NCBI GenBank assembly: GCA_965223545.1
Contig: OZ245006.1
Coordinates: 3,264,001 to 3,328,000, forward strand
DNA from: Planctomycetota bacterium
GTDB lineage: Bacteria > Planctomycetota > UBA1135 > UBA2386
DNA: 64,000 nt
Reading direction: 5' to 3'
Part shown: positions 1 through 64,000 of the stretch, one piece after another
Position numbering within the stretch: position 1 is the first letter of the stretch
Layout: every line of letters starts with the position of its first letter
Translations under genes and position numbers: made by a program
Notes under the pieces: model-generated
The model's database searches: none
What the model saw: the letters and a program-made list of their open reading frames with translations, nothing else
Told to the model about the DNA's origin: nothing

Positions 1-270
1 GTCTTGGGCGAGGTCGGCGAGAGCGTCGCGATCCTGGCGGGGCTCACGCCGCAGGTCCTACCCCTGCCGAGCTTTCGCGGCAGCCCGCTGCTACTGACAC
101 CGGTGATCGCGGCTCCGCTCGGCGCGGTCCAGGCTTCGGGTGACCTGATCGTTCCGGCTGGAACACCGGGCGGTGCGCTCGGTGCGATGGTCCTCTTGCA
201 GGCGGTATCGCTCCGCGCCGCGGGCACGCTCCACCTGTCGAACTCGACCGTCTTGATCTCCGGCGCATGA
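1..270 (+). CDS. 3' end of a protein carrying the shared C-terminal domain (partial, starts before the window)
   Basis: Open frame from the window edge. Ends ...VPAGTPGGALGAMVLLQAV...LSNSTVLISGA, matching the C-terminal pattern of seven other proteins here. Stop overlaps the next ATG (ATGA). Confidence 0.7.
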   Translation, partial: VLGEVGESVAILAGLTPQVLPLPSFRGSPLLLTPVIAAPLGAVQASGDLIVPAGTPGGALGAMVLLQAVSLRAAGTLHLSNSTVLISGA

Positions 271-1043
271 GCGGGCCGCGATCTCCTCGCTGGTCTCTTC
301 TCGCCCTCGCCGTCTCGCTGCCGGCCTGCGCACCGCAGGGCATCGACACCTGGCCACTGCCCGAGACGGGGTCCAGCGCCGACTTCGTGACGACGGTAAC
401 CATCACGGAAGGCGCCGACACCCGCGGCATGGTGACCGTGATCCACATGGATGAACGGCACACGGCCACCGACCGACAGGGGTCGTTGCGCACGGTCGAG
501 ACCGCGTGCCAGCGCGTCTGGGGTTCGATACGAGGCGGCGGCTTCCGCACCCCCGTCGAGTTCGACACGTCGGGCGGGGGTCGCATCCATCCGCTGGCAA
601 AGATGTTCGTCGACGCCATGCAGCGCGCGCGGCGGATCGTCGTCGACGCCACCGGCGTCGTGCAAACGGTCCAGATGCACGACGGCAAGAGCTGGCGCGA
701 CCCCGACGAGCACGAACGCGCGACGACCCAGCTGGCCCACCTGCAAGCCCCGCCATTGCCCGCCGCGGTCGGCACCGCGTGGGTGCCGGCAGTGGGTGCG
801 CACGAGTGCACCGAGCACGGCTGCGTGTTGATCGGCATCGAGAACACCCTCACCACCGTGACCCGCGACACGCTCCACATCGAGAGCCAGGGCGACCTGG
901 TCGACGACGAAGGCCACCGGCATTCGATCCGGCGGACGGCGGTGTTGTCGCGCCTGGACGGCTGGCCACTGCAGGCCGATGTGTCGGGTGCGTCTGGCGG
1001 TCGCGATGTCCGGATCGAGACGAGGCGCGCTCCGGCTCGCTGA
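267..1043 (+). CDS. hypothetical lipoprotein
   Basis: Hydrophobic N-terminus with a lipobox-like LPAC; coupled to the upstream stop. Confidence 0.6.
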   Translation: MSGPRSPRWSLLALAVSLPACAPQGIDTWPLPETGSSADFVTTVTITEGADTRGMVTVIHMDERHTATDRQGSLRTVETACQRVWGSIRGGGFRTPVEFDTSGGGRIHPLAKMFVDAMQRARRIVVDATGVVQTVQMHDGKSWRDPDEHERATTQLAHLQAPPLPAAVGTAWVPAVGAHECTEHGCVLIGIENTLTTVTRDTLHIESQGDLVDDEGHRHSIRRTAVLSRLDGWPLQADVSGASGGRDVRIETRRAPAR

Positions 1044-1052
1044 CCTCAGCGA

Positions 1053-2030
1053 TCAGGCACCGCCCGCTTCGCTGAGCTCGGCCAGCAACGCGGCGATTGC
1101 TTCCCGTTCGCGCTCCGGCAGCACGCGGTCCGCGCGCGCGCGGGTCGCCGCACCCAGCTCGTCGTAGAACCGGGCGTCATCCTCCGCCCGCGCCAGCAAC
1201 ATCGCCAGCTCGGCGTCGTCGCCGACCGAGAAGTAGCCCGGATAGTCCTCGCCGAGCAAGCCGACCGCCCCGGGGATCCGGGAAGCGAGCGTTGGCACAC
1301 CGAGAGCGAGCGCCTCACAGACGGCATTGGCGCCGCCCTCCATGCGCGACGACGACACGTGCAGCCAACTGCCCGCGACCATGCGGAGCACCTCTTCGCG
1401 CGGCAGCTCGCCGCGCCACTGGTAGCGCGGGTTGTCCGCGGCCTCGCGCTCGAGGACGGCGGTCCAATGGGGCTCCAAGACCGCACCGAGGTGCAGGACG
1501 CGTACTCGCGACGCCACTGGCAGACGCCGCACGGCGAACGCGGCACGCATCGGGTCCTTGACCTCGCGCAAATGGCCCACCACCACCGCCGTCAGCGGCG
1601 GCTGCGGCACCGGTCGCACGCCAGCGGGAACCGCGACCGACTGCACGATGACCCGTGCCTTGTCGCGCACCTCCTCGGGCAACACCTCGACACCGCGATC
1701 GTGCAAGACCACGATGCGCGTCGCCAACCGCAACGAACGCTGCGCGGCCGGGTCGACCGCCAGATCCGCGTGCAGGTCGGTGCCAGTCATCATCAACACC
1801 AGCGGCCTGTCGGGGTGTCGCTGCGCGAAATCCTCGATGGCCGCGGCACTGCGGCGAGCGTGCAGGGCAACCAGCACATCGGCGTCGCCCGACCCACCAT
1901 CCTCCACCGACACCTCGTGCCCGAGTTGGGCGAGCAGCATCGCCCAACGCTCCGCGGTGATCCGGTTGCCCTTCTGCGAACCGGGGGGCGCCGGCGTGCG
2001 AATCGCGATCCGGAGACGTTCCACCCTCAC
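1053..2030 (-). CDS. senB: selenosugar synthase SenB-like GT-B glycosyltransferase (TIGR04348-like)
   Basis: Motifs TPAPPGSQKGNRITAERW, ALHARRS, TGTDL, GHLREVKDP, SSRMEGGANAVCEA. GTG start overlaps the senA stop (GTGA). Confidence 0.85.
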   Translation of the reverse strand: MRVERLRIAIRTPAPPGSQKGNRITAERWAMLLAQLGHEVSVEDGGSGDADVLVALHARRSAAAIEDFAQRHPDRPLVLMMTGTDLHADLAVDPAAQRSLRLATRIVVLHDRGVEVLPEEVRDKARVIVQSVAVPAGVRPVPQPPLTAVVVGHLREVKDPMRAAFAVRRLPVASRVRVLHLGAVLEPHWTAVLEREAADNPRYQWRGELPREEVLRMVAGSWLHVSSSRMEGGANAVCEALALGVPTLASRIPGAVGLLGEDYPGYFSVGDDAELAMLLARAEDDARFYDELGAATRARADRVLPEREREAIAALLAELSEAGGA

Positions 2031-3316
2031 TCCAACGCGCAGGTGCGAAACCCGGCGAACACATCCCGGCGGGTCGGCTGGAAGAAATTCCGCCACGTGT
2101 TGCGGAGCAATCGCGACGGCGTGACCCAGCAGCCCCCGCGCAGCACCTTGCGGGTGTGGAACGAAGTCTGCGAGTAGTCTTCGTACATGTCGGGCTCGAA
2201 CCCCGGGTAGGGCGCGAACGTCGTCGACGTCCACTCCCACACGTTGCCCATCAGCTGGCGACAACCGGCAGGAGAATCGCCGCTCGACAGCGCACCAACG
2301 CCGACGGCGTCGCCGTAGACTCCGTCGACGTTGGCGCGCTCGGCGTCGACGCGGTCGCCCCCCCACGGGGTGCCGCGGGCTGCGCGACTGCCGTGCGCCG
2401 CGGCGGCGAACTCCCATTCCGCCTCGGTCGGAAGCCGGCGGCCCGCCCAGCGGCAGTACGCCTCAGCCTCGTGGTAGTTGACGTGCATCATCGCCCGGTC
2501 CGCCTGCAATTGCTGCCAACGGTCGAAGGAGCGGCGCTCGTATCCGCCTTCGTCTGGGCGCCAATACAGTGGCAACTCGGCGGCGGCCGAGACCCGCCAA
2601 GCCCAGCCGACCGGCGACCAAAGTTCGCGGCGCCGATAGCCAGCGTCATCGACGAACGCGGCAAACTCCGCCTCGGTCACCGCGCGCGCGGCAATCGAGA
2701 ACGGCTCCACTTCGGTGCGGTGAGCCCACTTCTCGTTGTCGAAGCAAAACCCGCCGCCGCGCGGAAAGCCGAGCTCGAACGCGCCACCCCCGACCGCGAC
2801 ATCACCCTCGCCACCGGGTTCGGCGGCCGGCGCCGGCCGCCGCGGAAACGCCGGCGCCGGGCAACCCAATGCCTGACGCGTGTAGGACAGCGCTTCGATG
2901 TGCATGTCCTCGTGGAACACGGAGTACAGGAGCAGGTAGCGCAGGCGGTCGTCGGCACCGACCGCCAAACACTCCTGCACGCGCCGCTCCACCGCCTGCG
3001 CATAGTCGATCGCCGCATCGCGATCCGGCACGGGCAGCCGCCAACGGTTCTCGTGCGCAATCGTGGTCGAGTCGAACAGGCGGTCCGCGTCGGCCATTGC
3101 CGGCGCCTGGCCGGCGCCACGGCGCAACACCCACAACTCCTGGAAGTAGGCCAAGTGGCACAGCTCCCAGACGAACGGGTTGACCGTGGGCAGCAGCGGC
3201 ACGTCCAGCTGCTCGTCGGTCAGGTCCTCGACCAACGAGATCGAGCGCTGCCGCGCGTCGCTGACCCAAGCGCTCAGAGTCCGGTCGGGAATCACCAGCA
3301 AGGCGCGGCTCACCAT
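2027..3316 (-). CDS. senA: selenoneine synthase SenA (EgtB-like DinB + FGE-sulfatase domains)
   Basis: WELCHLAYFQE and HEDMHIE metal ligands, FDNEKWAH, RLPTEAEWE, GNVWEWT, FAGFRTC; directly upstream of senB. Confidence 0.85.
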   Translation of the reverse strand: MVSRALLVIPDRTLSAWVSDARQRSISLVEDLTDEQLDVPLLPTVNPFVWELCHLAYFQELWVLRRGAGQAPAMADADRLFDSTTIAHENRWRLPVPDRDAAIDYAQAVERRVQECLAVGADDRLRYLLLYSVFHEDMHIEALSYTRQALGCPAPAFPRRPAPAAEPGGEGDVAVGGGAFELGFPRGGGFCFDNEKWAHRTEVEPFSIAARAVTEAEFAAFVDDAGYRRRELWSPVGWAWRVSAAAELPLYWRPDEGGYERRSFDRWQQLQADRAMMHVNYHEAEAYCRWAGRRLPTEAEWEFAAAAHGSRAARGTPWGGDRVDAERANVDGVYGDAVGVGALSSGDSPAGCRQLMGNVWEWTSTTFAPYPGFEPDMYEDYSQTSFHTRKVLRGGCWVTPSRLLRNTWRNFFQPTRRDVFAGFRTCALE

Positions 3317-3364
3317 ACGGTGACCGCGCCGCCAGCCCCAACCCGAGCCTTCGCAAACCGGTGG

Positions 3365-4084
3365 TCAGAGCCGGGTGATCGTGACCTGCGCGACCGCGTC
3401 GCGCCAGTCGTAGGTCTCCGGTGCGAGCGACGCGATGCCGTGGATCCCCGCGTGGATGTGCACGAACCCCTCGGCACCGGTGGGCACGCGCACCATCGGG
3501 TTGCCACAGGGCGGCCCGGGGATGTGGGCGCAGTCCTCGGTGTTGGCCTCGCTGCCGGCGTCGTAGGCAGCGGCGCGCACCGTGACACTGCCCGAGGCCG
3601 GCAAGGCCACGCGGTTGAGGCCGACGAAGGCATCGTTGGTGATCACCAGCATGCCCGCCAGCGACACCATGTCGCGGCCCGGCGTGCCGGACACGACCAC
3701 CGTGGCGGTCTCACCGGGGACGATCGGCCCCCCCGCGCCCATCGCGACCTGCACGTCGCGGACGAACGGGCTGGCGGCCAGACTGGCAATCAGCGGCTGG
3801 TTGAGAGCGTCCTCGGCGACGCCCGCGAGCTCGGCACTCGCCGGCGACCCGAGCGTGAACAGCGCCGGCTGGTCGGCGTTGTGGCTCGCGACCACCGGCG
3901 GCGAGAAGATCTGACCACGGGTGACATTCGTGATCTTGACCTCGTACTGCACCGGCGGCGCCGGCACCTCCGCGTCCGGCAACAACGTCACCACCGGCAC
4001 CGCAGCCCCCAACAACAGAAGAGAAGAACGAACACGAACGGAAGAAGTGAGCATGAGCATGGTCTCCAAAGGTCTGAACACCAC
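3365..4084 (-). CDS. spondin-domain (Spondin_N-like) secreted protein
   Basis: ITNVTRGQIFSPPVVASH, AGMLVITNDAFVGL, YDAGSEAN(T)E; signal peptide. Start may be a later Met. Confidence 0.8.
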   Translation of the reverse strand: MVFRPLETMLMLTSSVRVRSSLLLLGAAVPVVTLLPDAEVPAPPVQYEVKITNVTRGQIFSPPVVASHNADQPALFTLGSPASAELAGVAEDALNQPLIASLAASPFVRDVQVAMGAGGPIVPGETATVVVSGTPGRDMVSLAGMLVITNDAFVGLNRVALPASGSVTVRAAAYDAGSEANTEDCAHIPGPPCGNPMVRVPTGAEGFVHIHAGIHGIASLAPETYDWRDAVAQVTITRL

Positions 4085-4168
4085 GTCCTACGACCCCCCG
4101 GTCACCATCCGTTCACAGTTCCACCACGATTCGGTAAAGACGAACGTACGGAGCCAGGCTCCCATCCC

Positions 4169-5284
4169 TCACTCCGCCGGCACCCCATTCCCCCCGCCCT
4201 CGACCGGCAGATCCACCCACACCCGCGTCGCCTCTGCCGACGAGCTGGCGCCGACCTTGCCACCGTGCGCCTCGACCAAGCTCTGCACGATCGCGAGCCC
4301 GATGCCGGCACCGCCGCGGTCGCGCTCGCGCGCGCGCGACTTGTCCACGCGGTAGTAGGGCTCGAAGATCCACGGCAGGTCCTCGGCCGGAATCGGCTCC
4401 CCCACATTCTTGACCAGAACCCGCACCAAACGCCGCCGTGACAGCACCGAAATGGTGATGCCGTGCGCACCATCCGAGTATTGCAGCGCGTTGTGGAGCA
4501 GGTTGCCGAACACTTGCCGCAGTTGGTCGGGATCCGCGAGCACCGGTGGAACCGCATCCCCGACCACCTCGATGGCCACCGCCCGCTGCGCGCTCTGCGC
4601 CGAAAAGCTCTGCACCGTGTCGTCCAGCAACGAACGCACGTCACAGGGCTGCCTGCGCAACGGCGCCTGCTCCGCGCCAACACGCGCCGCGCGCAGCAGA
4701 TCTTCGGTCAAGCGCACCAAGCGCAAGAGCTCTTCGTGCAAGCCCGACAGCGTCTTGGCAGTCGGCTGCATGAGCCCATCCTGCAGGGCCTCGATCGTGC
4801 CGCGCAGATTGGTCAGCGGCGTGCGCAGCTCGTGCGCGACGTCGACCACCATCGCTTTGCGCGCGGCTTCGAGCTGGGCCAGACTCGCGGCCATCTCGTT
4901 GAACGCAATCACCAGGCGGTCGAGCTCGTCGGGCACGCCGCGCCGTTGCTCGACCGGCGAATAGTCGCCCGCCGCGACCCGAGCGCTGCCGGCGGTGAGG
5001 CTGTCGAGCGGGCGCAACAGCCGGCGAATCCACCAGTAGTCCACGACGAACGCGATCAGCACCGCGGCGGCACCCACCTGCACCGTCGCGATCCGCGTCG
5101 CCTGCCGAAACATCGACTCGACCTCGTCGGTTTCGATGTCGTACTTCTTCATCAAAGCCATGAACGCGTCGGCGGCGAGCAGATCGACCGCGATCTGCAC
5201 ACACAGCACCGCACCGGCGATCAGCAGCGCCTGGCTGGCCAGCAGCTTCCACAGCAACCGGCCCCGCGCCGCCCGCAGCCTCAC
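4169..5284 (-). CDS. HAMP sensor histidine kinase (BaeS-like)
   Basis: Two TM helices, HAMP, AHELRTPL H-box, NLLHNALQY, FEPYYR, GAGIGLAI; GTGA coupling to the regulator. Confidence 0.9.
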   Translation of the reverse strand: MRLRAARGRLLWKLLASQALLIAGAVLCVQIAVDLLAADAFMALMKKYDIETDEVESMFRQATRIATVQVGAAAVLIAFVVDYWWIRRLLRPLDSLTAGSARVAAGDYSPVEQRRGVPDELDRLVIAFNEMAASLAQLEAARKAMVVDVAHELRTPLTNLRGTIEALQDGLMQPTAKTLSGLHEELLRLVRLTEDLLRAARVGAEQAPLRRQPCDVRSLLDDTVQSFSAQSAQRAVAIEVVGDAVPPVLADPDQLRQVFGNLLHNALQYSDGAHGITISVLSRRRLVRVLVKNVGEPIPAEDLPWIFEPYYRVDKSRARERDRGGAGIGLAIVQSLVEAHGGKVGASSSAEATRVWVDLPVEGGGNGVPAE

Positions 5285-5997
5285 TCCGGCTCCTCGTACC
5301 GATAGCCGAAGCCGCGCACGGTGATGATGAACCGCGGTTTCGCCGGCTCCGGCTCGAGCTTGGCGCGCAGCTTCCCGACGTGCACGTCGACGACCTTGGG
5401 CACCACGCAGCCACCGGCCGGGTACAGCGCCTGCAGCAGATCGCGCCGCTCGAAGCACCGGCCCGGGGACCCCATCATGGTCTCCAACAACCGATACTCG
5501 GACGGCGTCAGCGCGATCTCCTGGTGACCGCGGAACGCGCACCGCCGCTCCTCGTCCAACACCAACCCCCGCCCCGGGGTCGGCCGACGCGTCGCCGCCG
5601 TGCGCTGCAACCGCCGCAGCACCGCCTGCACCCGCAACACGACTTCGCGCGGACTGAACGGCTTGACGACGTAATCGTCGGCCCCGAGCCCGAGCCCCTC
5701 GAGCCGATCGCTCTCCTCGTGACGCGCGGACAGAATGACGATGCCAACATCGCTGACCGCGCGCAGCTCGCGACAAACGCTCCAGCCGTCGCGGTGCGGC
5801 AGCATCAGGTCCAACACCACCAGCTCGGGCCGCTCGCGCAACGCCAGCGCCAAGCCTTCGTCGCCGTCATGCGCGATGCTGACCGCATGGCCAGCGTCAC
5901 GCAGATACAGCGCCAACAGCTCCGCGGTGCGCGGATCGTCCTCGACCACCAGCAACCGCGCTGGTGCCGGTTCGGGGAGCGCGCCGCGGGCGGACAC
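5281..5997 (-). CDS. OmpR-family response regulator
   Basis: VVEDD, LDLMLP, GADDYVVKPFSPRE, DVHVGKLRAKL, TVRGFGY. Start approximate. Confidence 0.92.
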   Translation of the reverse strand: MSARGALPEPAPARLLVVEDDPRTAELLALYLRDAGHAVSIAHDGDEGLALALRERPELVVLDLMLPHRDGWSVCRELRAVSDVGIVILSARHEESDRLEGLGLGADDYVVKPFSPREVVLRVQAVLRRLQRTAATRRPTPGRGLVLDEERRCAFRGHQEIALTPSEYRLLETMMGSPGRCFERRDLLQALYPAGGCVVPKVVDVHVGKLRAKLEPEPAKPRFIITVRGFGYRYEEPE

Positions 5998-5999
5998 CG

Positions 6000-7070
6000 T
6001 CAACGGCCGACGCGCAACTCCACCGCGTCGGTCAAGCCGGCGTGCGAAGGCGCCCACAGAGCCCCCTGGGCGAAGACCACCGCCCCAACCAGCGACGAGT
6101 TGTTCGGCACGCCCAATGCGATCGTCACCGGGCTCCCGTTCCAGACCGGTCCCGGCACGACCGGGAAAGCACCGCCGAGCAGCAGCTCACCCGGCGCACC
6201 CGGCCCCCCGAGACCGTGCCCCGGGATGATCACGCCACAGGGAAAGCCGGGCGCCGGTTGCGCCGAGATCCCGAGCACGGTCGAGGCCATCGCGCCGAGC
6301 GTCCCGGTCGGGTCGTGCAACATCACGCTCACCTGCTGGCCCAGCTGTGGCGTCGTCGCGCCCACCGTCAGGCTGTCCTGCGGATTGGCGCAGCCGTACA
6401 CCGACGTCGAAGAACGCAGCACGAAGCGGTAGGTACCGACCGGCCCGGGCAGACCGGCAAACGGTCCCGAGGCAGTGGTCACGTAGTCGATCGGATCCGC
6501 CGGCACGGTGTTGGCGTTCGGCGAAGTGTAGCTCGTGCCGCTGTCGGTCCCGGAGTCGTACACGCGCAGCGGCACCGTCAGATCGGTGACCCACTGTCCG
6601 CCCGGCCGCAAGTCCAGCCCGCTGACGCCGACAAACCAATCCGGACTCGGCGCCAGCATGCTGACCAGCGTGACGTGCGAGAACTCGGCCGTCAGCGTCA
6701 TCCGGACGCCGCGCGAAGCCGGCGAGGTCGACAAGCCGGAGAAGCGCAACACTTGATCTGCACCACCGGCGGCGATGGCCGCATTCACTTCACTGGTCAA
6801 CAGCGTCGTGGCGCCGGTCTCGGCCATCGACTCCATGCCCGGACTGGCCAGACCACCGCGCTGCCAGAACGACGTGCTCGCATCGTGCGAGCCGCCGATC
6901 AGCGGCGAGAAGTGCGGGTTGGAGGGAAACGAGACCGGATGGGTGGCGGCGCTCCAGGTCGACGAGAACGTGACGTCGTAGACCGCGACGCCCTGCTGCG
7001 CCGACAACATGGGGCCTTGGGAGCAGAGTCCTGCCGCGACGAGGAGAAGACGGGGTGCGAATGTGTGCAT
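6000..7070 (-). CDS. spondin-domain secreted protein with the shared C-terminal domain
   Basis: Signal peptide; FSPLIGGSH, ASPGMESMAETG, SMLAPSPDWFVG, YDSGTDSG (Spondin_N); then the C-terminal module. Confidence 0.85.
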   Translation of the reverse strand: MHTFAPRLLLVAAGLCSQGPMLSAQQGVAVYDVTFSSTWSAATHPVSFPSNPHFSPLIGGSHDASTSFWQRGGLASPGMESMAETGATTLLTSEVNAAIAAGGADQVLRFSGLSTSPASRGVRMTLTAEFSHVTLVSMLAPSPDWFVGVSGLDLRPGGQWVTDLTVPLRVYDSGTDSGTSYTSPNANTVPADPIDYVTTASGPFAGLPGPVGTYRFVLRSSTSVYGCANPQDSLTVGATTPQLGQQVSVMLHDPTGTLGAMASTVLGISAQPAPGFPCGVIIPGHGLGGPGAPGELLLGGAFPVVPGPVWNGSPVTIALGVPNNSSLVGAVVFAQGALWAPSHAGLTDAVELRVGR

Positions 7071-7173
7071 GGTGATGTGGGGAATTCCGTTGTCCCCACG
7101 TTTACGGGCCGGGGCGGCCGCGGTGCCGATCGCGGCGGGTCTTTACCGATTCTTGGCCAACCGACGGCTCGGG

Positions 7174-8607
7174 TCAGCCGATGCGGATCTCCAGCCCGCC
7201 GGAGAAAGAGAAGCCCGACGGCGCCGCCGGGTCGAAGAATACCGCTTGCGCGAAGACCCGCGCCCCGGGCATCAATGTCGGCGGCAAGGGCGCGGTCACC
7301 GAGAGTGCGCCCGCGCCCGGCTGCCCGGCAGGGCCACTGACGAGGAGGTTCAGGGCCATCGCCGGCGACACCAGGAGAGTGCCGCCCAGCACCGGCAATG
7401 CCGCGGTCGTGGTGCCAAGCACCAGGACCCCCGGAGCACCGCCGAGAACCGCGTTCGCGTGCAACGCGATCTGTTGGCCCGCCAGCGGACAACCGGTCGC
7501 GGTCAACGCCGGTACGTAGCCGCCACTGCCGGCGAGACCACCGCCGTAGAGCAACAGCGCACCCGAGCAGGGCGCACTGGCGACCTCGATCAAGGTCGCG
7601 ATCTCGCCGCTGCCCCCCGCCGCCGAGATCGGCTGCGACGGGTTGATCACCGCTCCGCCACCCGACTGCCCCTGGGAGAAGGCCAGCAAGACGTTCGCGA
7701 AGGTGTCCAAGACCAGGGCCGCGCCACGTCTCGTCGACCAAGTGCCCGCGTTGGTGGCTCCGGCGCCCGGGTTGTTGTTGGACGCGAACGCAGTCGCCAC
7801 CAACGAGCGGGCGTCGATGCGCACCATGCGCGGCTCGAGCGAAGTCGAGTTCGTGTCGACGATGGCGAGGAGATCTCCGTTGGGCAACCGACTCAGGCCA
7901 ACGGGCGTCTCGCCCGAACTGCTGACCTCGAACGCCCCGCAAGCAACCGGCCCGACGACGCGGCGGCCATCGGCCGACAGCTGCGCGCGCCGGATGTTCA
8001 GCGTCGTGCTGACCTGCCCGCCACACCCGGACTGTCCGGTCGGCGCCAGCGCGACGAGCGAGTTGGTCTCCGCGTGATAGATCAGCTGCGCGTACTGGAA
8101 GAACCCACCGGGCGGCGAGAAGTCGAAGGCACTCTGCCCGCTCTCGTCGAACAGGGTCTGCAGCCGATCGCTGGCGTCCAGGTAGACCACGCGGCTCCGC
8201 GAGACCGCGGTCTGCTGCATGTAGATGCGGCCGTCACCGGTCGGCGCGAACGCCCCGAACGTCGTCCCCTGGAAGCCGAGCGACTGCAGATTGCCCTGCG
8301 CATCGGCCAAGTACAGCTCCTGCGGATTGCCGACCGCACCGACCACGCCGACGAAGACGAGCTTGTCGCGATACGGATCGTACGCGATCGAGTCCTGCGT
8401 GTACGCACCTCCCTTGAAGTCCACGATCATCTGCGCGTTGCCGTTCGCCGGATCGATGCGCATCACCGCCCCATCGACCGAACTCCCACCCGTCACCGCC
8501 GGGCTCTTGAGGAACACGTCGCCGACGGCAAAACCCTGCGCGGAGACGCAAGGCGTCAGGACAGCGAGGCAACACATGAGCCCGCGCGCGGAGAGAGGAC
8601 CGGTCAT
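7174..8607 (-). CDS. secreted beta-propeller-like protein with the shared C-terminal domain
   Basis: Signal peptide MTGPLSARGLMCCLAVLTPCVSAQ; beta-rich repeats; ends FAQAVFFDP...SGGLEIRIG. Confidence 0.7.
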   Translation of the reverse strand: MTGPLSARGLMCCLAVLTPCVSAQGFAVGDVFLKSPAVTGGSSVDGAVMRIDPANGNAQMIVDFKGGAYTQDSIAYDPYRDKLVFVGVVGAVGNPQELYLADAQGNLQSLGFQGTTFGAFAPTGDGRIYMQQTAVSRSRVVYLDASDRLQTLFDESGQSAFDFSPPGGFFQYAQLIYHAETNSLVALAPTGQSGCGGQVSTTLNIRRAQLSADGRRVVGPVACGAFEVSSSGETPVGLSRLPNGDLLAIVDTNSTSLEPRMVRIDARSLVATAFASNNNPGAGATNAGTWSTRRGAALVLDTFANVLLAFSQGQSGGGAVINPSQPISAAGGSGEIATLIEVASAPCSGALLLYGGGLAGSGGYVPALTATGCPLAGQQIALHANAVLGGAPGVLVLGTTTAALPVLGGTLLVSPAMALNLLVSGPAGQPGAGALSVTAPLPPTLMPGARVFAQAVFFDPAAPSGFSFSGGLEIRIG

Positions 8608-8668
8608 TGGAAGCTCCTGGTGCGAGGAACAACGACGATAGCCGATCCCGCGCCCCCTCGCCGACGCC

Positions 8669-9115
8669 TCACCAGAGCGGCAGCAACACCGGCGCCGGGG
8701 TGATGTCCCCCTCGTCGAACGCAGTCTGCGGTGACGCCGCGTACGTGGGCTGGTTGTCGTCGTCGACGGGGACGCCGCTCGGGTCCAGGAAACCACGCCA
8801 GGCCAGATACCGGGTCTTGGTGGCCCCCGTAGCAACCACGCCACTGGACAGCACGACATCGATGCTGTCGTCGAGCACGGTGTTGGTGCCGTCCGCGTTC
8901 GCGCCGGGACGACTCACCAGCTGCACGAGGCCGTCGCCACCGAAGCCGCCGACTGGTTCGTCATCGCCCTGCCTCGTGGTCGGCGGCGGGTACTTGCCAA
9001 AGGGGAACATCGACACACCGCCGACGCCGCCGTGCCCCCCATTCGCGCTGATGCTCCCCGCTGGGCCGACCTCGATCCTGCCGGCGGCGACGATCGCCAT
9101 CGCCCCTCCGCCACG
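8669..9115 (-). pseudogene. orphan C-terminal remnant of a large Gly-rich surface protein
   Basis: GGGAMAIVAAGRIEV...ANGGHGG...GGFGGDGLVQL looks like the interior of a large exported protein. It has no signal peptide or credible start, and the frame runs into a repeat element at about 9112. Confidence 0.55.
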
Positions 9116-9342
9116 GCCGTGACCAAACTCGGATGCCGCTCTTGCCGGAGCGGTTTCGAAGGCCGGACACATCCGTCGCCTCGAGAATGTTGTCGACGCT
9201 CGACGATTGGTGGCGCCGGAGGCACTGTCTCTCCGAGCCTCCGGCGCGGCAGCGTTGTCGCCATGGCGGCGGCGTCGCCTCGAGAATGTTGTCGACGCTC
9301 GACGATTGGTGGCGCCGGAGGCTCACTCTGCGCGGCCGTAAC
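9112..9342. repeat. dispersed ~200 bp repeat element with an internal 50 bp direct repeat
   Basis: Identical 50-mer CGTCGCCTCGAGAATGTTGTCGACGCTCGACGATTGGTGGCGCCGGAGGC at 9174-9223 and 9273-9322; long blocks shared with 60770-60960. Confidence 0.85.
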
Positions 9343-9366
9343 CCGCGGCGGGTATCCTCGGTGACC

Positions 9367-11439
9367 ATGCGCGTCACCCCTACGGCCCTCTTGGCCTGCC
9401 TCGCCGGCCTCCAGCTCCCATCACAGACCGACCCGGCAGCCACGCTCGAACGTCCCGCCAACCACTTGCAGATCGCGCAACTGCTCGACTGGGAGTCGGT
9501 GTCGTCACCGCGAATCTCACCGGATGGCCAGCACGTGGTCTTCACCCGACGGTGGAACGACCGCCTCGCCGACCGGCGTCAGAGCGAGCTGTGGCGCGTG
9601 CGCATCGACGGCTCGCGGCTGACCCAGCTCGGCGACGGCGCGGATCCGCGGTGGTCTCCCGACGGCACGCGGCTGGCCTTCGTGCGCGAGGGTGAGCCCG
9701 GCGGCGCGCAGATCCACGTGATGTGGCTCGACACCCGCGAAGTCACGCAAGTCACGCGCGTCGATCAGAGCCCCTCGTCGCTGCGCTGGTCGCCGGACGG
9801 CACGCGCATCGCGTTCTCGGCGCAGGTGCCGTCCTCGGCCGACGGACTGAAGATCGACATGCCCAAGCCACCGAAGGGGGCCAAGTGGGCGCCACCACCG
9901 CGCATCGTCACCCGGCTGGCCTATCGCCGCGATCGGAGCGGCTACCGCCCCGACGGCTTTCGCCATCTGTTCGTCGTCGACGCGGCCGGGGGCACGCCCC
10001 GCCAGATCACGCACGGCGACTTCGACCACGGCCCACCGCGTTGGACACCCGACGGAACACGCCTGGTGTTCGACGGCCTGCGCGCCGAAGACGCCGACTG
10101 GCAGATCCGCGAATCCGAGATCTACGCGATCGAGATCGACAGCGGCACGGTGCATCAGCTCACGCGGCGCGAAGGACCCGATCGCAGCCCCGAAGTGTCG
10201 CCCGACGGCCAGTGGATCGTCTACACGGGATACGACAAGAACCGCGACACCTACAACGTCGCCTCGCTCCATCTGATGCGAGCCGACGGCAGCGACGCGC
10301 GCGTCCTGGTCGGCGACCTCGACCGCGCGCTGGGCGGCCTGCACTGGGCACCGGACGGCAGCGGCGTGTTCTTCACCGTGCAGGACCAGGGCACCCGCGA
10401 CGCCTACCACGCCGCCGTCGACGGGTCGCTCACGCGCGTCACGCGCGGCCAGCACCAGTTCTCCTGCACCGGCGTCGGCCCGCGCGGCCTGCTCGTCGGC
10501 ACCTGGACCGATCCCCACCACGAGACGGACATCGCCATCGCCGAGCTCGGCGGTGACCCCACACCGCGACGGCTGACCCGCGTCAACGACGACCTGCTGG
10601 AGCACGTGCAGCTCGGCGACGTCGAGGAAGTCCGTTACCGGTCGACCGATGACCTCGAGATCCAAGGTTGGATCGTCAAGCCGCCCGACTTCGACCCGGC
10701 GCAGAAGTACCCGCTGATCCTCCAGATCCACGGCGGGCCACACTCGATGTATGGGTGGCGGTTCAGCTTCGAACGCCACAACCACGCGGCAGCCGGCTAC
10801 GTCGTGCTCTACACCAACCCCCGCGGCAGCGTCGGCTACGGCAAGGAGTTCGGCAACGCCATCGACAACGCCTACCCGGGACGCGACTACGACGACCTCA
10901 TGGCGGGCGTCGACACAGTCATCGCGCGCGGCTACATCGACGAAGACCGCCTCTTCGTGTACGGCGGCAGCGGCGGCGGCGTGCTGACGGCATGGATCGT
11001 CGGCAAGACGGACCGCTTCCGCGCCGCGGTCTCGATGTTCCCGGTGACCAACTGGATCAGCTTCGTCGGCACCACCGACGGACCGTACTGGTACACGAAC
11101 TTCGACAAGCTGCCCTGGGAAGACCCGACGGAACACTGGCAGCGGTCGCCGCTGCGCTTGGTCGGCAACGTCAAGACGCCGACGCTGCTGATCACCGGCG
11201 AGCTCGACCTCCGCACCCCGATGAGCCAAACCGAGGAGTACTATCAGGCGCTCAAGCTGCGCAAGGTCGAGACGGCGATGATCCGCGTACCGGACGAGTA
11301 CCACGGTGCGGCGGGACGCCGGGTTTCCAACCAGCTGCGGCGCATCCTGTACGTGCGGTCCTGGTTCGAGAAGTACGGCAGCGGCCCGGGCCAGTCGTCG
11401 GACAGCGCGGTCGAAGCGGGCTTCGCGCCGGGTCGCTGA
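9367..11439 (+). CDS. S9 family peptidase (dipeptidyl/acylaminoacyl peptidase) with PD40 propeller
   Basis: Signal peptide, WSPDG repeats, IHGGPH, GGSGGG nucleophile elbow, D (ELDLRT) and H (EYHG) of the catalytic triad. Confidence 0.92.
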   Translation: MRVTPTALLACLAGLQLPSQTDPAATLERPANHLQIAQLLDWESVSSPRISPDGQHVVFTRRWNDRLADRRQSELWRVRIDGSRLTQLGDGADPRWSPDGTRLAFVREGEPGGAQIHVMWLDTREVTQVTRVDQSPSSLRWSPDGTRIAFSAQVPSSADGLKIDMPKPPKGAKWAPPPRIVTRLAYRRDRSGYRPDGFRHLFVVDAAGGTPRQITHGDFDHGPPRWTPDGTRLVFDGLRAEDADWQIRESEIYAIEIDSGTVHQLTRREGPDRSPEVSPDGQWIVYTGYDKNRDTYNVASLHLMRADGSDARVLVGDLDRALGGLHWAPDGSGVFFTVQDQGTRDAYHAAVDGSLTRVTRGQHQFSCTGVGPRGLLVGTWTDPHHETDIAIAELGGDPTPRRLTRVNDDLLEHVQLGDVEEVRYRSTDDLEIQGWIVKPPDFDPAQKYPLILQIHGGPHSMYGWRFSFERHNHAAAGYVVLYTNPRGSVGYGKEFGNAIDNAYPGRDYDDLMAGVDTVIARGYIDEDRLFVYGGSGGGVLTAWIVGKTDRFRAAVSMFPVTNWISFVGTTDGPYWYTNFDKLPWEDPTEHWQRSPLRLVGNVKTPTLLITGELDLRTPMSQTEEYYQALKLRKVETAMIRVPDEYHGAAGRRVSNQLRRILYVRSWFEKYGSGPGQSSDSAVEAGFAPGR

Positions 11440-11568
11440 CCGGGCACGCGCGGGCGACAGCGGCACCGACGCCGGCGGCACCTCCTTCTTGAGAAACGTG
11501 GCCGCCGCCGCGGGTGACTTCCGCATGCAGCGGACGTTCGTCCAACGGACCGACTGCAAGGAAGAATC

Positions 11569-12564
11569 ATGACGCCCAACGTTCGCCACGCCGCCCCCCT
11601 CACCCCGTTCCGCGCCCTGGCCCCGGCGCTGCTCCTGGCCGCGGCACCGCTGGCCGGGCAGGTCGCGCGCGTGGCCTCGCCCGAGCGAACGCCACTCAAC
11701 CCGATGCGCATCGCCACCGGCCGGTGGTACGAGGCCAACACCAGCGGGGCGAGCCTGACGGTCGGCAGCTTCCCCGCCGGCATGGCGTTCGACGGCGCGC
11801 ACATGTGGGTGGTGGCCGGCACCGACACCATCCACAAGATCCGCGCCGCCGACATGCAGGTCGTCAACAGCTATAGCACCGAGTCGCCGGTCGCCGTGTG
11901 CTACGACGGCGCCCACATCTGGGTGACCAACAGCGGCTTCGCCGACACCGTCACCCAGCTGCGCGCGGCCGACGGCAGCGTGGTGCGCACGGTTGCGGTG
12001 GGCGACAACCCGCACGGCATCACCTTCGACGGAACCCACGTGTGGGTCGCCAACACCTTCGGAAACTCGATCACCAAGATCCGCGCCAACGACGGCACCG
12101 TCGTCAACACCATCCCCACCGGCACGATGCCCGGCGGCATGGCGTTCGACGGCAGCCACGTCTGGGTCGTCGTCAACGGCCCGCGGCACGCGCTGAAGAT
12201 CCGCGCCGCCGACGACGCCATCGTCGCCACCGTGCCGGTCGGCAACAATCCGGCCGGCGCGGTGTTCGACGGCCGCTCGGTGTGGGTCGCCAACTACGAC
12301 GACGACACGGTCACGCAGATCTTGGCGGTGCCCGGGACGGTGGCCGGCACACACGCCGTGGGCGATGGACCGCTCGACGTCATCTTCGACGGGCACGCGA
12401 TCTGGGTGTCCTGCTTCGACGACGGCACCGTGTCGGTGCTGCGCCGGCGGACCGGCGCTTCCCTCGGCAGTCACCCGGCCGGCGCGGCCCCCACGCGGCT
12501 TGCCTTCGACGGCGTGTCCGTCTGGGTGGGCAACACCGGCCCCGGCACCGTCACCAAGCTGTAG
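11569..12564 (+). CDS. secreted YncE/YVTN-type beta-propeller repeat protein
   Basis: Seven repeats of VGxxPxGxxFDGxxVWVxN; signal peptide. Confidence 0.85.
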   Translation: MTPNVRHAAPLTPFRALAPALLLAAAPLAGQVARVASPERTPLNPMRIATGRWYEANTSGASLTVGSFPAGMAFDGAHMWVVAGTDTIHKIRAADMQVVNSYSTESPVAVCYDGAHIWVTNSGFADTVTQLRAADGSVVRTVAVGDNPHGITFDGTHVWVANTFGNSITKIRANDGTVVNTIPTGTMPGGMAFDGSHVWVVVNGPRHALKIRAADDAIVATVPVGNNPAGAVFDGRSVWVANYDDDTVTQILAVPGTVAGTHAVGDGPLDVIFDGHAIWVSCFDDGTVSVLRRRTGASLGSHPAGAAPTRLAFDGVSVWVGNTGPGTVTKL

Positions 12565-12598
12565 CCCCCGCTTGCGAGATTGGGCGACGCCCGCTCGA

Positions 12599-13584
12599 TC
12601 AGCCCAGCGCGATCTGCACCGCGATCGCGCCGAGCGCCGCCGCGGTGAGGCTCCAGCCGACCAACCAGGCCCTGCCGGCCGCCACCGGCGCGCCGCCGCC
12701 AGCCACGGTGAGCTGCGTCAAGCGCTGCGCCAGCTCGGTGCCGGCGGCGGACCGCACGGTGCACACGATGCCGGCGGGTCGCCGCGCGACGCCGGTGTCG
12801 ACCAACCGCTCGACCTCGAGAAGGGCGCGGGCCAACACGCGCGCAGCGTCACTGCCGGGGCGCACCGCCATCGCGTCCGTGGCGAGCTCGGCAGCGCGGC
12901 GGGCGTCGCGCCAAAGCCACCACAGCAGTGGGTTCCACCAGCAGAACGCGCATCCGAGCCGCCCGACGAGCACCGCGGCCGGGTCGCGACGTCGCAGATG
13001 GGCGTGCTCGTGGCGCAGGATCACGTGCCGTGCGCGCGGACCCAGCGCCTGCCAGACCGGTGCCGACAGCACCAACACCGGTCGCAACGCGCCGATCAGC
13101 ATCGGGCTCTGCGCGCCGTCGACCATCACCGCGCGCGGCGCGGCGACCCCGATTGCCGCCGCCGCACGCCGAACCTCCATCGCAACTCCGACCGGTACCG
13201 AGCGCGCCACCCGCCGCAGCCGCGCCTGCGCGGTCATGCCGAGACCCAACCAGACGAGGAGCACCGCCGTGCCGCAGGCCCATGGCACGCGAAGCGCGAC
13301 GTGAAGCAGCCCTCCCCGGCGGCAGGCGGCACCGCCGCGGCTAGGCACGGCGCGAGCCCGGCCGCGCGCCAGTGGTCCCGCAGACGCGCAATCCACTCGC
13401 CCGCGTCGCGGACCACGGGCAGAAGCGCAGCCACCGCCATCGCCAGGGTGACCGCGACGACGACCGCATGGCGCAACTGCGGACCGGCATGCCGGCGCGA
13501 CCAAAGCGCGAACAACACCAGCACCGGCGCCACCGCCAAACCGACGTACCACGAGCGCACAAAGGCCTCGTGCAGCACGGTCAC
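12599..13584 (-). pseudogene. BlaR1/M56 metallopeptidase, frameshifted near 13310
   Basis: N-terminal TM helices lie in the frame starting at GTG 13584 (coupled to the BlaI stop). The SPMLIG/HEHAH/WWNP/ELATD core is in another frame. The switch is near GGGGAGGG; may be a sequencing error. Confidence 0.75.
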
Positions 13585-13979
13585 CGTGCTCGCCGCCCGC
13601 GCTTCTCGGCAGCCTCGTCGAGGAGCTGCTGCAGCTCCTCGAGCTCGCCCGGTTCGAACTTTCCCGTCCGCAACAGCTGCACGGCCAACGATCCGGCGGC
13701 ACCGTCGTATACCTCGCGAACCAAGTCCCGCAACCGGCGGCGGCCGAACTGTTCGCGGGTGACCCGGGCGCGAAACACCTGCGGCGCCGCCGCTTCGTTG
13801 CGGGTGACGAAGCGCTTGTCCAGGAGCCGGCGCAACACCGTCTGCACCGTGTTGTAGGCGAGCTGCCGGCCGCGGTCGCCAAGCGCGTGGTGCACTTCGC
13901 GCACGGTGGCCGGTCCGCCGTCCCACAGGACGCGGAGCACTTCCAGCTCACCGGCACCGAGATCGGGAGGACGTTGCAC
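13581..13979 (-). CDS. BlaI/MecI/CopY family repressor
   Basis: ELEVLRVLW, ATVREV, LAYNTVQTVLRRLLDK; adjacent to an M56 gene. Confidence 0.9.
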   Translation of the reverse strand: MQRPPDLGAGELEVLRVLWDGGPATVREVHHALGDRGRQLAYNTVQTVLRRLLDKRFVTRNEAAAPQVFRARVTREQFGRRRLRDLVREVYDGAAGSLAVQLLRTGKFEPGELEELQQLLDEAAEKRGRRAR

Positions 13980-14059
13980 GGTCTTCGTCGGGCGCCGCCA
14001 GTCTACGCCGGCGCGCACGATCCGGAAAGTCTCCCGAGCACACGAGGCCGGCACCTACC

Positions 14060-14086
14060 TACAGTTGTCGGTTACCTACAGGTGTA
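14060..14086. promoter_or_regulatory. two BlaI/CopY-type operator boxes
   Basis: TACAggTGTA at 14077-14086 (perfect) and TACAgtTGTC at 14060-14069, in the divergent gap next to blaI. Confidence 0.75.
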
Positions 14087-14093
14087 GTTCATC

Positions 14094-15542
14094 ATGGATC
14101 GACGACAGTTCCTCGAATCGTCTCTGTTCGGCCTCGGCGCCGGGTGCACTCCGCCTCGGCGCGAGTCCACCGCCGTCCAAGACGCGCCGGTGCCCTCGCT
14201 CCCGGAGATGGCGCGCGCCGTGCTCGCCGCCGATCGCGACGAGGTCCACGACCTGGCGCTCGGCTGGGCCGACCGCGGTGCCTCGCCGCGCACCTTGCTG
14301 GGCGCCGCCTACCTCGCCGGCTTGGCCGAGATCAACCCCAGTCCGATCGGTGGCCAGGTGCACGCGATGATGATGGTCGCCTCCGCGGCGGAAACGACCG
14401 CCCTGCTCCCCGCGCGGCACCGCCTCTTGCCGGCGCTCTTCAACCTGGATCGCACCAAGAGGAGCCAGCAGCGCGACGCCGGCAGCGGGCGGGGTGATTG
14501 GCAGATGCCCGCTCCGCCGGACACCGAACCACTGCCGCGCGCCGAGGCCGAGGCTGCGCTGACGGACGCGCTCCGCGACTGGGATCTCGCCGCGGCCGAC
14601 CGCGCCGGGACGCGGTTGCACCAAGCGACGTCGCTGCCGGATTTCTTCGAGACCCTGTGGCGTTGGGCGGCGCGCGACTTTCGCATCATCGGCCACAAGA
14701 TCATCTTCGCCACGCAGAGCTACCGCGCGCTGCACGAGATCGGCTGGCGCCACGGCCGCGACGCCGTGCGCGCGGTGCTGTTCGGCATCTTGGACCAGAA
14801 CCCCTACGACGCCTTCGACCGCGAGACGTCCACCGCCATCCTGTCCTGCGGGGACCGCAACTGGGAGCACGCGGCGGGGCTCGCTCCCGGCTGGGAACAC
14901 GGCACGCACGACGGCGAGGCCTGCCAGATGCTGTTCCGCGAGCTGCGCTCGCGCGATGCCGAGGCCAGCGCGGACGCAGTGCTCGCGCACCTCGCCGCCG
15001 GCCACGGCGCCGCTTCGGCTTGGGACGCGGTGCGGCTGCGCGCGTTCGAGCTGGTCGCGCAGAACCCGCACATCGCCGGCATCCACCCCGTGACCTCGGT
15101 GAACGCGCTGCACCGCGCGGCCCTCTACACGACCCAGCCCGCGAGCAAGGCGTACATGCTGCTGCAGGCCGCGAGCTATCAGCCGATGTTCTTGCCGATC
15201 TTCGCCGAGCGCCGGCGCGCGAAGAACGACGTGCAGATCGAGGCCCTCGTCGAGGGAAGCCAGCGCGGCGATCCGTTCGCGGAGACCGATCCGTTCGCCG
15301 CGGCCCCGCGCGCCGCCGCCGCGCTGCGCGAGGGCGACCCGGCGCGGTTTGCCGCGCGCGCTGCGGAGGTGCTGGCCCGCAAGGCACAGCACGACCACGA
15401 CTACAAGTTCACGGTCGCCGCGGTCGAGGAGATCGGCGCGGCACACCCAGCGGTGCGACCGCTGCTCGGCGCCGCGGCGATGTTCTTCCTGCGGACCGAG
15501 CGGTCCAGGGACAACGCGGTGTTCGAGCGCTTGCGCGGCTGA
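14094..15542 (+). CDS. Tat-exported hypothetical protein with His motifs
   Basis: MDRRQFL twin-arginine signal; QVHAMM, IGHKIIF, GIHPVTSVNALH and DHDYKF motifs in a helical, apparently duplicated architecture. Confidence 0.7.
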   Translation: MDRRQFLESSLFGLGAGCTPPRRESTAVQDAPVPSLPEMARAVLAADRDEVHDLALGWADRGASPRTLLGAAYLAGLAEINPSPIGGQVHAMMMVASAAETTALLPARHRLLPALFNLDRTKRSQQRDAGSGRGDWQMPAPPDTEPLPRAEAEAALTDALRDWDLAAADRAGTRLHQATSLPDFFETLWRWAARDFRIIGHKIIFATQSYRALHEIGWRHGRDAVRAVLFGILDQNPYDAFDRETSTAILSCGDRNWEHAAGLAPGWEHGTHDGEACQMLFRELRSRDAEASADAVLAHLAAGHGAASAWDAVRLRAFELVAQNPHIAGIHPVTSVNALHRAALYTTQPASKAYMLLQAASYQPMFLPIFAERRRAKNDVQIEALVEGSQRGDPFAETDPFAAAPRAAAALREGDPARFAARAAEVLARKAQHDHDYKFTVAAVEEIGAAHPAVRPLLGAAAMFFLRTERSRDNAVFERLRG

Positions 15543-15622
15543 GCGGGGTCCGGCCGACCCAGGACTTGCTCCGCAAGCGCGAAGTTGGCGGCAGACAACC
15601 GCCGCCGCTGCGGATCTCCGGC

Positions 15623-16240
15623 ATGAGATCACCCTCGTCGCTGTCCTTCCGCGTCGCGGGCCTGGTGGCCGCCGTGGGCGTGCTGCTCCCGACCGCAATG
15701 CAAGACCCGGTGCCGGCGGCCACATCCGAGCCCAGCTACGACGACGCGGGCGCCCTGCTGGCTCCCGTCGGTTGGCAACAGTGGCCATTGGCCGGCAGCT
15801 CGCTGGGCCTGGGCTACTCGGCGCGACCGCCGGGCACGCCCTGGGGCACCTTCAAGCACGTGCACCTGCCGCCGGAGGCGATGGCGCACTACGCGGCCAC
15901 CGGTCGGTTTGCCGAGCACACGATGCTGGTGATGGCGATCTACGAGCCCGACGACCGCGCGGAGCCCGCCAAGAGCGGCGTGTTCGCCGACCGTCTGGTC
16001 GCCGTCGAGGTCGCCGTCAAGGACAGCGAGCGCTACGCCGACGACGGCGGCTGGGCCTACTTCGACTTCGGCGCCGGCGACAGTGCCAAGCCACGCGCCA
16101 CGCCGTTTGCGCGGGCACAATGCGCCGCGTGTCACACCGAGCACGGCGCCGTCGACAACGTCTTCGTGCAGTTCTACTCGGTGCTCCGCGACGCGCGCGC
16201 CGCCCACCTGGAACGCGGCGACGCCCCCACGGGTCGCTGA
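15623..16240 (+). CDS. cytochrome P460 / c'-beta family protein
   Basis: Signal peptide, FKHVH, EVAVKDSERY..GGWAYFDF, C-terminal CAACH, DNVFVQFY. Confidence 0.85.
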   Translation: MRSPSSLSFRVAGLVAAVGVLLPTAMQDPVPAATSEPSYDDAGALLAPVGWQQWPLAGSSLGLGYSARPPGTPWGTFKHVHLPPEAMAHYAATGRFAEHTMLVMAIYEPDDRAEPAKSGVFADRLVAVEVAVKDSERYADDGGWAYFDFGAGDSAKPRATPFARAQCAACHTEHGAVDNVFVQFYSVLRDARAAHLERGDAPTGR

Positions 16241-16249
16241 CCCGCGGCG

Positions 16250-16822
16250 CTACTCGGCCATCTGCGCCAAGATCCGGCGGACCTCGGCGAGCACGCGCGA
16301 CTTCGCTTTGTACACCTGGTTGCGATTGATGCGAAACGCCAGCTGCACGTCGTGCACGCTGCGCTCCTCCTCGAGCAACATCTCGAAGACCGCGTAGTCG
16401 CGCTCGGGCACGCGAAACCGGGCCCGCTGCAGCGCGTAGCGCAGGTGCTCCCCCTCCCACACGCGCCCCCAGTGCTCGGCGGGCGAGCACTCGCCCGACG
16501 ACAACACCGCCAGCTGCTCGGTCTGGATCCGCTGGGGCCGCGACCGGCGCAACGCATCGACGGCGCGCCCGTCGACCAGCCGAAACAGCCACGTCTTGAA
16601 CCGTCCGCGGCGGGGGTCGTAAGAGAATGACGGCAGCTTGCGCACCAGGAGTTCGAAGCACTGGTCGCGGACCTCACTGGCCAGGTCATCGCCGAGTCCG
16701 CGCGCGCGGGCGAAGCGGTAGATCAACGGAGCATACAAGTCGACGAACTGGCTCCACGCGTCGCCGTCGTTGTCGGCCACGCGCCGCAGCATGGTCGCGT
16801 GCGTGGTCGGCGCGCTGCTCAT
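16250..16822 (-). CDS. ECF sigma factor (kinase-associated)
   Basis: AWSQFVDLYAPLIY, GRFKTWL, VYKAKSRV; overlaps the kinase stop. Confidence 0.88.
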   Translation of the reverse strand: MSSAPTTHATMLRRVADNDGDAWSQFVDLYAPLIYRFARARGLGDDLASEVRDQCFELLVRKLPSFSYDPRRGRFKTWLFRLVDGRAVDALRRSRPQRIQTEQLAVLSSGECSPAEHWGRVWEGEHLRYALQRARFRVPERDYAVFEMLLEEERSVHDVQLAFRINRNQVYKAKSRVLAEVRRILAQMAE

Positions 16823-19176
16823 CGGCGCCCTCGGCTGACGGCGGAGCGCAGCGCGCGCAGCACGCGCTCGGTCTCGGCGCGGACCGCGTCGGGCGCGTTC
16901 TTGGCCCGCTGCAGTCGCACGACCTCCTCGACCAAGGGGAGCGCCTCGCCCTCCCTGCCGCGACCGGCGAGCAGTTGTCCCAGGGCGAGTTGGTTGCGCA
17001 GCCGGTGCGGACAGGCATCGCCATACACGCGGCAGCCGACGCGCAACGACACCCGCAGCACGCGCTCGGCGGCGTCCGGCCGCGCCTCGGCGAGCAACAC
17101 ATCGGCGAGAACGTTCATCTGTGCCGCGAGCTCGTAACGACCCGCCCCCTCGAGCTCGATGCGGGTCTGGTAGACGGCGTCGAGATCGACCGGAGCGCCG
17201 GCCGAGAGGGCCTCGGCCCACTCGGTCAGCCTGCCCGCTCGCTCGGGGTGACGCTCGGCCAGTCCCGACAGCTCGCTGGTCAACGCCGCGTATGCCGACA
17301 GCCGAGCGGTGCGCGGATCGCCAGTGTCGCGCGCGCGCTCCGCGTGCTGCCACAAGAAGTCCGGGGCTCGCGCCCCATAAGCTCGGTCGAGCACGGCCGC
17401 CGCGGCGCCCATGTCCGCGCGCGCAGCCACGGCGTCGCCACGCGCGGCGCGCATCGATGCCAGCGCGCACAAGCCACGCGCCGTTGCCGCAGCCTCGGCA
17501 CCACCGTGCGCGCGGAGCGACTGTACGCACCGCTCGAGCCACCGCTCGCGTTCCACAGCCGGCACGACCCCATCGATCAGCGCTGCATACAGCTCGACCC
17601 GATTGCGGACTGCACTGCTCTCCGGCTCCGCCTGGCCAAGTCCTTCGGCCGCCGCGCCGATCAACCGCGATGCGCGATCGACGTCGAGCACCTCGGGGTT
17701 GGTCGCCAAGACGAGGGCCAGATCCGCCTGTGCCGTCGCGCGATCCACGGCGTCGAGGTTTGCGTCACCGGGCGCGAGCGCGCGCTCCAAGACCTCGACG
17801 GCCTTGCTCCCGCCGGCGTCCGCCATGGCGCGGCCCAACGCCAAGGCGCAGCGCCGCGCGTCGCGCCCACCGTCTCGGACCTGCTCGCACAACCGCAGTG
17901 CTTCGCGCAGCTGATCGATCGCCGGCCCCAGCATCCACAACCGGTGATACGTCGTGCCCAGCACCAGGTGTAGCTCGGCCTTGACCTCGGGCGCGTCGGC
18001 GAGCGTGCCCCGCGCCAGGCGCTCCGCGGTCGCCTCCAACACCATCGCCGAGTGTGTGCCACCGGTGGCGTGGGTACCCGCGGCGGCCAGCGTCGAGCGC
18101 AACAGCTCCTGCACCGCGGCGGTCGTGCCCGTGCTCCGCTGCTGCTGCCAGTGCGACAGAGCGACCGCGTAGCCGGCAGCCGCCAGCACCACCGCCAAAC
18201 CGACGGCGACCAGCTTGCCACGGTGTCGAGAGAGGCTCTTGCCCATCACGTAGAGCAGCGAATCGCGCCGCGCAGCGATCGGCTGTCGCGCGAGGTAACG
18301 CACGAGGTCGAGACGCATCGCCTCGGCGGAGGCGTAGCGGCGCTCCGCGTCCTGATGCATCGCCGTGCGCACGATCGTGCGCAGGTCGCGATCGATGCCA
18401 ACCCCGCGAAGAGGCAGCGGCGCCTGTTCGGTGATCCGCTGCAGGCACTCCTGCAGTCCGCCGCTCATGTCGTGCGGCAACCGCCCGGCGAGCAGTTGGT
18501 AGAGCATCACGCCAAGCGCGTAGACATCGCCGCGCGTGTCCGGCGGCGACGGTCCGCGAAGCTGTTCGGGGGCCGCGTACGCGAGCGTTCCGACGAACTC
18601 GCCGGTCACCGTCCAGTGACGGCCTCGGTCCACGGCGGTGGCGATGCCGAAGTCCAGCACCCGCGCGCGATCGGCGTCGTCGACCAGCACGTTCTGCGGC
18701 TTGAGGTCGCGGTGGATCACGCCGCGGGTATGCGCGTGATGCACGGCAGCGCACACCTGCACGACGAGGCGCAGCACGGCGTCGCGGGCGCGCCCGACCG
18801 CCCAGTCGTCGAGCGCCACGCCCTCCACCCAGGGCATCACGCAGTAGAGTCGGTCCGCGGCGATGCCGTGATCCCGCACTCCGACGATGCCCGGGTGATC
18901 GAGATCGCCGAGCAACTCCAGCGCCCGCTCGAAGCGAAAGCGATGGCGCGGCGACGCCGCTGACGCACCGCGCAGCACCTTGATCGCGACTCGTGCACCG
19001 CTGCGCAGATCGGAAGCGGCGTAGACCGTCCCCTGCGCGCCCGCACCCACTTCGCCGTGTACGCTGTAGCGGTCGACCAACGCCGACGAGAGCACGACCG
19101 CCAATGGGGTCTCTTCGTGGACGGCCTCGCGCAACGCGCCGAACAGCCGATCGTCGTCGTGGGCGGCACTCGCCAT
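16819..19176 (-). CDS. Ser/Thr protein kinase with TM helix and TPR-like region
   Basis: VAIKVL, HRDLKPQN, DFG, YAAPEQ, DVYALG; TM helix; helical repeats. Confidence 0.92.
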   Translation of the reverse strand: MASAAHDDDRLFGALREAVHEETPLAVVLSSALVDRYSVHGEVGAGAQGTVYAASDLRSGARVAIKVLRGASAASPRHRFRFERALELLGDLDHPGIVGVRDHGIAADRLYCVMPWVEGVALDDWAVGRARDAVLRLVVQVCAAVHHAHTRGVIHRDLKPQNVLVDDADRARVLDFGIATAVDRGRHWTVTGEFVGTLAYAAPEQLRGPSPPDTRGDVYALGVMLYQLLAGRLPHDMSGGLQECLQRITEQAPLPLRGVGIDRDLRTIVRTAMHQDAERRYASAEAMRLDLVRYLARQPIAARRDSLLYVMGKSLSRHRGKLVAVGLAVVLAAAGYAVALSHWQQQRSTGTTAAVQELLRSTLAAAGTHATGGTHSAMVLEATAERLARGTLADAPEVKAELHLVLGTTYHRLWMLGPAIDQLREALRLCEQVRDGGRDARRCALALGRAMADAGGSKAVEVLERALAPGDANLDAVDRATAQADLALVLATNPEVLDVDRASRLIGAAAEGLGQAEPESSAVRNRVELYAALIDGVVPAVERERWLERCVQSLRAHGGAEAAATARGLCALASMRAARGDAVAARADMGAAAAVLDRAYGARAPDFLWQHAERARDTGDPRTARLSAYAALTSELSGLAERHPERAGRLTEWAEALSAGAPVDLDAVYQTRIELEGAGRYELAAQMNVLADVLLAEARPDAAERVLRVSLRVGCRVYGDACPHRLRNQLALGQLLAGRGREGEALPLVEEVVRLQRAKNAPDAVRAETERVLRALRSAVSRGRR

Positions 19177-19288
19177 GGCAAGAGGGGTAGTCCGGCGGTC
19201 GCTGCGAGTTCTGCCGGGTTTTCGCGAGCTTATCTCAGAATCTCGTACAACCGGCTGCTCGCCTCACACCTCGTCCCCAAGGCCGACC

Positions 19289-20260
19289 ATGAGACCCTTC
19301 GATACGACGGCCGCGCCCCACTGCGCGGCGCTCTTGCTCGCCACCCTGATGGCTCCGGCCATGCAGGCCCAGTGCCCCAGCGAGCCCCCACTGCGCAACT
19401 ACACCGGCAGCGGCACGGTCACCTGCCCGTGTTTCGTCGCCGGTGAGCGCGCCGGCGTCGTCCTGCAGGCACCTGCCATCCACTATCCGCTCGAGATCCT
19501 CAAGGTGCGCATCGGCTGGGGCTCGCAGTTCGGCGGCACGCGCCCGTCGACGGAGCGCGCGATCCTGATCTATCCCTCCGGACTACCCAACCCCGGCAGC
19601 CCGCAGCTGACGTTCCCCTCGCCGGTGCTCACCGACGGCTTCATCAACGAGTTCGACCTGCAAGCGGTCACCGGCAACAAGACGATCACCAGCGGCCCGT
19701 TCACCGTGGCGCTCGAGTTCGCCAACAGCAACGCCGGGCAGCTGTTCGCGCCGAGCGTGGTGCACGACGGCAACGGCTGCCAGCGAGGCGCCAACGTCGT
19801 GTTCGCCATCCCCGGCGGATGGAACGACGCGTGCGCGCTCGGCGTGACGGGCGACTGGCTGTTCGAGGTGGTCTATCGCCCCGTCAACTGCCCGACGGCC
19901 ACCTGCGTCGTCCGCACCGGCAGCGGCACCAACCCCTCGGGATACGCCTGCGTCACCAACCCCGTGGTCGGCACCACTTGGCGGAGCTCGATCCCGACCA
20001 CGCCGACTACGGTCGGCACGTGGATCGCGCTCTCGACGACCGCGATCGGCGGCTTGCCGACCGCGTTCGGCGAGCTGCTGATCGCCGCCGCGCCCGCGCC
20101 GGTGATGATCGCCGGCAACGGCTCGCACGCGGTGCCGATCCCGACCTTGGCCAGCCTGGTCGGCGCGTCGCTGTCGACGCAGGGCGTCCGCGTCGATGCC
20201 CCGGCAGGCACGCCCGTGGTGGCGCTGCTCAACGCGGTGGATTTGGTGCTCGGCCTGTAG
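19289..20260 (+). CDS. secreted hypothetical protein with the shared C-terminal domain
   Basis: Signal peptide ending AMQAQ; ends PIPTLASLVGASLSTQG...LLNAVDLVLGL. Confidence 0.75.
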   Translation: MRPFDTTAAPHCAALLLATLMAPAMQAQCPSEPPLRNYTGSGTVTCPCFVAGERAGVVLQAPAIHYPLEILKVRIGWGSQFGGTRPSTERAILIYPSGLPNPGSPQLTFPSPVLTDGFINEFDLQAVTGNKTITSGPFTVALEFANSNAGQLFAPSVVHDGNGCQRGANVVFAIPGGWNDACALGVTGDWLFEVVYRPVNCPTATCVVRTGSGTNPSGYACVTNPVVGTTWRSSIPTTPTTVGTWIALSTTAIGGLPTAFGELLIAAAPAPVMIAGNGSHAVPIPTLASLVGASLSTQGVRVDAPAGTPVVALLNAVDLVLGL

Positions 20261-20293
20261 CCGGCTCGCCCCGCCGGGACGTGACGCCGAGCG

Positions 20294-21546
20294 TCACGAG
20301 CCGATCGGCACGACCTCGGCGTTGGTCAGACCGATGCCCCCACTCGGGCACACGACCACACCCTGCGCGCAGATCAGCAGGTTGCACAGATTGAAGTTGT
20401 TGGGCAGGGGAACCGGTGCGAACCCGCTGCCGCCGCAGGCACCCGCGCCGCCCAGCGGGATCGGGCCGATGTTGATCAGCGAACCGTTGACCACCGGGTA
20501 GAACCGCCCGCACAGGAACGGGATCGGCTGGCAGCCGCCGACGTTGAGGAAGGCGAAGCCGGTCGAACCGCTCGGGGCGTTGTCGAAGGCGAAGCCGAAC
20601 GCGCCGTTGCCCGGCACCGCCGCGCCAACCGCATCGAAGCTCATGCTCGGGCAGCTCGGGCACGCGCTCGGTAGACAGCTCCCACCGAGCGAGCGCGCGG
20701 TGATCGAGCGGATGTCGAAGCCGTACCAGAACTCGGCGCGCGGGTGGTTCAGCGGGCAGCAGCTCTGCGGCCGCAGGGTCGGGCAGCTGGCGCCCGCGGC
20801 CCAGATCACTGCCTGGGTCGACGTCTGCCGCCCATCCGAGATCAGGATCTGGTCCTTGCACTCGTCGTAAGCCATCGCGCGGATCGACTGCAGCTGGCCT
20901 GTCGCGCAAGCGCTGACCGGGATCCGGCAGAACGGCTGGCAGTTGGGATCGCCCCGCCGATACAGCAGCAAGACGTTGTTGGGCGTCAAGCCGCCGAACA
21001 CCGAGCTGGCGACGTAAATCACATCGCGCTTCTGGTCGAAGGCGATCGCGCCGGCGCGATGGCGGGTCGTGGGCAGCGGGATCCGACACGTGGACCGAGG
21101 CTGCGGACAGTTGACCGGCGACAGGCTCCAAGTCGTGATTGCGGCGAAGCCCGGCACCGTCTCCAGCTCGTACATCTCGCGCCGGGCCGGATTGATCGTC
21201 AAGCCGGACGCGCGCGAGGTCGCGCCGAGCGCTTGGGTGGCGGGCACCAGACAGCCGCTCTTGCAGGTGTTCTGGTCGACCTCGAGGATCCGCGTCCCCT
21301 CGGTGTGCCACACCACGTCGCGCATCGGGTCGTAGGCCGCGCCACCGGCCCAATCGACCGTCGGCGGCGGCAGCACGTTGGTGCAGTGCACGATCGGGGG
21401 GTCGCAGACCACTGCTCGGTGATGCTGGAAGAGGGGTTGCCGGGGTTTGCGGTGAACCCGATAAACGGACCCTGCGCTGTGGCGGCGCCGACCACCAGGG
21501 CGACGGCAGAAAGGTGCCCGGGCAGGGCGGAAAGACGGTGTGACAT
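20294..21546 (-). pseudogene. Cys-rich secreted protein with the shared C-terminal domain, frameshifted near 21410
   Basis: Signal peptide MSHRLSALPGHLSAVALVVGAATAQ is in one frame and the body (VCDPPIVHC...GLTNAEVVPIGS) in another; adding one base joins them. Confidence 0.7.
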
Positions 21547-21685
21547 TGGATTCCTCAAGGGTCGATGCGGGCCGCACCAATGCGGTCTCACGTTTGAGGA
21601 ACGCGACCCTCGTCGTCGGCCCAAGGTGGATTCCGTGGTTTTCTTCGCGAAGGCAACCGCCGCGGGCCACCGGATCGGGGCACGG

Positions 21686-22945
21686 ATGACCGAGGCCCCC
21701 GAGCCGGCAATGCTCCGCTACGCACGAGTCCTGGGCTCGATGCGCGCCGCCGGTGCCCGGACCCCGCGCGACCGGGACGTGCGCTTTCTTCGCCGATTCT
21801 GGCTGCGGTCGTATACCGACTCCCAGGATGGAGCCGCCAATCCCTGCGCGTTCGAGGCGCTGGGGTTCACGTATCTCTTTGACGATGCACTGCCATCGCA
21901 GCCTCAGGAACCCCGCGTGATCGCCGCTTTCGGCCGTGCCCGGGCCTCCCAGCCCGGCGCAGCCTTGCTCGCTCGAATCCTCGAAGAGCGATCGTCCGGC
22001 ACGCCAGCACGCGCCTCGGTCGATCGCTTCGAACGCGAGATGCACTTCCAGTTCGAAGCAAACTCCAAGCGGGTGCTGGCCCGGCTCGACCGCGGCATGG
22101 TCGGCGCACTGGGCCACTTCCGCCGCGGGATCGCGGAGCTCTCGCGGCAGGTTCTCGCAGACTACCCGGGGCTGCGCCTCTCCGAGAAGGTGCGCACCGA
22201 GCTCGAGGCCCTCGCGAACACTCTCGGCGACGGCCCGACCGGCAACGTCGCCGGCGCCCTGCGGCAGCTGCGTCCGCTGCAACGGCTGGAAGCCACCGAC
22301 CTCGAGCCTTGTGTCAGACTCGCCGACGAAGCCGAGCGATCCACGACTTGGCCGGCCACCCGGCCGATCCGGCGCGCCCTCCTCGAGACCCTGCGGCGGC
22401 GCGCATTCCGTGATCTCCTCCGAGAACTCCGCAAGCCCGGAACCCCGGACGACAACGAGAGAATTCAACGGCGGCTGGGGCCGGTACTCGCCGAGCTGAA
22501 AGCGCGCCCGCGCAGCGAGAAGATCCAGCGTCGCTTCCGCTTCTTGCCGGAGGGCACCGGGCTCGGTGACGAGTACGACGTCGGACACCTCGTGGCGCAC
22601 GCCGCGGGTGGCTCCACCGACGTCAACTACTTCGCGCAGCGGCGCAGCCTCAACCAGGGCCGCTCTGGCGCCGGGCGCCGCTACCGGTGGATGGAGCGGA
22701 TCGCCTCCACCGGCGGCGACGCGGTGCGCTTCTTCTTCTCGCGGCTGATCTACCGCGATGACACCGCGTTGCCGACCGCGCTGGAATACGGAGTGCTGGT
22801 GACCGACGACCGCGCCGCGCAACTACGCCGGGATCATCGCTTCGCCGGCCCGATGTGGCTGGTCGCCCCGGCGGCGAGCGCGGCAGACAAAACACCCTTG
22901 TCGTGGTGGATCGGTCGCTTCGACAACCGAGCAGACCAAGACTGA
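21686..22945 (+). CDS. DNA/RNA non-specific endonuclease-like (His-Me finger) protein
   Basis: YDVGHLVAHAAGG..DVNYFAQRRSLNQG motif, then FFSRLIY and LEYGVL. Confidence 0.65.
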   Translation: MTEAPEPAMLRYARVLGSMRAAGARTPRDRDVRFLRRFWLRSYTDSQDGAANPCAFEALGFTYLFDDALPSQPQEPRVIAAFGRARASQPGAALLARILEERSSGTPARASVDRFEREMHFQFEANSKRVLARLDRGMVGALGHFRRGIAELSRQVLADYPGLRLSEKVRTELEALANTLGDGPTGNVAGALRQLRPLQRLEATDLEPCVRLADEAERSTTWPATRPIRRALLETLRRRAFRDLLRELRKPGTPDDNERIQRRLGPVLAELKARPRSEKIQRRFRFLPEGTGLGDEYDVGHLVAHAAGGSTDVNYFAQRRSLNQGRSGAGRRYRWMERIASTGGDAVRFFFSRLIYRDDTALPTALEYGVLVTDDRAAQLRRDHRFAGPMWLVAPAASAADKTPLSWWIGRFDNRADQD

Positions 22946-22960
22946 TCGCGCCTCCTCACC

Positions 22961-23656
22961 TCATAACGGCTCGAGTTCGACCCGCCGAAACTCACACACC
23001 GCGCCCTCGGCCTGGATCGCGATCCGGCCCCGCGTCGCGGTGCAGTCCGTGCCGTGGTTGACCAGATCGCCGTTGACGTAGATCGAGACCTCGCGCCCCT
23101 GGCAGACGACGACCATGCGGTTCCACTCGCCGACCGCGTGCTCCGAGTCGTCGGTGAGGTTGCGGATCCGGCGGTTGCGCCCCTCGTCGACGCCCCACTT
23201 CTCGGGCGGGCCGCGCCGGGCCTCCATGTCGGGAACGGTGATGTCCTCGCCGATGCACCAGAAGTCGCCGGCGTTGCCGTGGTGCAGCTGGCACTCGAGC
23301 GACTGAGGGAACATGCCGTACAACCGGCGCGGCGTGGATGCGTGCACGAGGATGCCGCAGTTGCCGGGCTCTCCCGGCCACCGGTACTCGACGGTCAGGC
23401 GGTAGTTCTCGTAGTCGGCGTCGGTCACCAAGTGGCCCGGCGGCGAGCCTCGGCTGACCAGGAGCCCGTCGCGCACTTCGAAAGAGGGCGGCGTTTCCGC
23501 CCTCTCGTCGGCGGCGGGGACATCGGTGTGCCAACCCGAGAGATCCGTACCGTTGAACAGCGGAATGACGGCGGGAGCCGGCGGCGGCGCGGCACAGGCC
23601 ATCGCGACGGCCGTGGCCACACCACCGATCCCGCACCGAAGGGCAATCGATCGCAT
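22961..23656 (-). CDS. DUF1080 (3-keto-disaccharide hydrolase-like) lipoprotein
   Basis: LFNGTDLSGW, GNCGILVH, ECQL, GEWNRM, GRIAIQAEG, EFRRVEL. Confidence 0.88.
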   Translation of the reverse strand: MRSIALRCGIGGVATAVAMACAAPPPAPAVIPLFNGTDLSGWHTDVPAADERAETPPSFEVRDGLLVSRGSPPGHLVTDADYENYRLTVEYRWPGEPGNCGILVHASTPRRLYGMFPQSLECQLHHGNAGDFWCIGEDITVPDMEARRGPPEKWGVDEGRNRRIRNLTDDSEHAVGEWNRMVVVCQGREVSIYVNGDLVNHGTDCTATRGRIAIQAEGAVCEFRRVELEPL

Positions 23657-23752
23657 CGGACCAAGCGTAGCGGGCACGCCGAGTTGAGCGCACAGCCGGC
23701 GCGGACTCCGGTCCATCGTTGACGACGAGCGCTCGGAGCGCACGCTGGCGGC

Positions 23753-24991
23753 GTGCCGCGCGCGCTCCCGATCGTCTACTTCGCCACCGGCCACTGTTGC
23801 CTGCTCGCCGCGTGCCTGGTCGTGGCGCTCGATCCACAGCCGTTCGCGGTGACGATGCTGCTGCCCCGCGTCGTCGCCGTCGTGCACCTCGTCACGCTCG
23901 GCTGGATCACGACCTCGATCCTCGGCGCGACCTACATCGTCGCGCCGATGGCCTTGGCCGTGCCCTTGTCGGCGACGCGCGCCGACGGGTGGGCCTGCGC
24001 CGGAGTGCTGATCGCCGCCTCCGGCGTCATCTCTCACTTCTGGCTCGCCGAGTACTCGGGGATCGCCTGGTCCGGCGGCATCCTGCTGCTTGCGTGCGGC
24101 ACGGTCACGGCCAAGGTGCTCGCCGCCTTGCGGCGCGCGAAGGGCACGCCCGCTCCGCTGCGCGCGCACATCGCGCTCGCCTACGTCAACCTGATGGTGG
24201 CAATCCTGCTGGGCACGTGGCTCGCGTTCTGCAAGACCCACCCCGAGTGGCTGGCCCACCCTCTCGATGCGTTGATCGCGCACGCACACGTCGCCGCCGT
24301 CGGCTGGGCCGTGATGATCGCCGTCGGCGTCGGCCATCGCCTGCTGCCGATGTTCTTACCGGCCGCGCCACCGACCGACCGCACGGCGTGGACCACGGTG
24401 TGCTGTCTGCAAGGCGGAGTGGGCCTGGCCGTCGCCGGCTTCTGGCTGCCCGCAGCCCTGCCCTTCGCTGCGATCGGAATCGTCCTGGGCATCGGCGTCT
24501 TCGCCGGCGACGTGGTGCGCATGCTGCGCCAACGCCGCCCTCCGCCGCGCGCGCTGCGCCGGCCCGACCCGGGCGCCCTGCAGGCACTGTTCGCGATCAC
24601 CTGCCTGGTGGTGGCGGCGGCGATCGGGCTGTGGCTCGCACTCGATCCCACCCCGCGCCCGCGCTGGACCGCGGCCTACGGCGGGTTGGCGTTGGTCGGC
24701 TTCCTGTCGCAGCTGATCCTCGGCATCGGCCAGCGACTGTTTCCGCTCTTTGCCTGGCGGCGGCAATGGGACGACAACGAGCACCGCACCCTGCCACCGT
24801 CGCCACACACGACTCCGGTCCGTGGCTTGCAGGTGGGCCAATTCGCAGCGTGGTTGATCGGAGTGCCGGCTCTGACGGCAGGTCTGGCGTCGGCCAGCCC
24901 GGCATGGATCAGTGCGGCGGGTTGGGCGCTGGCAGCCGGCACCGCGATGGCCGCGGTCAACACCGCCGTCGTGCTGCGCGCGCGGACGTAG
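23753..24991 (+). CDS. multi-TM membrane protein with conserved His motifs (NnrS/oxidase-subunit-I-like, function unknown)
   Basis: About 12 hydrophobic segments; HLVTLGW, AHAHVAAVGW, HRLLPMF. Confidence 0.65.
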   Translation: MPRALPIVYFATGHCCLLAACLVVALDPQPFAVTMLLPRVVAVVHLVTLGWITTSILGATYIVAPMALAVPLSATRADGWACAGVLIAASGVISHFWLAEYSGIAWSGGILLLACGTVTAKVLAALRRAKGTPAPLRAHIALAYVNLMVAILLGTWLAFCKTHPEWLAHPLDALIAHAHVAAVGWAVMIAVGVGHRLLPMFLPAAPPTDRTAWTTVCCLQGGVGLAVAGFWLPAALPFAAIGIVLGIGVFAGDVVRMLRQRRPPPRALRRPDPGALQALFAITCLVVAAAIGLWLALDPTPRPRWTAAYGGLALVGFLSQLILGIGQRLFPLFAWRRQWDDNEHRTLPPSPHTTPVRGLQVGQFAAWLIGVPALTAGLASASPAWISAAGWALAAGTAMAAVNTAVVLRART

Positions 24992-24997
24992 CCGCCG

Positions 24998-26869
24998 TCA
25001 GTCCGGATCCACCATCCGCTCCGGCGCCAGCCGCGCGGCGATCTCCTCGTTCAGCAAACCGCGGTCGCGCAACACGTCGGCGAGGCTCTTGCCCGACGCC
25101 AGCGCCTCGGCGGCGACCTCGGTCGACGGCCCGTAGCCCAACACCGGCACCAGGGCGGTCACCAGGCCGATGCTGTTCTCGACGAACTGCCGGCACTGGG
25201 ACTCGTTGGCGGCGATGCCCTCGACGCAGTTGGCCGCCAGGGTGCGCGCGGCGTTGGCGAGAATGCGCAGCGATTCGAGGATGCTGGCGGCGATCACCGG
25301 CTCCATCACGTTGAGCTGCAGCTGGCCCGCCTCGGCGGCGAGGGTGATGGTGAGGTCGTTGCCGATGACGCGGTAGGCGACCTGGTTGACCACCTCTGGG
25401 ATCACCGGGTTGACCTTGCCTGGCATGATCGAAGATCCGGGCTGCCGCGGCGGCAAGCGGATCTCACCGAGGCCGGCGCGCGGGCCGGACGAGAGCAGAC
25501 GCAGGTCGCTGCAGATCTTCGACAGCTTGATCGCCGTGCTCTTCAGCCCCGACGAGAACATGACGAACGCCTGCGTGTCCTGCGTCGCTTCGATCAGGTT
25601 GGGTGCGGCGGCCAGGCGCAGACCGCTGACCTCACACAGGCGCTCCACGACCCGCTTGCGGTAGCCCTTGGGCGTGTTGAGCCCGGTGCCGATCGCGGTG
25701 CCGCCGAGGTTGACGGTGCGCAGGTCGTCGCGCGCGCGCTGTAGCGCGTCGAGCTCCTGACGGAGGCTGACGGCGAAGGCGCCGAACTCCTGGCCCAGGG
25801 TCATCGGCACCGCGTCCTGCAGCTGGGTGCGGCCCATCTTGACGACGGTGGCGAACTCGGCGCTCTTCGCCTCGAACGCGCCGATCAACGCCTCCAGGCT
25901 GTCGACGAGCTCACGGCTGCTCAGGATGATGCCGACCTTGAGTGCGCTCGGGTACACGTCGTTGGTCGACTGCGAGCAGTTGACGTGGTTGTTCGGGTGC
26001 AGGCGGTCGTAGTCCCCCTTGTCGTGCCCGAGCAGCTCAAGGGCGCGGTTGGCCAAGACCTCGTTGGCGTTCATGTTGGTCGACGTGCCGGCACCTCCCT
26101 GCAGCATGTCGACGACGAAGTAGTCGTGCAGCTTGCCGGCGATCACCTCGTCGGCAGCGTCGGCGATGGCGGCGGCGACGTCGTCCGGCAGGGCGCCGCA
26201 GTCTCGGTTGGCGAGGGCGCACGCCTTCTTCACCATCGCCAGAGCCCGCACCAGATGGGGATAGGCATTGAGCCGGCCGCCGCCAATGTCGAAGTTGGTC
26301 AGCGCCCGCATCGTCTGCAGGCCGTAGTAGGCCTCGGCCTGCACGTGCCCATCGCCGAGCAGATCGTGCTCGACGCGCGTGCGACCGGTCGAGAACGCCT
26401 GCGTCACCCCGCTGGTGCGGAACAGAAGCTGATCGACGCGACCGACCACCTCCGCCAGCAAGCTCGCCAGCATCCTCTTCTCGAGCTCGTGGTCGTCGCC
26501 GACGAACTCCTTGACCCGGTCGCGGTGCAAGACGTCGACGGTCACGCCGGTCAGCGCGGTGGCCGTCGTCGAGTGCACCGAGTCGCCGATCATCATGCCC
26601 TCGCCGAGCACATCCCCGCGGACCAGCGTGGTCACCGCCCGGCGATTGCCGTAGACGTCCGCCCGGCTCAGCTCGACGCGGCCGGAACGCACCAGGAGCA
26701 GGCGCGCACGCGGATCGCCCTCGGCAAACAGCACCTCACCCTCCGCGTAGCTTCGCGGCTCGACCATCGCCAGTAGGCGCGCCACCTCGTCCGGCGCGAG
26801 GTTGGCAAAGATGTGCACCTGGCAGAAGGGATGCTCCTGGTGGGAGCCTGCGGTAAAGGGGTCGGTCAT
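24998..26869 (-). CDS. aspA: aspartate ammonia-lyase with an N-terminal cyclic-nucleotide-binding domain
   Basis: N-terminal LFAEGD..LLVRSGRVE..GDVLGE (cNMP fold), then GGAGTSTNMNANE, GRTQLQDAVP, GSSIMPGKVNP. Confidence 0.9.
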   Translation of the reverse strand: MTDPFTAGSHQEHPFCQVHIFANLAPDEVARLLAMVEPRSYAEGEVLFAEGDPRARLLLVRSGRVELSRADVYGNRRAVTTLVRGDVLGEGMMIGDSVHSTTATALTGVTVDVLHRDRVKEFVGDDHELEKRMLASLLAEVVGRVDQLLFRTSGVTQAFSTGRTRVEHDLLGDGHVQAEAYYGLQTMRALTNFDIGGGRLNAYPHLVRALAMVKKACALANRDCGALPDDVAAAIADAADEVIAGKLHDYFVVDMLQGGAGTSTNMNANEVLANRALELLGHDKGDYDRLHPNNHVNCSQSTNDVYPSALKVGIILSSRELVDSLEALIGAFEAKSAEFATVVKMGRTQLQDAVPMTLGQEFGAFAVSLRQELDALQRARDDLRTVNLGGTAIGTGLNTPKGYRKRVVERLCEVSGLRLAAAPNLIEATQDTQAFVMFSSGLKSTAIKLSKICSDLRLLSSGPRAGLGEIRLPPRQPGSSIMPGKVNPVIPEVVNQVAYRVIGNDLTITLAAEAGQLQLNVMEPVIAASILESLRILANAARTLAANCVEGIAANESQCRQFVENSIGLVTALVPVLGYGPSTEVAAEALASGKSLADVLRDRGLLNEEIAARLAPERMVDPD

Positions 26870-26999
26870 GGCGGTCGGGCCGACCCGCGTGGGGGCGGTC
26901 CGACGCGGATCGTGCCACAAGCGCGGCCGCCAGCCAAAGGCCTCGGCCGGCGGGCGCTCGCGGTTTGCACTGCCCGCCGCCAACCGCCACAGTGCGGCC

Positions 27000-27647
27000 G
27001 TGGAGACCCGCATCCTCCTGCTGTTCGCCCATCCCGCGCTGCACAAGTCGCGCGCCAACGCGCGGTTGTTGCGCGAGGCAGAAGCCCTCGACGGCGTCAC
27101 CGTGCACGACCTCTACGAGGAGTATCCCGACTTCGTCATCCACGTGGACCGCGAGCAGGCGCTGCTCTCGAGCCACGACCTGGTCGTCGCCCAACACCCG
27201 TTCTACTGGTACTCGACGCCGGCCATCCTCAAGGAGTGGCAGGACCTCGTGCTGGAGTACGGGTGGGCCTACGGCGAGGGCGGCGACGCGCTCGCCGGCA
27301 AGCAGTGGCTCAGCGTGATCACCACGGGCGGGGCGCGCGAGTCCTATCGCACGGGCGCGCACAACCGTTGGACGATGCGGCAGCTGCTCGCGCCGCTGGA
27401 CCAGACCGTGCACCTGTGCGGCATGGAGTACCTGCCACCGTTCGTCGTGCAGGGGGCGGGCAGGATGGACAGCACCGCGCTGGACCGCGTCGCCGGCGAG
27501 TACCGCGATGCGTTGGCCGGGCTGCGCGACGGCGCGGTGGATCTCGACGCGCTGCGGCAGCGCGACTACTTCAACCGCGACGCCGACGACAAGACTGACT
27601 GGCGCCCGCGCGACGCACGCATCGGAGGAACGACCAGTGCACGCTGA
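27000..27647 (+). CDS. kefG: KefF/KefG-type NAD(P)H oxidoreductase
   Basis: FAHPALHKSRAN, HDLYEEYPDF, QHPFYWYSTPAILKEWQD; precedes a KefB/KefC gene. Confidence 0.85.
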   Translation: METRILLLFAHPALHKSRANARLLREAEALDGVTVHDLYEEYPDFVIHVDREQALLSSHDLVVAQHPFYWYSTPAILKEWQDLVLEYGWAYGEGGDALAGKQWLSVITTGGARESYRTGAHNRWTMRQLLAPLDQTVHLCGMEYLPPFVVQGAGRMDSTALDRVAGEYRDALAGLRDGAVDLDALRQRDYFNRDADDKTDWRPRDARIGGTTSAR

Positions 27648-29499
27648 CGGGCTCTTGGTGCAGGCGTTCGTCTACTTGGTCGCCGCCGTCGCAGTGGTGC
27701 CGGTGGCGAAGCGACTCGGTCTGGGCTCGGTCCTGGGCTACCTGGTCGCCGGCGCGATCATCGGCCCGGCGGTGCTGGGTTGGGTCGGCGATTCGGCAGA
27801 CGTCATGCACTTCGCCGAGTTCGGCGTGGTGATGATGCTGTTCTTGATCGGGCTCGAGCTCCGGCCGGCACTGCTGTGGTCGATGCGGGGGCCGATCCTC
27901 GGCCTAGGCGGCCTGCAGGTCGCGGTGACGACGGTGGTGATCGCGGGGATCGGGCTGAGCGTGGGCCTGGACGCACGCCAGGCGCTGGCGATCGGCATGA
28001 TCCTGGCGCTGTCGTCGACCGCGATCGTGCTGCAGTCGCTCGCCGAGAAGGGTCTGCAGAACACTCCCGCCGGCCAGGCGTCGTTCGCGGTCCTGCTGTT
28101 TCAGGACATCGCGGTGATTCCGATGCTGGCGCTGCTGCCACTCCTGGCGGTCGCCGCGCCGACAGCCGATGCCGGCGCACACGGCGCCGCCGAGGGCTTC
28201 ACCGGCTGGCAGCACGCCTTGCTGGTCTGTGGCGTGGTCGCCGCCATCGTCGCCGGCGGCCGTTTCGCCGTCCGGCCCGCGTTTCGTTTCATCGCCGATG
28301 CGCGCCTGCGCGAGGTGTTCACCGCGGCGGCGCTGCTGCTGGTCGTCGGCATCGCGCTCGCCATGCAGGCGATCGGTCTATCGGCGGCCTTGGGCACGTT
28401 CCTCGCCGGCGTCGTGCTGGCGGACAACGAGTACCGGCACGAGCTCGAGGCCGACATCGAGCCCTTCAAGGGGCTGCTGCTCGGCCTGTTCTTTCTCTCC
28501 GTCGGCGCCAGCATCGATTTCGCCATGGTCGCCGAACGACCCGGCACGATCGCTGCCCTGGTCGCCGCTCTCGTCGCGGTCAAGCTCGCGCTGCTCATCG
28601 CGCTGGGACGCTTCTCGGGCCGCACCTGGAGCCAAACGCTGCTGTTCGCCGCGGCGCTCGCGCAGGGCGGCGAGTTCGCCTTCGTGCTGTTCTCGGTGGC
28701 CGGCCAACACGGAGTGCTCGGCGCCGACATCAGCGGACCGCTGATCGCCGCCGTCGCGTTGTCGATGGCGATGACCCCGCTGCTGTTGTTGGCCAACGAC
28801 CGCTGGGTCCAGCCGCGCTTCGCCAGCTCCGCCGACGCGCGCCCGGCCGACGTCATCGACGAGCACGACAACCCGGTCATCTTGGCTGGGTTCGGCCGGT
28901 TCGGGCAGATCGTCGGCCGACTGCTCAAGGCCAACGGCGAGCGGATGACGGTGCTCGATCTCGACCCCAACCTGATCGACGTGTTGCGCAAGTTCGGCCA
29001 CAAGGTGTTCTACGGCGACGCGTCTCGCCTCGAGCTCCTGCAGGCCGCCGGCGCGGCGCAGGCTCGCCTGCTGGTCGTGGCGGTCGACGATCGCGAGAAG
29101 GCCAACGAGATCGTCGCGGTAGCGCAGCGGCACTTTCCGAAGCTCCGCATCATGGCGCGCGCCGTGGGCCGGCATCACGGCTATGAGCTGCTGGCCAAGG
29201 GCGTGCAGGTCGTCGAGCGCGAGACCCTGGGCTCCTCGCTCGAGCTCGGCGTCGAAGCACTGTGCGCCCTCGGCCACCGGCGCAATCGCGCGTTTCGCTC
29301 GGCGCGCGCGTTTCGCTGCCGCGAGGAGGCGGCGATGCGCGAGCTGCACTCGGTGTGGGGCGACGACAAGGTCTACTTCGCGCGCGCCAAGGCGCGGGCC
29401 GACGAGCTGCAGTCTCTGCTGCAAGGGGACCTGGACCGCGGTACCGACGCCGACAGCGGCTGGGACCCGCCGGGAACGCGGGTCGACGCTGGGTCGTAA
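27637..29499 (+). CDS. kefC: KefB/KefC-type K+/H+ antiporter (CPA2) with KTN domain
   Basis: LGSVLGYL, LLFQDI, YRHELEADIEPFKGLLLGLFF, GFGRFGQ; GGAGGA ribosome site upstream. Confidence 0.9.
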   Translation: MHADGLLVQAFVYLVAAVAVVPVAKRLGLGSVLGYLVAGAIIGPAVLGWVGDSADVMHFAEFGVVMMLFLIGLELRPALLWSMRGPILGLGGLQVAVTTVVIAGIGLSVGLDARQALAIGMILALSSTAIVLQSLAEKGLQNTPAGQASFAVLLFQDIAVIPMLALLPLLAVAAPTADAGAHGAAEGFTGWQHALLVCGVVAAIVAGGRFAVRPAFRFIADARLREVFTAAALLLVVGIALAMQAIGLSAALGTFLAGVVLADNEYRHELEADIEPFKGLLLGLFFLSVGASIDFAMVAERPGTIAALVAALVAVKLALLIALGRFSGRTWSQTLLFAAALAQGGEFAFVLFSVAGQHGVLGADISGPLIAAVALSMAMTPLLLLANDRWVQPRFASSADARPADVIDEHDNPVILAGFGRFGQIVGRLLKANGERMTVLDLDPNLIDVLRKFGHKVFYGDASRLELLQAAGAAQARLLVVAVDDREKANEIVAVAQRHFPKLRIMARAVGRHHGYELLAKGVQVVERETLGSSLELGVEALCALGHRRNRAFRSARAFRCREEAAMRELHSVWGDDKVYFARAKARADELQSLLQGDLDRGTDADSGWDPPGTRVDAGS

Positions 29500-29525
29500 A
29501 CTGCACTCCAACCGTGAGTCGCCGC

Positions 29526-30743
29526 GTGACCATCAAGACCGACGCCCTGTTGACGATCCCGGCCGCACTTCTCCTCGCCACCGCGACTGCAACGCAGCTG
29601 TCCCCCGACGCCCTGCTGCGCGAGCGGCTCCTCGAGCTGAAGGGCAAGCTGCAACAGTGCGGGCCCGAGCTGTTGCCCCACGAGATCAAGGCGCCGGGAT
29701 TCAAGCTGCGCAAGACCGTGCTCTACGCGCGCACGGTCCTCGACCTGCTCGCACACCGATTGCCACCCGCACCAGCCGGACACTCCTGGCGAGCGCTGCG
29801 AGCCAGGCTCGACGAGGGCTACGCCCGGATCGGCGCCTTCAAGGATCTCTACGACGCGGTGGCCCCGCTGATCGGCAAGGAAGAGGAGCCCGACGCGATC
29901 GGCATCCAGGACTACGCGCGCGCGCACGGGTTGGCACCGCTGCAGGAGCGCCAGTGGCTGCGTGGCGAGGTGGAGCAACGGCGCACAGGAGTCCTGCAAT
30001 GGGCGCAGGCGACGTCGTTCGCCCGCGAGTTGGAGGCGCTCGGCTCGGGAGCGGGGCGACCGCCCGCAGCCGATGCACAGCCACCCCCGGCCCCGCTGCG
30101 ATCCCGCCTCTATTGGGGCGCAGTGCGCAGTGCCCCGATGCCGTCACTCGCGGCGGACGACGAGGTTCGACGATTGGCCGCCGCGCTCCTGTTCGCGCTG
30201 GCCAATTCCAAGCTGTTGGACAGAGTCGCCCGCATCGAGGACCTGATCGAGGACCAAGAGGACTTCCATGACCTGCGCAAGCGCATCCGCGCGGTGCTGC
30301 AGATCCGCGATGTGCCGGGTCTCGACCACCTGCTGCCCGGCGATGACGCAGGCGCCGCCCTTGCAGTGCTGAAGGACGCCGTCGACCGTTGCGGCGACCT
30401 CAACGACCTGTTGATCCGGCACGCTCAGTACACCGCTCGGCACCGCGCCGCCGAGTCCGAGCTGGACCGCCACTACTGGCGCCAACGGGCGAGCGAGCTG
30501 CGGCACGAGATCGATCACCTCTGGCTCGCCACGCGCCCCGCAACGACCCGCACTCATCTGCAGCCCGCGCTGATCACCACCGCGCACGCGTGGCTCGAGG
30601 CGCAGACCAGCTGCGGGGCGCCACAGATCCCTAGGAGCTACTCGTCCGACGGACCGCCGCGCACGGTGAGCACCGGGCACGGCGCGGTGCGCACCACCCG
30701 CTCGGCGGTGCTGCCCATCATCAAGTGCGCGAAGCCGGTGTAG
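29526..30743 (+). CDS. CHAD-like helical protein with an apparent signal peptide
   Basis: DFHDLRKRIR and CGDLNDL resemble CHAD motifs; hydrophobic N-terminus; 3' end overlaps the convergent usp gene. Confidence 0.5.
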   Translation: MTIKTDALLTIPAALLLATATATQLSPDALLRERLLELKGKLQQCGPELLPHEIKAPGFKLRKTVLYARTVLDLLAHRLPPAPAGHSWRALRARLDEGYARIGAFKDLYDAVAPLIGKEEEPDAIGIQDYARAHGLAPLQERQWLRGEVEQRRTGVLQWAQATSFARELEALGSGAGRPPAADAQPPPAPLRSRLYWGAVRSAPMPSLAADDEVRRLAAALLFALANSKLLDRVARIEDLIEDQEDFHDLRKRIRAVLQIRDVPGLDHLLPGDDAGAALAVLKDAVDRCGDLNDLLIRHAQYTARHRAAESELDRHYWRQRASELRHEIDHLWLATRPATTRTHLQPALITTAHAWLEAQTSCGAPQIPRSYSSDGPPRTVSTGHGAVRTTRSAVLPIIKCAKPV

Positions 30744-31087
30744 CCGTGCGTGGAGATCACGATCAGATCCACGTGTTCTTTCTTCGCCAGTTGGGTGATC
30801 TCGCGGAACGGAGTGCCGTCGAGACGCCGCGTCTGCACCCTGATGCCCTCCGGCACCCCAGTGGCCAGAGTCGCCAGCTTGTCGTCACAGATCTGGGCGA
30901 TCTCTTCGTGCACGGTCGGCACGTTGGCCGCTCCGGCAAAGGTGACGGCGGGATAGATCGGCGCCTCGACGACGTGCGCGATGATGAGCTCGGCGTCGAA
31001 CACCCGCGCGAAGCCGAACGCGGTCTCGAGCGCGGCCTTGGCGCACTCCGAGAAGTCCGTGGGAACGAGGATCTTGCCGACGTTCAT
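30638..31087 (-). CDS. universal stress protein
   Basis: ILVPTDFS, DLIVISTHG, MGSTAERVVRTAPCPVLTV. Confidence 0.93.
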   Translation of the reverse strand: MNVGKILVPTDFSECAKAALETAFGFARVFDAELIIAHVVEAPIYPAVTFAGAANVPTVHEEIAQICDDKLATLATGVPEGIRVQTRRLDGTPFREITQLAKKEHVDLIVISTHGYTGFAHLMMGSTAERVVRTAPCPVLTVRGGPSDE

Positions 31088-31146
31088 ATCGAGCCTCCGC
31101 AAATGGAACCCGGTGACCGCGGACCGAATTTCGCGCGGTCCCCGGC

Positions 31147-32313
31147 TCAGCCACTGGCGATCCGACGATAGCTCTCGACGCGGGCCGGCGCGAGCTCACC
31201 GCATTGCACGGCGGCGCGCACCGCACAGTCCGGCTCACCCCCGTGGCCACAGTCGGCGAAGCGGCAACCGGCGGCGACCGCGGCGATGTCGGGGAACGCC
31301 GCGTCGAGCTCGGCCGCCGAGACCGGACCCAGCCCGAAGGCGCGCACTCCCGGCGTGTCGATGATGCGGATCCCGTCCGGCAGCGCGTGCAGGGTCGAAT
31401 CCACCGTCGTGTGCCGGCCCTTGCCGTCGCGAACGCGCACCTCGCCCACGCGCTGCAGCGCCCCATCGGAGAGCGCGTTCACCAGCGACGACTTGCCGAC
31501 CCCGCTGTGGCCGACCAGGACGCAGGCGCGGCCGGCGAGGCGACGCCGCAGCGCGTCGATCCCATCGCCGGTGACGGCCGAGACGAACAGCACGTCGATG
31601 CCGGCCGCGCGGTGAGGCGCCAGCGCGGGCTCGATGGAGCGGACATCCTCGACGAGGTCGCTCTTGTTGACGCAGACGAGCGGAGCGACTCCGCCGCGCC
31701 GCACCGCCACCGCAAAGCGGTCGACCAGCCCGGCGCGCAAGTTGGGCGCGACCAGCACCAGCACGGCGAGGTCCACGTTGGCGGCCACCACCCGCACGCG
31801 GTCGGGCGCTGTCGGATCGGCGCGCCCGAGCCACGTGCGCCGCGGGGCGACGCCGACCACGCGCGGCGACGACGCATCGGCGTCGCACTCCACGCGGTCG
31901 CCGATCGCGACCGCGGACCGTTGCACTCGCGCGAGCGCGGGCACCAGCACCGCATCGACCGGCGCGCCGCCGTCCGGCACCACGCGCACCCGGCCCGCCG
32001 CGATCCCGATCACGGTAGCGTTCGCGGCGTCCCCACTGACCGCGGCCGGCGAACCAGCCGCGGACGGTGCATGGGGATCGCGGCGCCCGGACCAGCGCTC
32101 GGCCCGGCGGATCTTCTCGAAGGCCTCCTCGCCGACGTCCTCGCCCGCCGTACCGGCGGCACTGCGCCTGCGCTTGCCGCGTTTGCCACCGCGTTCTGCC
32201 TGGCGCCTGCGGATGTGCTCGTCGAGCTCGCGCTGCTCGTCGCGCGAACGGAACTTCTTCGCGTGCCGCAGATAGCGGTCCACGGATCTCGCCTTGTCTC
32301 TCGGGTCCGTCAT
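31147..32313 (-). CDS. rsgA: ribosome small subunit-dependent GTPase A
   Basis: NKSDL, GHSGVGKSS, GRHTT, DTPG, CRFADCGHGGEPDCAV zinc finger. Confidence 0.93.
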   Translation of the reverse strand: MTDPRDKARSVDRYLRHAKKFRSRDEQRELDEHIRRRQAERGGKRGKRRRSAAGTAGEDVGEEAFEKIRRAERWSGRRDPHAPSAAGSPAAVSGDAANATVIGIAAGRVRVVPDGGAPVDAVLVPALARVQRSAVAIGDRVECDADASSPRVVGVAPRRTWLGRADPTAPDRVRVVAANVDLAVLVLVAPNLRAGLVDRFAVAVRRGGVAPLVCVNKSDLVEDVRSIEPALAPHRAAGIDVLFVSAVTGDGIDALRRRLAGRACVLVGHSGVGKSSLVNALSDGALQRVGEVRVRDGKGRHTTVDSTLHALPDGIRIIDTPGVRAFGLGPVSAAELDAAFPDIAAVAAGCRFADCGHGGEPDCAVRAAVQCGELAPARVESYRRIASG

Positions 32314-32443
32314 CGGGCCCTCCTCCGATCTCGGTTCGTACTCGCTCGATTCAGCTTGCACCGGCTGGCCGGTGCGCAACGCGGCCGTCGCCAACGACGA
32401 ACGCGATCGCCCCGCCGCGCGATTCACGGCGGGTGAGCAGAGG

Positions 32444-32527
32444 GACGGCGGGCAGTAGCGCCGCGAGGCGCTAAAGCCGTCGTCAGCGAGTGGCCACGGC
32501 GGCCGAAGATCGAAGGATCGGCGTCAT
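32444..32527 (-). promoter_or_regulatory. putative leader peptide and hairpin upstream of rsgA
   Basis: 14-aa ORF MTPILRSSAAVATR (32527-32483), followed at once by nested inverted repeats GACGGC..TAGCGCC/GGCGCTA..GCCGTC (32444-32481). Confidence 0.35.
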
Positions 32528-32574
32528 CCGTCCGCGACCGTAGGAGACCGGAGCGCGGACCGCAAGGCCGTCAT

Positions 32575-33726
32575 CTACGTGTCACGGGCGAGCTGGCGGG
32601 CGCGCGCCAACATGCGGCGCGTCGCGGCTTCGCCGATCCCCCAGTCGACGACGCGGGCGTCGGCGCCGACCAGGATCGTGGTCGGCAGATAGCGCACGGC
32701 GTAGGCCCGGTGGTTCGCGCTGTCCGCCGCCAGCGCGATCGGGAAGTCGACGTCGTGTTGGGTCAGCACGTCGCGGACCGCAGCGCGCTCCGCGTCGCGC
32801 GCGGCGGCGTCCCGGGCATCGCGGGTCACGCCGACGACCTGCAGAGTGGCGGACGCGTTCTCGCGGTGAAACTCGCGCAGCAGTGGCAGCTCATCGATGC
32901 AGGGCGGACACGTCCGCGACCAGAAGTTGAGCACCGTGATCCGGCCGGCGAACGGCGACGCGCTGCCCTGCAACAGCTCGACGCCCGTGAGCGGCGGCGC
33001 GGCCTTGCCGTGCAGCGCCGCACCGGCCTGCTCGGTGGCCAGTCGTTCCCGATCGGCACATGCACCCAGTGGGAGGAGCACACACAGCACGGCAGCCGCG
33101 CCGAGCGCCGGTCCCGCGCCCCGCCAGAGCGTCAGCAAGCGGATGGTGAACGCCGCGAAGAACACGCCGAACAGCGGCCCCGGATCGATCAACCCCGCGG
33201 TCCCCGGATTGTCGGGAAAGGTCAGCATGTTGAAGGCGAGTCCGCACACGCCGACGACCATCGCACAGGCGCCCCAAAGCGGACCGAAGCGCGGCGCCCG
33301 CCAGAGCACCGTGCCGAGCAGGAACGTCGCGGTGGCCACGAAGAGGTCGAAGGCGATGTCGACGCCGAGCTGCGAGGCGTCCACCAGCCTCAGCACCGCC
33401 CGCGTCGGCTCCGGGTCCAGGCCGGCAGCGCGCAGGTCGGCGAAGCGGGTGCGCAGGGTGGCCTGCATGGTCGCCATCATCGTCACTGCCGCACCGGCCA
33501 GAACCATGAACAACGACGCCATCTGCAGGCGCACACCGTCACAGCCGCGCTGCAGAAACCGGAACAGCCCCAGCCCGGTCGCCGCCAGCAACGGCCCGAA
33601 CGCGAAGAAGAAACCGTAGTTCACCGCGGGCGAGATCGGGACCTGCGTGGCGACGAGGTAGGACACGCAGGCCAGCACGCCGAGGACGGTGGTGACCCGC
33701 AGCCAGCGGGGATCGAATGGGGTCAT
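32575..33726 (-). CDS. membrane protein fused to a TlpA-like thioredoxin domain
   Basis: About 6-7 TM helices, then VLNFWSRTCPPCIDELP and YAVRYLPTTILV. Confidence 0.75.
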   Translation of the reverse strand: MTPFDPRWLRVTTVLGVLACVSYLVATQVPISPAVNYGFFFAFGPLLAATGLGLFRFLQRGCDGVRLQMASLFMVLAGAAVTMMATMQATLRTRFADLRAAGLDPEPTRAVLRLVDASQLGVDIAFDLFVATATFLLGTVLWRAPRFGPLWGACAMVVGVCGLAFNMLTFPDNPGTAGLIDPGPLFGVFFAAFTIRLLTLWRGAGPALGAAAVLCVLLPLGACADRERLATEQAGAALHGKAAPPLTGVELLQGSASPFAGRITVLNFWSRTCPPCIDELPLLREFHRENASATLQVVGVTRDARDAAARDAERAAVRDVLTQHDVDFPIALAADSANHRAYAVRYLPTTILVGADARVVDWGIGEAATRRMLARARQLARDT

Positions 33727-34460
33727 GGTCGGTCTCTCTCTTGCCCGGCGGCGCGCTCGCGTTGGCGCAGCGCATGGATGTCGTGCTGTCGCGCGCGGTA
33801 GAACAGGTAGCGGTGAAACAAGTTGCCGGCGCGCTGGAGCGCCAAGGTCGCGGCGGCGGCGCCATCGACCGGCAGTCCGCCGACGACGCGGTCGCGCAGC
33901 TGCATCTCCAGCCGGCTCGCCTCGCGCAAATGGGTGGCGATCGGCGCCAAGGCGTCGACCGGAACGTCGTGCTCGGCGAAGAGCGCGGCGATGGTCTGCA
34001 GCAGGCGGAGGTCGAGACCGTCGAACGGCGAAGGACCGGCGTCAGGAGGCGGCAGCAGCACCCCGGCTTCGATCAGTCGGGCCAGGAGCTCGGGAGCGAC
34101 CCCGGCAGCGCGCGCCAGGTCCGGCGCGTCGAACGGACCCTCGTCGACTCCCTCGACGTCGCCGGCGACGGCCCGCTGTAGGAGCACGGCGACCTCCGGC
34201 TCGACGCCGCGCTCCACCCATTCGAGCACCCGGCGCACCTGGGGGAGCGGGAGCGCGGGCCCGCCGTCCTGCGGCTCACGCATCTCCTGCAGGAGGGCCA
34301 GGCGCCGGAGGTGGGCCTCGCCGTACAACGCGGCGTTGGGAGCGGTCTTGGTCGGCGGCGGCAGCAGGCCTTCGCGCAGGTAGAAGTGGATCTTGGTGCG
34401 GGGCACGCCACTCCTGGCGACCAGCTCACGCATACGTAGGGCGTCGACCGCTTGGTCCAT
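33723..34460 (-). CDS. MerR-family transcriptional regulator
   Basis: MRELVARSGVPRTKIHFYLREGLLP..ALYGEAH. Confidence 0.85.
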   Translation of the reverse strand: MDQAVDALRMRELVARSGVPRTKIHFYLREGLLPPPTKTAPNAALYGEAHLRRLALLQEMREPQDGGPALPLPQVRRVLEWVERGVEPEVAVLLQRAVAGDVEGVDEGPFDAPDLARAAGVAPELLARLIEAGVLLPPPDAGPSPFDGLDLRLLQTIAALFAEHDVPVDALAPIATHLREASRLEMQLRDRVVGGLPVDGAAAATLALQRAGNLFHRYLFYRARQHDIHALRQRERAAGQERDRP

Positions 34461-34591
34461 GAAGTGCAGACTTACGATCTACACTCTGTATTATCACGGA
34501 GCCGGGCAATGTTCCCCGCGGCTGGAGCGGCCCGCCGTCCCCGGCATCTGTTTTCCGTTCAAAGCACCTTTCGTGGGATCATGGACCGACC

Positions 34592-35176
34592 GTGATCAGC
34601 CACGACTCCGCTCCGCGCGGCGCGCCGACCCCGCCGGCCGACCTCGACAACCTGATCGTCGCGGCCATCCGGCGCCTGATGCGCGCGGTCGACCTGCACT
34701 CGCGGCGCCTCTACGAGGCCTGCGGGCTGACCGGGCCGCAGCTTGCAACCCTGCAGGAAGTCGCGCGTTCCGGCCCTCTACCGGCGAGCACCCTGGCGCG
34801 TGCGGTGCATCTGAGCGGCCCCACGATGACCGGCATCCTGACCCGCCTGGAGCGCCGCGGACACATCCTCCGGGCACGCGGCGATACGGATCGACGCACG
34901 GTTCAGGTGTCCATCACGAAGCTCGGGGCGGCCACGCTGGAACGGGCGCCTTCGCTGCTGCAGGATCGGTTTCGACGCAAGCTGTCGCAGCTGGAACACT
35001 GGGAGCAGCTCATGATGTTGGCCAACCTCCAGCGCATCGCGATGATGATGGATGCGGAGCAGCTGGACGCGGCGCCTCACCTGGTGGCCGATGCGGCGGC
35101 GCTGGACCGCGACGGCAGCGACCCGAGCGGGCCGTTGGCGGGCGGCGCGAAGCCGGGCGGCGCGCCTCCTGGCTGA
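34592..35176 (+). CDS. MarR-family regulator, EctR/CosR-like
   Basis: AIRRLMRAVDLHSRRL..GLTGPQL..TGILTRLERRG..DRR..APSLLQDRF..WEQ. Confidence 0.85.
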   Translation: MISHDSAPRGAPTPPADLDNLIVAAIRRLMRAVDLHSRRLYEACGLTGPQLATLQEVARSGPLPASTLARAVHLSGPTMTGILTRLERRGHILRARGDTDRRTVQVSITKLGAATLERAPSLLQDRFRRKLSQLEHWEQLMMLANLQRIAMMMDAEQLDAAPHLVADAAALDRDGSDPSGPLAGGAKPGGAPPG

Positions 35177-35242
35177 CGCGCGGGACGAGGAAAGGAGGCC
35201 GCGGTCAGAAAATCGGTCAGACTCCATCAAGTCTCGCGATAG

Positions 35243-35256
35243 CTTTGCGTGCAAAG
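35243..35256. promoter_or_regulatory. palindromic candidate MarR operator
   Basis: CTTTGC-GT-GCAAAG inverted repeat, 8 bp upstream of the P-II start, in an AT-richer spacer. Confidence 0.5.
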
Positions 35257-35264
35257 AATCTCGC

Positions 35265-35597
35265 ATGCCTACCAAGAAGATCGAGGCCTACCTGAAGCCT
35301 TTTCGCTTGGCCGAAGTGCGGACGGCACTGGCAGAGGCTGGCTTCGACGTGATCCGCGTGCACGACGCCGAGGAGCTGCGGCCGACGGAGACCTACACCG
35401 AGACGGTCCAGGGGCAGCGCTACGAGATCGACGCGTCGCCGCGGGTGCTGGTCGTGCTCTTGGTGGAGGATCGCGAGCTGGAGCGCGCCGTCCGACTGAT
35501 CCAGTCCGTCGCGCGCACGGACCACCGCGGCGACGGCCGGATCTTGATCTCCGCGGTCGAGCAGCTGGTGCCGGTGGACCCGGACGAAGCGTCGTGA
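35265..35597 (+). CDS. P-II-like signal protein (divergent)
   Basis: KKIEAYLKPFRLAEVRTAL, ARTDHRGDGRILIS. Confidence 0.8.
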   Translation: MPTKKIEAYLKPFRLAEVRTALAEAGFDVIRVHDAEELRPTETYTETVQGQRYEIDASPRVLVVLLVEDRELERAVRLIQSVARTDHRGDGRILISAVEQLVPVDPDEAS

Positions 35598-36067
35598 TGC
35601 GGGCTCATCCGATCGCCGCGGGGCTGCTGCTGGCAGTCGGCCTCGCCGCGCAGGAGCCACGCGAGTTGCCCACGCCGGAATGGGTGCCCCCCCCACCGCT
35701 CGAGGCCGCATCCGCCGACGGTAGCTTCGGCCTCGCATGGCAGCCGATCGAGGCGCCCGCCGGCGGCTCGATCTCCTTCGACCTCGAAGAAACAACGCCG
35801 CAGGGCGAGCGGAACGTGCTGGACGCGGGACCGTTCGCCGGCGCCGCGCTCAGCGGCCGTGAAGACGGCACCTACACCTACCGGGTCCGCGCCCGCGCGG
35901 CCGACGGCGCCACCGGGGACTGGAGCGCGGCGTTTGCGGTTCACGTGCGCCACCACTCCCTGGCGCTCGCCATCGCCCTGTTTGCCATCGGCGCAGTGGT
36001 CTTCGTCGCCACCGCGGTGACCGTGATCGGCGGTGCCCGGCGCGCGTCGGCCGAGGCCAGTCGCTGA
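35597..36067 (+). CDS. exported FN3-like protein with a C-terminal TM anchor
   Basis: Signal peptide, LSGREDGTYTYRVRA..GDWS, C-terminal hydrophobic helix. Confidence 0.65.
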   Translation: MRAHPIAAGLLLAVGLAAQEPRELPTPEWVPPPPLEAASADGSFGLAWQPIEAPAGGSISFDLEETTPQGERNVLDAGPFAGAALSGREDGTYTYRVRARAADGATGDWSAAFAVHVRHHSLALAIALFAIGAVVFVATAVTVIGGARRASAEASR

Positions 36068-36079
36068 CCTGGATCCGCC

Positions 36080-37501
36080 ATGCACCCCACCATCCTCGAC
36101 CCCGGCGTCGCCGGCGCACTGCTCGCCATCTTCAGCGTCGTTTGGGTGTTTCTCGGCTGGTGGTGGGGCCGCAAGGCGTCCGGCCTCGACGACTTCATGC
36201 TGGCCGGTCGCCGGGTGGGCTTGGCGTTGGGCACGGCCACGGCGATGGCCACCTGGGTCACCAGCAACACGACCCTGGTGGCACCACAGCTGGCCTACCA
36301 ACTCGGCATCTGGGGGATGCTCGGCTACTCGCTCGGCTCGATCGGCCTGCTGCTGTTTGCGCCGATGGCGGCGCGCATCCGCGCGCTGATGCCGCGCGGG
36401 TTCACCAGCGGCGACTTCATGCGGCTGCGCTACGGCACGCTGACCTGGCGGGTGTTCCTGGTCGTGTCGCTGGTCTACAGCGCCGGTTGGCTCATCAGCC
36501 TCGGTACCGCTGGCGGGGTGCTGCTCGAGGCCCTCAGCGGGATTCCGTACGAAGTCGGGGCGACCGTCATCCTGACGATCTGCGTGCTTTACACGCTGCT
36601 CGGCGGCCTGCGCGCGGTGATCGGCACGGACTACATCCAGACCGTCGTCATCATCACCGGCCTGGTGGTGATCGGTGCGCTGACGCTGTCGGCCGTCGAC
36701 CTCGAGACCACGCACCGACACCTGGCCGAGGCGCGGCCGCGGCTGCTCGACATGCTGATGCCGGCAGCGGTGATGTTCCTGTTCAACAACCTCCTCTTCG
36801 GCGTCGGCGAGATCTTCCACTCCAACGTCTGGTGGAGCCGCGCGTTCGCCTTCGATCGAGGCGTCGGCTTCCGCGCATATCTGCTGGCAGGCCTGATGTG
36901 GATCCCGATCCCGATCGCCGCCGGCTTCGTCGCGCTTTCGGCCCCGGTTCTCGGCCTGTCGGTACCGCGGGCCGACATGGTCGGCCCCATGGTCGCCGCC
37001 GAAGTCCTCGGTTTCGGCGGTGCCGTGCTGCTGTTCGTCATCGTGTTCTCGGCGATCGCATCCAGCCTGGACTCGCTGCTGGCGGCGACCAGCGATCTGA
37101 TCGTCGAGGATGTCTACCGCAGACATTTGCGCCCGCAGGCAAGCCGCGAGCAGCTGCGACGCGCATCTTCGATCGTCATCCTGCTGCTCGGTGCGGTGAC
37201 TTGGGTCGTCTGCATGCTCGACATCACGACCCTGGCAAAGCTGCTGCACTTCACCGGTGCGCTGGTGGCGAGCACGATCTGGCCGATTGCGGCGGGCCTG
37301 TTCTGGCGGCGCGCCAACCCGACCGCAGCGTGGCTGGCGATGGCCCTGGGTTCGGTCGGCGGGCTGATCGCATACAACGCGATCGGCTTCTACGTCGCCG
37401 CCCTCGTCGGCGCGGCGATCTCGATGGTGATCGTCCTCGCCGGCGCCTGGCTGCGGCCGGCGGAGTTCGATTGGCGCACGCTGCAGGAGGCCGACGCATG
37501 A
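36080..37501 (+). CDS. sodium:solute symporter (SSS) family transporter
   Basis: DFMLAGR, ATWV, YTLLGGLRAVIGTDYIQ, SAIASSLDS; about 13 TM helices. Confidence 0.9.
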   Translation: MHPTILDPGVAGALLAIFSVVWVFLGWWWGRKASGLDDFMLAGRRVGLALGTATAMATWVTSNTTLVAPQLAYQLGIWGMLGYSLGSIGLLLFAPMAARIRALMPRGFTSGDFMRLRYGTLTWRVFLVVSLVYSAGWLISLGTAGGVLLEALSGIPYEVGATVILTICVLYTLLGGLRAVIGTDYIQTVVIITGLVVIGALTLSAVDLETTHRHLAEARPRLLDMLMPAAVMFLFNNLLFGVGEIFHSNVWWSRAFAFDRGVGFRAYLLAGLMWIPIPIAAGFVALSAPVLGLSVPRADMVGPMVAAEVLGFGGAVLLFVIVFSAIASSLDSLLAATSDLIVEDVYRRHLRPQASREQLRRASSIVILLLGAVTWVVCMLDITTLAKLLHFTGALVASTIWPIAAGLFWRRANPTAAWLAMALGSVGGLIAYNAIGFYVAALVGAAISMVIVLAGAWLRPAEFDWRTLQEADA

Positions 37502-37620
37502 CACTCCCTCTGGTCGTTCTCGAAGTGCTCGTCTACGCAGCACTCGTGACCAGCGCCGTGACGCCGGTCGCCCTCGTCTGGCTGCTGGTTCGCGACTGGA
37601 GATCGGGCAAGCTGTGGTGA
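37498..37620 (+). CDS. 40-aa small membrane protein
   Basis: MTLPLVVLEVLVYAALVTSAVTPVALVWLLVRDWRSGKLW; ATGA-coupled to the SSS gene and overlapping the next start. Confidence 0.65.
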   Translation: MTLPLVVLEVLVYAALVTSAVTPVALVWLLVRDWRSGKLW

Positions 37621-38696
37621 AAGCGCTGCAGCTCCTGCCCCGACTGCGCGAACCGGTGCAGGGGCGCACCCGCCACGTCGGCATCGAGCACCCACTCCGC
37701 CTGCTCGAGGCCGTACCGGAGGACCCACAGACCCTGTTGCGGCTCGGCAGCCGACACGTGGTGTCGTCGCTGCAGTTCGATCGCGAGGTCGTTCTGCAGC
37801 TGTGCCGGCTGGCCGCCGCCATCGAGAGCCAGCCCGCCCTCCGCCACTTGCCGCTCACCGGCAAGATCCTGATCACTGCGTTCTACGAGCCGAGCACCAG
37901 GACGCGCCTGTCCTTCGAGAGCGCGTGGCACCGGCTCGGCGGCGACATCTTGTCGATCACCGATCCCGAGACCACCGGGATCGCCAAGGGGGAGAGCCTG
38001 GCCGACGTCGCCGAGATGTTCAGCAACTACGGCGACGCGGTAGTCCTGCGCGACCGCAACGAAGACTCGGTGTTCGAGATGATCGACACGCTGCGCGTGC
38101 CGATCATCAACGCCGGCAACGGGATCGACGAGCATCCCACGCAAGCCCTCGCCGACCTCTACACCGTGTTCAAGTGGCGGCCCGAGCTGACGGGGCCCAA
38201 CGTCACCGAGCGCGTGCGTTTCGGCGTGATCGGCAACCCGCGCAAGATGCGCACCGTGCGCAGCCTGCTGCGCCTCCTGTGCCTCTTCTCCTCCGTGATC
38301 GAAGAGGTCGTCATCGTCAATCCCGAGACCGATCTGTTCGACGATGGCGAGCGCGAGCGACTCGAGGACTCCGGGCTGCGCATCGGCACCGAACGCCGCC
38401 TGGGAGCGGCCCTGCGCGAGCTCGACGTGATCTACATCAACTCGATCGCCTGGATCGGCGATACCTTCGAGCGGCTGACCGGCGATCTGCGGCTGACGGC
38501 GCGCTCCTCGTTCAAGCCCGGCGCGATCGTGCTCCACCCCCTCGCCCGCGGCGAGGAGCTGGCCGTCAGCCTGGATGACACCCCCCACAACTGGTACTTC
38601 AGCCAAGCGCGCGGCGCGACCTTCTTGCGAATGGCATTGCTGACCAGCATGGTCGAGCGCGTGCACCGGGTCGCCGACGTCCGCCCGCCTCGTTGA
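37614..38696 (+). CDS. aspartate carbamoyltransferase-like transcarbamylase, probably with altered substrate
   Basis: FYEPSTRTRLSF, KGESL, HPTQALADL, HPLAR; lacks the RxQxER motif. Confidence 0.85.
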   Translation: MVKALQLLPRLREPVQGRTRHVGIEHPLRLLEAVPEDPQTLLRLGSRHVVSSLQFDREVVLQLCRLAAAIESQPALRHLPLTGKILITAFYEPSTRTRLSFESAWHRLGGDILSITDPETTGIAKGESLADVAEMFSNYGDAVVLRDRNEDSVFEMIDTLRVPIINAGNGIDEHPTQALADLYTVFKWRPELTGPNVTERVRFGVIGNPRKMRTVRSLLRLLCLFSSVIEEVVIVNPETDLFDDGERERLEDSGLRIGTERRLGAALRELDVIYINSIAWIGDTFERLTGDLRLTARSSFKPGAIVLHPLARGEELAVSLDDTPHNWYFSQARGATFLRMALLTSMVERVHRVADVRPPR

Positions 38697-38730
38697 CGCA
38701 CTTGACCCCAACACGACAAGGACACGACCC

Positions 38731-40788
38731 ATGTGCGGAATCGCCGGTGTGCTCCACCGCGACCCCGAGCGCCGCGTAGACCGCGGCACCTTGGCGGCAA
38801 TGGCCGCGATCCAGCAGCACCGCGGACCGGACGGCTGCGGCTGGCACGCCATCGACGACCGCGGTGTGGGGTTCGCACACGCCCGATTGGCGATCATCGA
38901 TCTCAACGACAGCGGGCGCCAGCCGCTCCTCGACGGCGGTGGCCGGTGGATGTTGACGCACAACGGTGAGTTCTACGACTACGCACGCATCCGGGCCGAC
39001 CTGACGACGCGCGGCGCGCGGTTCACCACGAAGAGCGATTCGGAGATCGTGCCCCATCTCGTCGCGCACTACGGACTGGACGGCGCGCTGCCTCATCTGC
39101 GCGGTGAGTTCGCGTTCGCGTTCTACGACCGCGAGACCGACGAGCTGGCGCTGGTGCGCGACCGGTTCGGGATCAAGCCGCTCTACTGGACCATGACCGC
39201 GGACACCGTGGTGTTCGGCTCGGAGATCAAGGTCCTGTTCGCCCATCCCGAAGTGCCGCGCGCGTTTGCCGACGAGGGGCTGTTCCACCAGCTCATGCAG
39301 GCGATCACGCCGGGCAGCACGCCGTATCGCGATGTGCACCAAGTGGCGCCGGGCCACGTCGTCCGCATCCGCCGCCGGGGCGGCGGCTTCGAGGTCCGCG
39401 AGCACGCTTACTGGGACATGCCGTTCCCGGTGTGGAACGAGCGGCGGCCGGACGCCGCCGAGGACGAGGTCGTCGAACAGGTCCGCGCCCGGCTGCTGGA
39501 GGCCGTGCAGCTACGACTGGTGGCGGACGTCCCGGTCGGCTGCTACCTCTCCGGCGGCATCGACTCCTGCTCGATGTTGGGGCTCGCCGCCGCCTGCCGC
39601 CAGGATCCGGTCAAGGCCTTCACTATCGGCTTCGACAACCGAGACTACGACGAAACCGAGATCGCCAAGTCGATGGCGCACTCGGTGGGCGCCGATCAGG
39701 ACGTGCTGCCAGTAGGGGCGGCCGAGTTGTACGACCACTTCGTCGAGACCCACTGGCACACCGAGCGCACGATCTACAACACGCTGGGCGTCGCCAAGCT
39801 GCTGATGAGCCGCCATGTGCGCAACGCCGGCTACAAAGTGGTGATTACCGGCGAGGGCTCGGACGAGCTGTTTGCCGGCTACCCGAGCTTTCGCGCCGAT
39901 TTGTTCCGCCATGGTCTCGAGCACCTGCCGGCCGCCGAGCGCGTCGGCATGGAGCAAGCGCTGCAGGAATCCAACGCGGTCTTCAAAGGCGCGATGCTGC
40001 CGTCGCAGGCCTACGACGACCCCGCGCTCACCGCGCTGTGCGGCTTCACCCCGACCTGTCTGCAGCCCTGGCTCGACGCGTCGCGCCGGGTACTGCCGCT
40101 GATCGCCGGCGACCGCCGCACCGCGCTGGCCGACTACCGCCCGGGCGAAGCGATCGCCAACGCGCTCGACGCGAGCGCCATTCGCGGGCGCCACCCGCTC
40201 GACATTGCCCAGTACGTCTGGGTCAAGACGATGCTCGAAGGGCAGATCCTGACCTGGGGCGGCGATCGCGTCGACATGGCGAACTCGATGGAGGCCCGGC
40301 CGGCGTTCCTCGACCATCATCTCGCCGAGTACGCAGCCGGCATCCCGCCGCACCTCCGCATCCGAGCGCGCACTGAGAAGTACGTGCTGCGCGAAGCGAT
40401 GAAAGGCGTCTTGCCGCGCGAGCTGTACGAGCGCGAGAAGTTCGCGTTCATGGCACCACCGGCGCACACCGACCCGCGCAAACAGGCGGCCCTGCGGGCA
40501 CTGACCGACCGCTACTTGTCGGCGGCGGCGATCGAGCCCGCGGGTCTGCTGGACGCGGACGCGGTGCGCGCGCTGCTCCGGCTGCAGGACAGCGGCGACT
40601 TGCCACGGGCGGAGATGGTCCAGCTCGACGCGGTCGTCAACCACTTGCTCGGTGTGCAAGTGCTGCACGAACAGCTCTTGGCGCACGACATCCCGGCGAC
40701 CGCCGCGCGCTTGGCCGCACCGCTGCTGGCCGACACACCGCCACAACCGTCGCCGGCGGATGGCGGCTTCACCAACCCCTCGCCGTGA
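38731..40788 (+). CDS. asnB: asparagine synthase-family glutamine amidotransferase
   Basis: MCGIAG N-terminal Cys, [33 protein letters not shown]. Confidence 0.9.
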
Positions 40789-41548
40789 AGCCACCGTCGA
40801 CCGCGAGCGATTGGCCGGTGACGTAGCTCGCGTCCGCACTCAGCAGGAACGCGATCACGCGCGCCACTTCTTCCGGCTGGCCGACCCTGCCCAGCGGGGT
40901 GTGCTCGCGGATTCGCTCGGCGGTCCCCGGCCGCTGCAGGACCGGCTGCACCAGCGGTGTGTCGATGTACCAGGGCGCGACCGCGTTGACGCGGATGCCA
41001 TCGGCGCCCCATTCGCTGGCGAGGCCGCGCGCCATCGCATCGATCGCCGCCTTGGTCGCGGCGTACGGAACACCCGAGCCGACCGAGACCGTGCCGGCAA
41101 CCGAGCCGACCAGGACCACGCTGGCCGCATCCGAGGCCCGCAGCCATGGATGCGCGCGGCGCGTCAGCTCGAAGGCGGAGTCGACGTTGGTGGCGAACAG
41201 GTGCGCAACCTCTTCGCGCGCATAGTCGACCGCCGGGCGGCGGATATTGGTGCCGACGTTGGCCACGATGAGATCGAGCCCGCCCCACCTCTCGCCGACC
41301 GAGGCGAGGATGGCAGTCAGACCGACTTCGGTCGAGGCGTCGGCCGCGACGCCGGTGACCGCCACGAGCCCGCGGCGCCGCCAGTCCGCGACCGCAGTCT
41401 CGACGCCATCGGCACTCCGAGCGACGATCGCGACCTCGGCACCCGCCCCCAGCAACTGCTCGGCGGTGGCACGGCCGATGCCCTGGGTCGCCCCGGTGAT
41501 CAAGGCTCTGCGGCCGGCGAGAGAGGGAAACGCGACGGTGTCGGGCAT
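40769..41548 (-). CDS. SDR oxidoreductase (tropinone reductase-like)
   Basis: [30 protein letters not shown]. Confidence 0.9.
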
Positions 41549-41657
41549 GCCATCGTTGTAACCGTCCTGTCCCGCAGCCGACCCCGTTCCGGCGTCGGCT
41601 CGGGATCCGCCCTATGCTGCTCTTCCCTGCCTCACCCCGAAACCACACCAGCTTCTC

Positions 41658-43115
41658 ATGCACCGACCCCTTGCTTCCGCGATGTGGCTACCCGTTTGCG
41701 CATCCACGATCGCCCTGACCGCGTTGGCTGCCTCCGCACAAGTCAGCCGCAACGTTCAGCTCCTCGGCCAATACACTCCGGCCTCCAGCTCCTTCAGCGA
41801 CGTCTGGGGCTACACCGATCCAGCGACCGGCAAAGAGTACTGCCTCATGGGCAGCCTTGCCGGCACGCACATCGTCGACTGTAGCGACCCGACGAGCCCG
41901 ACCGAGGTCGGGCTGATCCCCACCGACGCACCGTTCACGTTCTGGAACGCATGGCGCGACATCAAGACCGTCGGCACCTACGCATACATCGTCTCCGAGG
42001 CACACGGGGGGATGCAGATCGTCGACTTGACCAACCCCGCCGCCGCGACCAAGGTCAAGACCTGGGGATCGTGGAGCGGCGCGCACAACATCGCTGCCGA
42101 CCCCGAGGCGGGCTTGGTCTACGTCTGCGGTACCGGGTCGGGCACCTACGTCGTGGACGTCGCTACCGATCCGGTCAACCCCGCGCAGCTCTTCGTGCTG
42201 GGGTCGCCGTACATCCACGACCTCTCGGTCGCCGATGGCGTCGGCTACTTCATGGACCAGAACGGCAACAACCTCAACGTCTACGACACGTCGTCACCCG
42301 GCAGCCTGCCGCTGCTGGGCTCCGGGCGGATGCCCGGCGCCAGCGTGGCGCACGCCAGCTGGCCGAGCCGCGACGGCACGGTTTGCATCGCCAGCAACGA
42401 AGCCAACGGTGGGCCGATCTCGATCTGGGACATCAGCAACAAGCGCATGCCGATGCTGCTGAAGACGTACACCGCCGGCCCGAGCAGCGCGATCCCCCAC
42501 AACCCGTTCATCAGAGACCGCGTCGCCCACATCTCGTACTACACCGAGGGCTATCGCTCGCTCGACCTCAGCGATCCGACCAACCCGGTCGAAGTCGGCT
42601 ACTACGACACCTCGACCTTCCCGGCCGGCGGCTACAACGGCGCCTGGGGCTGCTACCCGTTCCAGCCGTCGGGGGTGGTCTACATCACTGACATCGAGAA
42701 CGGCCTGTACGTGCTGAAGCCCGCATCGAGCGCGGAGCGCTACGGACCGACGACGACCGGCAGCGCCGGCGCGACCCCACAGATCTACGCGTTTGGCTCC
42801 GCCTATGCCGGCAACGCGAGCTTCAAGCTCGAGGTGGACGGCGCGCCGACCAGCCGCCCCGGGGTGATGGTGCTCGCCGCTGGTCGCGGTAGCACGACCG
42901 TCGGCAGTCTCACCGTCAACGTCGCAATCGGCGCCTCGACGGCCCTGGTGCCGATCGCCAGCGACCCCAACGGCCAGGTTTCGGTGCCCCTGCCGGTGCC
43001 CGCCGGCATCGCGGTGGGCGGCACGCTGAACGTGCAGATGCTTTTCGCGGACAGCACCCAGGCGCTCGATCTGTCGGGCACCCAGGGCCTCGAGTTCGAC
43101 GTCTTCGCCAAGTAG
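41658..43115 (+). CDS. choice-of-anchor B / LVIVD-repeat secreted protein with the shared C-terminal domain
   Basis: SDVWGY, WRDIKT, AHNI, YIHD, PHNPFI, GAWGCYPF; signal peptide. Confidence 0.8.
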   Translation: MHRPLASAMWLPVCASTIALTALAASAQVSRNVQLLGQYTPASSSFSDVWGYTDPATGKEYCLMGSLAGTHIVDCSDPTSPTEVGLIPTDAPFTFWNAWRDIKTVGTYAYIVSEAHGGMQIVDLTNPAAATKVKTWGSWSGAHNIAADPEAGLVYVCGTGSGTYVVDVATDPVNPAQLFVLGSPYIHDLSVADGVGYFMDQNGNNLNVYDTSSPGSLPLLGSGRMPGASVAHASWPSRDGTVCIASNEANGGPISIWDISNKRMPMLLKTYTAGPSSAIPHNPFIRDRVAHISYYTEGYRSLDLSDPTNPVEVGYYDTSTFPAGGYNGAWGCYPFQPSGVVYITDIENGLYVLKPASSAERYGPTTTGSAGATPQIYAFGSAYAGNASFKLEVDGAPTSRPGVMVLAAGRGSTTVGSLTVNVAIGASTALVPIASDPNGQVSVPLPVPAGIAVGGTLNVQMLFADSTQALDLSGTQGLEFDVFAK

Positions 43116-43187
43116 GGTCGCGACCAAGCTCACGGCTCCCGTGACCGGGCGGCGTGAGCGCATTGGGCCTTGGCCCCGGCTCGGACG

Positions 43188-44603
43188 TCAGCCGCTGAAC
43201 ACGTCGAAGCGCATGCCACGGGTCGCGGCAAGGCCGGCGGCGGCGCCCGGGTCCGTGACGACGAACTGGGCGTAGACCACACCCGAGGTGGCGTCGCCCG
43301 GCGGAACCGCAATCGGCACGCGCACGGTGCCCGCCGCGTCGGTCTGCGCCGTCACCGCGATCACCGGCTGGCTGAGGTCGACCGCCAGCTGCACACCGGC
43401 GACCGCGGTGTTGCCGCTGGCCGCGCCCAGCAGGAGCACGACGCTGGCGTTGGCAGGCGCGTTGTCGAGCTCGACCGCAAAGTTGGCATTGCCGGCGAAG
43501 GCCGCGCCAAAGCTGTAGATCTCCGGCGCGCCGGCTGCGCCGTCGGTGGCGATGCCGAACAGATCGGGCGTCGCTTTGCTGTCGAGGATCATCAGGCCGT
43601 TGTTGCGGTCGCTCATGTAGACCACGCCGGATGGCTGGAACGGGTAGCACCCCCAGGAGCCGGAGAAACCACTGGTCGAAGACGTCGTGTCGTAGTGCGC
43701 GACCTCGACCGGCCGGCGCGGATCGCTGATGTCGACCGCACGGTAGCCCTCCGAGTAATAGGCGATGTGGACCACCCGATCGCGGATGAAGGCGTTGTGT
43801 GCCGAGGCCGAGTTGCTGCCGGTCTTGTAGACGGCAACCCTCGTCGGCAAGCGCTTGTTGCTGATGTCCACGATCGCGACGCCGGGGTTGAACGACTCGG
43901 CAGCGACCGAGGCCACGGTGTTGTCCCGGCTCGGCCAAATGTGGTGCGCCGAGGAGAACGACACCGAGCCCAGCACCGTCGTCGCCGGTGCCTGGGTCAC
44001 ATCACGCAGCTCGTAGCGCGAGTTGTTGATCTGTGCGAGATGCGCGATGCCGTCCCTCACGTGCAGGTCGTGCACGTAGGAGCCGCCCATGTTGCCCAAG
44101 TGCACGGGGTTGACCGGATCCGCGAGGCTGATGATCGGTACCCCGACGTCGGTGCCACACGGGTAGAGCATGCCCGCCCCGGTATCGAGGGCGACATTGT
44201 GGGCTCTGCGGAACACGTTGGTGCCCCAGGTCTTCACCAGCACCGGCTTGTCCGGATCCTGCAGGTCGATGATCTGCACGCCGCCGCCACCCTCGGTCAC
44301 CACGTAGGCGTAGTGCTGATAGGTGCGCATGTCGCGCCACCCTGAGTTGGGCCCCGAGAAGAAGCCGCGCTGGATCGGGTTGGTCGGGTCCGAGCAATCC
44401 ACGATGTAGGTGCCCGTGCCGGTGCCGAGGATGGCGTACTCCTTGCCCGCGGGGCTGACGTAGCCCCAGATGTCGTTGTAGGACTGGCCGGAGGGGTCGA
44501 AGCGGCCGACCAGGGAGGAGTTGCGAGGCGGAGCTTGCGCAGACAGGAGCGAGACGAGGGCCGCGGCGGTCACCGCCGCGACACAGCTGTGCCGAAACAT
44601 CAT
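43188..44603 (-). CDS. choice-of-anchor B / LVIVD-repeat paralog with the shared C-terminal domain
   Basis: NDIWGY, WRDMRT, AHNV, YVHD, AHNAFI, GSWGCYPF; signal peptide. Confidence 0.8.
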   Translation of the reverse strand: MMFRHSCVAAVTAAALVSLLSAQAPPRNSSLVGRFDPSGQSYNDIWGYVSPAGKEYAILGTGTGTYIVDCSDPTNPIQRGFFSGPNSGWRDMRTYQHYAYVVTEGGGGVQIIDLQDPDKPVLVKTWGTNVFRRAHNVALDTGAGMLYPCGTDVGVPIISLADPVNPVHLGNMGGSYVHDLHVRDGIAHLAQINNSRYELRDVTQAPATTVLGSVSFSSAHHIWPSRDNTVASVAAESFNPGVAIVDISNKRLPTRVAVYKTGSNSASAHNAFIRDRVVHIAYYSEGYRAVDISDPRRPVEVAHYDTTSSTSGFSGSWGCYPFQPSGVVYMSDRNNGLMILDSKATPDLFGIATDGAAGAPEIYSFGAAFAGNANFAVELDNAPANASVVLLLGAASGNTAVAGVQLAVDLSQPVIAVTAQTDAAGTVRVPIAVPPGDATSGVVYAQFVVTDPGAAAGLAATRGMRFDVFSG

Positions 44604-44780
44604 GGAAAGCAGACTCTTGCTGGAGGATGGGGGGCCTGAGCAGGCCCGCCGATTCTAACGAGACGGACCAAACCGCACGCAGCGTAGACGGGGTGCGTCC
44701 ACCCCACCCCCGTGTCAATCTCGTACCGTCGGCTCGACCGGCAAAACATCCACGACACATCGGGCAGCAGCCCCTCGGGC

Positions 44781-47024
44781 TTACGCTCCACGCAAAGCGA
44801 ACCAGCGCATGCCGCGCGCTGGCACGGTCACCTCGAGCCGCAGCCGTCCCGCATCGAGCGGCACGACGCGATCGTCGCGGCCATCCGTGACGATGCGCAC
44901 CCGCTCTCGCAAACCGGTGTAGTAGACGTCCACCCACAGCTCCTTGGTGCGCGCGCGATCCAACGGGTTGTAGACAACCAACATCCCCTTGTCCTCGAGT
45001 CGAGGGTTCACGTGCAGCATCCAATCGAGATCGCGGCCGTCGGCGCGCCGCCCGTGCACCAGATCCGATTCGAGGATGTCGCGGTGCCGCTTGAACCAAG
45101 CCACCCATGCGGCCACGAGCTGCCGGGTCCGCTCGGTATCGAACAGCCGCGGGCCGCGATAACACGCCTGCACGCCGAGCCCGAAGTTGCTGGCCAACAT
45201 CTGCTCGTAGTGGTCGCGGTGTGCATCGAGCGGCTCGATCGTGGCCGCCGCCCCTCCGCCGTGGTACTCGCTGAGCGGCACGAACATCCAGCCCATGCTC
45301 GGCGTCTTGGTCCACGAGCCGTCATAGATGTTCTGCCGCGTGTGGATCACCTGCTGCGCGCGGGGCAACGACCAGTTGGTCTCGCGATAGCCCATCCCGC
45401 ACTTGCTGGTGCCGACCAGGTAGTAGTAGTCCGGCGCGTTGATGTAGATGCCGCGCCCACGGCACCAGCGATAGAAGTCGGCGGCGATTCCCCATTGCAC
45501 CCAGCGCGAGTCCTGCTCGCCTTTCTGCAGCGGCGGCCGCGGCGTGACGTCGACATCGCCGGGGTAGGGGCCGTCGTGCTCGAGCAGCGTGAAGCCGGTC
45601 TGCTCGAAGAACGCGTACAGCTTGCGGAAGTACTCCTGGCCCCATGCGCTGGTCAACGCCGGGCAGTTGCCGTGCGTCGGGCGCGTTCCCGCCGGCGTGC
45701 GGATGTCGTTGCCGCCGCCGATCCGCCGCGACGACAGCAGCGAGTAGCCACCGAGCTCGACCCCCGACGCCCGGGCGTGCGCCGCGAGCTCGCTCCACTG
45801 CGCGATGGTCTCGGCGCGATCGTCCTCGATGTCGAAGCCACTGCCGAACGACAGGATCACCATTTCGAACCCGACCGCGGCGGCATCGTCGATCGCCCGG
45901 CGCACCGAGGCCACATCGGAAACCCGCAGATGGTGCATCAGGGGATTCTCGGTCACCCAAGGCGCGACCGTCCGGTACAGCCTGCGGACCGCGAGCCCAC
46001 GGCGTTCGCGCTCGGTGCTATCGAACGCCAGCTCGAACGTCCGGTAGCTGGTGGCGACGCCTCCGGGCGCCACCCTCTGTGCCGGCCCGTAGGTCGGCTC
46101 GACCACGAGAAGGCACGGTTGCTCGCGCCGGTAGTTGACCTGCGTGCGGTACTGCGGGTCCGCGCGCCATTGCACGACATGGCGATTGGCGTTCTCGGCG
46201 ACGAACCCACCGAACGCGTAGTCGGTCTCGACGTGCAAGCAGTCCGGGCGCGGCAGCGGCACGCCGCTTCGGCTCTCGACCCACCCTCCGGACTCGACCA
46301 CCGCGAGCTCCTCGGTCGTCCACCGGTCGACCTGCACCTCGGCATCGCCGTCGTTGTGCACCGTCAGCCACTTGCACATCGCCGGAATCCCGTCGTAGAG
46401 CTCGTAGTGGACGGCGACGCGCACCCCGCGCAACGCCCGGGCGGCAGCGGTCACCGCCTCGCGACCGAGACCGCTCGGCAGCCGCCCCGCACGCTCCAGC
46501 TCGTCCAGGACCTCGGCGTCCTCGAGATCCGGCATCTCATAGTCGAAGCGCACCGCCACCCCGGCGGGCGGCCACTGTCCGCCGGGCGCGTGGTGGCGCG
46601 CACGCGCCCACGCCAGCCGCTCGGTCGGTTCGGAAACCCGGTGGCCGACCAACCGCATCGCCACCGGCGACGCCGTCATCTGCGCCACCCACTCGGGGGC
46701 CAGGTAGGCGTGGTTCGGCTGCCCTTGCAGACCGCCGACTTCGAGCGACACCCCATCGACGACGATCCGCGCCTCCGGCCGCACCGCGCGCAGCATCGAC
46801 TGGCCGGAGGTCAGGTTGTCGAACGCGATGCACGCGCCGTTCGGCGCCAAGCGCCACACCCGCCGGACGAGGCCGTTGCCCAGCGCGAGCTCCCGACCGG
46901 TCGGGTCGAGCTCGGCCCGCGCGGCAAAGCTCGAGGGGTCGATCAGCCAATCCGGGTCGGGTTGAGCGACGCACGGCATGGTGGCCGCCCACAGCGCGAT
47001 CACCGCGAAACTGCAGTCAGGCAT
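44781..47024 (-). CDS. secreted glycoside-hydrolase-like protein (alpha-galactosidase/GH36-like)
   Basis: Signal peptide; LGNGLVRR, IDDAAAVGFEMVILSFGSG and EHDGPYPG suggest a TIM-barrel glycoside hydrolase. Confidence 0.55.
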   Translation of the reverse strand: MPDCSFAVIALWAATMPCVAQPDPDWLIDPSSFAARAELDPTGRELALGNGLVRRVWRLAPNGACIAFDNLTSGQSMLRAVRPEARIVVDGVSLEVGGLQGQPNHAYLAPEWVAQMTASPVAMRLVGHRVSEPTERLAWARARHHAPGGQWPPAGVAVRFDYEMPDLEDAEVLDELERAGRLPSGLGREAVTAAARALRGVRVAVHYELYDGIPAMCKWLTVHNDGDAEVQVDRWTTEELAVVESGGWVESRSGVPLPRPDCLHVETDYAFGGFVAENANRHVVQWRADPQYRTQVNYRREQPCLLVVEPTYGPAQRVAPGGVATSYRTFELAFDSTERERRGLAVRRLYRTVAPWVTENPLMHHLRVSDVASVRRAIDDAAAVGFEMVILSFGSGFDIEDDRAETIAQWSELAAHARASGVELGGYSLLSSRRIGGGNDIRTPAGTRPTHGNCPALTSAWGQEYFRKLYAFFEQTGFTLLEHDGPYPGDVDVTPRPPLQKGEQDSRWVQWGIAADFYRWCRGRGIYINAPDYYYLVGTSKCGMGYRETNWSLPRAQQVIHTRQNIYDGSWTKTPSMGWMFVPLSEYHGGGAAATIEPLDAHRDHYEQMLASNFGLGVQACYRGPRLFDTERTRQLVAAWVAWFKRHRDILESDLVHGRRADGRDLDWMLHVNPRLEDKGMLVVYNPLDRARTKELWVDVYYTGLRERVRIVTDGRDDRVVPLDAGRLRLEVTVPARGMRWFALRGA

Positions 47025-47033
47025 TCTGCCTTT

Positions 47034-47156
47034 CTAAGGCATCGTCTGCGGAGCGTGCACTACCGCGAGCACGACGAACAGCACATCGCACACCAAGAAC
47101 AAGCCGATGCCGCCGACCACCAGGAGCCACGGGCGCTTGCGAATCGCGTTCATCAT
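47034..47156 (-). CDS. 40-aa membrane peptide, FixH/CcoH-like
   Basis: MMNAIRKRPWLLVVGGIGLFLVCDVLFVVLAVVHAPQTMP; ATGA-coupled to ccoG; too short for the ORF track. Confidence 0.6.
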   Translation of the reverse strand: MMNAIRKRPWLLVVGGIGLFLVCDVLFVVLAVVHAPQTMP

Positions 47157-48538
47157 GGTTGTTGTCTCCGCAGCGGCCCCAGCAGGGTGGTGCTGGAGCT
47201 CTGCTCTTCGTCGCCATCGCGCACGCGGACGCGCACGACCAGACCCGGCCGGAAGTCGACCCGCGCCAACCGAGCAAAGAAGGGAATCTGGCGATCGGCC
47301 AGCGGCCCGAGCTCGACATCGTCGATCGGCAGTAAGATCTCGACTCCCGGCGGCGCTTCGACCTCGATCTGCAACGTGCGGGCACTGGACCGCTTGTTCT
47401 GCAGGTAGACCTCGAGCACGTTCTGCAGCGTCTCACCCTCGACGGTGAACGGCGTCTGCGAAGCGCGCAGGAGCTGCGCCTCGAACGACGTCCTTCGCAC
47501 CGCGGAGAGGCCGAACACCACGATCCCCAGCAGCATCAGCACCGCGTAGAACCAGAATCGCGGACGCACGAAGCGACGCGCCTCGCCGGTGAAACCGGCC
47601 AGCGAGTCGTAGCGTACGAGACCGCGCGGCCTACCGATGTGATCCATCACCGCATCACAGGCGTCGATGCAGTTGGCGCAGCCGACACACTCCAGCTGCG
47701 TGCCGTTGCGGATGTCGATCCCGGTCGGGCACACGTCGACGCACCGCCGGCAGTCGATGCAGTGACCGGCGCCGTCGGCGCCGAGCTTGCCGCGTGGCTC
47801 ACCTCGCGCCTCGTCGTAGCCGACGTTGACGGTGTGCGCGTCGTAGAGCACGCCTTGTAGCCGCCCGTAGGGGCAGACGACGATGCAGAGCTGTTCGCGG
47901 AACCAGGTGAAGTTGACGAACATCACCAAAGTCAACACGACGACGAACACGAATGCGGTGAGGTTGTCGGCCGGCGGACGCACCATCGCACCGAACACCG
48001 CGTCCACCGGCATGAAGTAGCTGAGCAGAGTGTGCGCCAACAGCGACGCCAACACCGCGTAGACCGAGTACTTCAACAGGCGCGACCAGAGCTTGCGGCC
48101 TCGCCACGGTGCCGCATCGAGTGCCCGCCGCTTGCGCGCCGAGCCCTCGATCCACACTTCGATCTTGCGGAACACCCCCTCCAGGAACACCGTGTGCGGA
48201 CAGGCCCACCCGCACCAGACGCGGCCCCAGAGTGCGCTCAGCACGAACAGGCTGAACGCCGCGCCGGTGACCACGAAGAACGCCATCCAGAAGTCCTGCG
48301 GCGTGAACGTGGCGCCGAAGAAGAAGAAGTGCCGCCGCTCGATGTCGATCAGCACGGCCGGGTTGCCGCCGACCTCGATCCACGGCAGCACCAGATAGAC
48401 GACGATCAGCGAGACCCAGACGATGGCCTTGCGCCGCTGGAACCTGCCGGCCACCGCCGCCGGGTGGATCGCGTGGCGCGAGCCGTCCGGGTTGACCGAG
48501 TACAGGCTGTCGAGATCGGGCTGCCGGGTCGTCGTCAC
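47153..48538 (-). CDS. ccoG: cbb3 oxidase accessory protein CcoG/FixG
   Basis: GRVWCGWACPHTVF, CIVVCPYGR, CIDCRRCVDVCPTGIDIR, CVGCANCIDAC. Confidence 0.93.
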   Translation of the reverse strand: MTTTRQPDLDSLYSVNPDGSRHAIHPAAVAGRFQRRKAIVWVSLIVVYLVLPWIEVGGNPAVLIDIERRHFFFFGATFTPQDFWMAFFVVTGAAFSLFVLSALWGRVWCGWACPHTVFLEGVFRKIEVWIEGSARKRRALDAAPWRGRKLWSRLLKYSVYAVLASLLAHTLLSYFMPVDAVFGAMVRPPADNLTAFVFVVVLTLVMFVNFTWFREQLCIVVCPYGRLQGVLYDAHTVNVGYDEARGEPRGKLGADGAGHCIDCRRCVDVCPTGIDIRNGTQLECVGCANCIDACDAVMDHIGRPRGLVRYDSLAGFTGEARRFVRPRFWFYAVLMLLGIVVFGLSAVRRTSFEAQLLRASQTPFTVEGETLQNVLEVYLQNKRSSARTLQIEVEAPPGVEILLPIDDVELGPLADRQIPFFARLARVDFRPGLVVRVRVRDGDEEQSSSTTLLGPLRRQQP

Positions 48539-49101
48539 TGCGGCTCGTAGCGCTCGCCCTGCGGCTCCTTGCCGCCGGCGACGTTCGTGTTGCGAAGCGT
48601 CAGCAGGTAGGCGACGACCTGCTGGCACCGGGTGGGTCCGAGCTGTGGCAGCCAAGCCACCATTCCCTTGTCGATCACGCCTTCGGTGACGGTCCGGTAC
48701 AGATCGGTCGGCGCACCGCCGTGCAGCCAGTACTCATCGGTCAGGTTGGGGCCGACGCTGCCACCGCCGCTCTCCAGGTGGCACGTGACACACATGCCGA
48801 TGAACACCGCACGCCCCTTCTCGACCACGGTCGGCTCGGCAGCCAGCTTCTCCAGCAGCTCGTCGGTGATCTCCACGCCTTCCATCTGTGCCGCCAGCCG
48901 CCGCTCGGCGGCCTCCATCTGCAGCCGGTACTCCTGCTGCGGCAGGGGACCGGTGCCGAGCACGTGGTAATGCATCCAGTAGAACACTGAAAAGATGCAA
49001 GCGCCGTAGAAGGACCAGAGCCACCAGTTGGGCAGCCGGTTGTCGAACTCCTGGATGCCGTCGAACGCGTGGCTGCGCAGCCGCTCGTCGGTGCCGCTCA
49101 C
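48535..49101 (-). CDS. ccoP: cbb3 oxidase subunit III (monoheme)
   Basis: HAFDGIQEFDNRLPNWW, CVTCH, GPNLTD, KGM. Confidence 0.9.
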   Translation of the reverse strand: MSGTDERLRSHAFDGIQEFDNRLPNWWLWSFYGACIFSVFYWMHYHVLGTGPLPQQEYRLQMEAAERRLAAQMEGVEITDELLEKLAAEPTVVEKGRAVFIGMCVTCHLESGGGSVGPNLTDEYWLHGGAPTDLYRTVTEGVIDKGMVAWLPQLGPTRCQQVVAYLLTLRNTNVAGGKEPQGERYEPQ

Positions 49102-49274
49102 GACGACACCTCCTCGCCATCGGCCAGCGGCAGCTGTGCCATGCGCTGGTAGATCGGCCGCCGGCGCGGCCAGAACACGCGCACGATCACGCCGACGAAC
49201 AGCAGCATGAAGAACAACAGACCCCAGATCGGTAGATCGAGGAGGAAGCTGCGAGAGAACAGGGATTCGAACAC
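49098..49274 (-). CDS. ccoQ: cbb3 oxidase subunit IV
   Basis: 58 aa, LLFFMLLFVGVIVRVF...MAQLPLAD; lies between ccoNO and ccoP; not in the ORF track. Confidence 0.8.
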   Translation of the reverse strand: MFESLFSRSFLLDLPIWGLLFFMLLFVGVIVRVFWPRRRPIYQRMAQLPLADGEEVSS

Positions 49275-49275
49275 G

Positions 49276-51600
49276 TCAGTTGCCTCCCGCCGCGCCGACC
49301 TCGGTCGCGCGCTCGTTGTTGCCCAGGCGTTGTAGGTAGCCGATCAGGGCGACCAGCTCGCTGTCTTGCTCGGCCGGCAGCCCGAAGGTCGAGAGCTCGG
49401 CGACGATCGCACTGGCCTGCTCGCGAAACTCGGTCTCGGCGGCGTCGATGTCAGCGTCGGTGTAGGGCACGCCGAGCGCGCGCATCGACTTGAGCTTGAA
49501 CGGCGTCAGGCTCAGGTCGACGCGATCGTCCAGCAGCCAGGGATAGGCCGGCATGTTGGAGCCGATCGATACCTCGCGGGGATCGATCATGTGCCGGTAG
49601 TGCCACGCGTGGTTCGACTTGCCGCCGACGCGCGCCAGGTCCGGCCCGGTCCGCTTGCTGCCCCACTGGAACGGATGGTCCCACATCGACTCCTCGATGC
49701 GACTGGGCTCGCCGTAGCGCTGCCACTCGGCGCGGAACGGCCGGATCATCTGCGAGTGACAGGTGTAGCAGCCCTCGCGCACGTAGATGTCCCGACCTTC
49801 GAGCTCGAGCGGTGTGTAGGGCGCGACGGCGTAGTCGCCGGCCGCGGTCATCGGCACCTTCTTCTCGAGCACGATCCCGGGCAACAGCTCGACCAGACCA
49901 CCGGCGAGCACCGCCAGCGCAACCAGCAGCGAGAACGCCAACGGCCGGCGCTCGATCGTGTCGTGCCAGCTGAAGCGGCCTCCCGCGGCCGCCCGCGCGA
50001 GACCCCCAGCGGCCAACACACAGACCAGCGCCAACACGCCCAAGCCCACCGGCGCGGCGGTCGGCGACGCCATCAGAAAGAAGCCGATGAAGCCGACACA
50101 GGTCAAGACGAACGGCGTGCCGAACACCAGCCCGGCCGTGCTCGGACCACCGGTCTCGGGCACCAGCACCGTGACCTCGGCCTTGCCATCGACCTTCGCG
50201 CCCGCGGCGATCGTGCGCCACAGGTTCACGATCATCAGCAGCCAACCGACGATGAACAGACCACCGCCCAAGCTGCGGAACCAGTACGGCAGCTGCACCG
50301 CGGTGGTGATCTTGACCCACTCGGGATACTGCAGCGCGCCGTCGGCAGTCTGCGCACCCTGCATCAAGCCACTGGTCACGCCGGCGACCCACATCGATCC
50401 GACGTAGAACAGGATGCCGAAGATGGCGATCCAGAAGTGCCAGTCGGCCAGCGCCTTGGAGTGCAGCTTGGTGCCGTACAGCCGTGGCACCAGCCAATAG
50501 AACATGCCGGCGGCCATCAGGCCGTTCCAGCCGAGCGCACCCGAGTGCACGTGGCCGATGATCCAATCGGTGTAGTGGCCGAGCGCGTTGACGGCCTTGA
50601 CCGACAGCAGTGGCCCCTCGAACGTCGCCATGCCGTAGAAGGTGACGCCGGCGACGAAGAACTTGAGCACGGGGTCGGTGCGCACCTTGTGCCACGCACC
50701 GCGCAGCGTGAGCAGGCCGTTGAGCATTCCGCCCCACGACGGCGCCCACAGCATCAGGCTGAACAGCATGCCCAGAGACTGCGCCCAGTCGGGCAGCGCG
50801 GTGTAGAGCAGATGGTGCGGCCCCGCCCAGATGTAGAGAAACACCAGCGCCCAGAAGTGGACGATCGACAGGCGATAGCTGTAGACCGGCCGCCCTGCCG
50901 CCTTGGGCAGGAAGTAGTACATGATGCCGAGAATCGGCGTGGTCAAGAAGAACGCGACCGCGTTGTGCCCGTACCACCACTGCGTCAGCGCGTCCTGTGC
51001 GCCGGCGAAGATCCCGTAGCTCTTGGTCCCGGTCAGGGGCAGGGCCAAGTTGTTGACCACGTACAGGATCGCAATGGTCAGAATCGTCGAGATGTAGAAC
51101 CACAGAGCGACGTACAGGTTCTTCTCGTTGCGCTTCTTCAGCGTCCAGAAGAAGTTGACGCCGAACAGCACCCAGACCACCGCGACCGCCAGGTCGAGGA
51201 ACCACTCGAGCTCGGCGTACTCCTTCGACTGGGTGATGCCGAGCGGCAGGGTGATCGCCGCGCCCAGGATGATCAGCTGCCAGCCCCAGAGGTGGATCTT
51301 GGACAGCAGATCGGACGCCATCCGCGCCTTCAGCAATCGCTGGGTCGAGTAGTAGATGCCGGCGAACATCATGTTGCCGACCAGCGCGAAGATGACCGCG
51401 TTGGTGTGCAGCGGCCGGATCCGCCCGAACGTCAACCACGGCAACTCGAAGTTGAACCACGCCGAGCTCAGCTGCAGGGCGGCCAACAGACCGACCAACA
51501 TGCCGATGAGCCCCCACGCGATCGACCAGAAGATGAAGCCGCGCGTGACCCCGTCGTCGTAGACGATCTGGCGGGTCTCGAGTGTGTTTCCGGTGGACAT
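49276..51600 (-). CDS. ccoN: fused cbb3 oxidase subunits I and II
   Basis: RPLHTNAVIF, WWYGHNAV, WAGPHH, GHVH, then EGCYTCHSQMIRP and WGSKRTGPDLAR (CcoO). Confidence 0.95.
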   Translation of the reverse strand: MSTGNTLETRQIVYDDGVTRGFIFWSIAWGLIGMLVGLLAALQLSSAWFNFELPWLTFGRIRPLHTNAVIFALVGNMMFAGIYYSTQRLLKARMASDLLSKIHLWGWQLIILGAAITLPLGITQSKEYAELEWFLDLAVAVVWVLFGVNFFWTLKKRNEKNLYVALWFYISTILTIAILYVVNNLALPLTGTKSYGIFAGAQDALTQWWYGHNAVAFFLTTPILGIMYYFLPKAAGRPVYSYRLSIVHFWALVFLYIWAGPHHLLYTALPDWAQSLGMLFSLMLWAPSWGGMLNGLLTLRGAWHKVRTDPVLKFFVAGVTFYGMATFEGPLLSVKAVNALGHYTDWIIGHVHSGALGWNGLMAAGMFYWLVPRLYGTKLHSKALADWHFWIAIFGILFYVGSMWVAGVTSGLMQGAQTADGALQYPEWVKITTAVQLPYWFRSLGGGLFIVGWLLMIVNLWRTIAAGAKVDGKAEVTVLVPETGGPSTAGLVFGTPFVLTCVGFIGFFLMASPTAAPVGLGVLALVCVLAAGGLARAAAGGRFSWHDTIERRPLAFSLLVALAVLAGGLVELLPGIVLEKKVPMTAAGDYAVAPYTPLELEGRDIYVREGCYTCHSQMIRPFRAEWQRYGEPSRIEESMWDHPFQWGSKRTGPDLARVGGKSNHAWHYRHMIDPREVSIGSNMPAYPWLLDDRVDLSLTPFKLKSMRALGVPYTDADIDAAETEFREQASAIVAELSTFGLPAEQDSELVALIGYLQRLGNNERATEVGAAGGN

Positions 51601-51636
51601 CGGAAACCGAACGCGCCCGTCAGGGATTTCTTTCGA

Positions 51637-51804
51637 TCACTTTCGCGGTTGGCTCGACTGCTCCGGATCGTCGTCCTCGAGGGGCAACAGGGTCAGCCGA
51701 TCGGCGTGCTCGTGATCGCGCTGGCGCACGCTGAAGACGAACAGCAGGACACCGCAAGCGGCCAGAAACAGGCTGCAGAGCACCAAGAGCGGGACGACGT
51801 TCAT
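51637..51804 (-). CDS. ccoS: cbb3 oxidase maturation protein CcoS
   Basis: MNVVPLLVLCSLFLAACGVLLFVFSVRQRDHEH..LLPLEDD; coupled to ccoI. Confidence 0.8.
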   Translation of the reverse strand: MNVVPLLVLCSLFLAACGVLLFVFSVRQRDHEHADRLTLLPLEDDDPEQSSQPRK

Positions 51805-54218
51805 GTTTCGCTCGACTCTGATGTAGACGGCGACGGCGACGGACCCGCCAGCCGCGCCGCGGTGTGCGCGAGGAGTCCTACCGAGCTGAGCGGCATCAGC
51901 ACGGCGCAAAGCAACGGCGTCATCACGCCGGCGAACGCGAGGCTCAGGGCGAGCACGTTGTAGACCACGGCCAAGCCGAGGTTGGTGGTCACCACGCGGT
52001 GCAGCCGCCTGCTCGCGTCGAGGACCCCGGTGACGGCGTGGGCACCGCCACCGGCGTAGAAGAAGTCGGCCTTGGACGGCAGCACGGGTCGGTCGATCGC
52101 GGGCGTTCCGGCACAGAAGGCGGCCGCGAACGCGGGCGCATCGTTGAGGCCATCGCCGACCATCAGAGTGTCGTCGCGGTCCAGCGACCGCACGCACTCG
52201 GCCTTCTGCTCGGGCGAAAGGCCACCCCGCGCGCGGTCCTCGGGTACGCCCAGCACGCGCGCGACCCGGTCGACCTTGTTCGGCCGATCGCCGCTCAGCA
52301 ACCAGACGTCGACGCCATGCGCACGCAGGGCGGCGATCTCATCGACATAGCCCTCGCGCAGATCCTCATCCACCTGGAAGCAGGCTTCGACGTGGCCGTC
52401 GCAGGCCAGCAACAACAGATCGTCGGCGACGCCGCGCGCGGCGTCGCCGAGGACGAACGCGCGAGACCCCAACCGACACTCCCGCCCGTCGTGACGGGCG
52501 AGCAGACCACCGCCGGGATGGGTTTCGACGACGAGCTCCTCGAGCAGCCGAGCCGGCCCGGATGCCGCCAGCGTGCGCGCCAACGCGCGGCTGACCGGGT
52601 GGCTGCTGGCATTCACCATGGTCCACAACACGTCGCGAAAGGCGCTCGGCACCGGCCGCAGCTCGACCACGGCCACGCCTCCCCAGGTCAGCGTGCCGGT
52701 CTTGTCGAACAGCGCCTTGCGCACGTGGCGCGCCTTGTCCAGCAGCGCCGCGTTGCGCACGAAGATGCCGGCGCACCGCAGCCGCACCACGGCGAGGTCG
52801 AAGGCCAACGGGATCGCCAAGCCGAGTGCGCAAGGACACGTCACGACCAATACCGCGGTGGTGACCGCGACGATGCGCGACGGGTCCAGCCACCACCAGA
52901 GCACTGCCGCCGCGGTCGCCGCCACCAGGACCGCGGCGACGTAGACCTGGTTGAGGCGGGCCCAGAACCGATCACGGCCGCGCACCTCGCCATCGCCGGT
53001 CGCGCCGGGCGTCAACAGCTCCAGCAAGCCCGAGTCTGCCGCGGTGGCCTCGACCACGACGCGCACCGCGTGCCGGTCCGCGCAGAACGCGCCCGCCGGC
53101 AGCGGCGCCCCTTCGACGAAGCACACCGGCTCCGACTCACCGCGGATCCAGTCGAGCGAGAACTCCGCCCGCTCGGTGAGCAATCGGGCGCGCACCGGCA
53201 GCAGATCGCCGGGCGCGAGCTGCAGGACATCGCCGGGCGCAAGCTCGGTGACGGCAACCACCTCGAGCGCACCACCGCGCAGCCGGCGGCCTCGCAAGTG
53301 GTCCGCGCCGTCGTTGGCCAGCAGATAGTCGCGGTTGCGGCGCACTGCCCTGGTCTGCACGTAGCGCCCGGCCAACATGAGCGCGACGAACACGGTGACG
53401 GTATCCAGATAGCCGGTCTCGGCACCGGCGATCACCCCCGCCGCCGAGCTGCCGAAAGCCAGCGCGATGCCCAGCGAGATCGGCAGATCGAGATGCAGCA
53501 CGCGGTGGCGCACCCCGGCGAGCGCTCCGCGGAAGAACACGGGGCCCCCGACCGCGACGGCGACGGCCGCCAACCCCAGCGACAGCCAGCGAAACAGGGG
53601 ATACACGGCACCGTCCGCTGCAGTCATCCCGGTGTAGCCCGCCAGCGCGAACATCATCGCGTTGAGCGCCAGCGCTACACAGATGCCGAGCCGCAGCAGC
53701 AGCCCGTGCTCTTCGCCCGCATCGCTCTTGCTGGCCGGAGCGAACCGGTAGCCGAGGTGCTCGGCGGCATCCAAGTACTCGCCCAGCACCAGACGTTCCG
53801 GATCGTAGGACAGCACGGCGCGGCCCAGCGCCGGGTTGATCTCGATGGCATGCCCGCCGTCACGGTCGCGCCACAAGCGCTGCAGCAGCCACACGCACGC
53901 GCCGCAGTGAATGCCCTGCACATCGAGCGCCAGCCGCACCTGGCCACCGGCGAGGCGACCCGCAACCTCGAGCTCGGTGAGCCATTCCCGTGCGGCCGGG
54001 CGGGGGACCGCGCCCACCGGCTGCCCCCGGCCGCCGCCGAGCTCGTAGAAGCGCTGCAGCCCCTGCCCCGCGAGCATGCGGTGCACCGCAGCGCAACCCG
54101 CGCAGCAGAACCGGGGGTCCCGCATCCCAGCGGGCACCGGCAGGCCACAATGCAGGCACTCGGCTGAAATCCCGCGCGTCGCGGAGGGTTGGTCGTGGAC
54201 GAGCGGCAACGCTCCCAT
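51801..54218 (-). CDS. ccoI: heavy-metal P1B-type ATPase CcoI/FixI
   Basis: CLHCG..FCCAGC, HCGAC, CPCALG, DKTGT, HP, GDGLNDA. Confidence 0.9.
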   Translation of the reverse strand: MGALPLVHDQPSATRGISAECLHCGLPVPAGMRDPRFCCAGCAAVHRMLAGQGLQRFYELGGGRGQPVGAVPRPAAREWLTELEVAGRLAGGQVRLALDVQGIHCGACVWLLQRLWRDRDGGHAIEINPALGRAVLSYDPERLVLGEYLDAAEHLGYRFAPASKSDAGEEHGLLLRLGICVALALNAMMFALAGYTGMTAADGAVYPLFRWLSLGLAAVAVAVGGPVFFRGALAGVRHRVLHLDLPISLGIALAFGSSAAGVIAGAETGYLDTVTVFVALMLAGRYVQTRAVRRNRDYLLANDGADHLRGRRLRGGALEVVAVTELAPGDVLQLAPGDLLPVRARLLTERAEFSLDWIRGESEPVCFVEGAPLPAGAFCADRHAVRVVVEATAADSGLLELLTPGATGDGEVRGRDRFWARLNQVYVAAVLVAATAAAVLWWWLDPSRIVAVTTAVLVVTCPCALGLAIPLAFDLAVVRLRCAGIFVRNAALLDKARHVRKALFDKTGTLTWGGVAVVELRPVPSAFRDVLWTMVNASSHPVSRALARTLAASGPARLLEELVVETHPGGGLLARHDGRECRLGSRAFVLGDAARGVADDLLLLACDGHVEACFQVDEDLREGYVDEIAALRAHGVDVWLLSGDRPNKVDRVARVLGVPEDRARGGLSPEQKAECVRSLDRDDTLMVGDGLNDAPAFAAAFCAGTPAIDRPVLPSKADFFYAGGGAHAVTGVLDASRRLHRVVTTNLGLAVVYNVLALSLAFAGVMTPLLCAVLMPLSSVGLLAHTAARLAGPSPSPSTSESSET

Positions 54219-54228
54219 GCCCGAGGCA

Positions 54229-54894
54229 ATGCACGGTCTCCTCGATAGTTTCGTCTTCGGTGCCGCAAACAGCCTGCACTGCGCGGGGATGTGCGGGCCG
54301 ATCGCGGCGTGCACTCTCGGCGGCGGCGCACCGCGCACGGCCACGCTCGCCTACCACGGCGGGCGAATCGCCAGCTACACCCTGGCGGGCGCCGCGGCCG
54401 GCGCGGTGGGCGCGACCGTGGGCAGCGACCGGCTCGGCCACCCTTTTGCCTGGGTATCTGGCCTGCTCGGCGTGGTGCTGTTGGCGAGCGCGACGGGCTG
54501 GCCTCGCATCGGCTCCTGGACCCGGATCCCCGCGCTCGGCGGGATCCTCACCGGGGCGTCCCGGTGGGCGATGCAGCGGCCCCCGGTGCTGCGCGGCGGC
54601 GCGCTCGGCGCACTGACCCCGCTGCTGCCCTGCGGTCTGCTCTACGCGCTCTACCCGGCGGCCCTGCTCGCCGGCGACGCCGGCGGAGGCGCGGTGGTGA
54701 TGCTCGGCTTCGCCTGTGGCTCGCTGCCGGCCCTGTGGCTCGCGCAGGCCAACCTCGGCTGGCTGCAGCGGCGCTGGTCGCCGGCGGCCCGCGCGCGCCT
54801 GCACCGGGCGGTGCTATCGGCAGCCGGGGCGGTGCTGCTGTGGCGCGCGGCGATCACGTGGAGCGGCGGAGCTTGCTGCGGCGCGGCGCCGTGA
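54229..54894 (+). CDS. DsbD_2/TauE-like cbb3 biogenesis membrane protein
   Basis: HCAGMCGP, YHGGRIASY, LPCGLLY. Alternative ATG at 54217. Confidence 0.85.
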   Translation: MHGLLDSFVFGAANSLHCAGMCGPIAACTLGGGAPRTATLAYHGGRIASYTLAGAAAGAVGATVGSDRLGHPFAWVSGLLGVVLLASATGWPRIGSWTRIPALGGILTGASRWAMQRPPVLRGGALGALTPLLPCGLLYALYPAALLAGDAGGGAVVMLGFACGSLPALWLAQANLGWLQRRWSPAARARLHRAVLSAAGAVLLWRAAITWSGGACCGAAP

Positions 54895-55048
54895 CGCGGA
54901 GTGCGTGTCTGCAAGCGCGCACGCTGTCGCAACAAAACGAGAAACTTCGGGGCCCTCGCGGGCGCTCCCATAGCGCACCCCCGGTGCTCGAAGACGGGGT
55001 TAGCAGCTACACTCGACGGGTCCGCATCGCGACCTCCTGCCCCATCGC

Positions 55049-57349
55049 ATGCAATCCGGCGCCTCCACAGAACAGCTGTTCGTCCGCTTCCGGGAAACGG
55101 GCGATCCCGACGCGTTCCGGTTGGTGTTCGAACGCACCGCCGAGGACCTCGTGCGCGTCGCGCAGCGCTGGACCAACGACCGAACACGCGTCGACGACCT
55201 GGTGCAGGACACCTACCTCACGGCGCTGCACAGCAGCGCTCGCTTCGATCCGAAGCAAGACCTGTCCCGCTGGCTCACCGCGATCCTGCGCAACACCGCG
55301 CGCAACGCGCACCGCTACACCAAGCGCCGCGAGACCGTGGGCGGCGAAGTGCTGCACGGCGTGCCGGCCCCGGCCCGACAGATGCCCACCGCGGAAGTCA
55401 GGGCGATCGTCGAGACCACGCTGCAGCAGCTGCCCGGACGCTACCGCGCCGTCTTGCACCCGTACTTGATCGAGGAGCTCTCCGCCAAGGAGATCGCGGC
55501 GCGGTTGGACTGCTCGCACAGCACGGTGCGCTCGCGCATTTCGCGCGGCTTGCACCGCTTGCGCGGCGCCCTGCCGCGCGGCTTGGCCAGCGTCGTGCTC
55601 GGCAGCATCTTGTTGCCTCGGCTGGTCGCCGAGCGCGGGACGGCACCGGCGGTGCCGCACGCCGCTGAACCCGGCGATCGAGCGGCGGCCGGAAGTCGGA
55701 GCCCGCGCAGGAGACCGACCGGCACCGCCCTCGTCGCCGGCGCCACCGTGCTGCTGTTGGCGTGGGGCGCCGTCCGGTACTGGTCGCCGGCACCCCGAGC
55801 GCCGCGCGAAACGCCCTTGGCCGGTGGCACCAGCGAAGACGAGACGCCGATGACCACAGCGGCTGCGACGCCACGTCGCGTCGAGCGCGCGGCAGCGACC
55901 ACCGACGACGACGCGCGGTGTCGTCTGACGGTGCGCATCGTCTCGCGCGCCACCGGCGCGCCGGTGGCGGGGGCACTCCTCGCCCTCCAACGGCAGTCCC
56001 GCGACACCACGGTGGGCGCGAGCTTGCAGCACTTCTTCTCGGCGATCACGGACGACGCCGGCGAAGCCGCGTTCCGCGTGCGGCCAGGCGCCTGGGGCGT
56101 GCGTTTCGGAGAGGCCAACGGCTCGCCGGTCTACGAGGTCGACCGCAACGCGACGGTCGAGGTCCCGGTCGACCGCGTGGTGACCTTGCGCGGCTCGGTG
56201 ACGACGCTCGAGGGCGCCATCGCCCGCGAGGCCCAGCTGTGGATCGGTGACCCGGAGCTCGGCTTCCAGCCCCCCCAGCTGGCAGCGGTGACGGACAACG
56301 CCGGCCGCTTCGAAGTCCGTCTGCCGGAGGCCTATCGCGCGTGCCTGTGGGCACGCGGCAAGCACCGGGGTTGTTCGGAGGCGGTCCGGCCGCGGCTGGC
56401 ACGGCGGGCGACGTGGGACGTCCGCTTCGTGCTGGCTCCGGCCAGCGGCGCGGTCCGCGGCGCCGTGTTCGACAGGAGCGCGCGGCCCGCTCCGGCGTGG
56501 GTCGGCCTGTATCCGGTCGGCGCGCACCAGCGCTCGACGCCCCCCCGGCTGGCGCGCGCCGAAGCCGGTGAGTTCCATTTCGACGCCCTCCCGGCGGGCG
56601 ATTACCTGCTCGCCGCCCTCGGATCCGACGACACCTCCGGCCAACGACGCGTGCGCATCGAAGCCGACCGCGTCGCCGGCGTGGATCTGCGCCTCGCGCC
56701 GGGCGCGACCGTGTCCGGCCGCATCGTGGATGCCGAAGGCAACCCGGTGCGCGCGCGGATCGCGGGCGGAATCAACTGCCCCAGCGAGCGCCGCGCGCCC
56801 GTCAACTTGCTGTGGCGGCTGGCGACCACCGCCGCGGACGGCAGCTTCACCCTGCCCAACCTGCCGGCCGGCGCGGTGCAAGTCAGCGCTACGGCCGTCG
56901 AGGACGGGGCTCCGCTGGCGCTGCTGCGCACGCATGTGTTCGACGGCAGCAGGATCCGCTGGCGCCCCCGCCCGTGGCGGCTGGGCGGCGAGCTCGATCG
57001 GCCGAGCACGCTGCAGCTGGCGTGGTCTTGGAGCTGGCAGCCCACGGTGCCGGCGACGGCGGAGCCCGACGCCGACCGCCACCGCGTGCAGGTGTTCGGT
57101 CAGCTGGCGGGCAATGGCCAAGCCGAAACCGGACGACTCCAAGTCCGGGTCGAGCCGACCGACACGCTACCCGGGCTGAACACCCACTGGGCCCCCGTGC
57201 GCAGCGGCACGTTCCAGTTCGACAGCCTACGCCGCGGTCGCTACCGGCTGTCCGTCGTGCGCGCGGGGACCGCCCCGCTCGGCGAACTCCATTCGGAGAT
57301 CGTCGAGCTGCGCGACCCGGTGCACGACCTGTCGATCGCGCTGCGCTGA
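55049..57349 (+). CDS. ECF sigma factor fused to a TM helix and carboxypeptidase-regulatory-like beta-sandwich repeats
   Basis: DDLVQDT, WLTAILRN, STVRSRISRG; TM helix; TDDAGE/TDNAGRF/GRIVDAEGNPV repeats. Confidence 0.8.
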   Translation: MQSGASTEQLFVRFRETGDPDAFRLVFERTAEDLVRVAQRWTNDRTRVDDLVQDTYLTALHSSARFDPKQDLSRWLTAILRNTARNAHRYTKRRETVGGEVLHGVPAPARQMPTAEVRAIVETTLQQLPGRYRAVLHPYLIEELSAKEIAARLDCSHSTVRSRISRGLHRLRGALPRGLASVVLGSILLPRLVAERGTAPAVPHAAEPGDRAAAGSRSPRRRPTGTALVAGATVLLLAWGAVRYWSPAPRAPRETPLAGGTSEDETPMTTAAATPRRVERAAATTDDDARCRLTVRIVSRATGAPVAGALLALQRQSRDTTVGASLQHFFSAITDDAGEAAFRVRPGAWGVRFGEANGSPVYEVDRNATVEVPVDRVVTLRGSVTTLEGAIAREAQLWIGDPELGFQPPQLAAVTDNAGRFEVRLPEAYRACLWARGKHRGCSEAVRPRLARRATWDVRFVLAPASGAVRGAVFDRSARPAPAWVGLYPVGAHQRSTPPRLARAEAGEFHFDALPAGDYLLAALGSDDTSGQRRVRIEADRVAGVDLRLAPGATVSGRIVDAEGNPVRARIAGGINCPSERRAPVNLLWRLATTAADGSFTLPNLPAGAVQVSATAVEDGAPLALLRTHVFDGSRIRWRPRPWRLGGELDRPSTLQLAWSWSWQPTVPATAEPDADRHRVQVFGQLAGNGQAETGRLQVRVEPTDTLPGLNTHWAPVRSGTFQFDSLRRGRYRLSVVRAGTAPLGELHSEIVELRDPVHDLSIALR

Positions 57350-57370
57350 ATCAGGCGCAGCTGTCGAGGG

Positions 57371-57814
57371 CTAGTCGGCTGGCTCGGCGCGCACGGTGAG
57401 CACCGGGCACGGTGCCTGACGCACCACTCGCTCGGTGGTGCTGCCGACCATGAAGTGGCGCAGACCCGTGTGGCCGTGCGTGCTCATCACGATCAGGTCG
57501 ATCTTGCGATCCGTCGCCGCGGCGCAGATCTCGTCCGCGGCGTTGCCTTGGAAAACCGCGGTCTCGACCTCGACCCCCTGCGGAAACTGCTGTTTGGCGG
57601 TCGCGAACCGCTCGTCGATGGCGTCCCGGTCCTCTTGTAACCGCGCGTCGATGACCTCCTGTGGCAGGCCGTAGCGCGCGTAGTTGAACGCGGGCTCGGC
57701 GACGTGCGCGAGCACGATCTTGGCGCCGAACTTCGCGGCCAGCGTGCCGGCGGCGCCGGTTGCCGCGGCTGCGCAATCGGAGAAGTCGGTGGGCACGAGA
57801 ATGGTCTGAAACAC
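57371..57814 (-). CDS. universal stress protein
   Basis: ILVPTDFS, DLIVMSTHG, GSTTERVVRQAPCPVLTV. Confidence 0.93.
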   Translation of the reverse strand: MFQTILVPTDFSDCAAAATGAAGTLAAKFGAKIVLAHVAEPAFNYARYGLPQEVIDARLQEDRDAIDERFATAKQQFPQGVEVETAVFQGNAADEICAAATDRKIDLIVMSTHGHTGLRHFMVGSTTERVVRQAPCPVLTVRAEPAD

Positions 57815-57951
57815 GTCTGCCGTCCTTTCTGCACCGCCCGCGCAGGGACGGAATCCCAGCCACTGTACGGGTCTGCGTTCGAACAATCCCGGCGCACGGC
57901 CACGAATTTCTGTAGCCCGCGGTGGGTGCTATGCTCCCCGCCGACTCTCGC

Positions 57952-58806
57952 ATGCGAACGCTCGCCCCCGAAGTCCACGCCCGGCTGCGCTGGGTCACCG
58001 TCGAAGACCCATCGCTGGATCTCGGTCCGTTCCCCGATTTCCTGATGATCGGTCCGCAGCGCACCGGGACGACGTGGCTGCACGACAACCTGGCCAGCCA
58101 CCCGCAGCTGTGGCTGCCGCCGGCCAAGGAGCTGTACTACTTCAGCTCACTCGAGTTTCCGGGCACCTACCCGGCCTGGATGCCGCCGCGGTCGAGCGAC
58201 CTCGACTGGTACCTGGCGCACTTCCGGCCGACGGAGGAGCAACGGCGTGCGCGCGAGCAGCAGTGTCGCGAGCTGTGGGGCGAGCCGTTCGAGGGCACCG
58301 TGCGCGGTGAGGGCACCGCGTCCTACGCCGCCGGCCTGTCCGAGGCGGTGATCGACGACGTGCTCGCCCTCAACCCGGCACTGCGCGTGATCGTCCTGGT
58401 GCGCGACCCCGTGGACCGCGCCTGGTCGCACGCGAAGAAGGACCTGGCGCCCGCGGGCGCGTCGATGGCTGCAGTCGACGAGGACCGCATCGCGGAGTTC
58501 GTGCAGAGCTACTACCAGCTCGCGTGCGGGCGCTACTCGGCGTTCCTCCCGCTCTGGGAGCAGCGACTGCGGCCCGAGCACCTGCTGGTGGCGCCCTTCG
58601 CCGACGTCATCGAGCGCCCGCCGGAGTTGCTGATGCGGGTGATGGAGTTCGTCGGCGTGCGGGCCGAGCGCCGCTACGTGCGCGCCGCGGCACGCGAACA
58701 GATCAACCCGACGGCCAGCGCGGCGATGCCGCCGCGCATTCGCGGGCTGCTCGAGGAGCTGTTCGCGGACGAACGACAGTGGCTGGCCGGCCGCGGCTGG
58801 CTGTAG
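57952..58806 (+). CDS. sulfotransferase
   Basis: IGPQRTGTTWL (5'-PSB), KELYYF, RDPVDRAWS (3'-PB). Confidence 0.85.
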   Translation: MRTLAPEVHARLRWVTVEDPSLDLGPFPDFLMIGPQRTGTTWLHDNLASHPQLWLPPAKELYYFSSLEFPGTYPAWMPPRSSDLDWYLAHFRPTEEQRRAREQQCRELWGEPFEGTVRGEGTASYAAGLSEAVIDDVLALNPALRVIVLVRDPVDRAWSHAKKDLAPAGASMAAVDEDRIAEFVQSYYQLACGRYSAFLPLWEQRLRPEHLLVAPFADVIERPPELLMRVMEFVGVRAERRYVRAAAREQINPTASAAMPPRIRGLLEELFADERQWLAGRGWL

Positions 58807-58809
58807 CCG

Positions 58810-59499
58810 ATGCCGGCAGCCCCACACCCCTGGCTTGGCGGCAACTACGCCCGGCTGCTCGCCTCGCTCTGCTTGGTCGGCGCGCTCTACCCACTGGTGG
58901 GCGAACGCCGCATCGGCCAGATCATCTGGACGGTCGCCTTCTGGTTGGTGCTGTACTTCGGTCAGTCCGCGGTCCTCGCCCATCCGCGGGCACGCGCGGC
59001 ACTCCGCGCCCTGGCGGTGCTGGCACTGGTCTCCGGCATCGCGATGATCAGCATCGCCGCCCCGGTCGAAGTGCTGGCACTCCCGTACGCGGCGGCCAAC
59101 ACCGCGTTTCTCCTGGCGACCACGTGCGTGATCCTCGCCGACGTCGTCGCCGGGCGACAGGTCGACGGCAACCGCATCGTCGGCGCGATCTGCGTGTATC
59201 TGCTGATCGGCATGACGTTCGGCTTCGCCTATCTGCTGCTCCACGCCGCGGGCGAACCGGTGGTCGCCGGGCTGGACCCGGCGCAGGCATCGTTCGCGGC
59301 GAGCTATCTGTACTTCAGCTTCTCGACGCTGACGACGCTCGGCTACGGCGACCTGGCCCCGGAGGGACGATTCGCGCAGCTGCTGGCGCCGACCGAAGCG
59401 GTGATCGGCCAGATCTACTTGACGATCCTGGTCGCGCGCTTGGTCGGCCTGCACATCTCGCAACAGCCGGCCGCGCCGCGCAGGCCCGACGAACCCTGA
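58810..59499 (+). CDS. potassium channel family (Ion_trans_2) membrane protein
   Basis: YFSFSTLTTLGYGD pore, EAVIGQIYLTILVARLVG. Confidence 0.85.
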   Translation: MPAAPHPWLGGNYARLLASLCLVGALYPLVGERRIGQIIWTVAFWLVLYFGQSAVLAHPRARAALRALAVLALVSGIAMISIAAPVEVLALPYAAANTAFLLATTCVILADVVAGRQVDGNRIVGAICVYLLIGMTFGFAYLLLHAAGEPVVAGLDPAQASFAASYLYFSFSTLTTLGYGDLAPEGRFAQLLAPTEAVIGQIYLTILVARLVGLHISQQPAAPRRPDEP

Positions 59500-59694
59500 C
59501 GCTCACGAGAGCGTCACCGCCGATCGCGCGCGGCACCTGGTGCCCAGCCCCCGCGGCACGGCCGCACCGCGCCGGGTGCGGCCAGACTTTGACCGCTACG
59601 GCAAAAGCACTTGCGCCGACCAAGGCAATTCCGCTCAGCGCGGCACGCGATTCGTTCTTGCCCCTCTTGCCGGAACCTCCGGCGAGGAGCCCCG

Positions 59695-60333
59695 ATGAGC
59701 ACTGCCACGATCGAGTTCACCGACGCAACGCATCGCACCGACGACGAATTGATGGAAACCATCCAGGCTGGGCATGGCGAGCACAGCCTGGCGGTGCTGC
59801 GCGAGCGGCACGGCGCGCGCGTGCGCAGCCTGGCGCGGCACATCCTGCACGACCGGCACTTGGCCGAGGACGTCTGTGAGGAGACCTTCAGCAAGGTCTA
59901 CCTGAAGTGCGACCTCTACCGGCCGCGCAGCAACTTCATCGCCTGGCTGCTGGAGATCACCCGCAACCAGGCACTGTCGACCTTGCGCTCGCATCGCCTG
60001 CTGCCGCGCACCGCGACCGCGTTGGCGGCCGACTCCGGCGTCGCCTCCGAGGACTTGCTGGACAACATCCGCGGCGGCTACCAGGACCGCCTGGTCGAAG
60101 AACGAGAGCTGATGGCCAAGTTCGACGAAGCGCTGCGCGAGTTGCCCGACGACTACCGGGTCCCGTTCCAGATGTGCGCCCGCGACGGCATGGAGTACCG
60201 ACAGGCCGCCGAGGCGCTCGACATCCCGACCGGCACCGTGGCGATCCGCATCATGCGCGCCCGCAAGCGGTTGTTCCGCGCGCTGAGCCGTCACATGGGC
60301 CGGATCCGGCGGCCGCCGGCCTGCTTCAACTGA
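59695..60333 (+). CDS. ECF sigma factor
   Basis: AEDVCEETF, FIAWLLEITRN, IPTGTVAIRIMRAR. Confidence 0.88.
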   Translation: MSTATIEFTDATHRTDDELMETIQAGHGEHSLAVLRERHGARVRSLARHILHDRHLAEDVCEETFSKVYLKCDLYRPRSNFIAWLLEITRNQALSTLRSHRLLPRTATALAADSGVASEDLLDNIRGGYQDRLVEERELMAKFDEALRELPDDYRVPFQMCARDGMEYRQAAEALDIPTGTVAIRIMRARKRLFRALSRHMGRIRRPPACFN

Positions 60334-60362
60334 GCGGGGTCAGCGCGTCGCCGGAAGTTCAG

Positions 60363-60962
60363 CGCGGCCGAGGCCGCAACCGAACACGGAGCATTCGGCG
60401 ACCCGAGCGTCGGTCGCGGGTCCCGCGGTCGCCGGCGGCCGCGCTGAGCCCAGAGGCCAGTGTTGTCTGCGAGCCTCCGGGAGCTGCGTTGTCGAAGTTC
60501 CAACGGCATCGAGCCTTCCGAGAGGTTGTTGCCGCGCGAAGATTTGCGGACCCTGAGGCTCATCGCGGCCGAGGCCGCAACCAAACACGGAGCATTCCGC
60601 GACCCGAGCGTCGGTCGCGGGTCCCGCGGTCGCCGGCGGCCGCGCTGAGCCCAGAGGCCAGTGTTGTCTTCGAGCCTCCGGGAGCTGCGTTGTCGAAGTT
60701 CCAGCGGCATCGAGCCTTCCGAAAGGTTGTCGCCGCGCGAAGACTTGCGGACCCTGAGGCTCAGCGCGGCCACGGCCGCAACCAAACTCGGATGCCGCTT
60801 TTGCCGGAGCGGTTTGGAAGGTCCGACCCATCCGCCGCCGCGCTGAGCACGGAGGCACTGTCTCTCCGAGCCTCCGGCGCGGCGGCGTTGTCGCCATGGC
60901 CGCGGCCTTGCCTCGAAAATGTTGTCGTAGCTCGAAGATTCGAGGCGCCGGAGGCTCAGCGC
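60363..60962. repeat. tandem array of structured 201 bp repeat units (two near-identical, one diverged)
   Basis: Units start at 60363, 60564 and 60765 (CGCGGCCNNGGCCGCAACC). A 14 bp inverted repeat GGCCGCGCTGAGCC/GGCTCAGCGCGGCC lies at 60638-60651 and 60758-60771. Confidence 0.9.
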
Positions 60963-63560
60963 AGTCTTTCGGTGACGTGCCCGGTCATGCGCACGGAACC
61001 GGAACCAGTCGCGATCACCGCCTGGGCGGAGATGCTCACGCCACGGAGCGCCGCGGCATTGGGAATCGCCAGCGGGATCGCCCGGCGGCCAGACGCCGGG
61101 ATCGCCAGCGGGGGAAGCGAGAGCAAGGGAGGCTGCAGGTAGAGCTGCCCCCAGCTCCCCAGTGGCAACGGCACCGGCGACAACGCAGTGCTCAGCAAGA
61201 CGAGGGCGGTGGCCGGCCCGCCGTAGCCCGGCTCGGAGAACACTTCGAAGTCGTGCACCGCACCGACTCGCGGATAGCGCGGTGCATCGAGCTGCCGGTG
61301 CAGGTTGACGTAGAGCCGGTCTTCGCCGTTGTTGGCCGCGACCAGATCGGCATCCCCATCACCGTCCAGGTCGGCCGCCGCGATGGCGTGGGTCTGGTCG
61401 CCATCGTCGTTGAAGCGCGCTGGCGCCTCGGTGAAGACGCCGCTGCCATCGTTGATCAACAGCCGATTGCGGCCGAGATCGCCGGCGGCAATATCGAGGT
61501 CGCCATCGTCATCGACGTCGGTCAGCAGCACGGTCCGCGTATCGCCGCTGTCGATCGGCAACCGCCCCGCGCTGGCGTCGATGAAGACGCCGGAACCGTC
61601 GTTGAGGTAGAGCTGATCGGCACCGCTGGTGCCCAGCACCAGATCGGTGTCGCCATCGCCATCGACGTCGCCGGCGGCCAACGCGTGGGTGTCGTGCGAT
61701 GCGGCGGGCATCCCGGTCGAGGGCGCAAAGCGGCCGGAGCCGTTGTTGCGGAACAGCCGACTCTGACCGCGGTTGCCGGCGACCACATCGAGGTCGCCGT
61801 CGGCGTCGGCGTCGAACAACGCCAACGCCCGCGTCTCGTCGCCGTCCGGCGGCAGGCCGTCGGGCAACCGGGCGAAGCGGCCGGCACCGTCGTTGGCATA
61901 GACCACGTTGCTGGTCACCGGCGACGTGGTGGCCGTGCCCGCGATGAAGTCCAAATCACCATCGGCGTCCAGGTCGCCGACCGCGAGCGAGGTGGTCCAG
62001 TCGACATCGACCGGCATGTGAGAGGAGGTGACGTCGACGAAGCCCGCCGCGCCATCGTTGAGGAACAGGCGGTTGCGACCGCCGGTGGGGCCGAAGCGAT
62101 TCGGCGTCGGCGGGTGGCCAAAGAGCAGATCCGCATCGCCGTCCCCGTCGACGTCGGCACCGGCGATCGCCGCGGTCGGCTCCCACCTCGACGGTAGAGA
62201 CCGCGCCGACAACAAGAGCCGCCCACCGTCATTGTCGTACAGACGATCCGGACGGGAAGAGTCGCCGATCGCGGCATCGAGGTCACCGTCCCCATCGATG
62301 TCCGCCAACACCACCGTTCGCGAGTCGAACGGCGTCCGCTCCGAGGGCTGCAGCCGCGGCTCGTCCGGCGCGGTGAAGCGCCCAGTGCCGTCGTTGTAGT
62401 AGGCGCGGTTGGGCGCCCCCCCGCCGACCAGCCCGCAGGCGGTGACCGCGTCGACGAAGCCGTTGCCGTCGAGATCAGCGGCGGCGATCGCCGCGGTGTA
62501 GTCGTACTCGACCGGCATGTGGGTCGACGTCACATTGACGAACCCGCCGCTCCCGTCGTTCAAGTAGAGCCCGTCCTGCCCGTTCCGGCTCGGCTCGTTG
62601 CCCCACAGCGCGTCGAGATCGCCATCACCGTCGACGTCGACCAAGGCCACGCCACGCGACGAAGCCGTGTCCACCGGGAACTGTGCGGCGGTCACATCGG
62701 TGAACACCAGCCCCCCGTCGTTGCGGTACAGCCGGTTCTGGTTCAGGCTGCCGATGGCAATGTCGGGGTCGCCATCACCATCGACGTCGCCCACGGCCAC
62801 GCAGAAGCTCGGATCGAACAGGATCGGCAAAGCGGTCGCCGTGGCATCTGTGAACGTCCCCGTGCCGTCGTTGGCGTAGATCCGGTCCTGCGTCGTCCCG
62901 CAGTTCGCCGCCACCAAGTCGAGGTCGCCATCGCCATCGAGATCGGCCGTCGTCAACCCGCAGACCGGGGCACTCTGCACCGGGATCGCTCCCGCGACGA
63001 CGGCGAAGCTGCCGCTGCCGTCGTTGACCAACAGGTCGAGCCCCTGGCCGAGGCCACTACCGATCGCCACGTCGACGTCGCCGTCCCCGTCGTAGTCGCC
63101 GACCGCGAGCGACTCGCCCGACTTCACCAAGGCGGGCATGCGCGCCGCGGTCACGTCGGCAAACACGCCCGCTCCATCGTTCAGATAGAGCCCGGGCGTG
63201 GAGTTGCGCCCCGTCGCCAGCACCAGATCGAGGTCGGCGTCCCCATCGACGTCGACGAGCTTCAGGTCGAACGTATCGAGCCCCGGAGGTCCCGGCAGCT
63301 GTTCGACGGTGGCGTCGATCAACCCTCCGCCACCATCGTTCAACCAGAGCCGGTTCCGGTCGCCGAACGCGTTGGCGACCACGACATCCACATCGCCGTC
63401 GCCGTCGACATCGCCGGTGGTGATGTCGTTGCTGTCGTACACGCCCAGCGGCGGGAAACGCTTGAGCGGCCAATCGCGAAACTGCTGCGCGCCGGCGGCG
63501 CCTGCCAAGAACAGGGCCGCGGGCACGGCCAGCGAGCAACGGGCGGCGAACGACATCATC
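60956..63560 (-). CDS. FG-GAP/VCBS repeat secreted protein with the shared C-terminal domain
   Basis: About 14 DxDGDGDxD...LYxNDGxGxF repeats; signal peptide ending AGAQQ. Confidence 0.9.
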
Positions 63561-63700
63561 GACCTCGGCGAGTAGGGCCCAGCCATCCTCGGCACCGGGC
63601 GCACACCGCGCCAGTACCTCCGGGACCACTGGTCGGGGCGGCCCCGGCCGCTGCGCGATTTCCGTTTCCCCGCGGCGAAACCGCCACGGCGGGGGGGGCC

Positions 63701-64000
63701 TCACGCCTGCGGCCCGAAGCGCGCGAGCACTGCCAGCGCAGATTTCCGTATCGGTCGCATCAGCGGGTTGGACAGAACCGCCAAGCAGCGTGCCACGAGC
63801 CGCGCCGTATCCGTCGCCAACGCCCGGCTGCGCTCGTGCCCGGGTGAGTCGTCGTGGATCCAGTACAGCACGATGCCCATGCTGTAGGTCCACAACAGCT
63901 CCGGCAGGTGTGGCGCCAGATCGCGCGGCACCTTGAGACGACTGCCGTCGATCACTTGACCGAACAGCGCGCACTCGCGCTCGCGCATCGGCCGCGCGTC
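63701..64000 (-). CDS. TetR-family regulator, C-terminal part (partial)
   Basis: LWTYSMGIVLYWIHDDS resembles a TetR C-terminal domain; frame is open to the window edge. Confidence 0.6.
   Translation of the reverse strand, partial: DARPMRERECALFGQVIDGSRLKVPRDLAPHLPELLWTYSMGIVLYWIHDDSPGHERSRALATDTARLVARCLAVLSNPLMRPIRKSALAVLARFGPQA

Follow-up and report, generated by a model that had tools for sequence, protein, structure and literature searches.

A seven-gene run in a Planctomycetota bacterium that probably makes and re-imports N-carbamoyl-glutamine amide

The 64-kb window, by which we mean the whole stretch of Planctomycetota DNA analysed here, contains seven co-oriented open reading frames between 34592 and 40788 on the forward strand (Table 1), and all the genes that an earlier sequence-only reading had placed in this run are present. 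The successive intergenic gaps are 88, −1, 12, −4, −7 and 34 nt, and a second GTG at 37617 is a possible alternative to the pseudo-ATCase start at 37614. The run is flanked by a divergent MerR gene on the left and a convergent SDR gene on the right, with no further pyr genes beside it, as had also been stated. Scans of the run for promoters, terminators and repeats gave nothing above chance, and no sigma-70 site or clear operator for the operon was found by scan. Pfam matches (MarR, P-II, SSF, OTCace_N/OTCace and Asn_synthase/GATase) support five of the labels given earlier, but the 'FN3' label could not be upheld, as this protein has no Pfam or NCBIfam match and only Ig-like look-alikes, which score 0.82–0.83 in Atlas.

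Table 1. Genes of the run, in window coordinates
Gene product	Coordinates	Strand	Basis of assignment
MarR regulator, EctR/CosR type	34592..35176	+	Pfam MarR
Degenerate P-II-like protein	35265..35597	+	Pfam P-II, 34.9 bits
Ig/FN3-like exported protein, C-terminal membrane anchor	35597..36067	+	Sequence; Ig-like look-alikes
SSS symporter, Na+-type, DUR3-related	36080..37501	+	Pfam SSF
40-aa single-pass membrane peptide, conserved	37498..37620	+	Position 3′ of symporter; alignment
Pseudo-ATCase	37614..38696	+	Pfam OTCace_N/OTCace; motifs
AsnB-family amidotransferase, glutamine-dependent	38731..40788	+	Pfam Asn_synthase/GATase; TIGR01536

The transcarbamylase had been called ATCase-like, and it is indeed not a normal ATCase. 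It scores 190 against a cut-off of 237 for TIGR00670 and 178 against 263 for PRK00856. The motifs S[TR]RT and HP[ST]Q and the equivalents of R167 and K84 are invariant in all 224 homologues, and R229-x-Q231 is replaced by [SA]-I-A, so that the aspartate side-chain motif is lost in every one of them. We take the first two motifs to be the carbamoyl-phosphate site, R167/K84 to hold the alpha-carboxylate, and R229-x-Q231 to hold the aspartate side chain. The window protein has SIA for R-x-Q and HPLA for the HP[LG]P of true PyrB, and with both NCBIfam cut-offs missed we rejected a true PyrB identity. The genome of the window copy (G000, 91% complete) has a separate pyrB with R-x-Q, plus CarB. An AlphaFold model has the ATCase fold, matched by Foldseek; its pLDDT falls below 50 at 279–283 and 312–323, in loops next to the specificity motifs, and the substrate therefore cannot be read from the model. 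Judged by its residues, the enzyme appears to have lost aspartate as a substrate, yet these changes leave the true substrate unnamed, and we propose an N-carbamoyltransferase for a different amino acid, glutamine or glutamate.

Its partner matches TIGR01536 at 414.8 bits and lies below the AsnO and AsnB cut-offs (281 against 570.1 for the AsnO model, TIGR03104). Thirteen positions that we take to be catalytic, placed by E. coli numbering, are kept in 65–66 of 66 sequences, comprising the N-terminal Cys nucleophile, the glutaminase residues, the SGG.DS loop and the synthetase Glu, Asp and Lys. These residues mark it as an intact, synthetase-type amidotransferase of the AsnB type, which we propose amidates an alpha-carboxylate.

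The best solved relative of the symporter is DUR3 (E 6.5e-35). Across 63 sequences the pocket keeps Y117 and W338, as well as W93, T98 and P474, and differs from DUR3 at W95 (T), Y315 (W), Y461 (L), Q124 (G) and N305 (G/S), so that the ureido pocket looks widened. The DUR3 proton sites D312, E402 and H222 have become S/N, L and Q, and in their place the protein carries A/S-x-x-S-S/T, presumably an Na2-site motif. With the urea pocket only partly kept and the proton sites replaced, a DUR3-type urea/H+ symporter proper was rejected. None of the 13 well-flanked loci without the symporter has the Ig/FN3-like protein, which we infer to be a symporter accessory; the 40-aa peptide has no family match, its gene is lost together with the symporter gene, and it is a probable small symporter partner.

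The MarR is 44–53% identical to the MarRs of other copies of the cluster. Searching plasmids matched 54 records; among the 15 matches listed (38–42% identity) all four that were inspected adjoin ectABC or ectAB-proVWX, in line with the EctR/CosR type proposed earlier. By this likeness, the MarR appears to belong with regulators found beside ectoine and betaine genes, and ectoine operons under EctR/CosR hold its closest annotated relatives among the matches listed, although the window operon itself has no ectoine genes. No plasmid relative of the MarR from locus L099 was found, and the Nitrosomonas ectoine loci offered no EctR for comparison. The P-II-like protein, aligned to solved P-II, keeps Y51 and has lost the G37-R38-Q39 stretch, K58 and R101/R103, which we take to be the ATP/2-oxoglutarate residues; as it also falls far below the NCBIfam P-II cut-offs, a canonical GlnB/GlnK was rejected.

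The grouping of these genes is not due to chance, because the amidotransferase lies directly 3′ of the transcarbamylase in 88 of the 92 loci having both and the peptide lies 3′ of the symporter in 72 of 72 examined. Among 62 well-flanked loci, 13 lack the symporter and none lacks the amidotransferase. Most relatives also have a carbamoylase (57 of the 62) and an amidase; the window copy has neither hydrolase, and it has an added P-II-like gene, found in 9 of 80 loci. An N-carbamoyl-amino-acid hydrolase is absent from the window locus, the best match in G000 (29%) lying 0.8 Mb off. Against ErtE, an N-carbamyl-L-glutamate amidohydrolase, the linked hydrolase scored first or second in three of four scans and took third place in the remaining one, without reaching the cut-off in any. 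The transcarbamylase gene occurs in 49 of 55 genomes of one order searched, and no plasmid copy was found at E 1e-40. In its tree, whose root and outgroups were set aside for two faulty rows (one out of frame, one a non-transcarbamylase), the window protein clusters with three Planctomycetota proteins (100/98). A search for ectC found none in G000 and matched 11 of 121 genomes of Nitrosomonas, the genus of G002, where a close orthologue occurs in two genomes, both with ectC, and a divergent copy without ectC in four, all of these being few and related genomes.

As the sequence-only reading had suspected, the gene pair is not new, and it has been published twice with other readings. Barba 2013 (PMC4016543) named the pseudo-ATCase family and a marine subgroup from Rhodopirellula baltica (RB13301), Nitrosococcus oceani, Synechococcus WH8102 and Kangiella, to which the window protein belongs: its motifs STRT, HPTQ, HPLA and SIA agree with Table 1 of that paper, the last being one of the three forms AIA, AIS and SIA that mark the subgroup, and there too the gene is flanked by a Na+ symporter gene and one related to asparagine, often with a carbamoylase. 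The partner was described there as a putative asparaginase, with no function or test given, whereas here it is a synthetase-type amidotransferase; and the carbamoylase, adjacent in nearly all cases of the subgroup, is lacking from the window copy, which has MarR and P-II genes. The picocyanobacterial pyrB2-asnB-pydC genes (Dore 2023, PMC10119275) are orthologous and share the gene order, with transcarbamylases 58–64% identical, but were read as an alternative pyrimidine pathway, whereas the residue data here oppose an aspartate substrate. The ureidoglycine carbamoyltransferase Rxyl_2847 is likewise a pseudo-ATCase with a non-aspartate substrate, in its case experimentally tested, but has other C-terminal motifs and adjoins carbamate kinase and allantoinase, neither of which recurs beside the loci studied here. 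A parallel in chemistry is the osmolyte NAGGN, in which AsnO amidates N-acylated glutamine under a MarR (PMC8070244): in asnO-ngg, with MarR PA3458 and peptidase PA3461, the alpha-amino group of glutamine is capped and the carboxylate amidated by an AsnB-family enzyme, again with MarR control and a linked hydrolase. There, however, capping is by the Ngg GNAT acetyltransferase/ligase, none of which occurs among the seven genes or their recurrent neighbours, rather than by a transcarbamylase; the window amidotransferase lies far below the AsnO cut-off, and the DUR3-like symporter is extra.

The most likely role of the seven genes is to make a small, nitrogen-rich, salt-protective molecule and to take it up again; this molecule is probably N-carbamoyl-glutamine amide (CGA). 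CarAB, encoded at another site in the genome, would supply carbamoyl phosphate, from which the pseudo-ATCase would carbamoylate glutamine or glutamate at the alpha-amino group, and the amidotransferase would use ATP and glutamine to form the amide at the alpha-carboxylate, acting twice if glutamate is the start. The Na+-coupled DUR3-like symporter and its two small partners would re-import the ureido solute; the MarR, by homology, would link transcription to salt or ionic strength, and the P-II-like protein might conceivably tie the four-nitrogen product to nitrogen status. In most relatives the carbamoylase and amidase may recycle the solute. We hold this reading of the run, as CGA synthesis with re-uptake, with moderate confidence.

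CGA was reported in 1991 from one organism, Ectothiorhodospira marismortui, which NCBI files under E. mobilis. We found no paper assigning genes to it in a mostly open-access literature, and an assignment may exist in print. The search of Ectothiorhodospira that had been suggested found the cluster in two E. mobilis-named genomes; it is thus present in the producer's species, at species level and not tied to the 1991 strain. Named transcarbamylase orthologues come from E. mobilis, E. magna, E. marina, E. shaposhnikovii and E. lacustris, as well as from Ectothiorhodosinus mongolicus and Thiorhodospira sibirica. Proteins from loci L098 and L099 match two E. mobilis-named proteins exactly; the loci read MarR-carbamoylase-amidase-ATCase-AsnB with sucrose synthase alongside. 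The two E. mobilis-named genomes carry three OTCace_N genes in all and lack a NodU-type carbamoyltransferase; in the one checked gene by gene (G011), the remaining pair is argF plus a canonical pyrB. Each has five strong Asn_synthase matches, which limits this argument by elimination to the transcarbamylase. Imhoff 2020 mentions CGA as a candidate solute when dealing with magna, mongolicus and sibirica, all without betaine and ectoine synthesis.

Salt induction, which the earlier reading put forward as a check, is seen in one cyanobacterium and is weak and nitrogen-linked in another. After salt shock of Synechococcus WH8102, the orthologues SYNW2454 and SYNW2453 rose by 0.78 and 0.62 log2, ranking fourth and sixth of 82 up-regulated genes, alongside betaine methyltransferases, a nitrate transporter (+0.89) and nitrite reductase (+0.59). 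In Synechococcus RS9907 taken from 18 to 50 PSU, salt induction of the enzyme genes is weak: pyrB2 rose about 1.5-fold at 28 °C to 3-fold at 20 °C, with ggpS rising 6–7-fold, and asnB, which the authors of that study group with nitrogen-assimilation genes, was flat at 28 °C and highest at 36 PSU and 20 °C. In RS9907, carbamoylase expression correlates with that of the nitrate transporter (rho 0.70 across 20 samples) rather than with salt, and is up about 20-fold in the two samples where nitrogen genes peak. R. baltica has the pseudo-ATCase gene RB13301, which is not among the genes listed as differentially expressed in its salt-shock array; its NMR solutes were reported as sucrose, glutamate, trehalose and MGG, with no CGA reported. 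Two other R. baltica genes, RB13300 and RB13294, are on the salt-induced sheet but could not be mapped to the operon and are not counted. The R. baltica array and NMR data, RS9907, the WH8102 nitrate genes, the MarR of L099 with no plasmid relative, and the report of CGA from a single organism when 49 of 55 genomes of the order have the gene all count against the CGA reading.

The same chemistry might serve another skeleton or role, with the product being another N-carbamoyl amino-acid amide (for instance from asparagine) or chiefly a soluble nitrogen store broken down when nitrogen is scarce, which we consider unlikely though it deserves weight. In its favour are the unnamed substrate, the R. 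baltica solutes, the RS9907 carbamoylase, the P-II-like gene of the window copy and the presence of the cluster in warm, nitrogen- and phosphorus-depleted waters (Dore 2023, PMC10119275); the EctR/CosR-type MarR, WH8102 induction together with betaine methyltransferases and the sole spare transcarbamylase of the producer's species argue against it. Nitrogen storage and osmoprotection are not mutually exclusive. Catabolic use of an imported ureido compound, with the pseudo-ATCase phosphorolytic like Rxyl_2847, is decidedly improbable: the sister enzyme is catabolic (Barba 2013, PMC4016543), the symporter is DUR3-like and a carbamoylase is common, but carbamate kinase is above cut-off in none of five genomes tested (a near match only in G001, on a different contig), its constant companion is an amidotransferase that consumes ATP and keeps every catalytic residue, with the pseudo-ATCase thus paired in all 62 well-flanked loci, it is the symporter and never the amidotransferase that loci lack, and the window copy has no hydrolase, with no urease found in G000. 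Alternative pyrimidine biosynthesis or recycling, for which the ATCase fold, the databank annotation and the published suggestion (Dore 2023, PMC10119275) speak, is scarcely credible given the lost aspartate motif, the missed pyrB cut-offs, the canonical pyrB of both G000 and G011 and the absence of dihydroorotase from the recurrent neighbours.

If the CGA reading is true, it would give a compatible solute known since 1991 its genes, define a new transcarbamylase specificity and correct the frequent 'aspartate carbamoyltransferase / asparagine synthase' annotation, and it would point to a four-nitrogen metabolite from abundant marine cyanobacteria and nitrifiers. More tentatively, and at somewhat less than even confidence, we suggest that the pair may make CGA well beyond one purple bacterium, as a common but overlooked solute and nitrogen reserve of the sea. 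Its makers would be warm-water Synechococcus, nitrifiers and sulfur oxidisers; cells would exchange it through a DUR3-like Na+ symporter dedicated to it, build it up in salt or cold, and use it when nitrogen runs short.

All seven open reading frames that the sequence-only reading had placed in one co-oriented run were found again in the window with their spacing (intergenic gaps of 88, −1, 12, −4, −7 and 34 nt, in order), and its 'FN3' membrane protein is present, exported and anchored; the FN3 label drew no family match and is backed by Ig-like look-alikes only. The run has the GC content of the window, the closest relatives of its transcarbamylase are Planctomycetota proteins (73–75%), and the gene is patchy in this bacterium's order, since 2 of the 151 genomes searched, this one included, carry it. 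On the minus strand at 32575–34460 lie a divergent MerR-family regulator and then a membrane protein that carries a fused TlpA/ResA-like thioredoxin domain, neither conserved with the cluster, and a convergent SDR gene (40769–41548, −) overlaps the amidotransferase gene at its 3′ end by 20 nt, with no terminator found between the two.

Genes of the co-oriented run, with window coordinates
Gene product	Position	Strand	Remark
MarR regulator	34592–35176	+	
P-II-like protein	35265–35597	+	
Exported, membrane-anchored protein	35597–36067	+	only Ig-like look-alikes behind FN3 label
SSS symporter	36080–37501	+	
40-aa peptide	37498–37620	+	
ATCase-like transcarbamylase	37614–38696	+	
AsnB-like amidotransferase	38731–40788	+	

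The transcarbamylase scores below both pyrB cut-offs. In ATCase, R167 holds the substrate α-carboxylate, and R229 and Q231 hold the β-carboxylate. We compared its residues with solved ATCases and across 224 homologues, in which the carbamoyl-phosphate motifs and the equivalents of K84, R105 and R167 are invariant. In place of R229-x-Q231 stands [SA]-I-A, with a near-invariant Asn and an invariant Trp as flanking residues, and HPLA stands in place of HPLP. These residues suggest a substrate with a free α-carboxylate and a side chain unlike that of aspartate; carbamoylation would therefore precede amidation. In one homologous locus (L102, G015:C1:1194650-1195710) the transcarbamylase is split over two frames, by assembly error or as a pseudogene, and the canonical pyrB of the window's genome (G000:C1:390139-391128) continues into a C-terminal extension bearing a C-x4-C motif, which we take to be possibly a fused regulatory domain.

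The amidotransferase clears the TIGR01536 cut-off and falls below those of AsnO and AsnB, and its 13 catalytic positions are kept in 65–66 of 66 sequences, so that it is a synthetase rather than an asparaginase. It lies directly 3′ of the transcarbamylase in 88 of the 92 loci holding both; the three further loci that lack it are short contigs. Across the 62 well-flanked loci of 95, a non-independent set skewed to Thioalkalivibrio and Synechococcus, the amidotransferase occurs in 62, an M20 carbamoylase in 57, the symporter in 49, an isochorismatase-family hydrolase in 43, the Ig-like protein in 39, MarR in 33 and P-II in 6 (among the first 80 loci, 9 have the P-II-like gene). Neither the carbamoylase nor the isochorismatase-family hydrolase was found in the window, and the best carbamoylase match in the genome (29%) is far from the run. 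By sequence comparison the P-II-like protein lacks the usual P-II ligand residues, and the genome (91% complete) yielded no canonical GlnB/GlnK, only two weak P-II matches of 40.5 and 33 bits. In a rearranged locus (L012) the symporter module and amidotransferase are divergent from the transcarbamylase and carbamoylase, and three Nitrosomonas loci (L109–L111) hold a divergent sister form (44–46% identity) that keeps the Ig-like protein, symporter, transcarbamylase and amidotransferase and, as in the window, has no hydrolases.

The best solved relative of the symporter is the urea transporter DUR3. Mapped onto the DUR3 pocket as described in the available text of PMC11840088, W93, T98, Y117, W338 and P474 are kept in 63/63 symporter sequences, W95, Q124, N305 and Y461 are replaced by smaller residues and the proton sites are lost, a pattern that suggests a Na+-coupled carrier whose ureido substrate would be larger than urea. 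The 40-aa peptide is present in all 72 loci examined, and the 13 symporter-less loci all lack both it and the Ig-like protein.

The window MarR matches 54 plasmid records. Four of the 15 listed were inspected: three lie divergently to ectABC-ask and the fourth is downstream of ectAB-proVWX, which are the EctR and CosR arrangements. All four relatives adjoin ectoine or ectAB-proVWX genes, in keeping with the proposed EctR/CosR type. A broken second copy of this MarR type in the same genome (L123, G000:C1:1785450-1790000; 57% identical to the window MarR over 58 aa) directly precedes a double methyltransferase, one domain of which is a histidine-specific Methyltransf_33, and an OpuAC-type ABC transporter made up of an ABC ATPase and an OpuAC-permease fusion. 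Two ectoine clusters (L119 and L120), labelled by eye, have an apparent MerR-type regulator upstream in place of EctR and an SSS-like symporter downstream.

N-carbamoyl-glutamine amide (CGA) is a solute of Ectothiorhodospira marismortui, alias E. mobilis, according to the available text of Roberts 2005 (PMC1224877), and the taxonomy database equates the two names. The cluster, which the sequence-only reading had suggested seeking in Ectothiorhodospira, is indeed found in E. mobilis-named genomes, a match to the producer at the level of the species name. Three orthologues carry this name (61% identical to the window transcarbamylase), and two of them have identical counterparts in two genomes (loci L098 and L099), where the genes run MarR, carbamoylase, amidase, transcarbamylase, amidotransferase between a sucrose synthase gene and a PfkB kinase gene. 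Both clusters have lost the transport module. The two genomes contain three OTCace_N genes apiece, and a NodU-type enzyme was found in neither; besides the cluster gene, G011 has argF and a pyrB carrying R-x-Q, so that, as far as the drafts show, the transcarbamylase is the only spare N-carbamoyltransferase there. Further orthologues bear the names of E. magna, Ectothiorhodosinus mongolicus and Thiorhodospira sibirica; the available text of Imhoff et al. 2020 (PMC7824335) describes these three as lacking betaine and ectoine synthesis and names CGA among the candidates.

We consider it probable that, as a whole, the run would carbamoylate Gln (or Glu) with carbamoyl phosphate, convert the N-carbamoyl amino acid to CGA by ATP- and glutamine-dependent amidation and take CGA back up through the symporter module, under control of the EctR/CosR-type MarR. 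This route would work in the same way as the NAGGN system, in which Ngg caps glutamine, AsnO amidates and MarR represses (PMC8070244, available text); the run is not a member of that system, however, because it has no Ngg and its amidotransferase is below the AsnO cut-off. Evidence against CGA comes from Rhodopirellula baltica, which has the transcarbamylase gene (Barba et al. 2013, PMC4016543, available text): NMR at 50–260% seawater reported only sucrose, glutamate, trehalose and MGG in the part available (PMC3694870), and RB13301 is not in the differentially expressed lists of the salt-shock array (PMC2754498, text and supplements). Moreover, the gene is in 49/55 genomes of the order containing Ectothiorhodospira and Thioalkalivibrio, and CGA is said, in the available text of PMC3857566, to occur in one organism only, as a minor solute; we assume that a minor pool could have escaped detection.

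The predicted salt induction was seen in part among orthologues. In Synechococcus WH8102, 2 h after addition of 0.125 M NaCl, 102 genes were altered at 1% FDR, 82 of them up (Mao et al. 2010, PMC2874817, available text). SYNW2454 (+0.78 log2) and SYNW2453 (+0.62), matched by annotation and adjacency rather than sequence, ranked fourth and sixth of the up-regulated genes, beside betaine methyltransferases (+0.87) and above ggpS (+0.43); nitrate and nitrite genes also rose, and the 102 (additional file 10) include neither the carbamoylase nor the symporter gene. In the available part of the Synechococcus RS9907 data (PMC12834511), raw counts crudely normalised on 18 housekeeping genes (3–4 replicates) show pyrB2 rising between 18 and 50 PSU, by 1.5-fold at 28 °C and by 3-fold at 20 °C, in step with ggpS (rho 0.70). 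The symporter transcript roughly doubles, asnB does not change at 28 °C, and the carbamoylase follows the nitrate transporter (rho 0.70). In the published clustering of these data, ggpS shares its group with pyrB2 and the symporter, each at probability 0.50, and the nitrogen genes are grouped with asnB and the carbamoylase. The pattern is compatible with a solute made under salt or cold and broken down when nitrogen is short, but the salt effect is small. Another carbamoyl amide as product, or a nitrogen-store role, is a possible if rather unlikely account of the same genes. Catabolic phosphorolysis is improbable, as none of five genomes tested has a carbamate kinase over the cut-off. Least credible is pyrimidine synthesis, by an alternative pathway, as which Dore et al. 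2023 (PMC10119275, available text) interpreted the cyanobacterial copy; the window's genome has a separate pyrB with R-x-Q. It also has CarB.

The gene block itself is already published: the marine 'pseudo-ATCase' subgroup of Barba et al. 2013 has the motifs of the window transcarbamylase and, in the available text (PMC4016543), is given no function, and no link between the block and CGA was found in the literature searched. The two-enzyme pathway is real, conserved and mis-annotated, and CGA is a strong candidate for its product, one that is cheap to test.

Follow-up and report, generated by a model that had tools for sequence, protein, structure and literature searches.

A Candidate Two-Enzyme Route to N-Carbamoyl-L-Glutamine-1-Amide Involving a Pseudo-Aspartate Transcarbamylase

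Described Relatives and the Operon of the Window

The RxQxER motif is said to be common to all known aspartate transcarbamylases (ATCases), and no glutamine or asparagine transcarbamylase is included among the enzymes reviewed there (Shi, 2015, PMC4581275). Marine pseudo-ATCases, having HPLA together with AIA, AIS, or SIA motifs, were described by Barba, Dutoit, Legrain, and Labedan (2013, PMC4016543); the sections devoted to these proteins give no function. The HPLA row is labeled pseudo-ATCase 1 in the table and corresponds to marine group 3 in the text, and a HyuC-like N-carbamoylase is located nearby in nearly all cases (Barba et al., 2013). Another enzyme derived from ATCases, the ureidoglycine transcarbamylase (UGTCase) of Rubrobacter xylanophilus, is catabolic (Barba et al., 2013). 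For Synechococcus from warm, N- and P-poor water, an asnB-pyrB2-pydC cluster was reported, with an alternative pyrimidine route suggested for it and nitrogen recycling as a further reading (Dore et al., bioRxiv 10.1101/2022.08.17.504260).

The locus analyzed here belongs to the window, i.e., the whole stretch of 64,000 nucleotides from a Planctomycetota bacterium (genome herein referred to as G000). Related loci were found in 92 cases; the best 80 of these 92 were used for the conservation and linkage counts, and the 46 of these 80 with complete 7-kb flanks are herein referred to as full loci. The window operon includes the following genes, in this order and with three stop/start overlaps:

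34592..35176, forward strand: MarR-family regulator at the head of the cluster (profile match; start codon uncertain)
35265..35597, forward strand: P-II-like protein (PF00543, 34.9 bits, over the cut-off of 25)
35597..36067, forward strand: exported, C-terminally anchored protein (homologue in 33 of the 46 full loci from the best 80 of 92)
36080..37501, forward strand: DUR3-related sodium:solute symporter (nearest relatives of solved structure: DUR3 urea symporters)
37498..37620, forward strand: 40-residue membrane peptide (overlaps both flanking genes, at the stop of the symporter and the start of the transcarbamylase)
37617..38696, forward strand: transcarbamylase of 359 aa, a pseudo-ATCase of the HPLA clade (ORF, profile, structure, tree, and conservation)
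38731..40788, forward strand: AsnB-like glutamine-dependent, ATP-dependent amidotransferase (TIGR01536, 414.8 bits, over the cut-off of 267.1)

The stop of the P-II-like gene overlaps the start of the following gene. The exported protein, a frequent predecessor of the symporter, had no match in the family libraries scanned, and the 40-residue peptide, which is probably a small subunit of the symporter, matched no library family over the cut-off. A convergent SDR gene (40769-41548) was rejected as an operon member, being matched in only one of the 80 loci (best 80 of 92), at 32%. Scanning of the locus for promoters and terminators gave nothing above shuffles. Elsewhere in the window, an aspartate ammonia-lyase carrying a cyclic-nucleotide-binding-like domain at its N-terminus (24998-27100, reverse strand) and a cluster for a cbb3-type oxidase, in which CcoN and CcoO are fused (774 residues; 47153-54344, reverse strand), were recognized by eye. 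The window also contains two convergent genes for similar-looking choice-of-anchor B proteins (41658-43115, forward strand, with a TIGR04312 match, and 43188-44603, reverse strand).

The window locus resembles those of the marine pseudo-ATCases. The enzyme has the HPLA, SIA, STRT, and HPTQ motifs, a Na+ symporter is located on one side and a gene for Asn metabolism on the other, and PyrB is encoded elsewhere. The enzyme has 62% identity to a protein of Nitrosococcus oceani ATCC 19707, and N. oceani is listed by Barba et al. (2013). The partner called asparaginase in that paper is here an asparagine-synthase-like amidotransferase, and, in contrast to nearly all the published loci, no HyuC-like gene was found at the window locus; a P-II gene is located there. 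The UGTCase of R. xylanophilus also has an altered 240s loop but differs by its H[ST]LP motif and by adjoining genes for carbamate kinase and allantoinase, neither of which adjoins the window enzyme. Going by the gene names, as well as the examined loci of Synechococcus, the asnB-pyrB2-pydC cluster of marine picocyanobacteria is the same cassette.

Active Site and Family Position of the Transcarbamylase

The transcarbamylase is encoded by an intact ORF of 360 codons (37614-38696, forward strand). Its likely start is GTG 37617, from which residues are numbered herein, because this codon overlaps (GTGA) the stop of the upstream 40-codon peptide gene. A decayed pseudogene or recent foreign DNA was rejected, since the ORF is intact and its GC3 of 0.91 is like that of the neighbors. 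The motifs STRT, KGE, LRD, HPTQ, MRTVRSL, YINSIAWIG, and HPLAR were all found in the protein. In the alignment with ATCases of known structure and the PyrB of the same genome, YINSIAWIG aligns with YxTRxQxER, in a 240s loop that is shorter by 3-4 residues than that of ATCases. In the AlphaFold2 model (115-sequence alignment, pLDDT 87.6, pTM 0.89), this loop forms a β-hairpin, with low confidence (63) for residues 281-290; the model matches ATCases with a VIA Z of about 35 and an rmsd of 2.0-2.8 Å over about 290-320 residues. Thus, PyrB (ATC II, HPLP type) and the window enzyme share the fold, the carbamoyl-phosphate core, K84, and R167, whereas the latter lacks RxQxER, has the shorter 240s loop, HPLA, and Gly for S80, carries some 45 extra N-terminal residues specific to its family, and is found outside any pyr context.

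E. coli residue numbers K84, R167, R229, and Q231 follow Shi (2015, PMC4581275), and H265-P268 follow Barba et al. (2013, PMC4016543). Among the 80 homologues (best 80 of 92), the R229 column contains A, S, or T (52, 20, and 8 sequences, respectively), and the Q231 column is never Q, being A in 78 of the 80. The further E. coli ATCase residues S80, H106, D162, and E233 were positioned by alignment. R229, Q231, and E233 of the 240s loop are missing in the window enzyme and in 80/80 homologues (best 80 of 92), confirming the claim of the first-pass annotation that the aspartate-binding YxTRxQxER is replaced by YINSIAWIG. To judge from these columns, the loss of the R229/Q231 pattern is neither chance nor decay.

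Equivalents of K84, R105, H134, Q137, R167, and T168 are invariant in the same 80 homologues (best 80 of 92), so the KGE lysine and the α-carboxylate Arg are kept, as had been annotated. Near the acceptor site, N275 and W279 are new invariants; P208, M211, A310, and R332-G333-A334 are also invariant (80/80, best 80 of 92). The carbamoyl-phosphate site, which the same annotation took as kept, is only partly so: STRT, HPTQ, and HPLAR are present, but the equivalents of S80, D162, and P268 are lost. The Ser located three residues before K84 is found in 97/102 canonical enzymes and is Gly in 80/80 homologues (best 80 of 92); D162 and P268, found in 100/102 and 101/102 canonical enzymes, respectively, are lost in the pseudo-ATCase family. 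The 102 canonical rows were selected by their own RxQx[ED] motif, so only their other columns count in these comparisons. The annotated change of RH to RD is present but was rejected as a sign of specificity, because this column is D, S, or E in the pseudo-ATCase family, H is found in only 85 of the 102 canonical RxQx[ED] enzymes, and RH is retained by six outer members of the HPLA clade.

With the equivalents of S80 and P268 lost, activity could be low. It is very unlikely, nevertheless, that the transcarbamylase is catalytically weak or dead and serves the amidotransferase in a structural or sensing role. The family-wide loss of the S80, D162, and P268 equivalents and the persistence of a sister clade devoid of all catalytic motifs would agree with such a role, but STRT, K124, R145, H173, Q176, and R212 are invariant in 80/80 (best 80 of 92) and in 114/114 sequences, and it is the clade devoid of catalytic motifs that has left the operon.

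This dead clade was found by a profile search of 50% representatives, which gave 14 full-length proteins without STRT, KGE, and HPLA (P0243, P0247-P0249, P0251, P0252, P0254-P0257, P0259, P0262, P0263, and P0276; dead-clade loci L143-L148, L153, and L155-L167). They retain the N-terminal extension and structural motifs of the family and form one clade (SH-aLRT 100). For several of them, the name given by the source is aspartate carbamoyltransferase catalytic subunit. In a sample of 301 genomes from one gammaproteobacterial order, 35 were matched, and the 30 loci among the matches listed include 13 dead and 17 active ones. The amidotransferase gene adjoins 17/17 active loci and 0/13 dead loci (1.5-kb flanks, shorter in some cases where the contig ended). 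No active copy was found in the 13 genomes with a dead paralogue, and the best amidotransferase matches in these genomes have 30-39% identity vs. 58-79% for nearly all operon orthologues. Seven metagenome loci agree with this. The pattern ties catalysis to the amidotransferase partner, but the dead clade is a single lineage, and so the joint loss of motifs and amidotransferase counts as one event. A heteromer of active and dead paralogues is unsupported, since no genome of this sample showed both.

The best matches of the transcarbamylase are ATCase models, yet it scores under every cut-off (TIGR00670, 190.4 vs. 236.95; NF002032, 177.6 vs. 263). The NCBIfam models for YgeW and knotted transcarbamylases gave 28 bits against cut-offs of 453-500. 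The marks of ornithine transcarbamylases (DxxxSMG loop and HCLP) are missing, ArgF being a separate gene, and those of UGTCases are missing as well, with HPLA at the place of their motif and no arcC in G000. In the 88-row tree, built from a chosen subset of the 158 collected sequences (IQ-TREE quick, LG+G4, SH-aLRT only), all HPLA proteins and their dead relatives form one clade (SH-aLRT 100, branch 0.81) among HPLP-type ATCases, with a marine subclade of 16 rows (SH-aLRT 98). The separate transcarbamylase subfamily proposed from the sequence is therefore a clade of its own but not a new one, the group and its motifs having been published in 2013. By motifs, scores, and tree position, the enzyme is best classified as a member of this pseudo-ATCase family and not as an ATCase. 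Outside the HPLA clade, seven ATCase-like representatives (P0319, P0322, P0327, P0340, P0349, P0353, and P0356) have altered or partly altered 240s loops and HSLP, HCLP, or HPLP motifs; further non-aspartate enzymes may be among them.

Four transcarbamylases are encoded in G000: the pseudo-ATCase, PyrB, ArgF (in the arg cluster), and an AOTCase-like protein. The canonical PyrB (L001:604-1941, reverse strand; G000:C1 near 390,000) has the RAQRER motif and passes both ATCase cut-offs; the pseudo-ATCase as the sole ATCase of the genome was thus rejected. This PyrB has a fused C-terminal PyrI zinc-binding domain (PF02748, 31.9 bits, cut-off 23.4) and an insert before the 240s loop, with a close relative in G001 (L127). 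ArgF and the AOTCase-like protein are both found in G000 (L004, at G000:C1:423,000, and L002), and G001 has the same set of four. CarB, a dimeric-type PyrC, and PyrF were also found in G000; a PyrC of the TIGR00857 type was not found in this genome. With PyrB, CarB, PyrC, and PyrF present, pyrimidine synthesis does not need the pseudo-ATCase. Among the 80, 20 carrier genomes were taken for long contigs and spread, and a separate canonical PyrB with RxQxER was found in 20/20, so the check suggested by the first-pass annotation, a canonical pyrB elsewhere, succeeded in G000 and in all of these.

A second, unusual aspartate transcarbamylase (pyrB2) acting in an alternative pyrimidine route, as briefly suggested by Dore et al. 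(bioRxiv 10.1101/2022.08.17.504260), is accordingly extremely unlikely. The database names and the ATCase fold agree with it, but RxQxER is absent in 80/80 homologues (best 80 of 92), canonical PyrB is encoded in G000 and 20/20 other genomes, and neither the window operon nor the six loci with listed ORFs showed a pyr gene. The motif loss likewise argues against the pyrimidine-route reading of asnB-pyrB2-pydC.

Linked Genes and the Symporter Pocket

The amidotransferase is linked to the transcarbamylase in 77 of the 80 loci (best 80 of 92), the three misses being cut by contig ends, and in 46/46 full loci. Among these 46 full loci (from the best 80 of 92), the symporter and an M20 N-carbamoylase were found in 43 each, an isochorismatase-family or DUF1028 hydrolase in 38, a MarR gene in 21, and a P-II gene in 6, including all three loci without a linked M20. 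In the 91% complete G000, the best M20 match has 26-31% identity and is located 0.8 Mb away, and the amidase has no match; the hydrolases were not found in four of the five genomes tested (G000, G001, G382, and G011), while G381 has both elsewhere. The operon of G387 has the order MarR-M20-amidase-transcarbamylase-amidotransferase, with no symporter. The only constant element across the loci is the transcarbamylase-amidotransferase pair. Since the window operon lacks hydrolases and the G387 operon lacks a transporter, this pair stands alone as a module, most likely a biosynthetic one.

The symporter is closest to DUR3 (E-value 6.5e-35 vs. 3.9e-10 for the next family). In Arabidopsis DUR3, the urea site includes W93, W95, T98, Y117, Q124, N305, Y315, and W338, and D312 and E402 are proton sites (PMC11840088). 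These positions were mapped in 73 homologues, some of them partial, with the Y461 column left aside. The symporter family retains W93, T98, Y117, and W338 of the urea site. W95 is replaced by T (62/62 sequences having a residue at this position), Q124 by G (63/63), N305 by G or S, and Y315 by W, and both proton sites are gone (D312 to S or N, E402 to L or V), so the full DUR3 urea-site and proton-site pattern is absent; E244 and H247 are new invariants. From these replacements, the symporter is predicted to carry a larger ureido solute in a sodium-coupled manner. NqrA is present in G000 and was counted in favor of the best explanation given below.

Catabolic transcarbamylases normally need a carbamate kinase. 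Genes for this enzyme were found in only 4 of the 21 carrier genomes, on other contigs, and none was found in G000. This distribution bears on scavenging, in which the symporter would import a ureido compound and the enzyme would run backwards by phosphorolysis, like UGTCase, with the carbamoyl phosphate feeding pyrimidine or arginine synthesis. Scavenging is unlikely. It draws support from the frequency of the transporter and the N-carbamoylase (43/46 full loci each, from the best 80 of 92), from the catabolic role of the related pseudo-ATCase of Rubrobacter (PMC4016543), and from the nitrogen-recycling reading of asnB-pyrB2-pydC by Dore et al. (bioRxiv 10.1101/2022.08.17.504260). However, carbamate kinase is absent from 17/21 genomes, the partner that never varies is a ligase consuming ATP, phosphorolysis would be redundant beside a linked N-carbamoylase, and the operon of G387 has no transporter.

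Proposed Pathway and Distribution

The NAGGN pathway includes the Ngg acetyltransferase and the AsnO amidotransferase, with a peptide ligase step. The system studied here has a similar logic, in which capping of an α-amino group and subsequent amidation of the α-carboxyl by an AsnB-family enzyme would give a neutral glutamine-based solute, and a MarR gene is located upstream in both cases. It differs by the carbamoyl cap instead of the acetyl one, by the absence of a peptide ligase, and by a partner scoring under the AsnO cut-off; no Ngg-type acetyltransferase was found among the scanned window neighbors. The partner has intact Cys1, HNGE, SGGIDS, and GEGSDE motifs. It gave 281 bits with the AsnO model (TIGR03104, cut-off 570.1) and so is not an AsnO orthologue; its best score is with the generic asparagine synthase model. 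TIGR01536 also takes in amidotransferases with other acceptors, and two further AsnB-like genes were found in G000.

The kept equivalents of K84 and R167 fit an α-amino acid as the acceptor. The earlier proposal of Gln, Glu, or Asn is supported as far as a non-aspartate α-amino acid is concerned, but the loop by itself does not show which of them is used. Judging by gene context and host range, Gln is the more probable choice. In the proposed first step, the carbamoyl group of carbamoyl phosphate, supplied by CarAB, would be transferred to the α-amino group of an L-amino acid, most likely glutamine, whose side chain would be neutral and longer than that of aspartate and whose free α-carboxylate would be held by K124 and R212. 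In the second step, the AsnB-like enzyme would activate this carboxylate with ATP and amidate it with nitrogen from glutamine. We infer the order, carbamoylation before amidation, from the kept α-carboxylate ligands, which imply a free carboxylate on the acceptor. The DUR3-type symporter would retrieve the ureido solute, and in most other hosts the isochorismatase-family amidase (or DUF1028 protein) and the M20 N-carbamoylase would remove the two caps, onto which these two hydrolases map. G000 would retain synthesis and uptake only. The operon M20 proteins gave 389-429 bits with the model of the N-carbamyl-L-glutamate hydrolase ErtE, under its cut-off of 520. Reaction direction, step order, acceptor, product, and a role in salt protection are all predictions.

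It is likely that the transcarbamylase is the first enzyme of such a capped-amino-acid pathway. We lean only slightly toward a pathway where glutamine is carbamoylated and then amidated to N-carbamoyl-L-glutamine-1-amide (CGA), the osmolyte of Ectothiorhodospira marismortui/mobilis. Whether an L-glutamine transcarbamylase and its partner are the missing CGA pathway, and CGA is made far beyond one purple bacterium, is evenly balanced. CGA was reportedly described in a paper of 1991. Both its charged groups are masked, and it is accumulated by E. marismortui (Roberts, 2005, PMC1224877), which is a synonym of E. mobilis. Three proteins named as belonging to E. mobilis were found in the family, with 61% identity, and G387 has a transcarbamylase identical to an E. 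mobilis protein, with a 66% amidotransferase partner. Three related species are described as having no betaine or ectoine synthesis, with CGA among the candidate solutes for two of them (Imhoff et al., 2020, PMC7824335). All three, E. magna, Ectothiorhodosinus mongolicus, and Thiorhodospira sibirica, carry the enzyme. Its presence in these species and in E. mobilis is weak evidence, however, because 49 of the 55 genomes of the Ectothiorhodospira order have the gene, a frequency at which the producer would be likely to carry it under every interpretation. An ectoine synthase search run on G000 gave no match in any control. In the open-access literature, no paper joining the pseudo-ATCase family to CGA or assigning genes to CGA was found.

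It counts against CGA that the generic asparagine-synthase score of the partner suits an asparagine route equally and that a solute with four nitrogens is costly in the N-poor water of the Synechococcus cluster. The P-II gene of the window operon points to nitrogen control, and together with N-poor habitats it fits nitrogen storage or scavenging as well. The same two-enzyme capping with Asn, Glu, or another acceptor, giving a nitrogen store or a different solute, is a possible but rather improbable alternative. The partner passes the asparagine-synthase cut-off and could make Asn from Asp, and the M20 enzyme resembles a carbamyl-glutamate hydrolase. E. coli ATCase has reportedly been used with L-asparagine, according to a paper title, which was counted for an asparagine acceptor. 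A nitrogen store would agree with the P-II gene in the window operon and with the enrichment of the Synechococcus cluster in N- and P-poor water (bioRxiv 10.1101/2022.08.17.504260). This alternative is disfavored because TIGR01536 is not limited to asparagine synthases, G000 has two more AsnB-like genes, and no N-carbamoyl-asparagine solute was found in the literature searched, while a species carrying the enzyme is known to have CGA as an orphan solute.

The novel elements are the proposed activity, the pathway logic, which repeats the NAGGN scheme with a carbamoyl cap, and an operon form that is led by P-II and has no hydrolases; further additions are the rebuilt urea pocket of the DUR3-type transporter and the sister clade of dead paralogues. 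If the proposal is true, an osmolyte orphaned since 1991 obtains its genes, and a published enzyme family named aspartate carbamoyltransferase in databases obtains a function, which would replace the alternative pyrimidine pathway for the niche-linked Synechococcus cluster. CGA would then be made by most Ectothiorhodospira/Thioalkalivibrio genomes, many marine Synechococcus, nitrifiers, spirochaetes, and planctomycetes, and, having its own DUR3-type importer, would form an unmeasured pool of marine organic nitrogen. This old orphan pathway can now be tested with two genes.

The named hosts of the family are, going by organism names, presumably mostly marine or soda-lake organisms. Among relatives, the gene was found in 1 of 60. 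No close family member was found in 400 other genomes of the same phylum; two outer-clade members were found there, and both retain the whole cassette. With such a patchy spread among kin, old transfer and repeated loss are both possible. One locus (L016) has a variant layout, in which the genes for the symporter and for a more distant amidotransferase (49%) diverge from those for the transcarbamylase and M20; at another (L048), an interruption of the transcarbamylase reading frame falls within the match.
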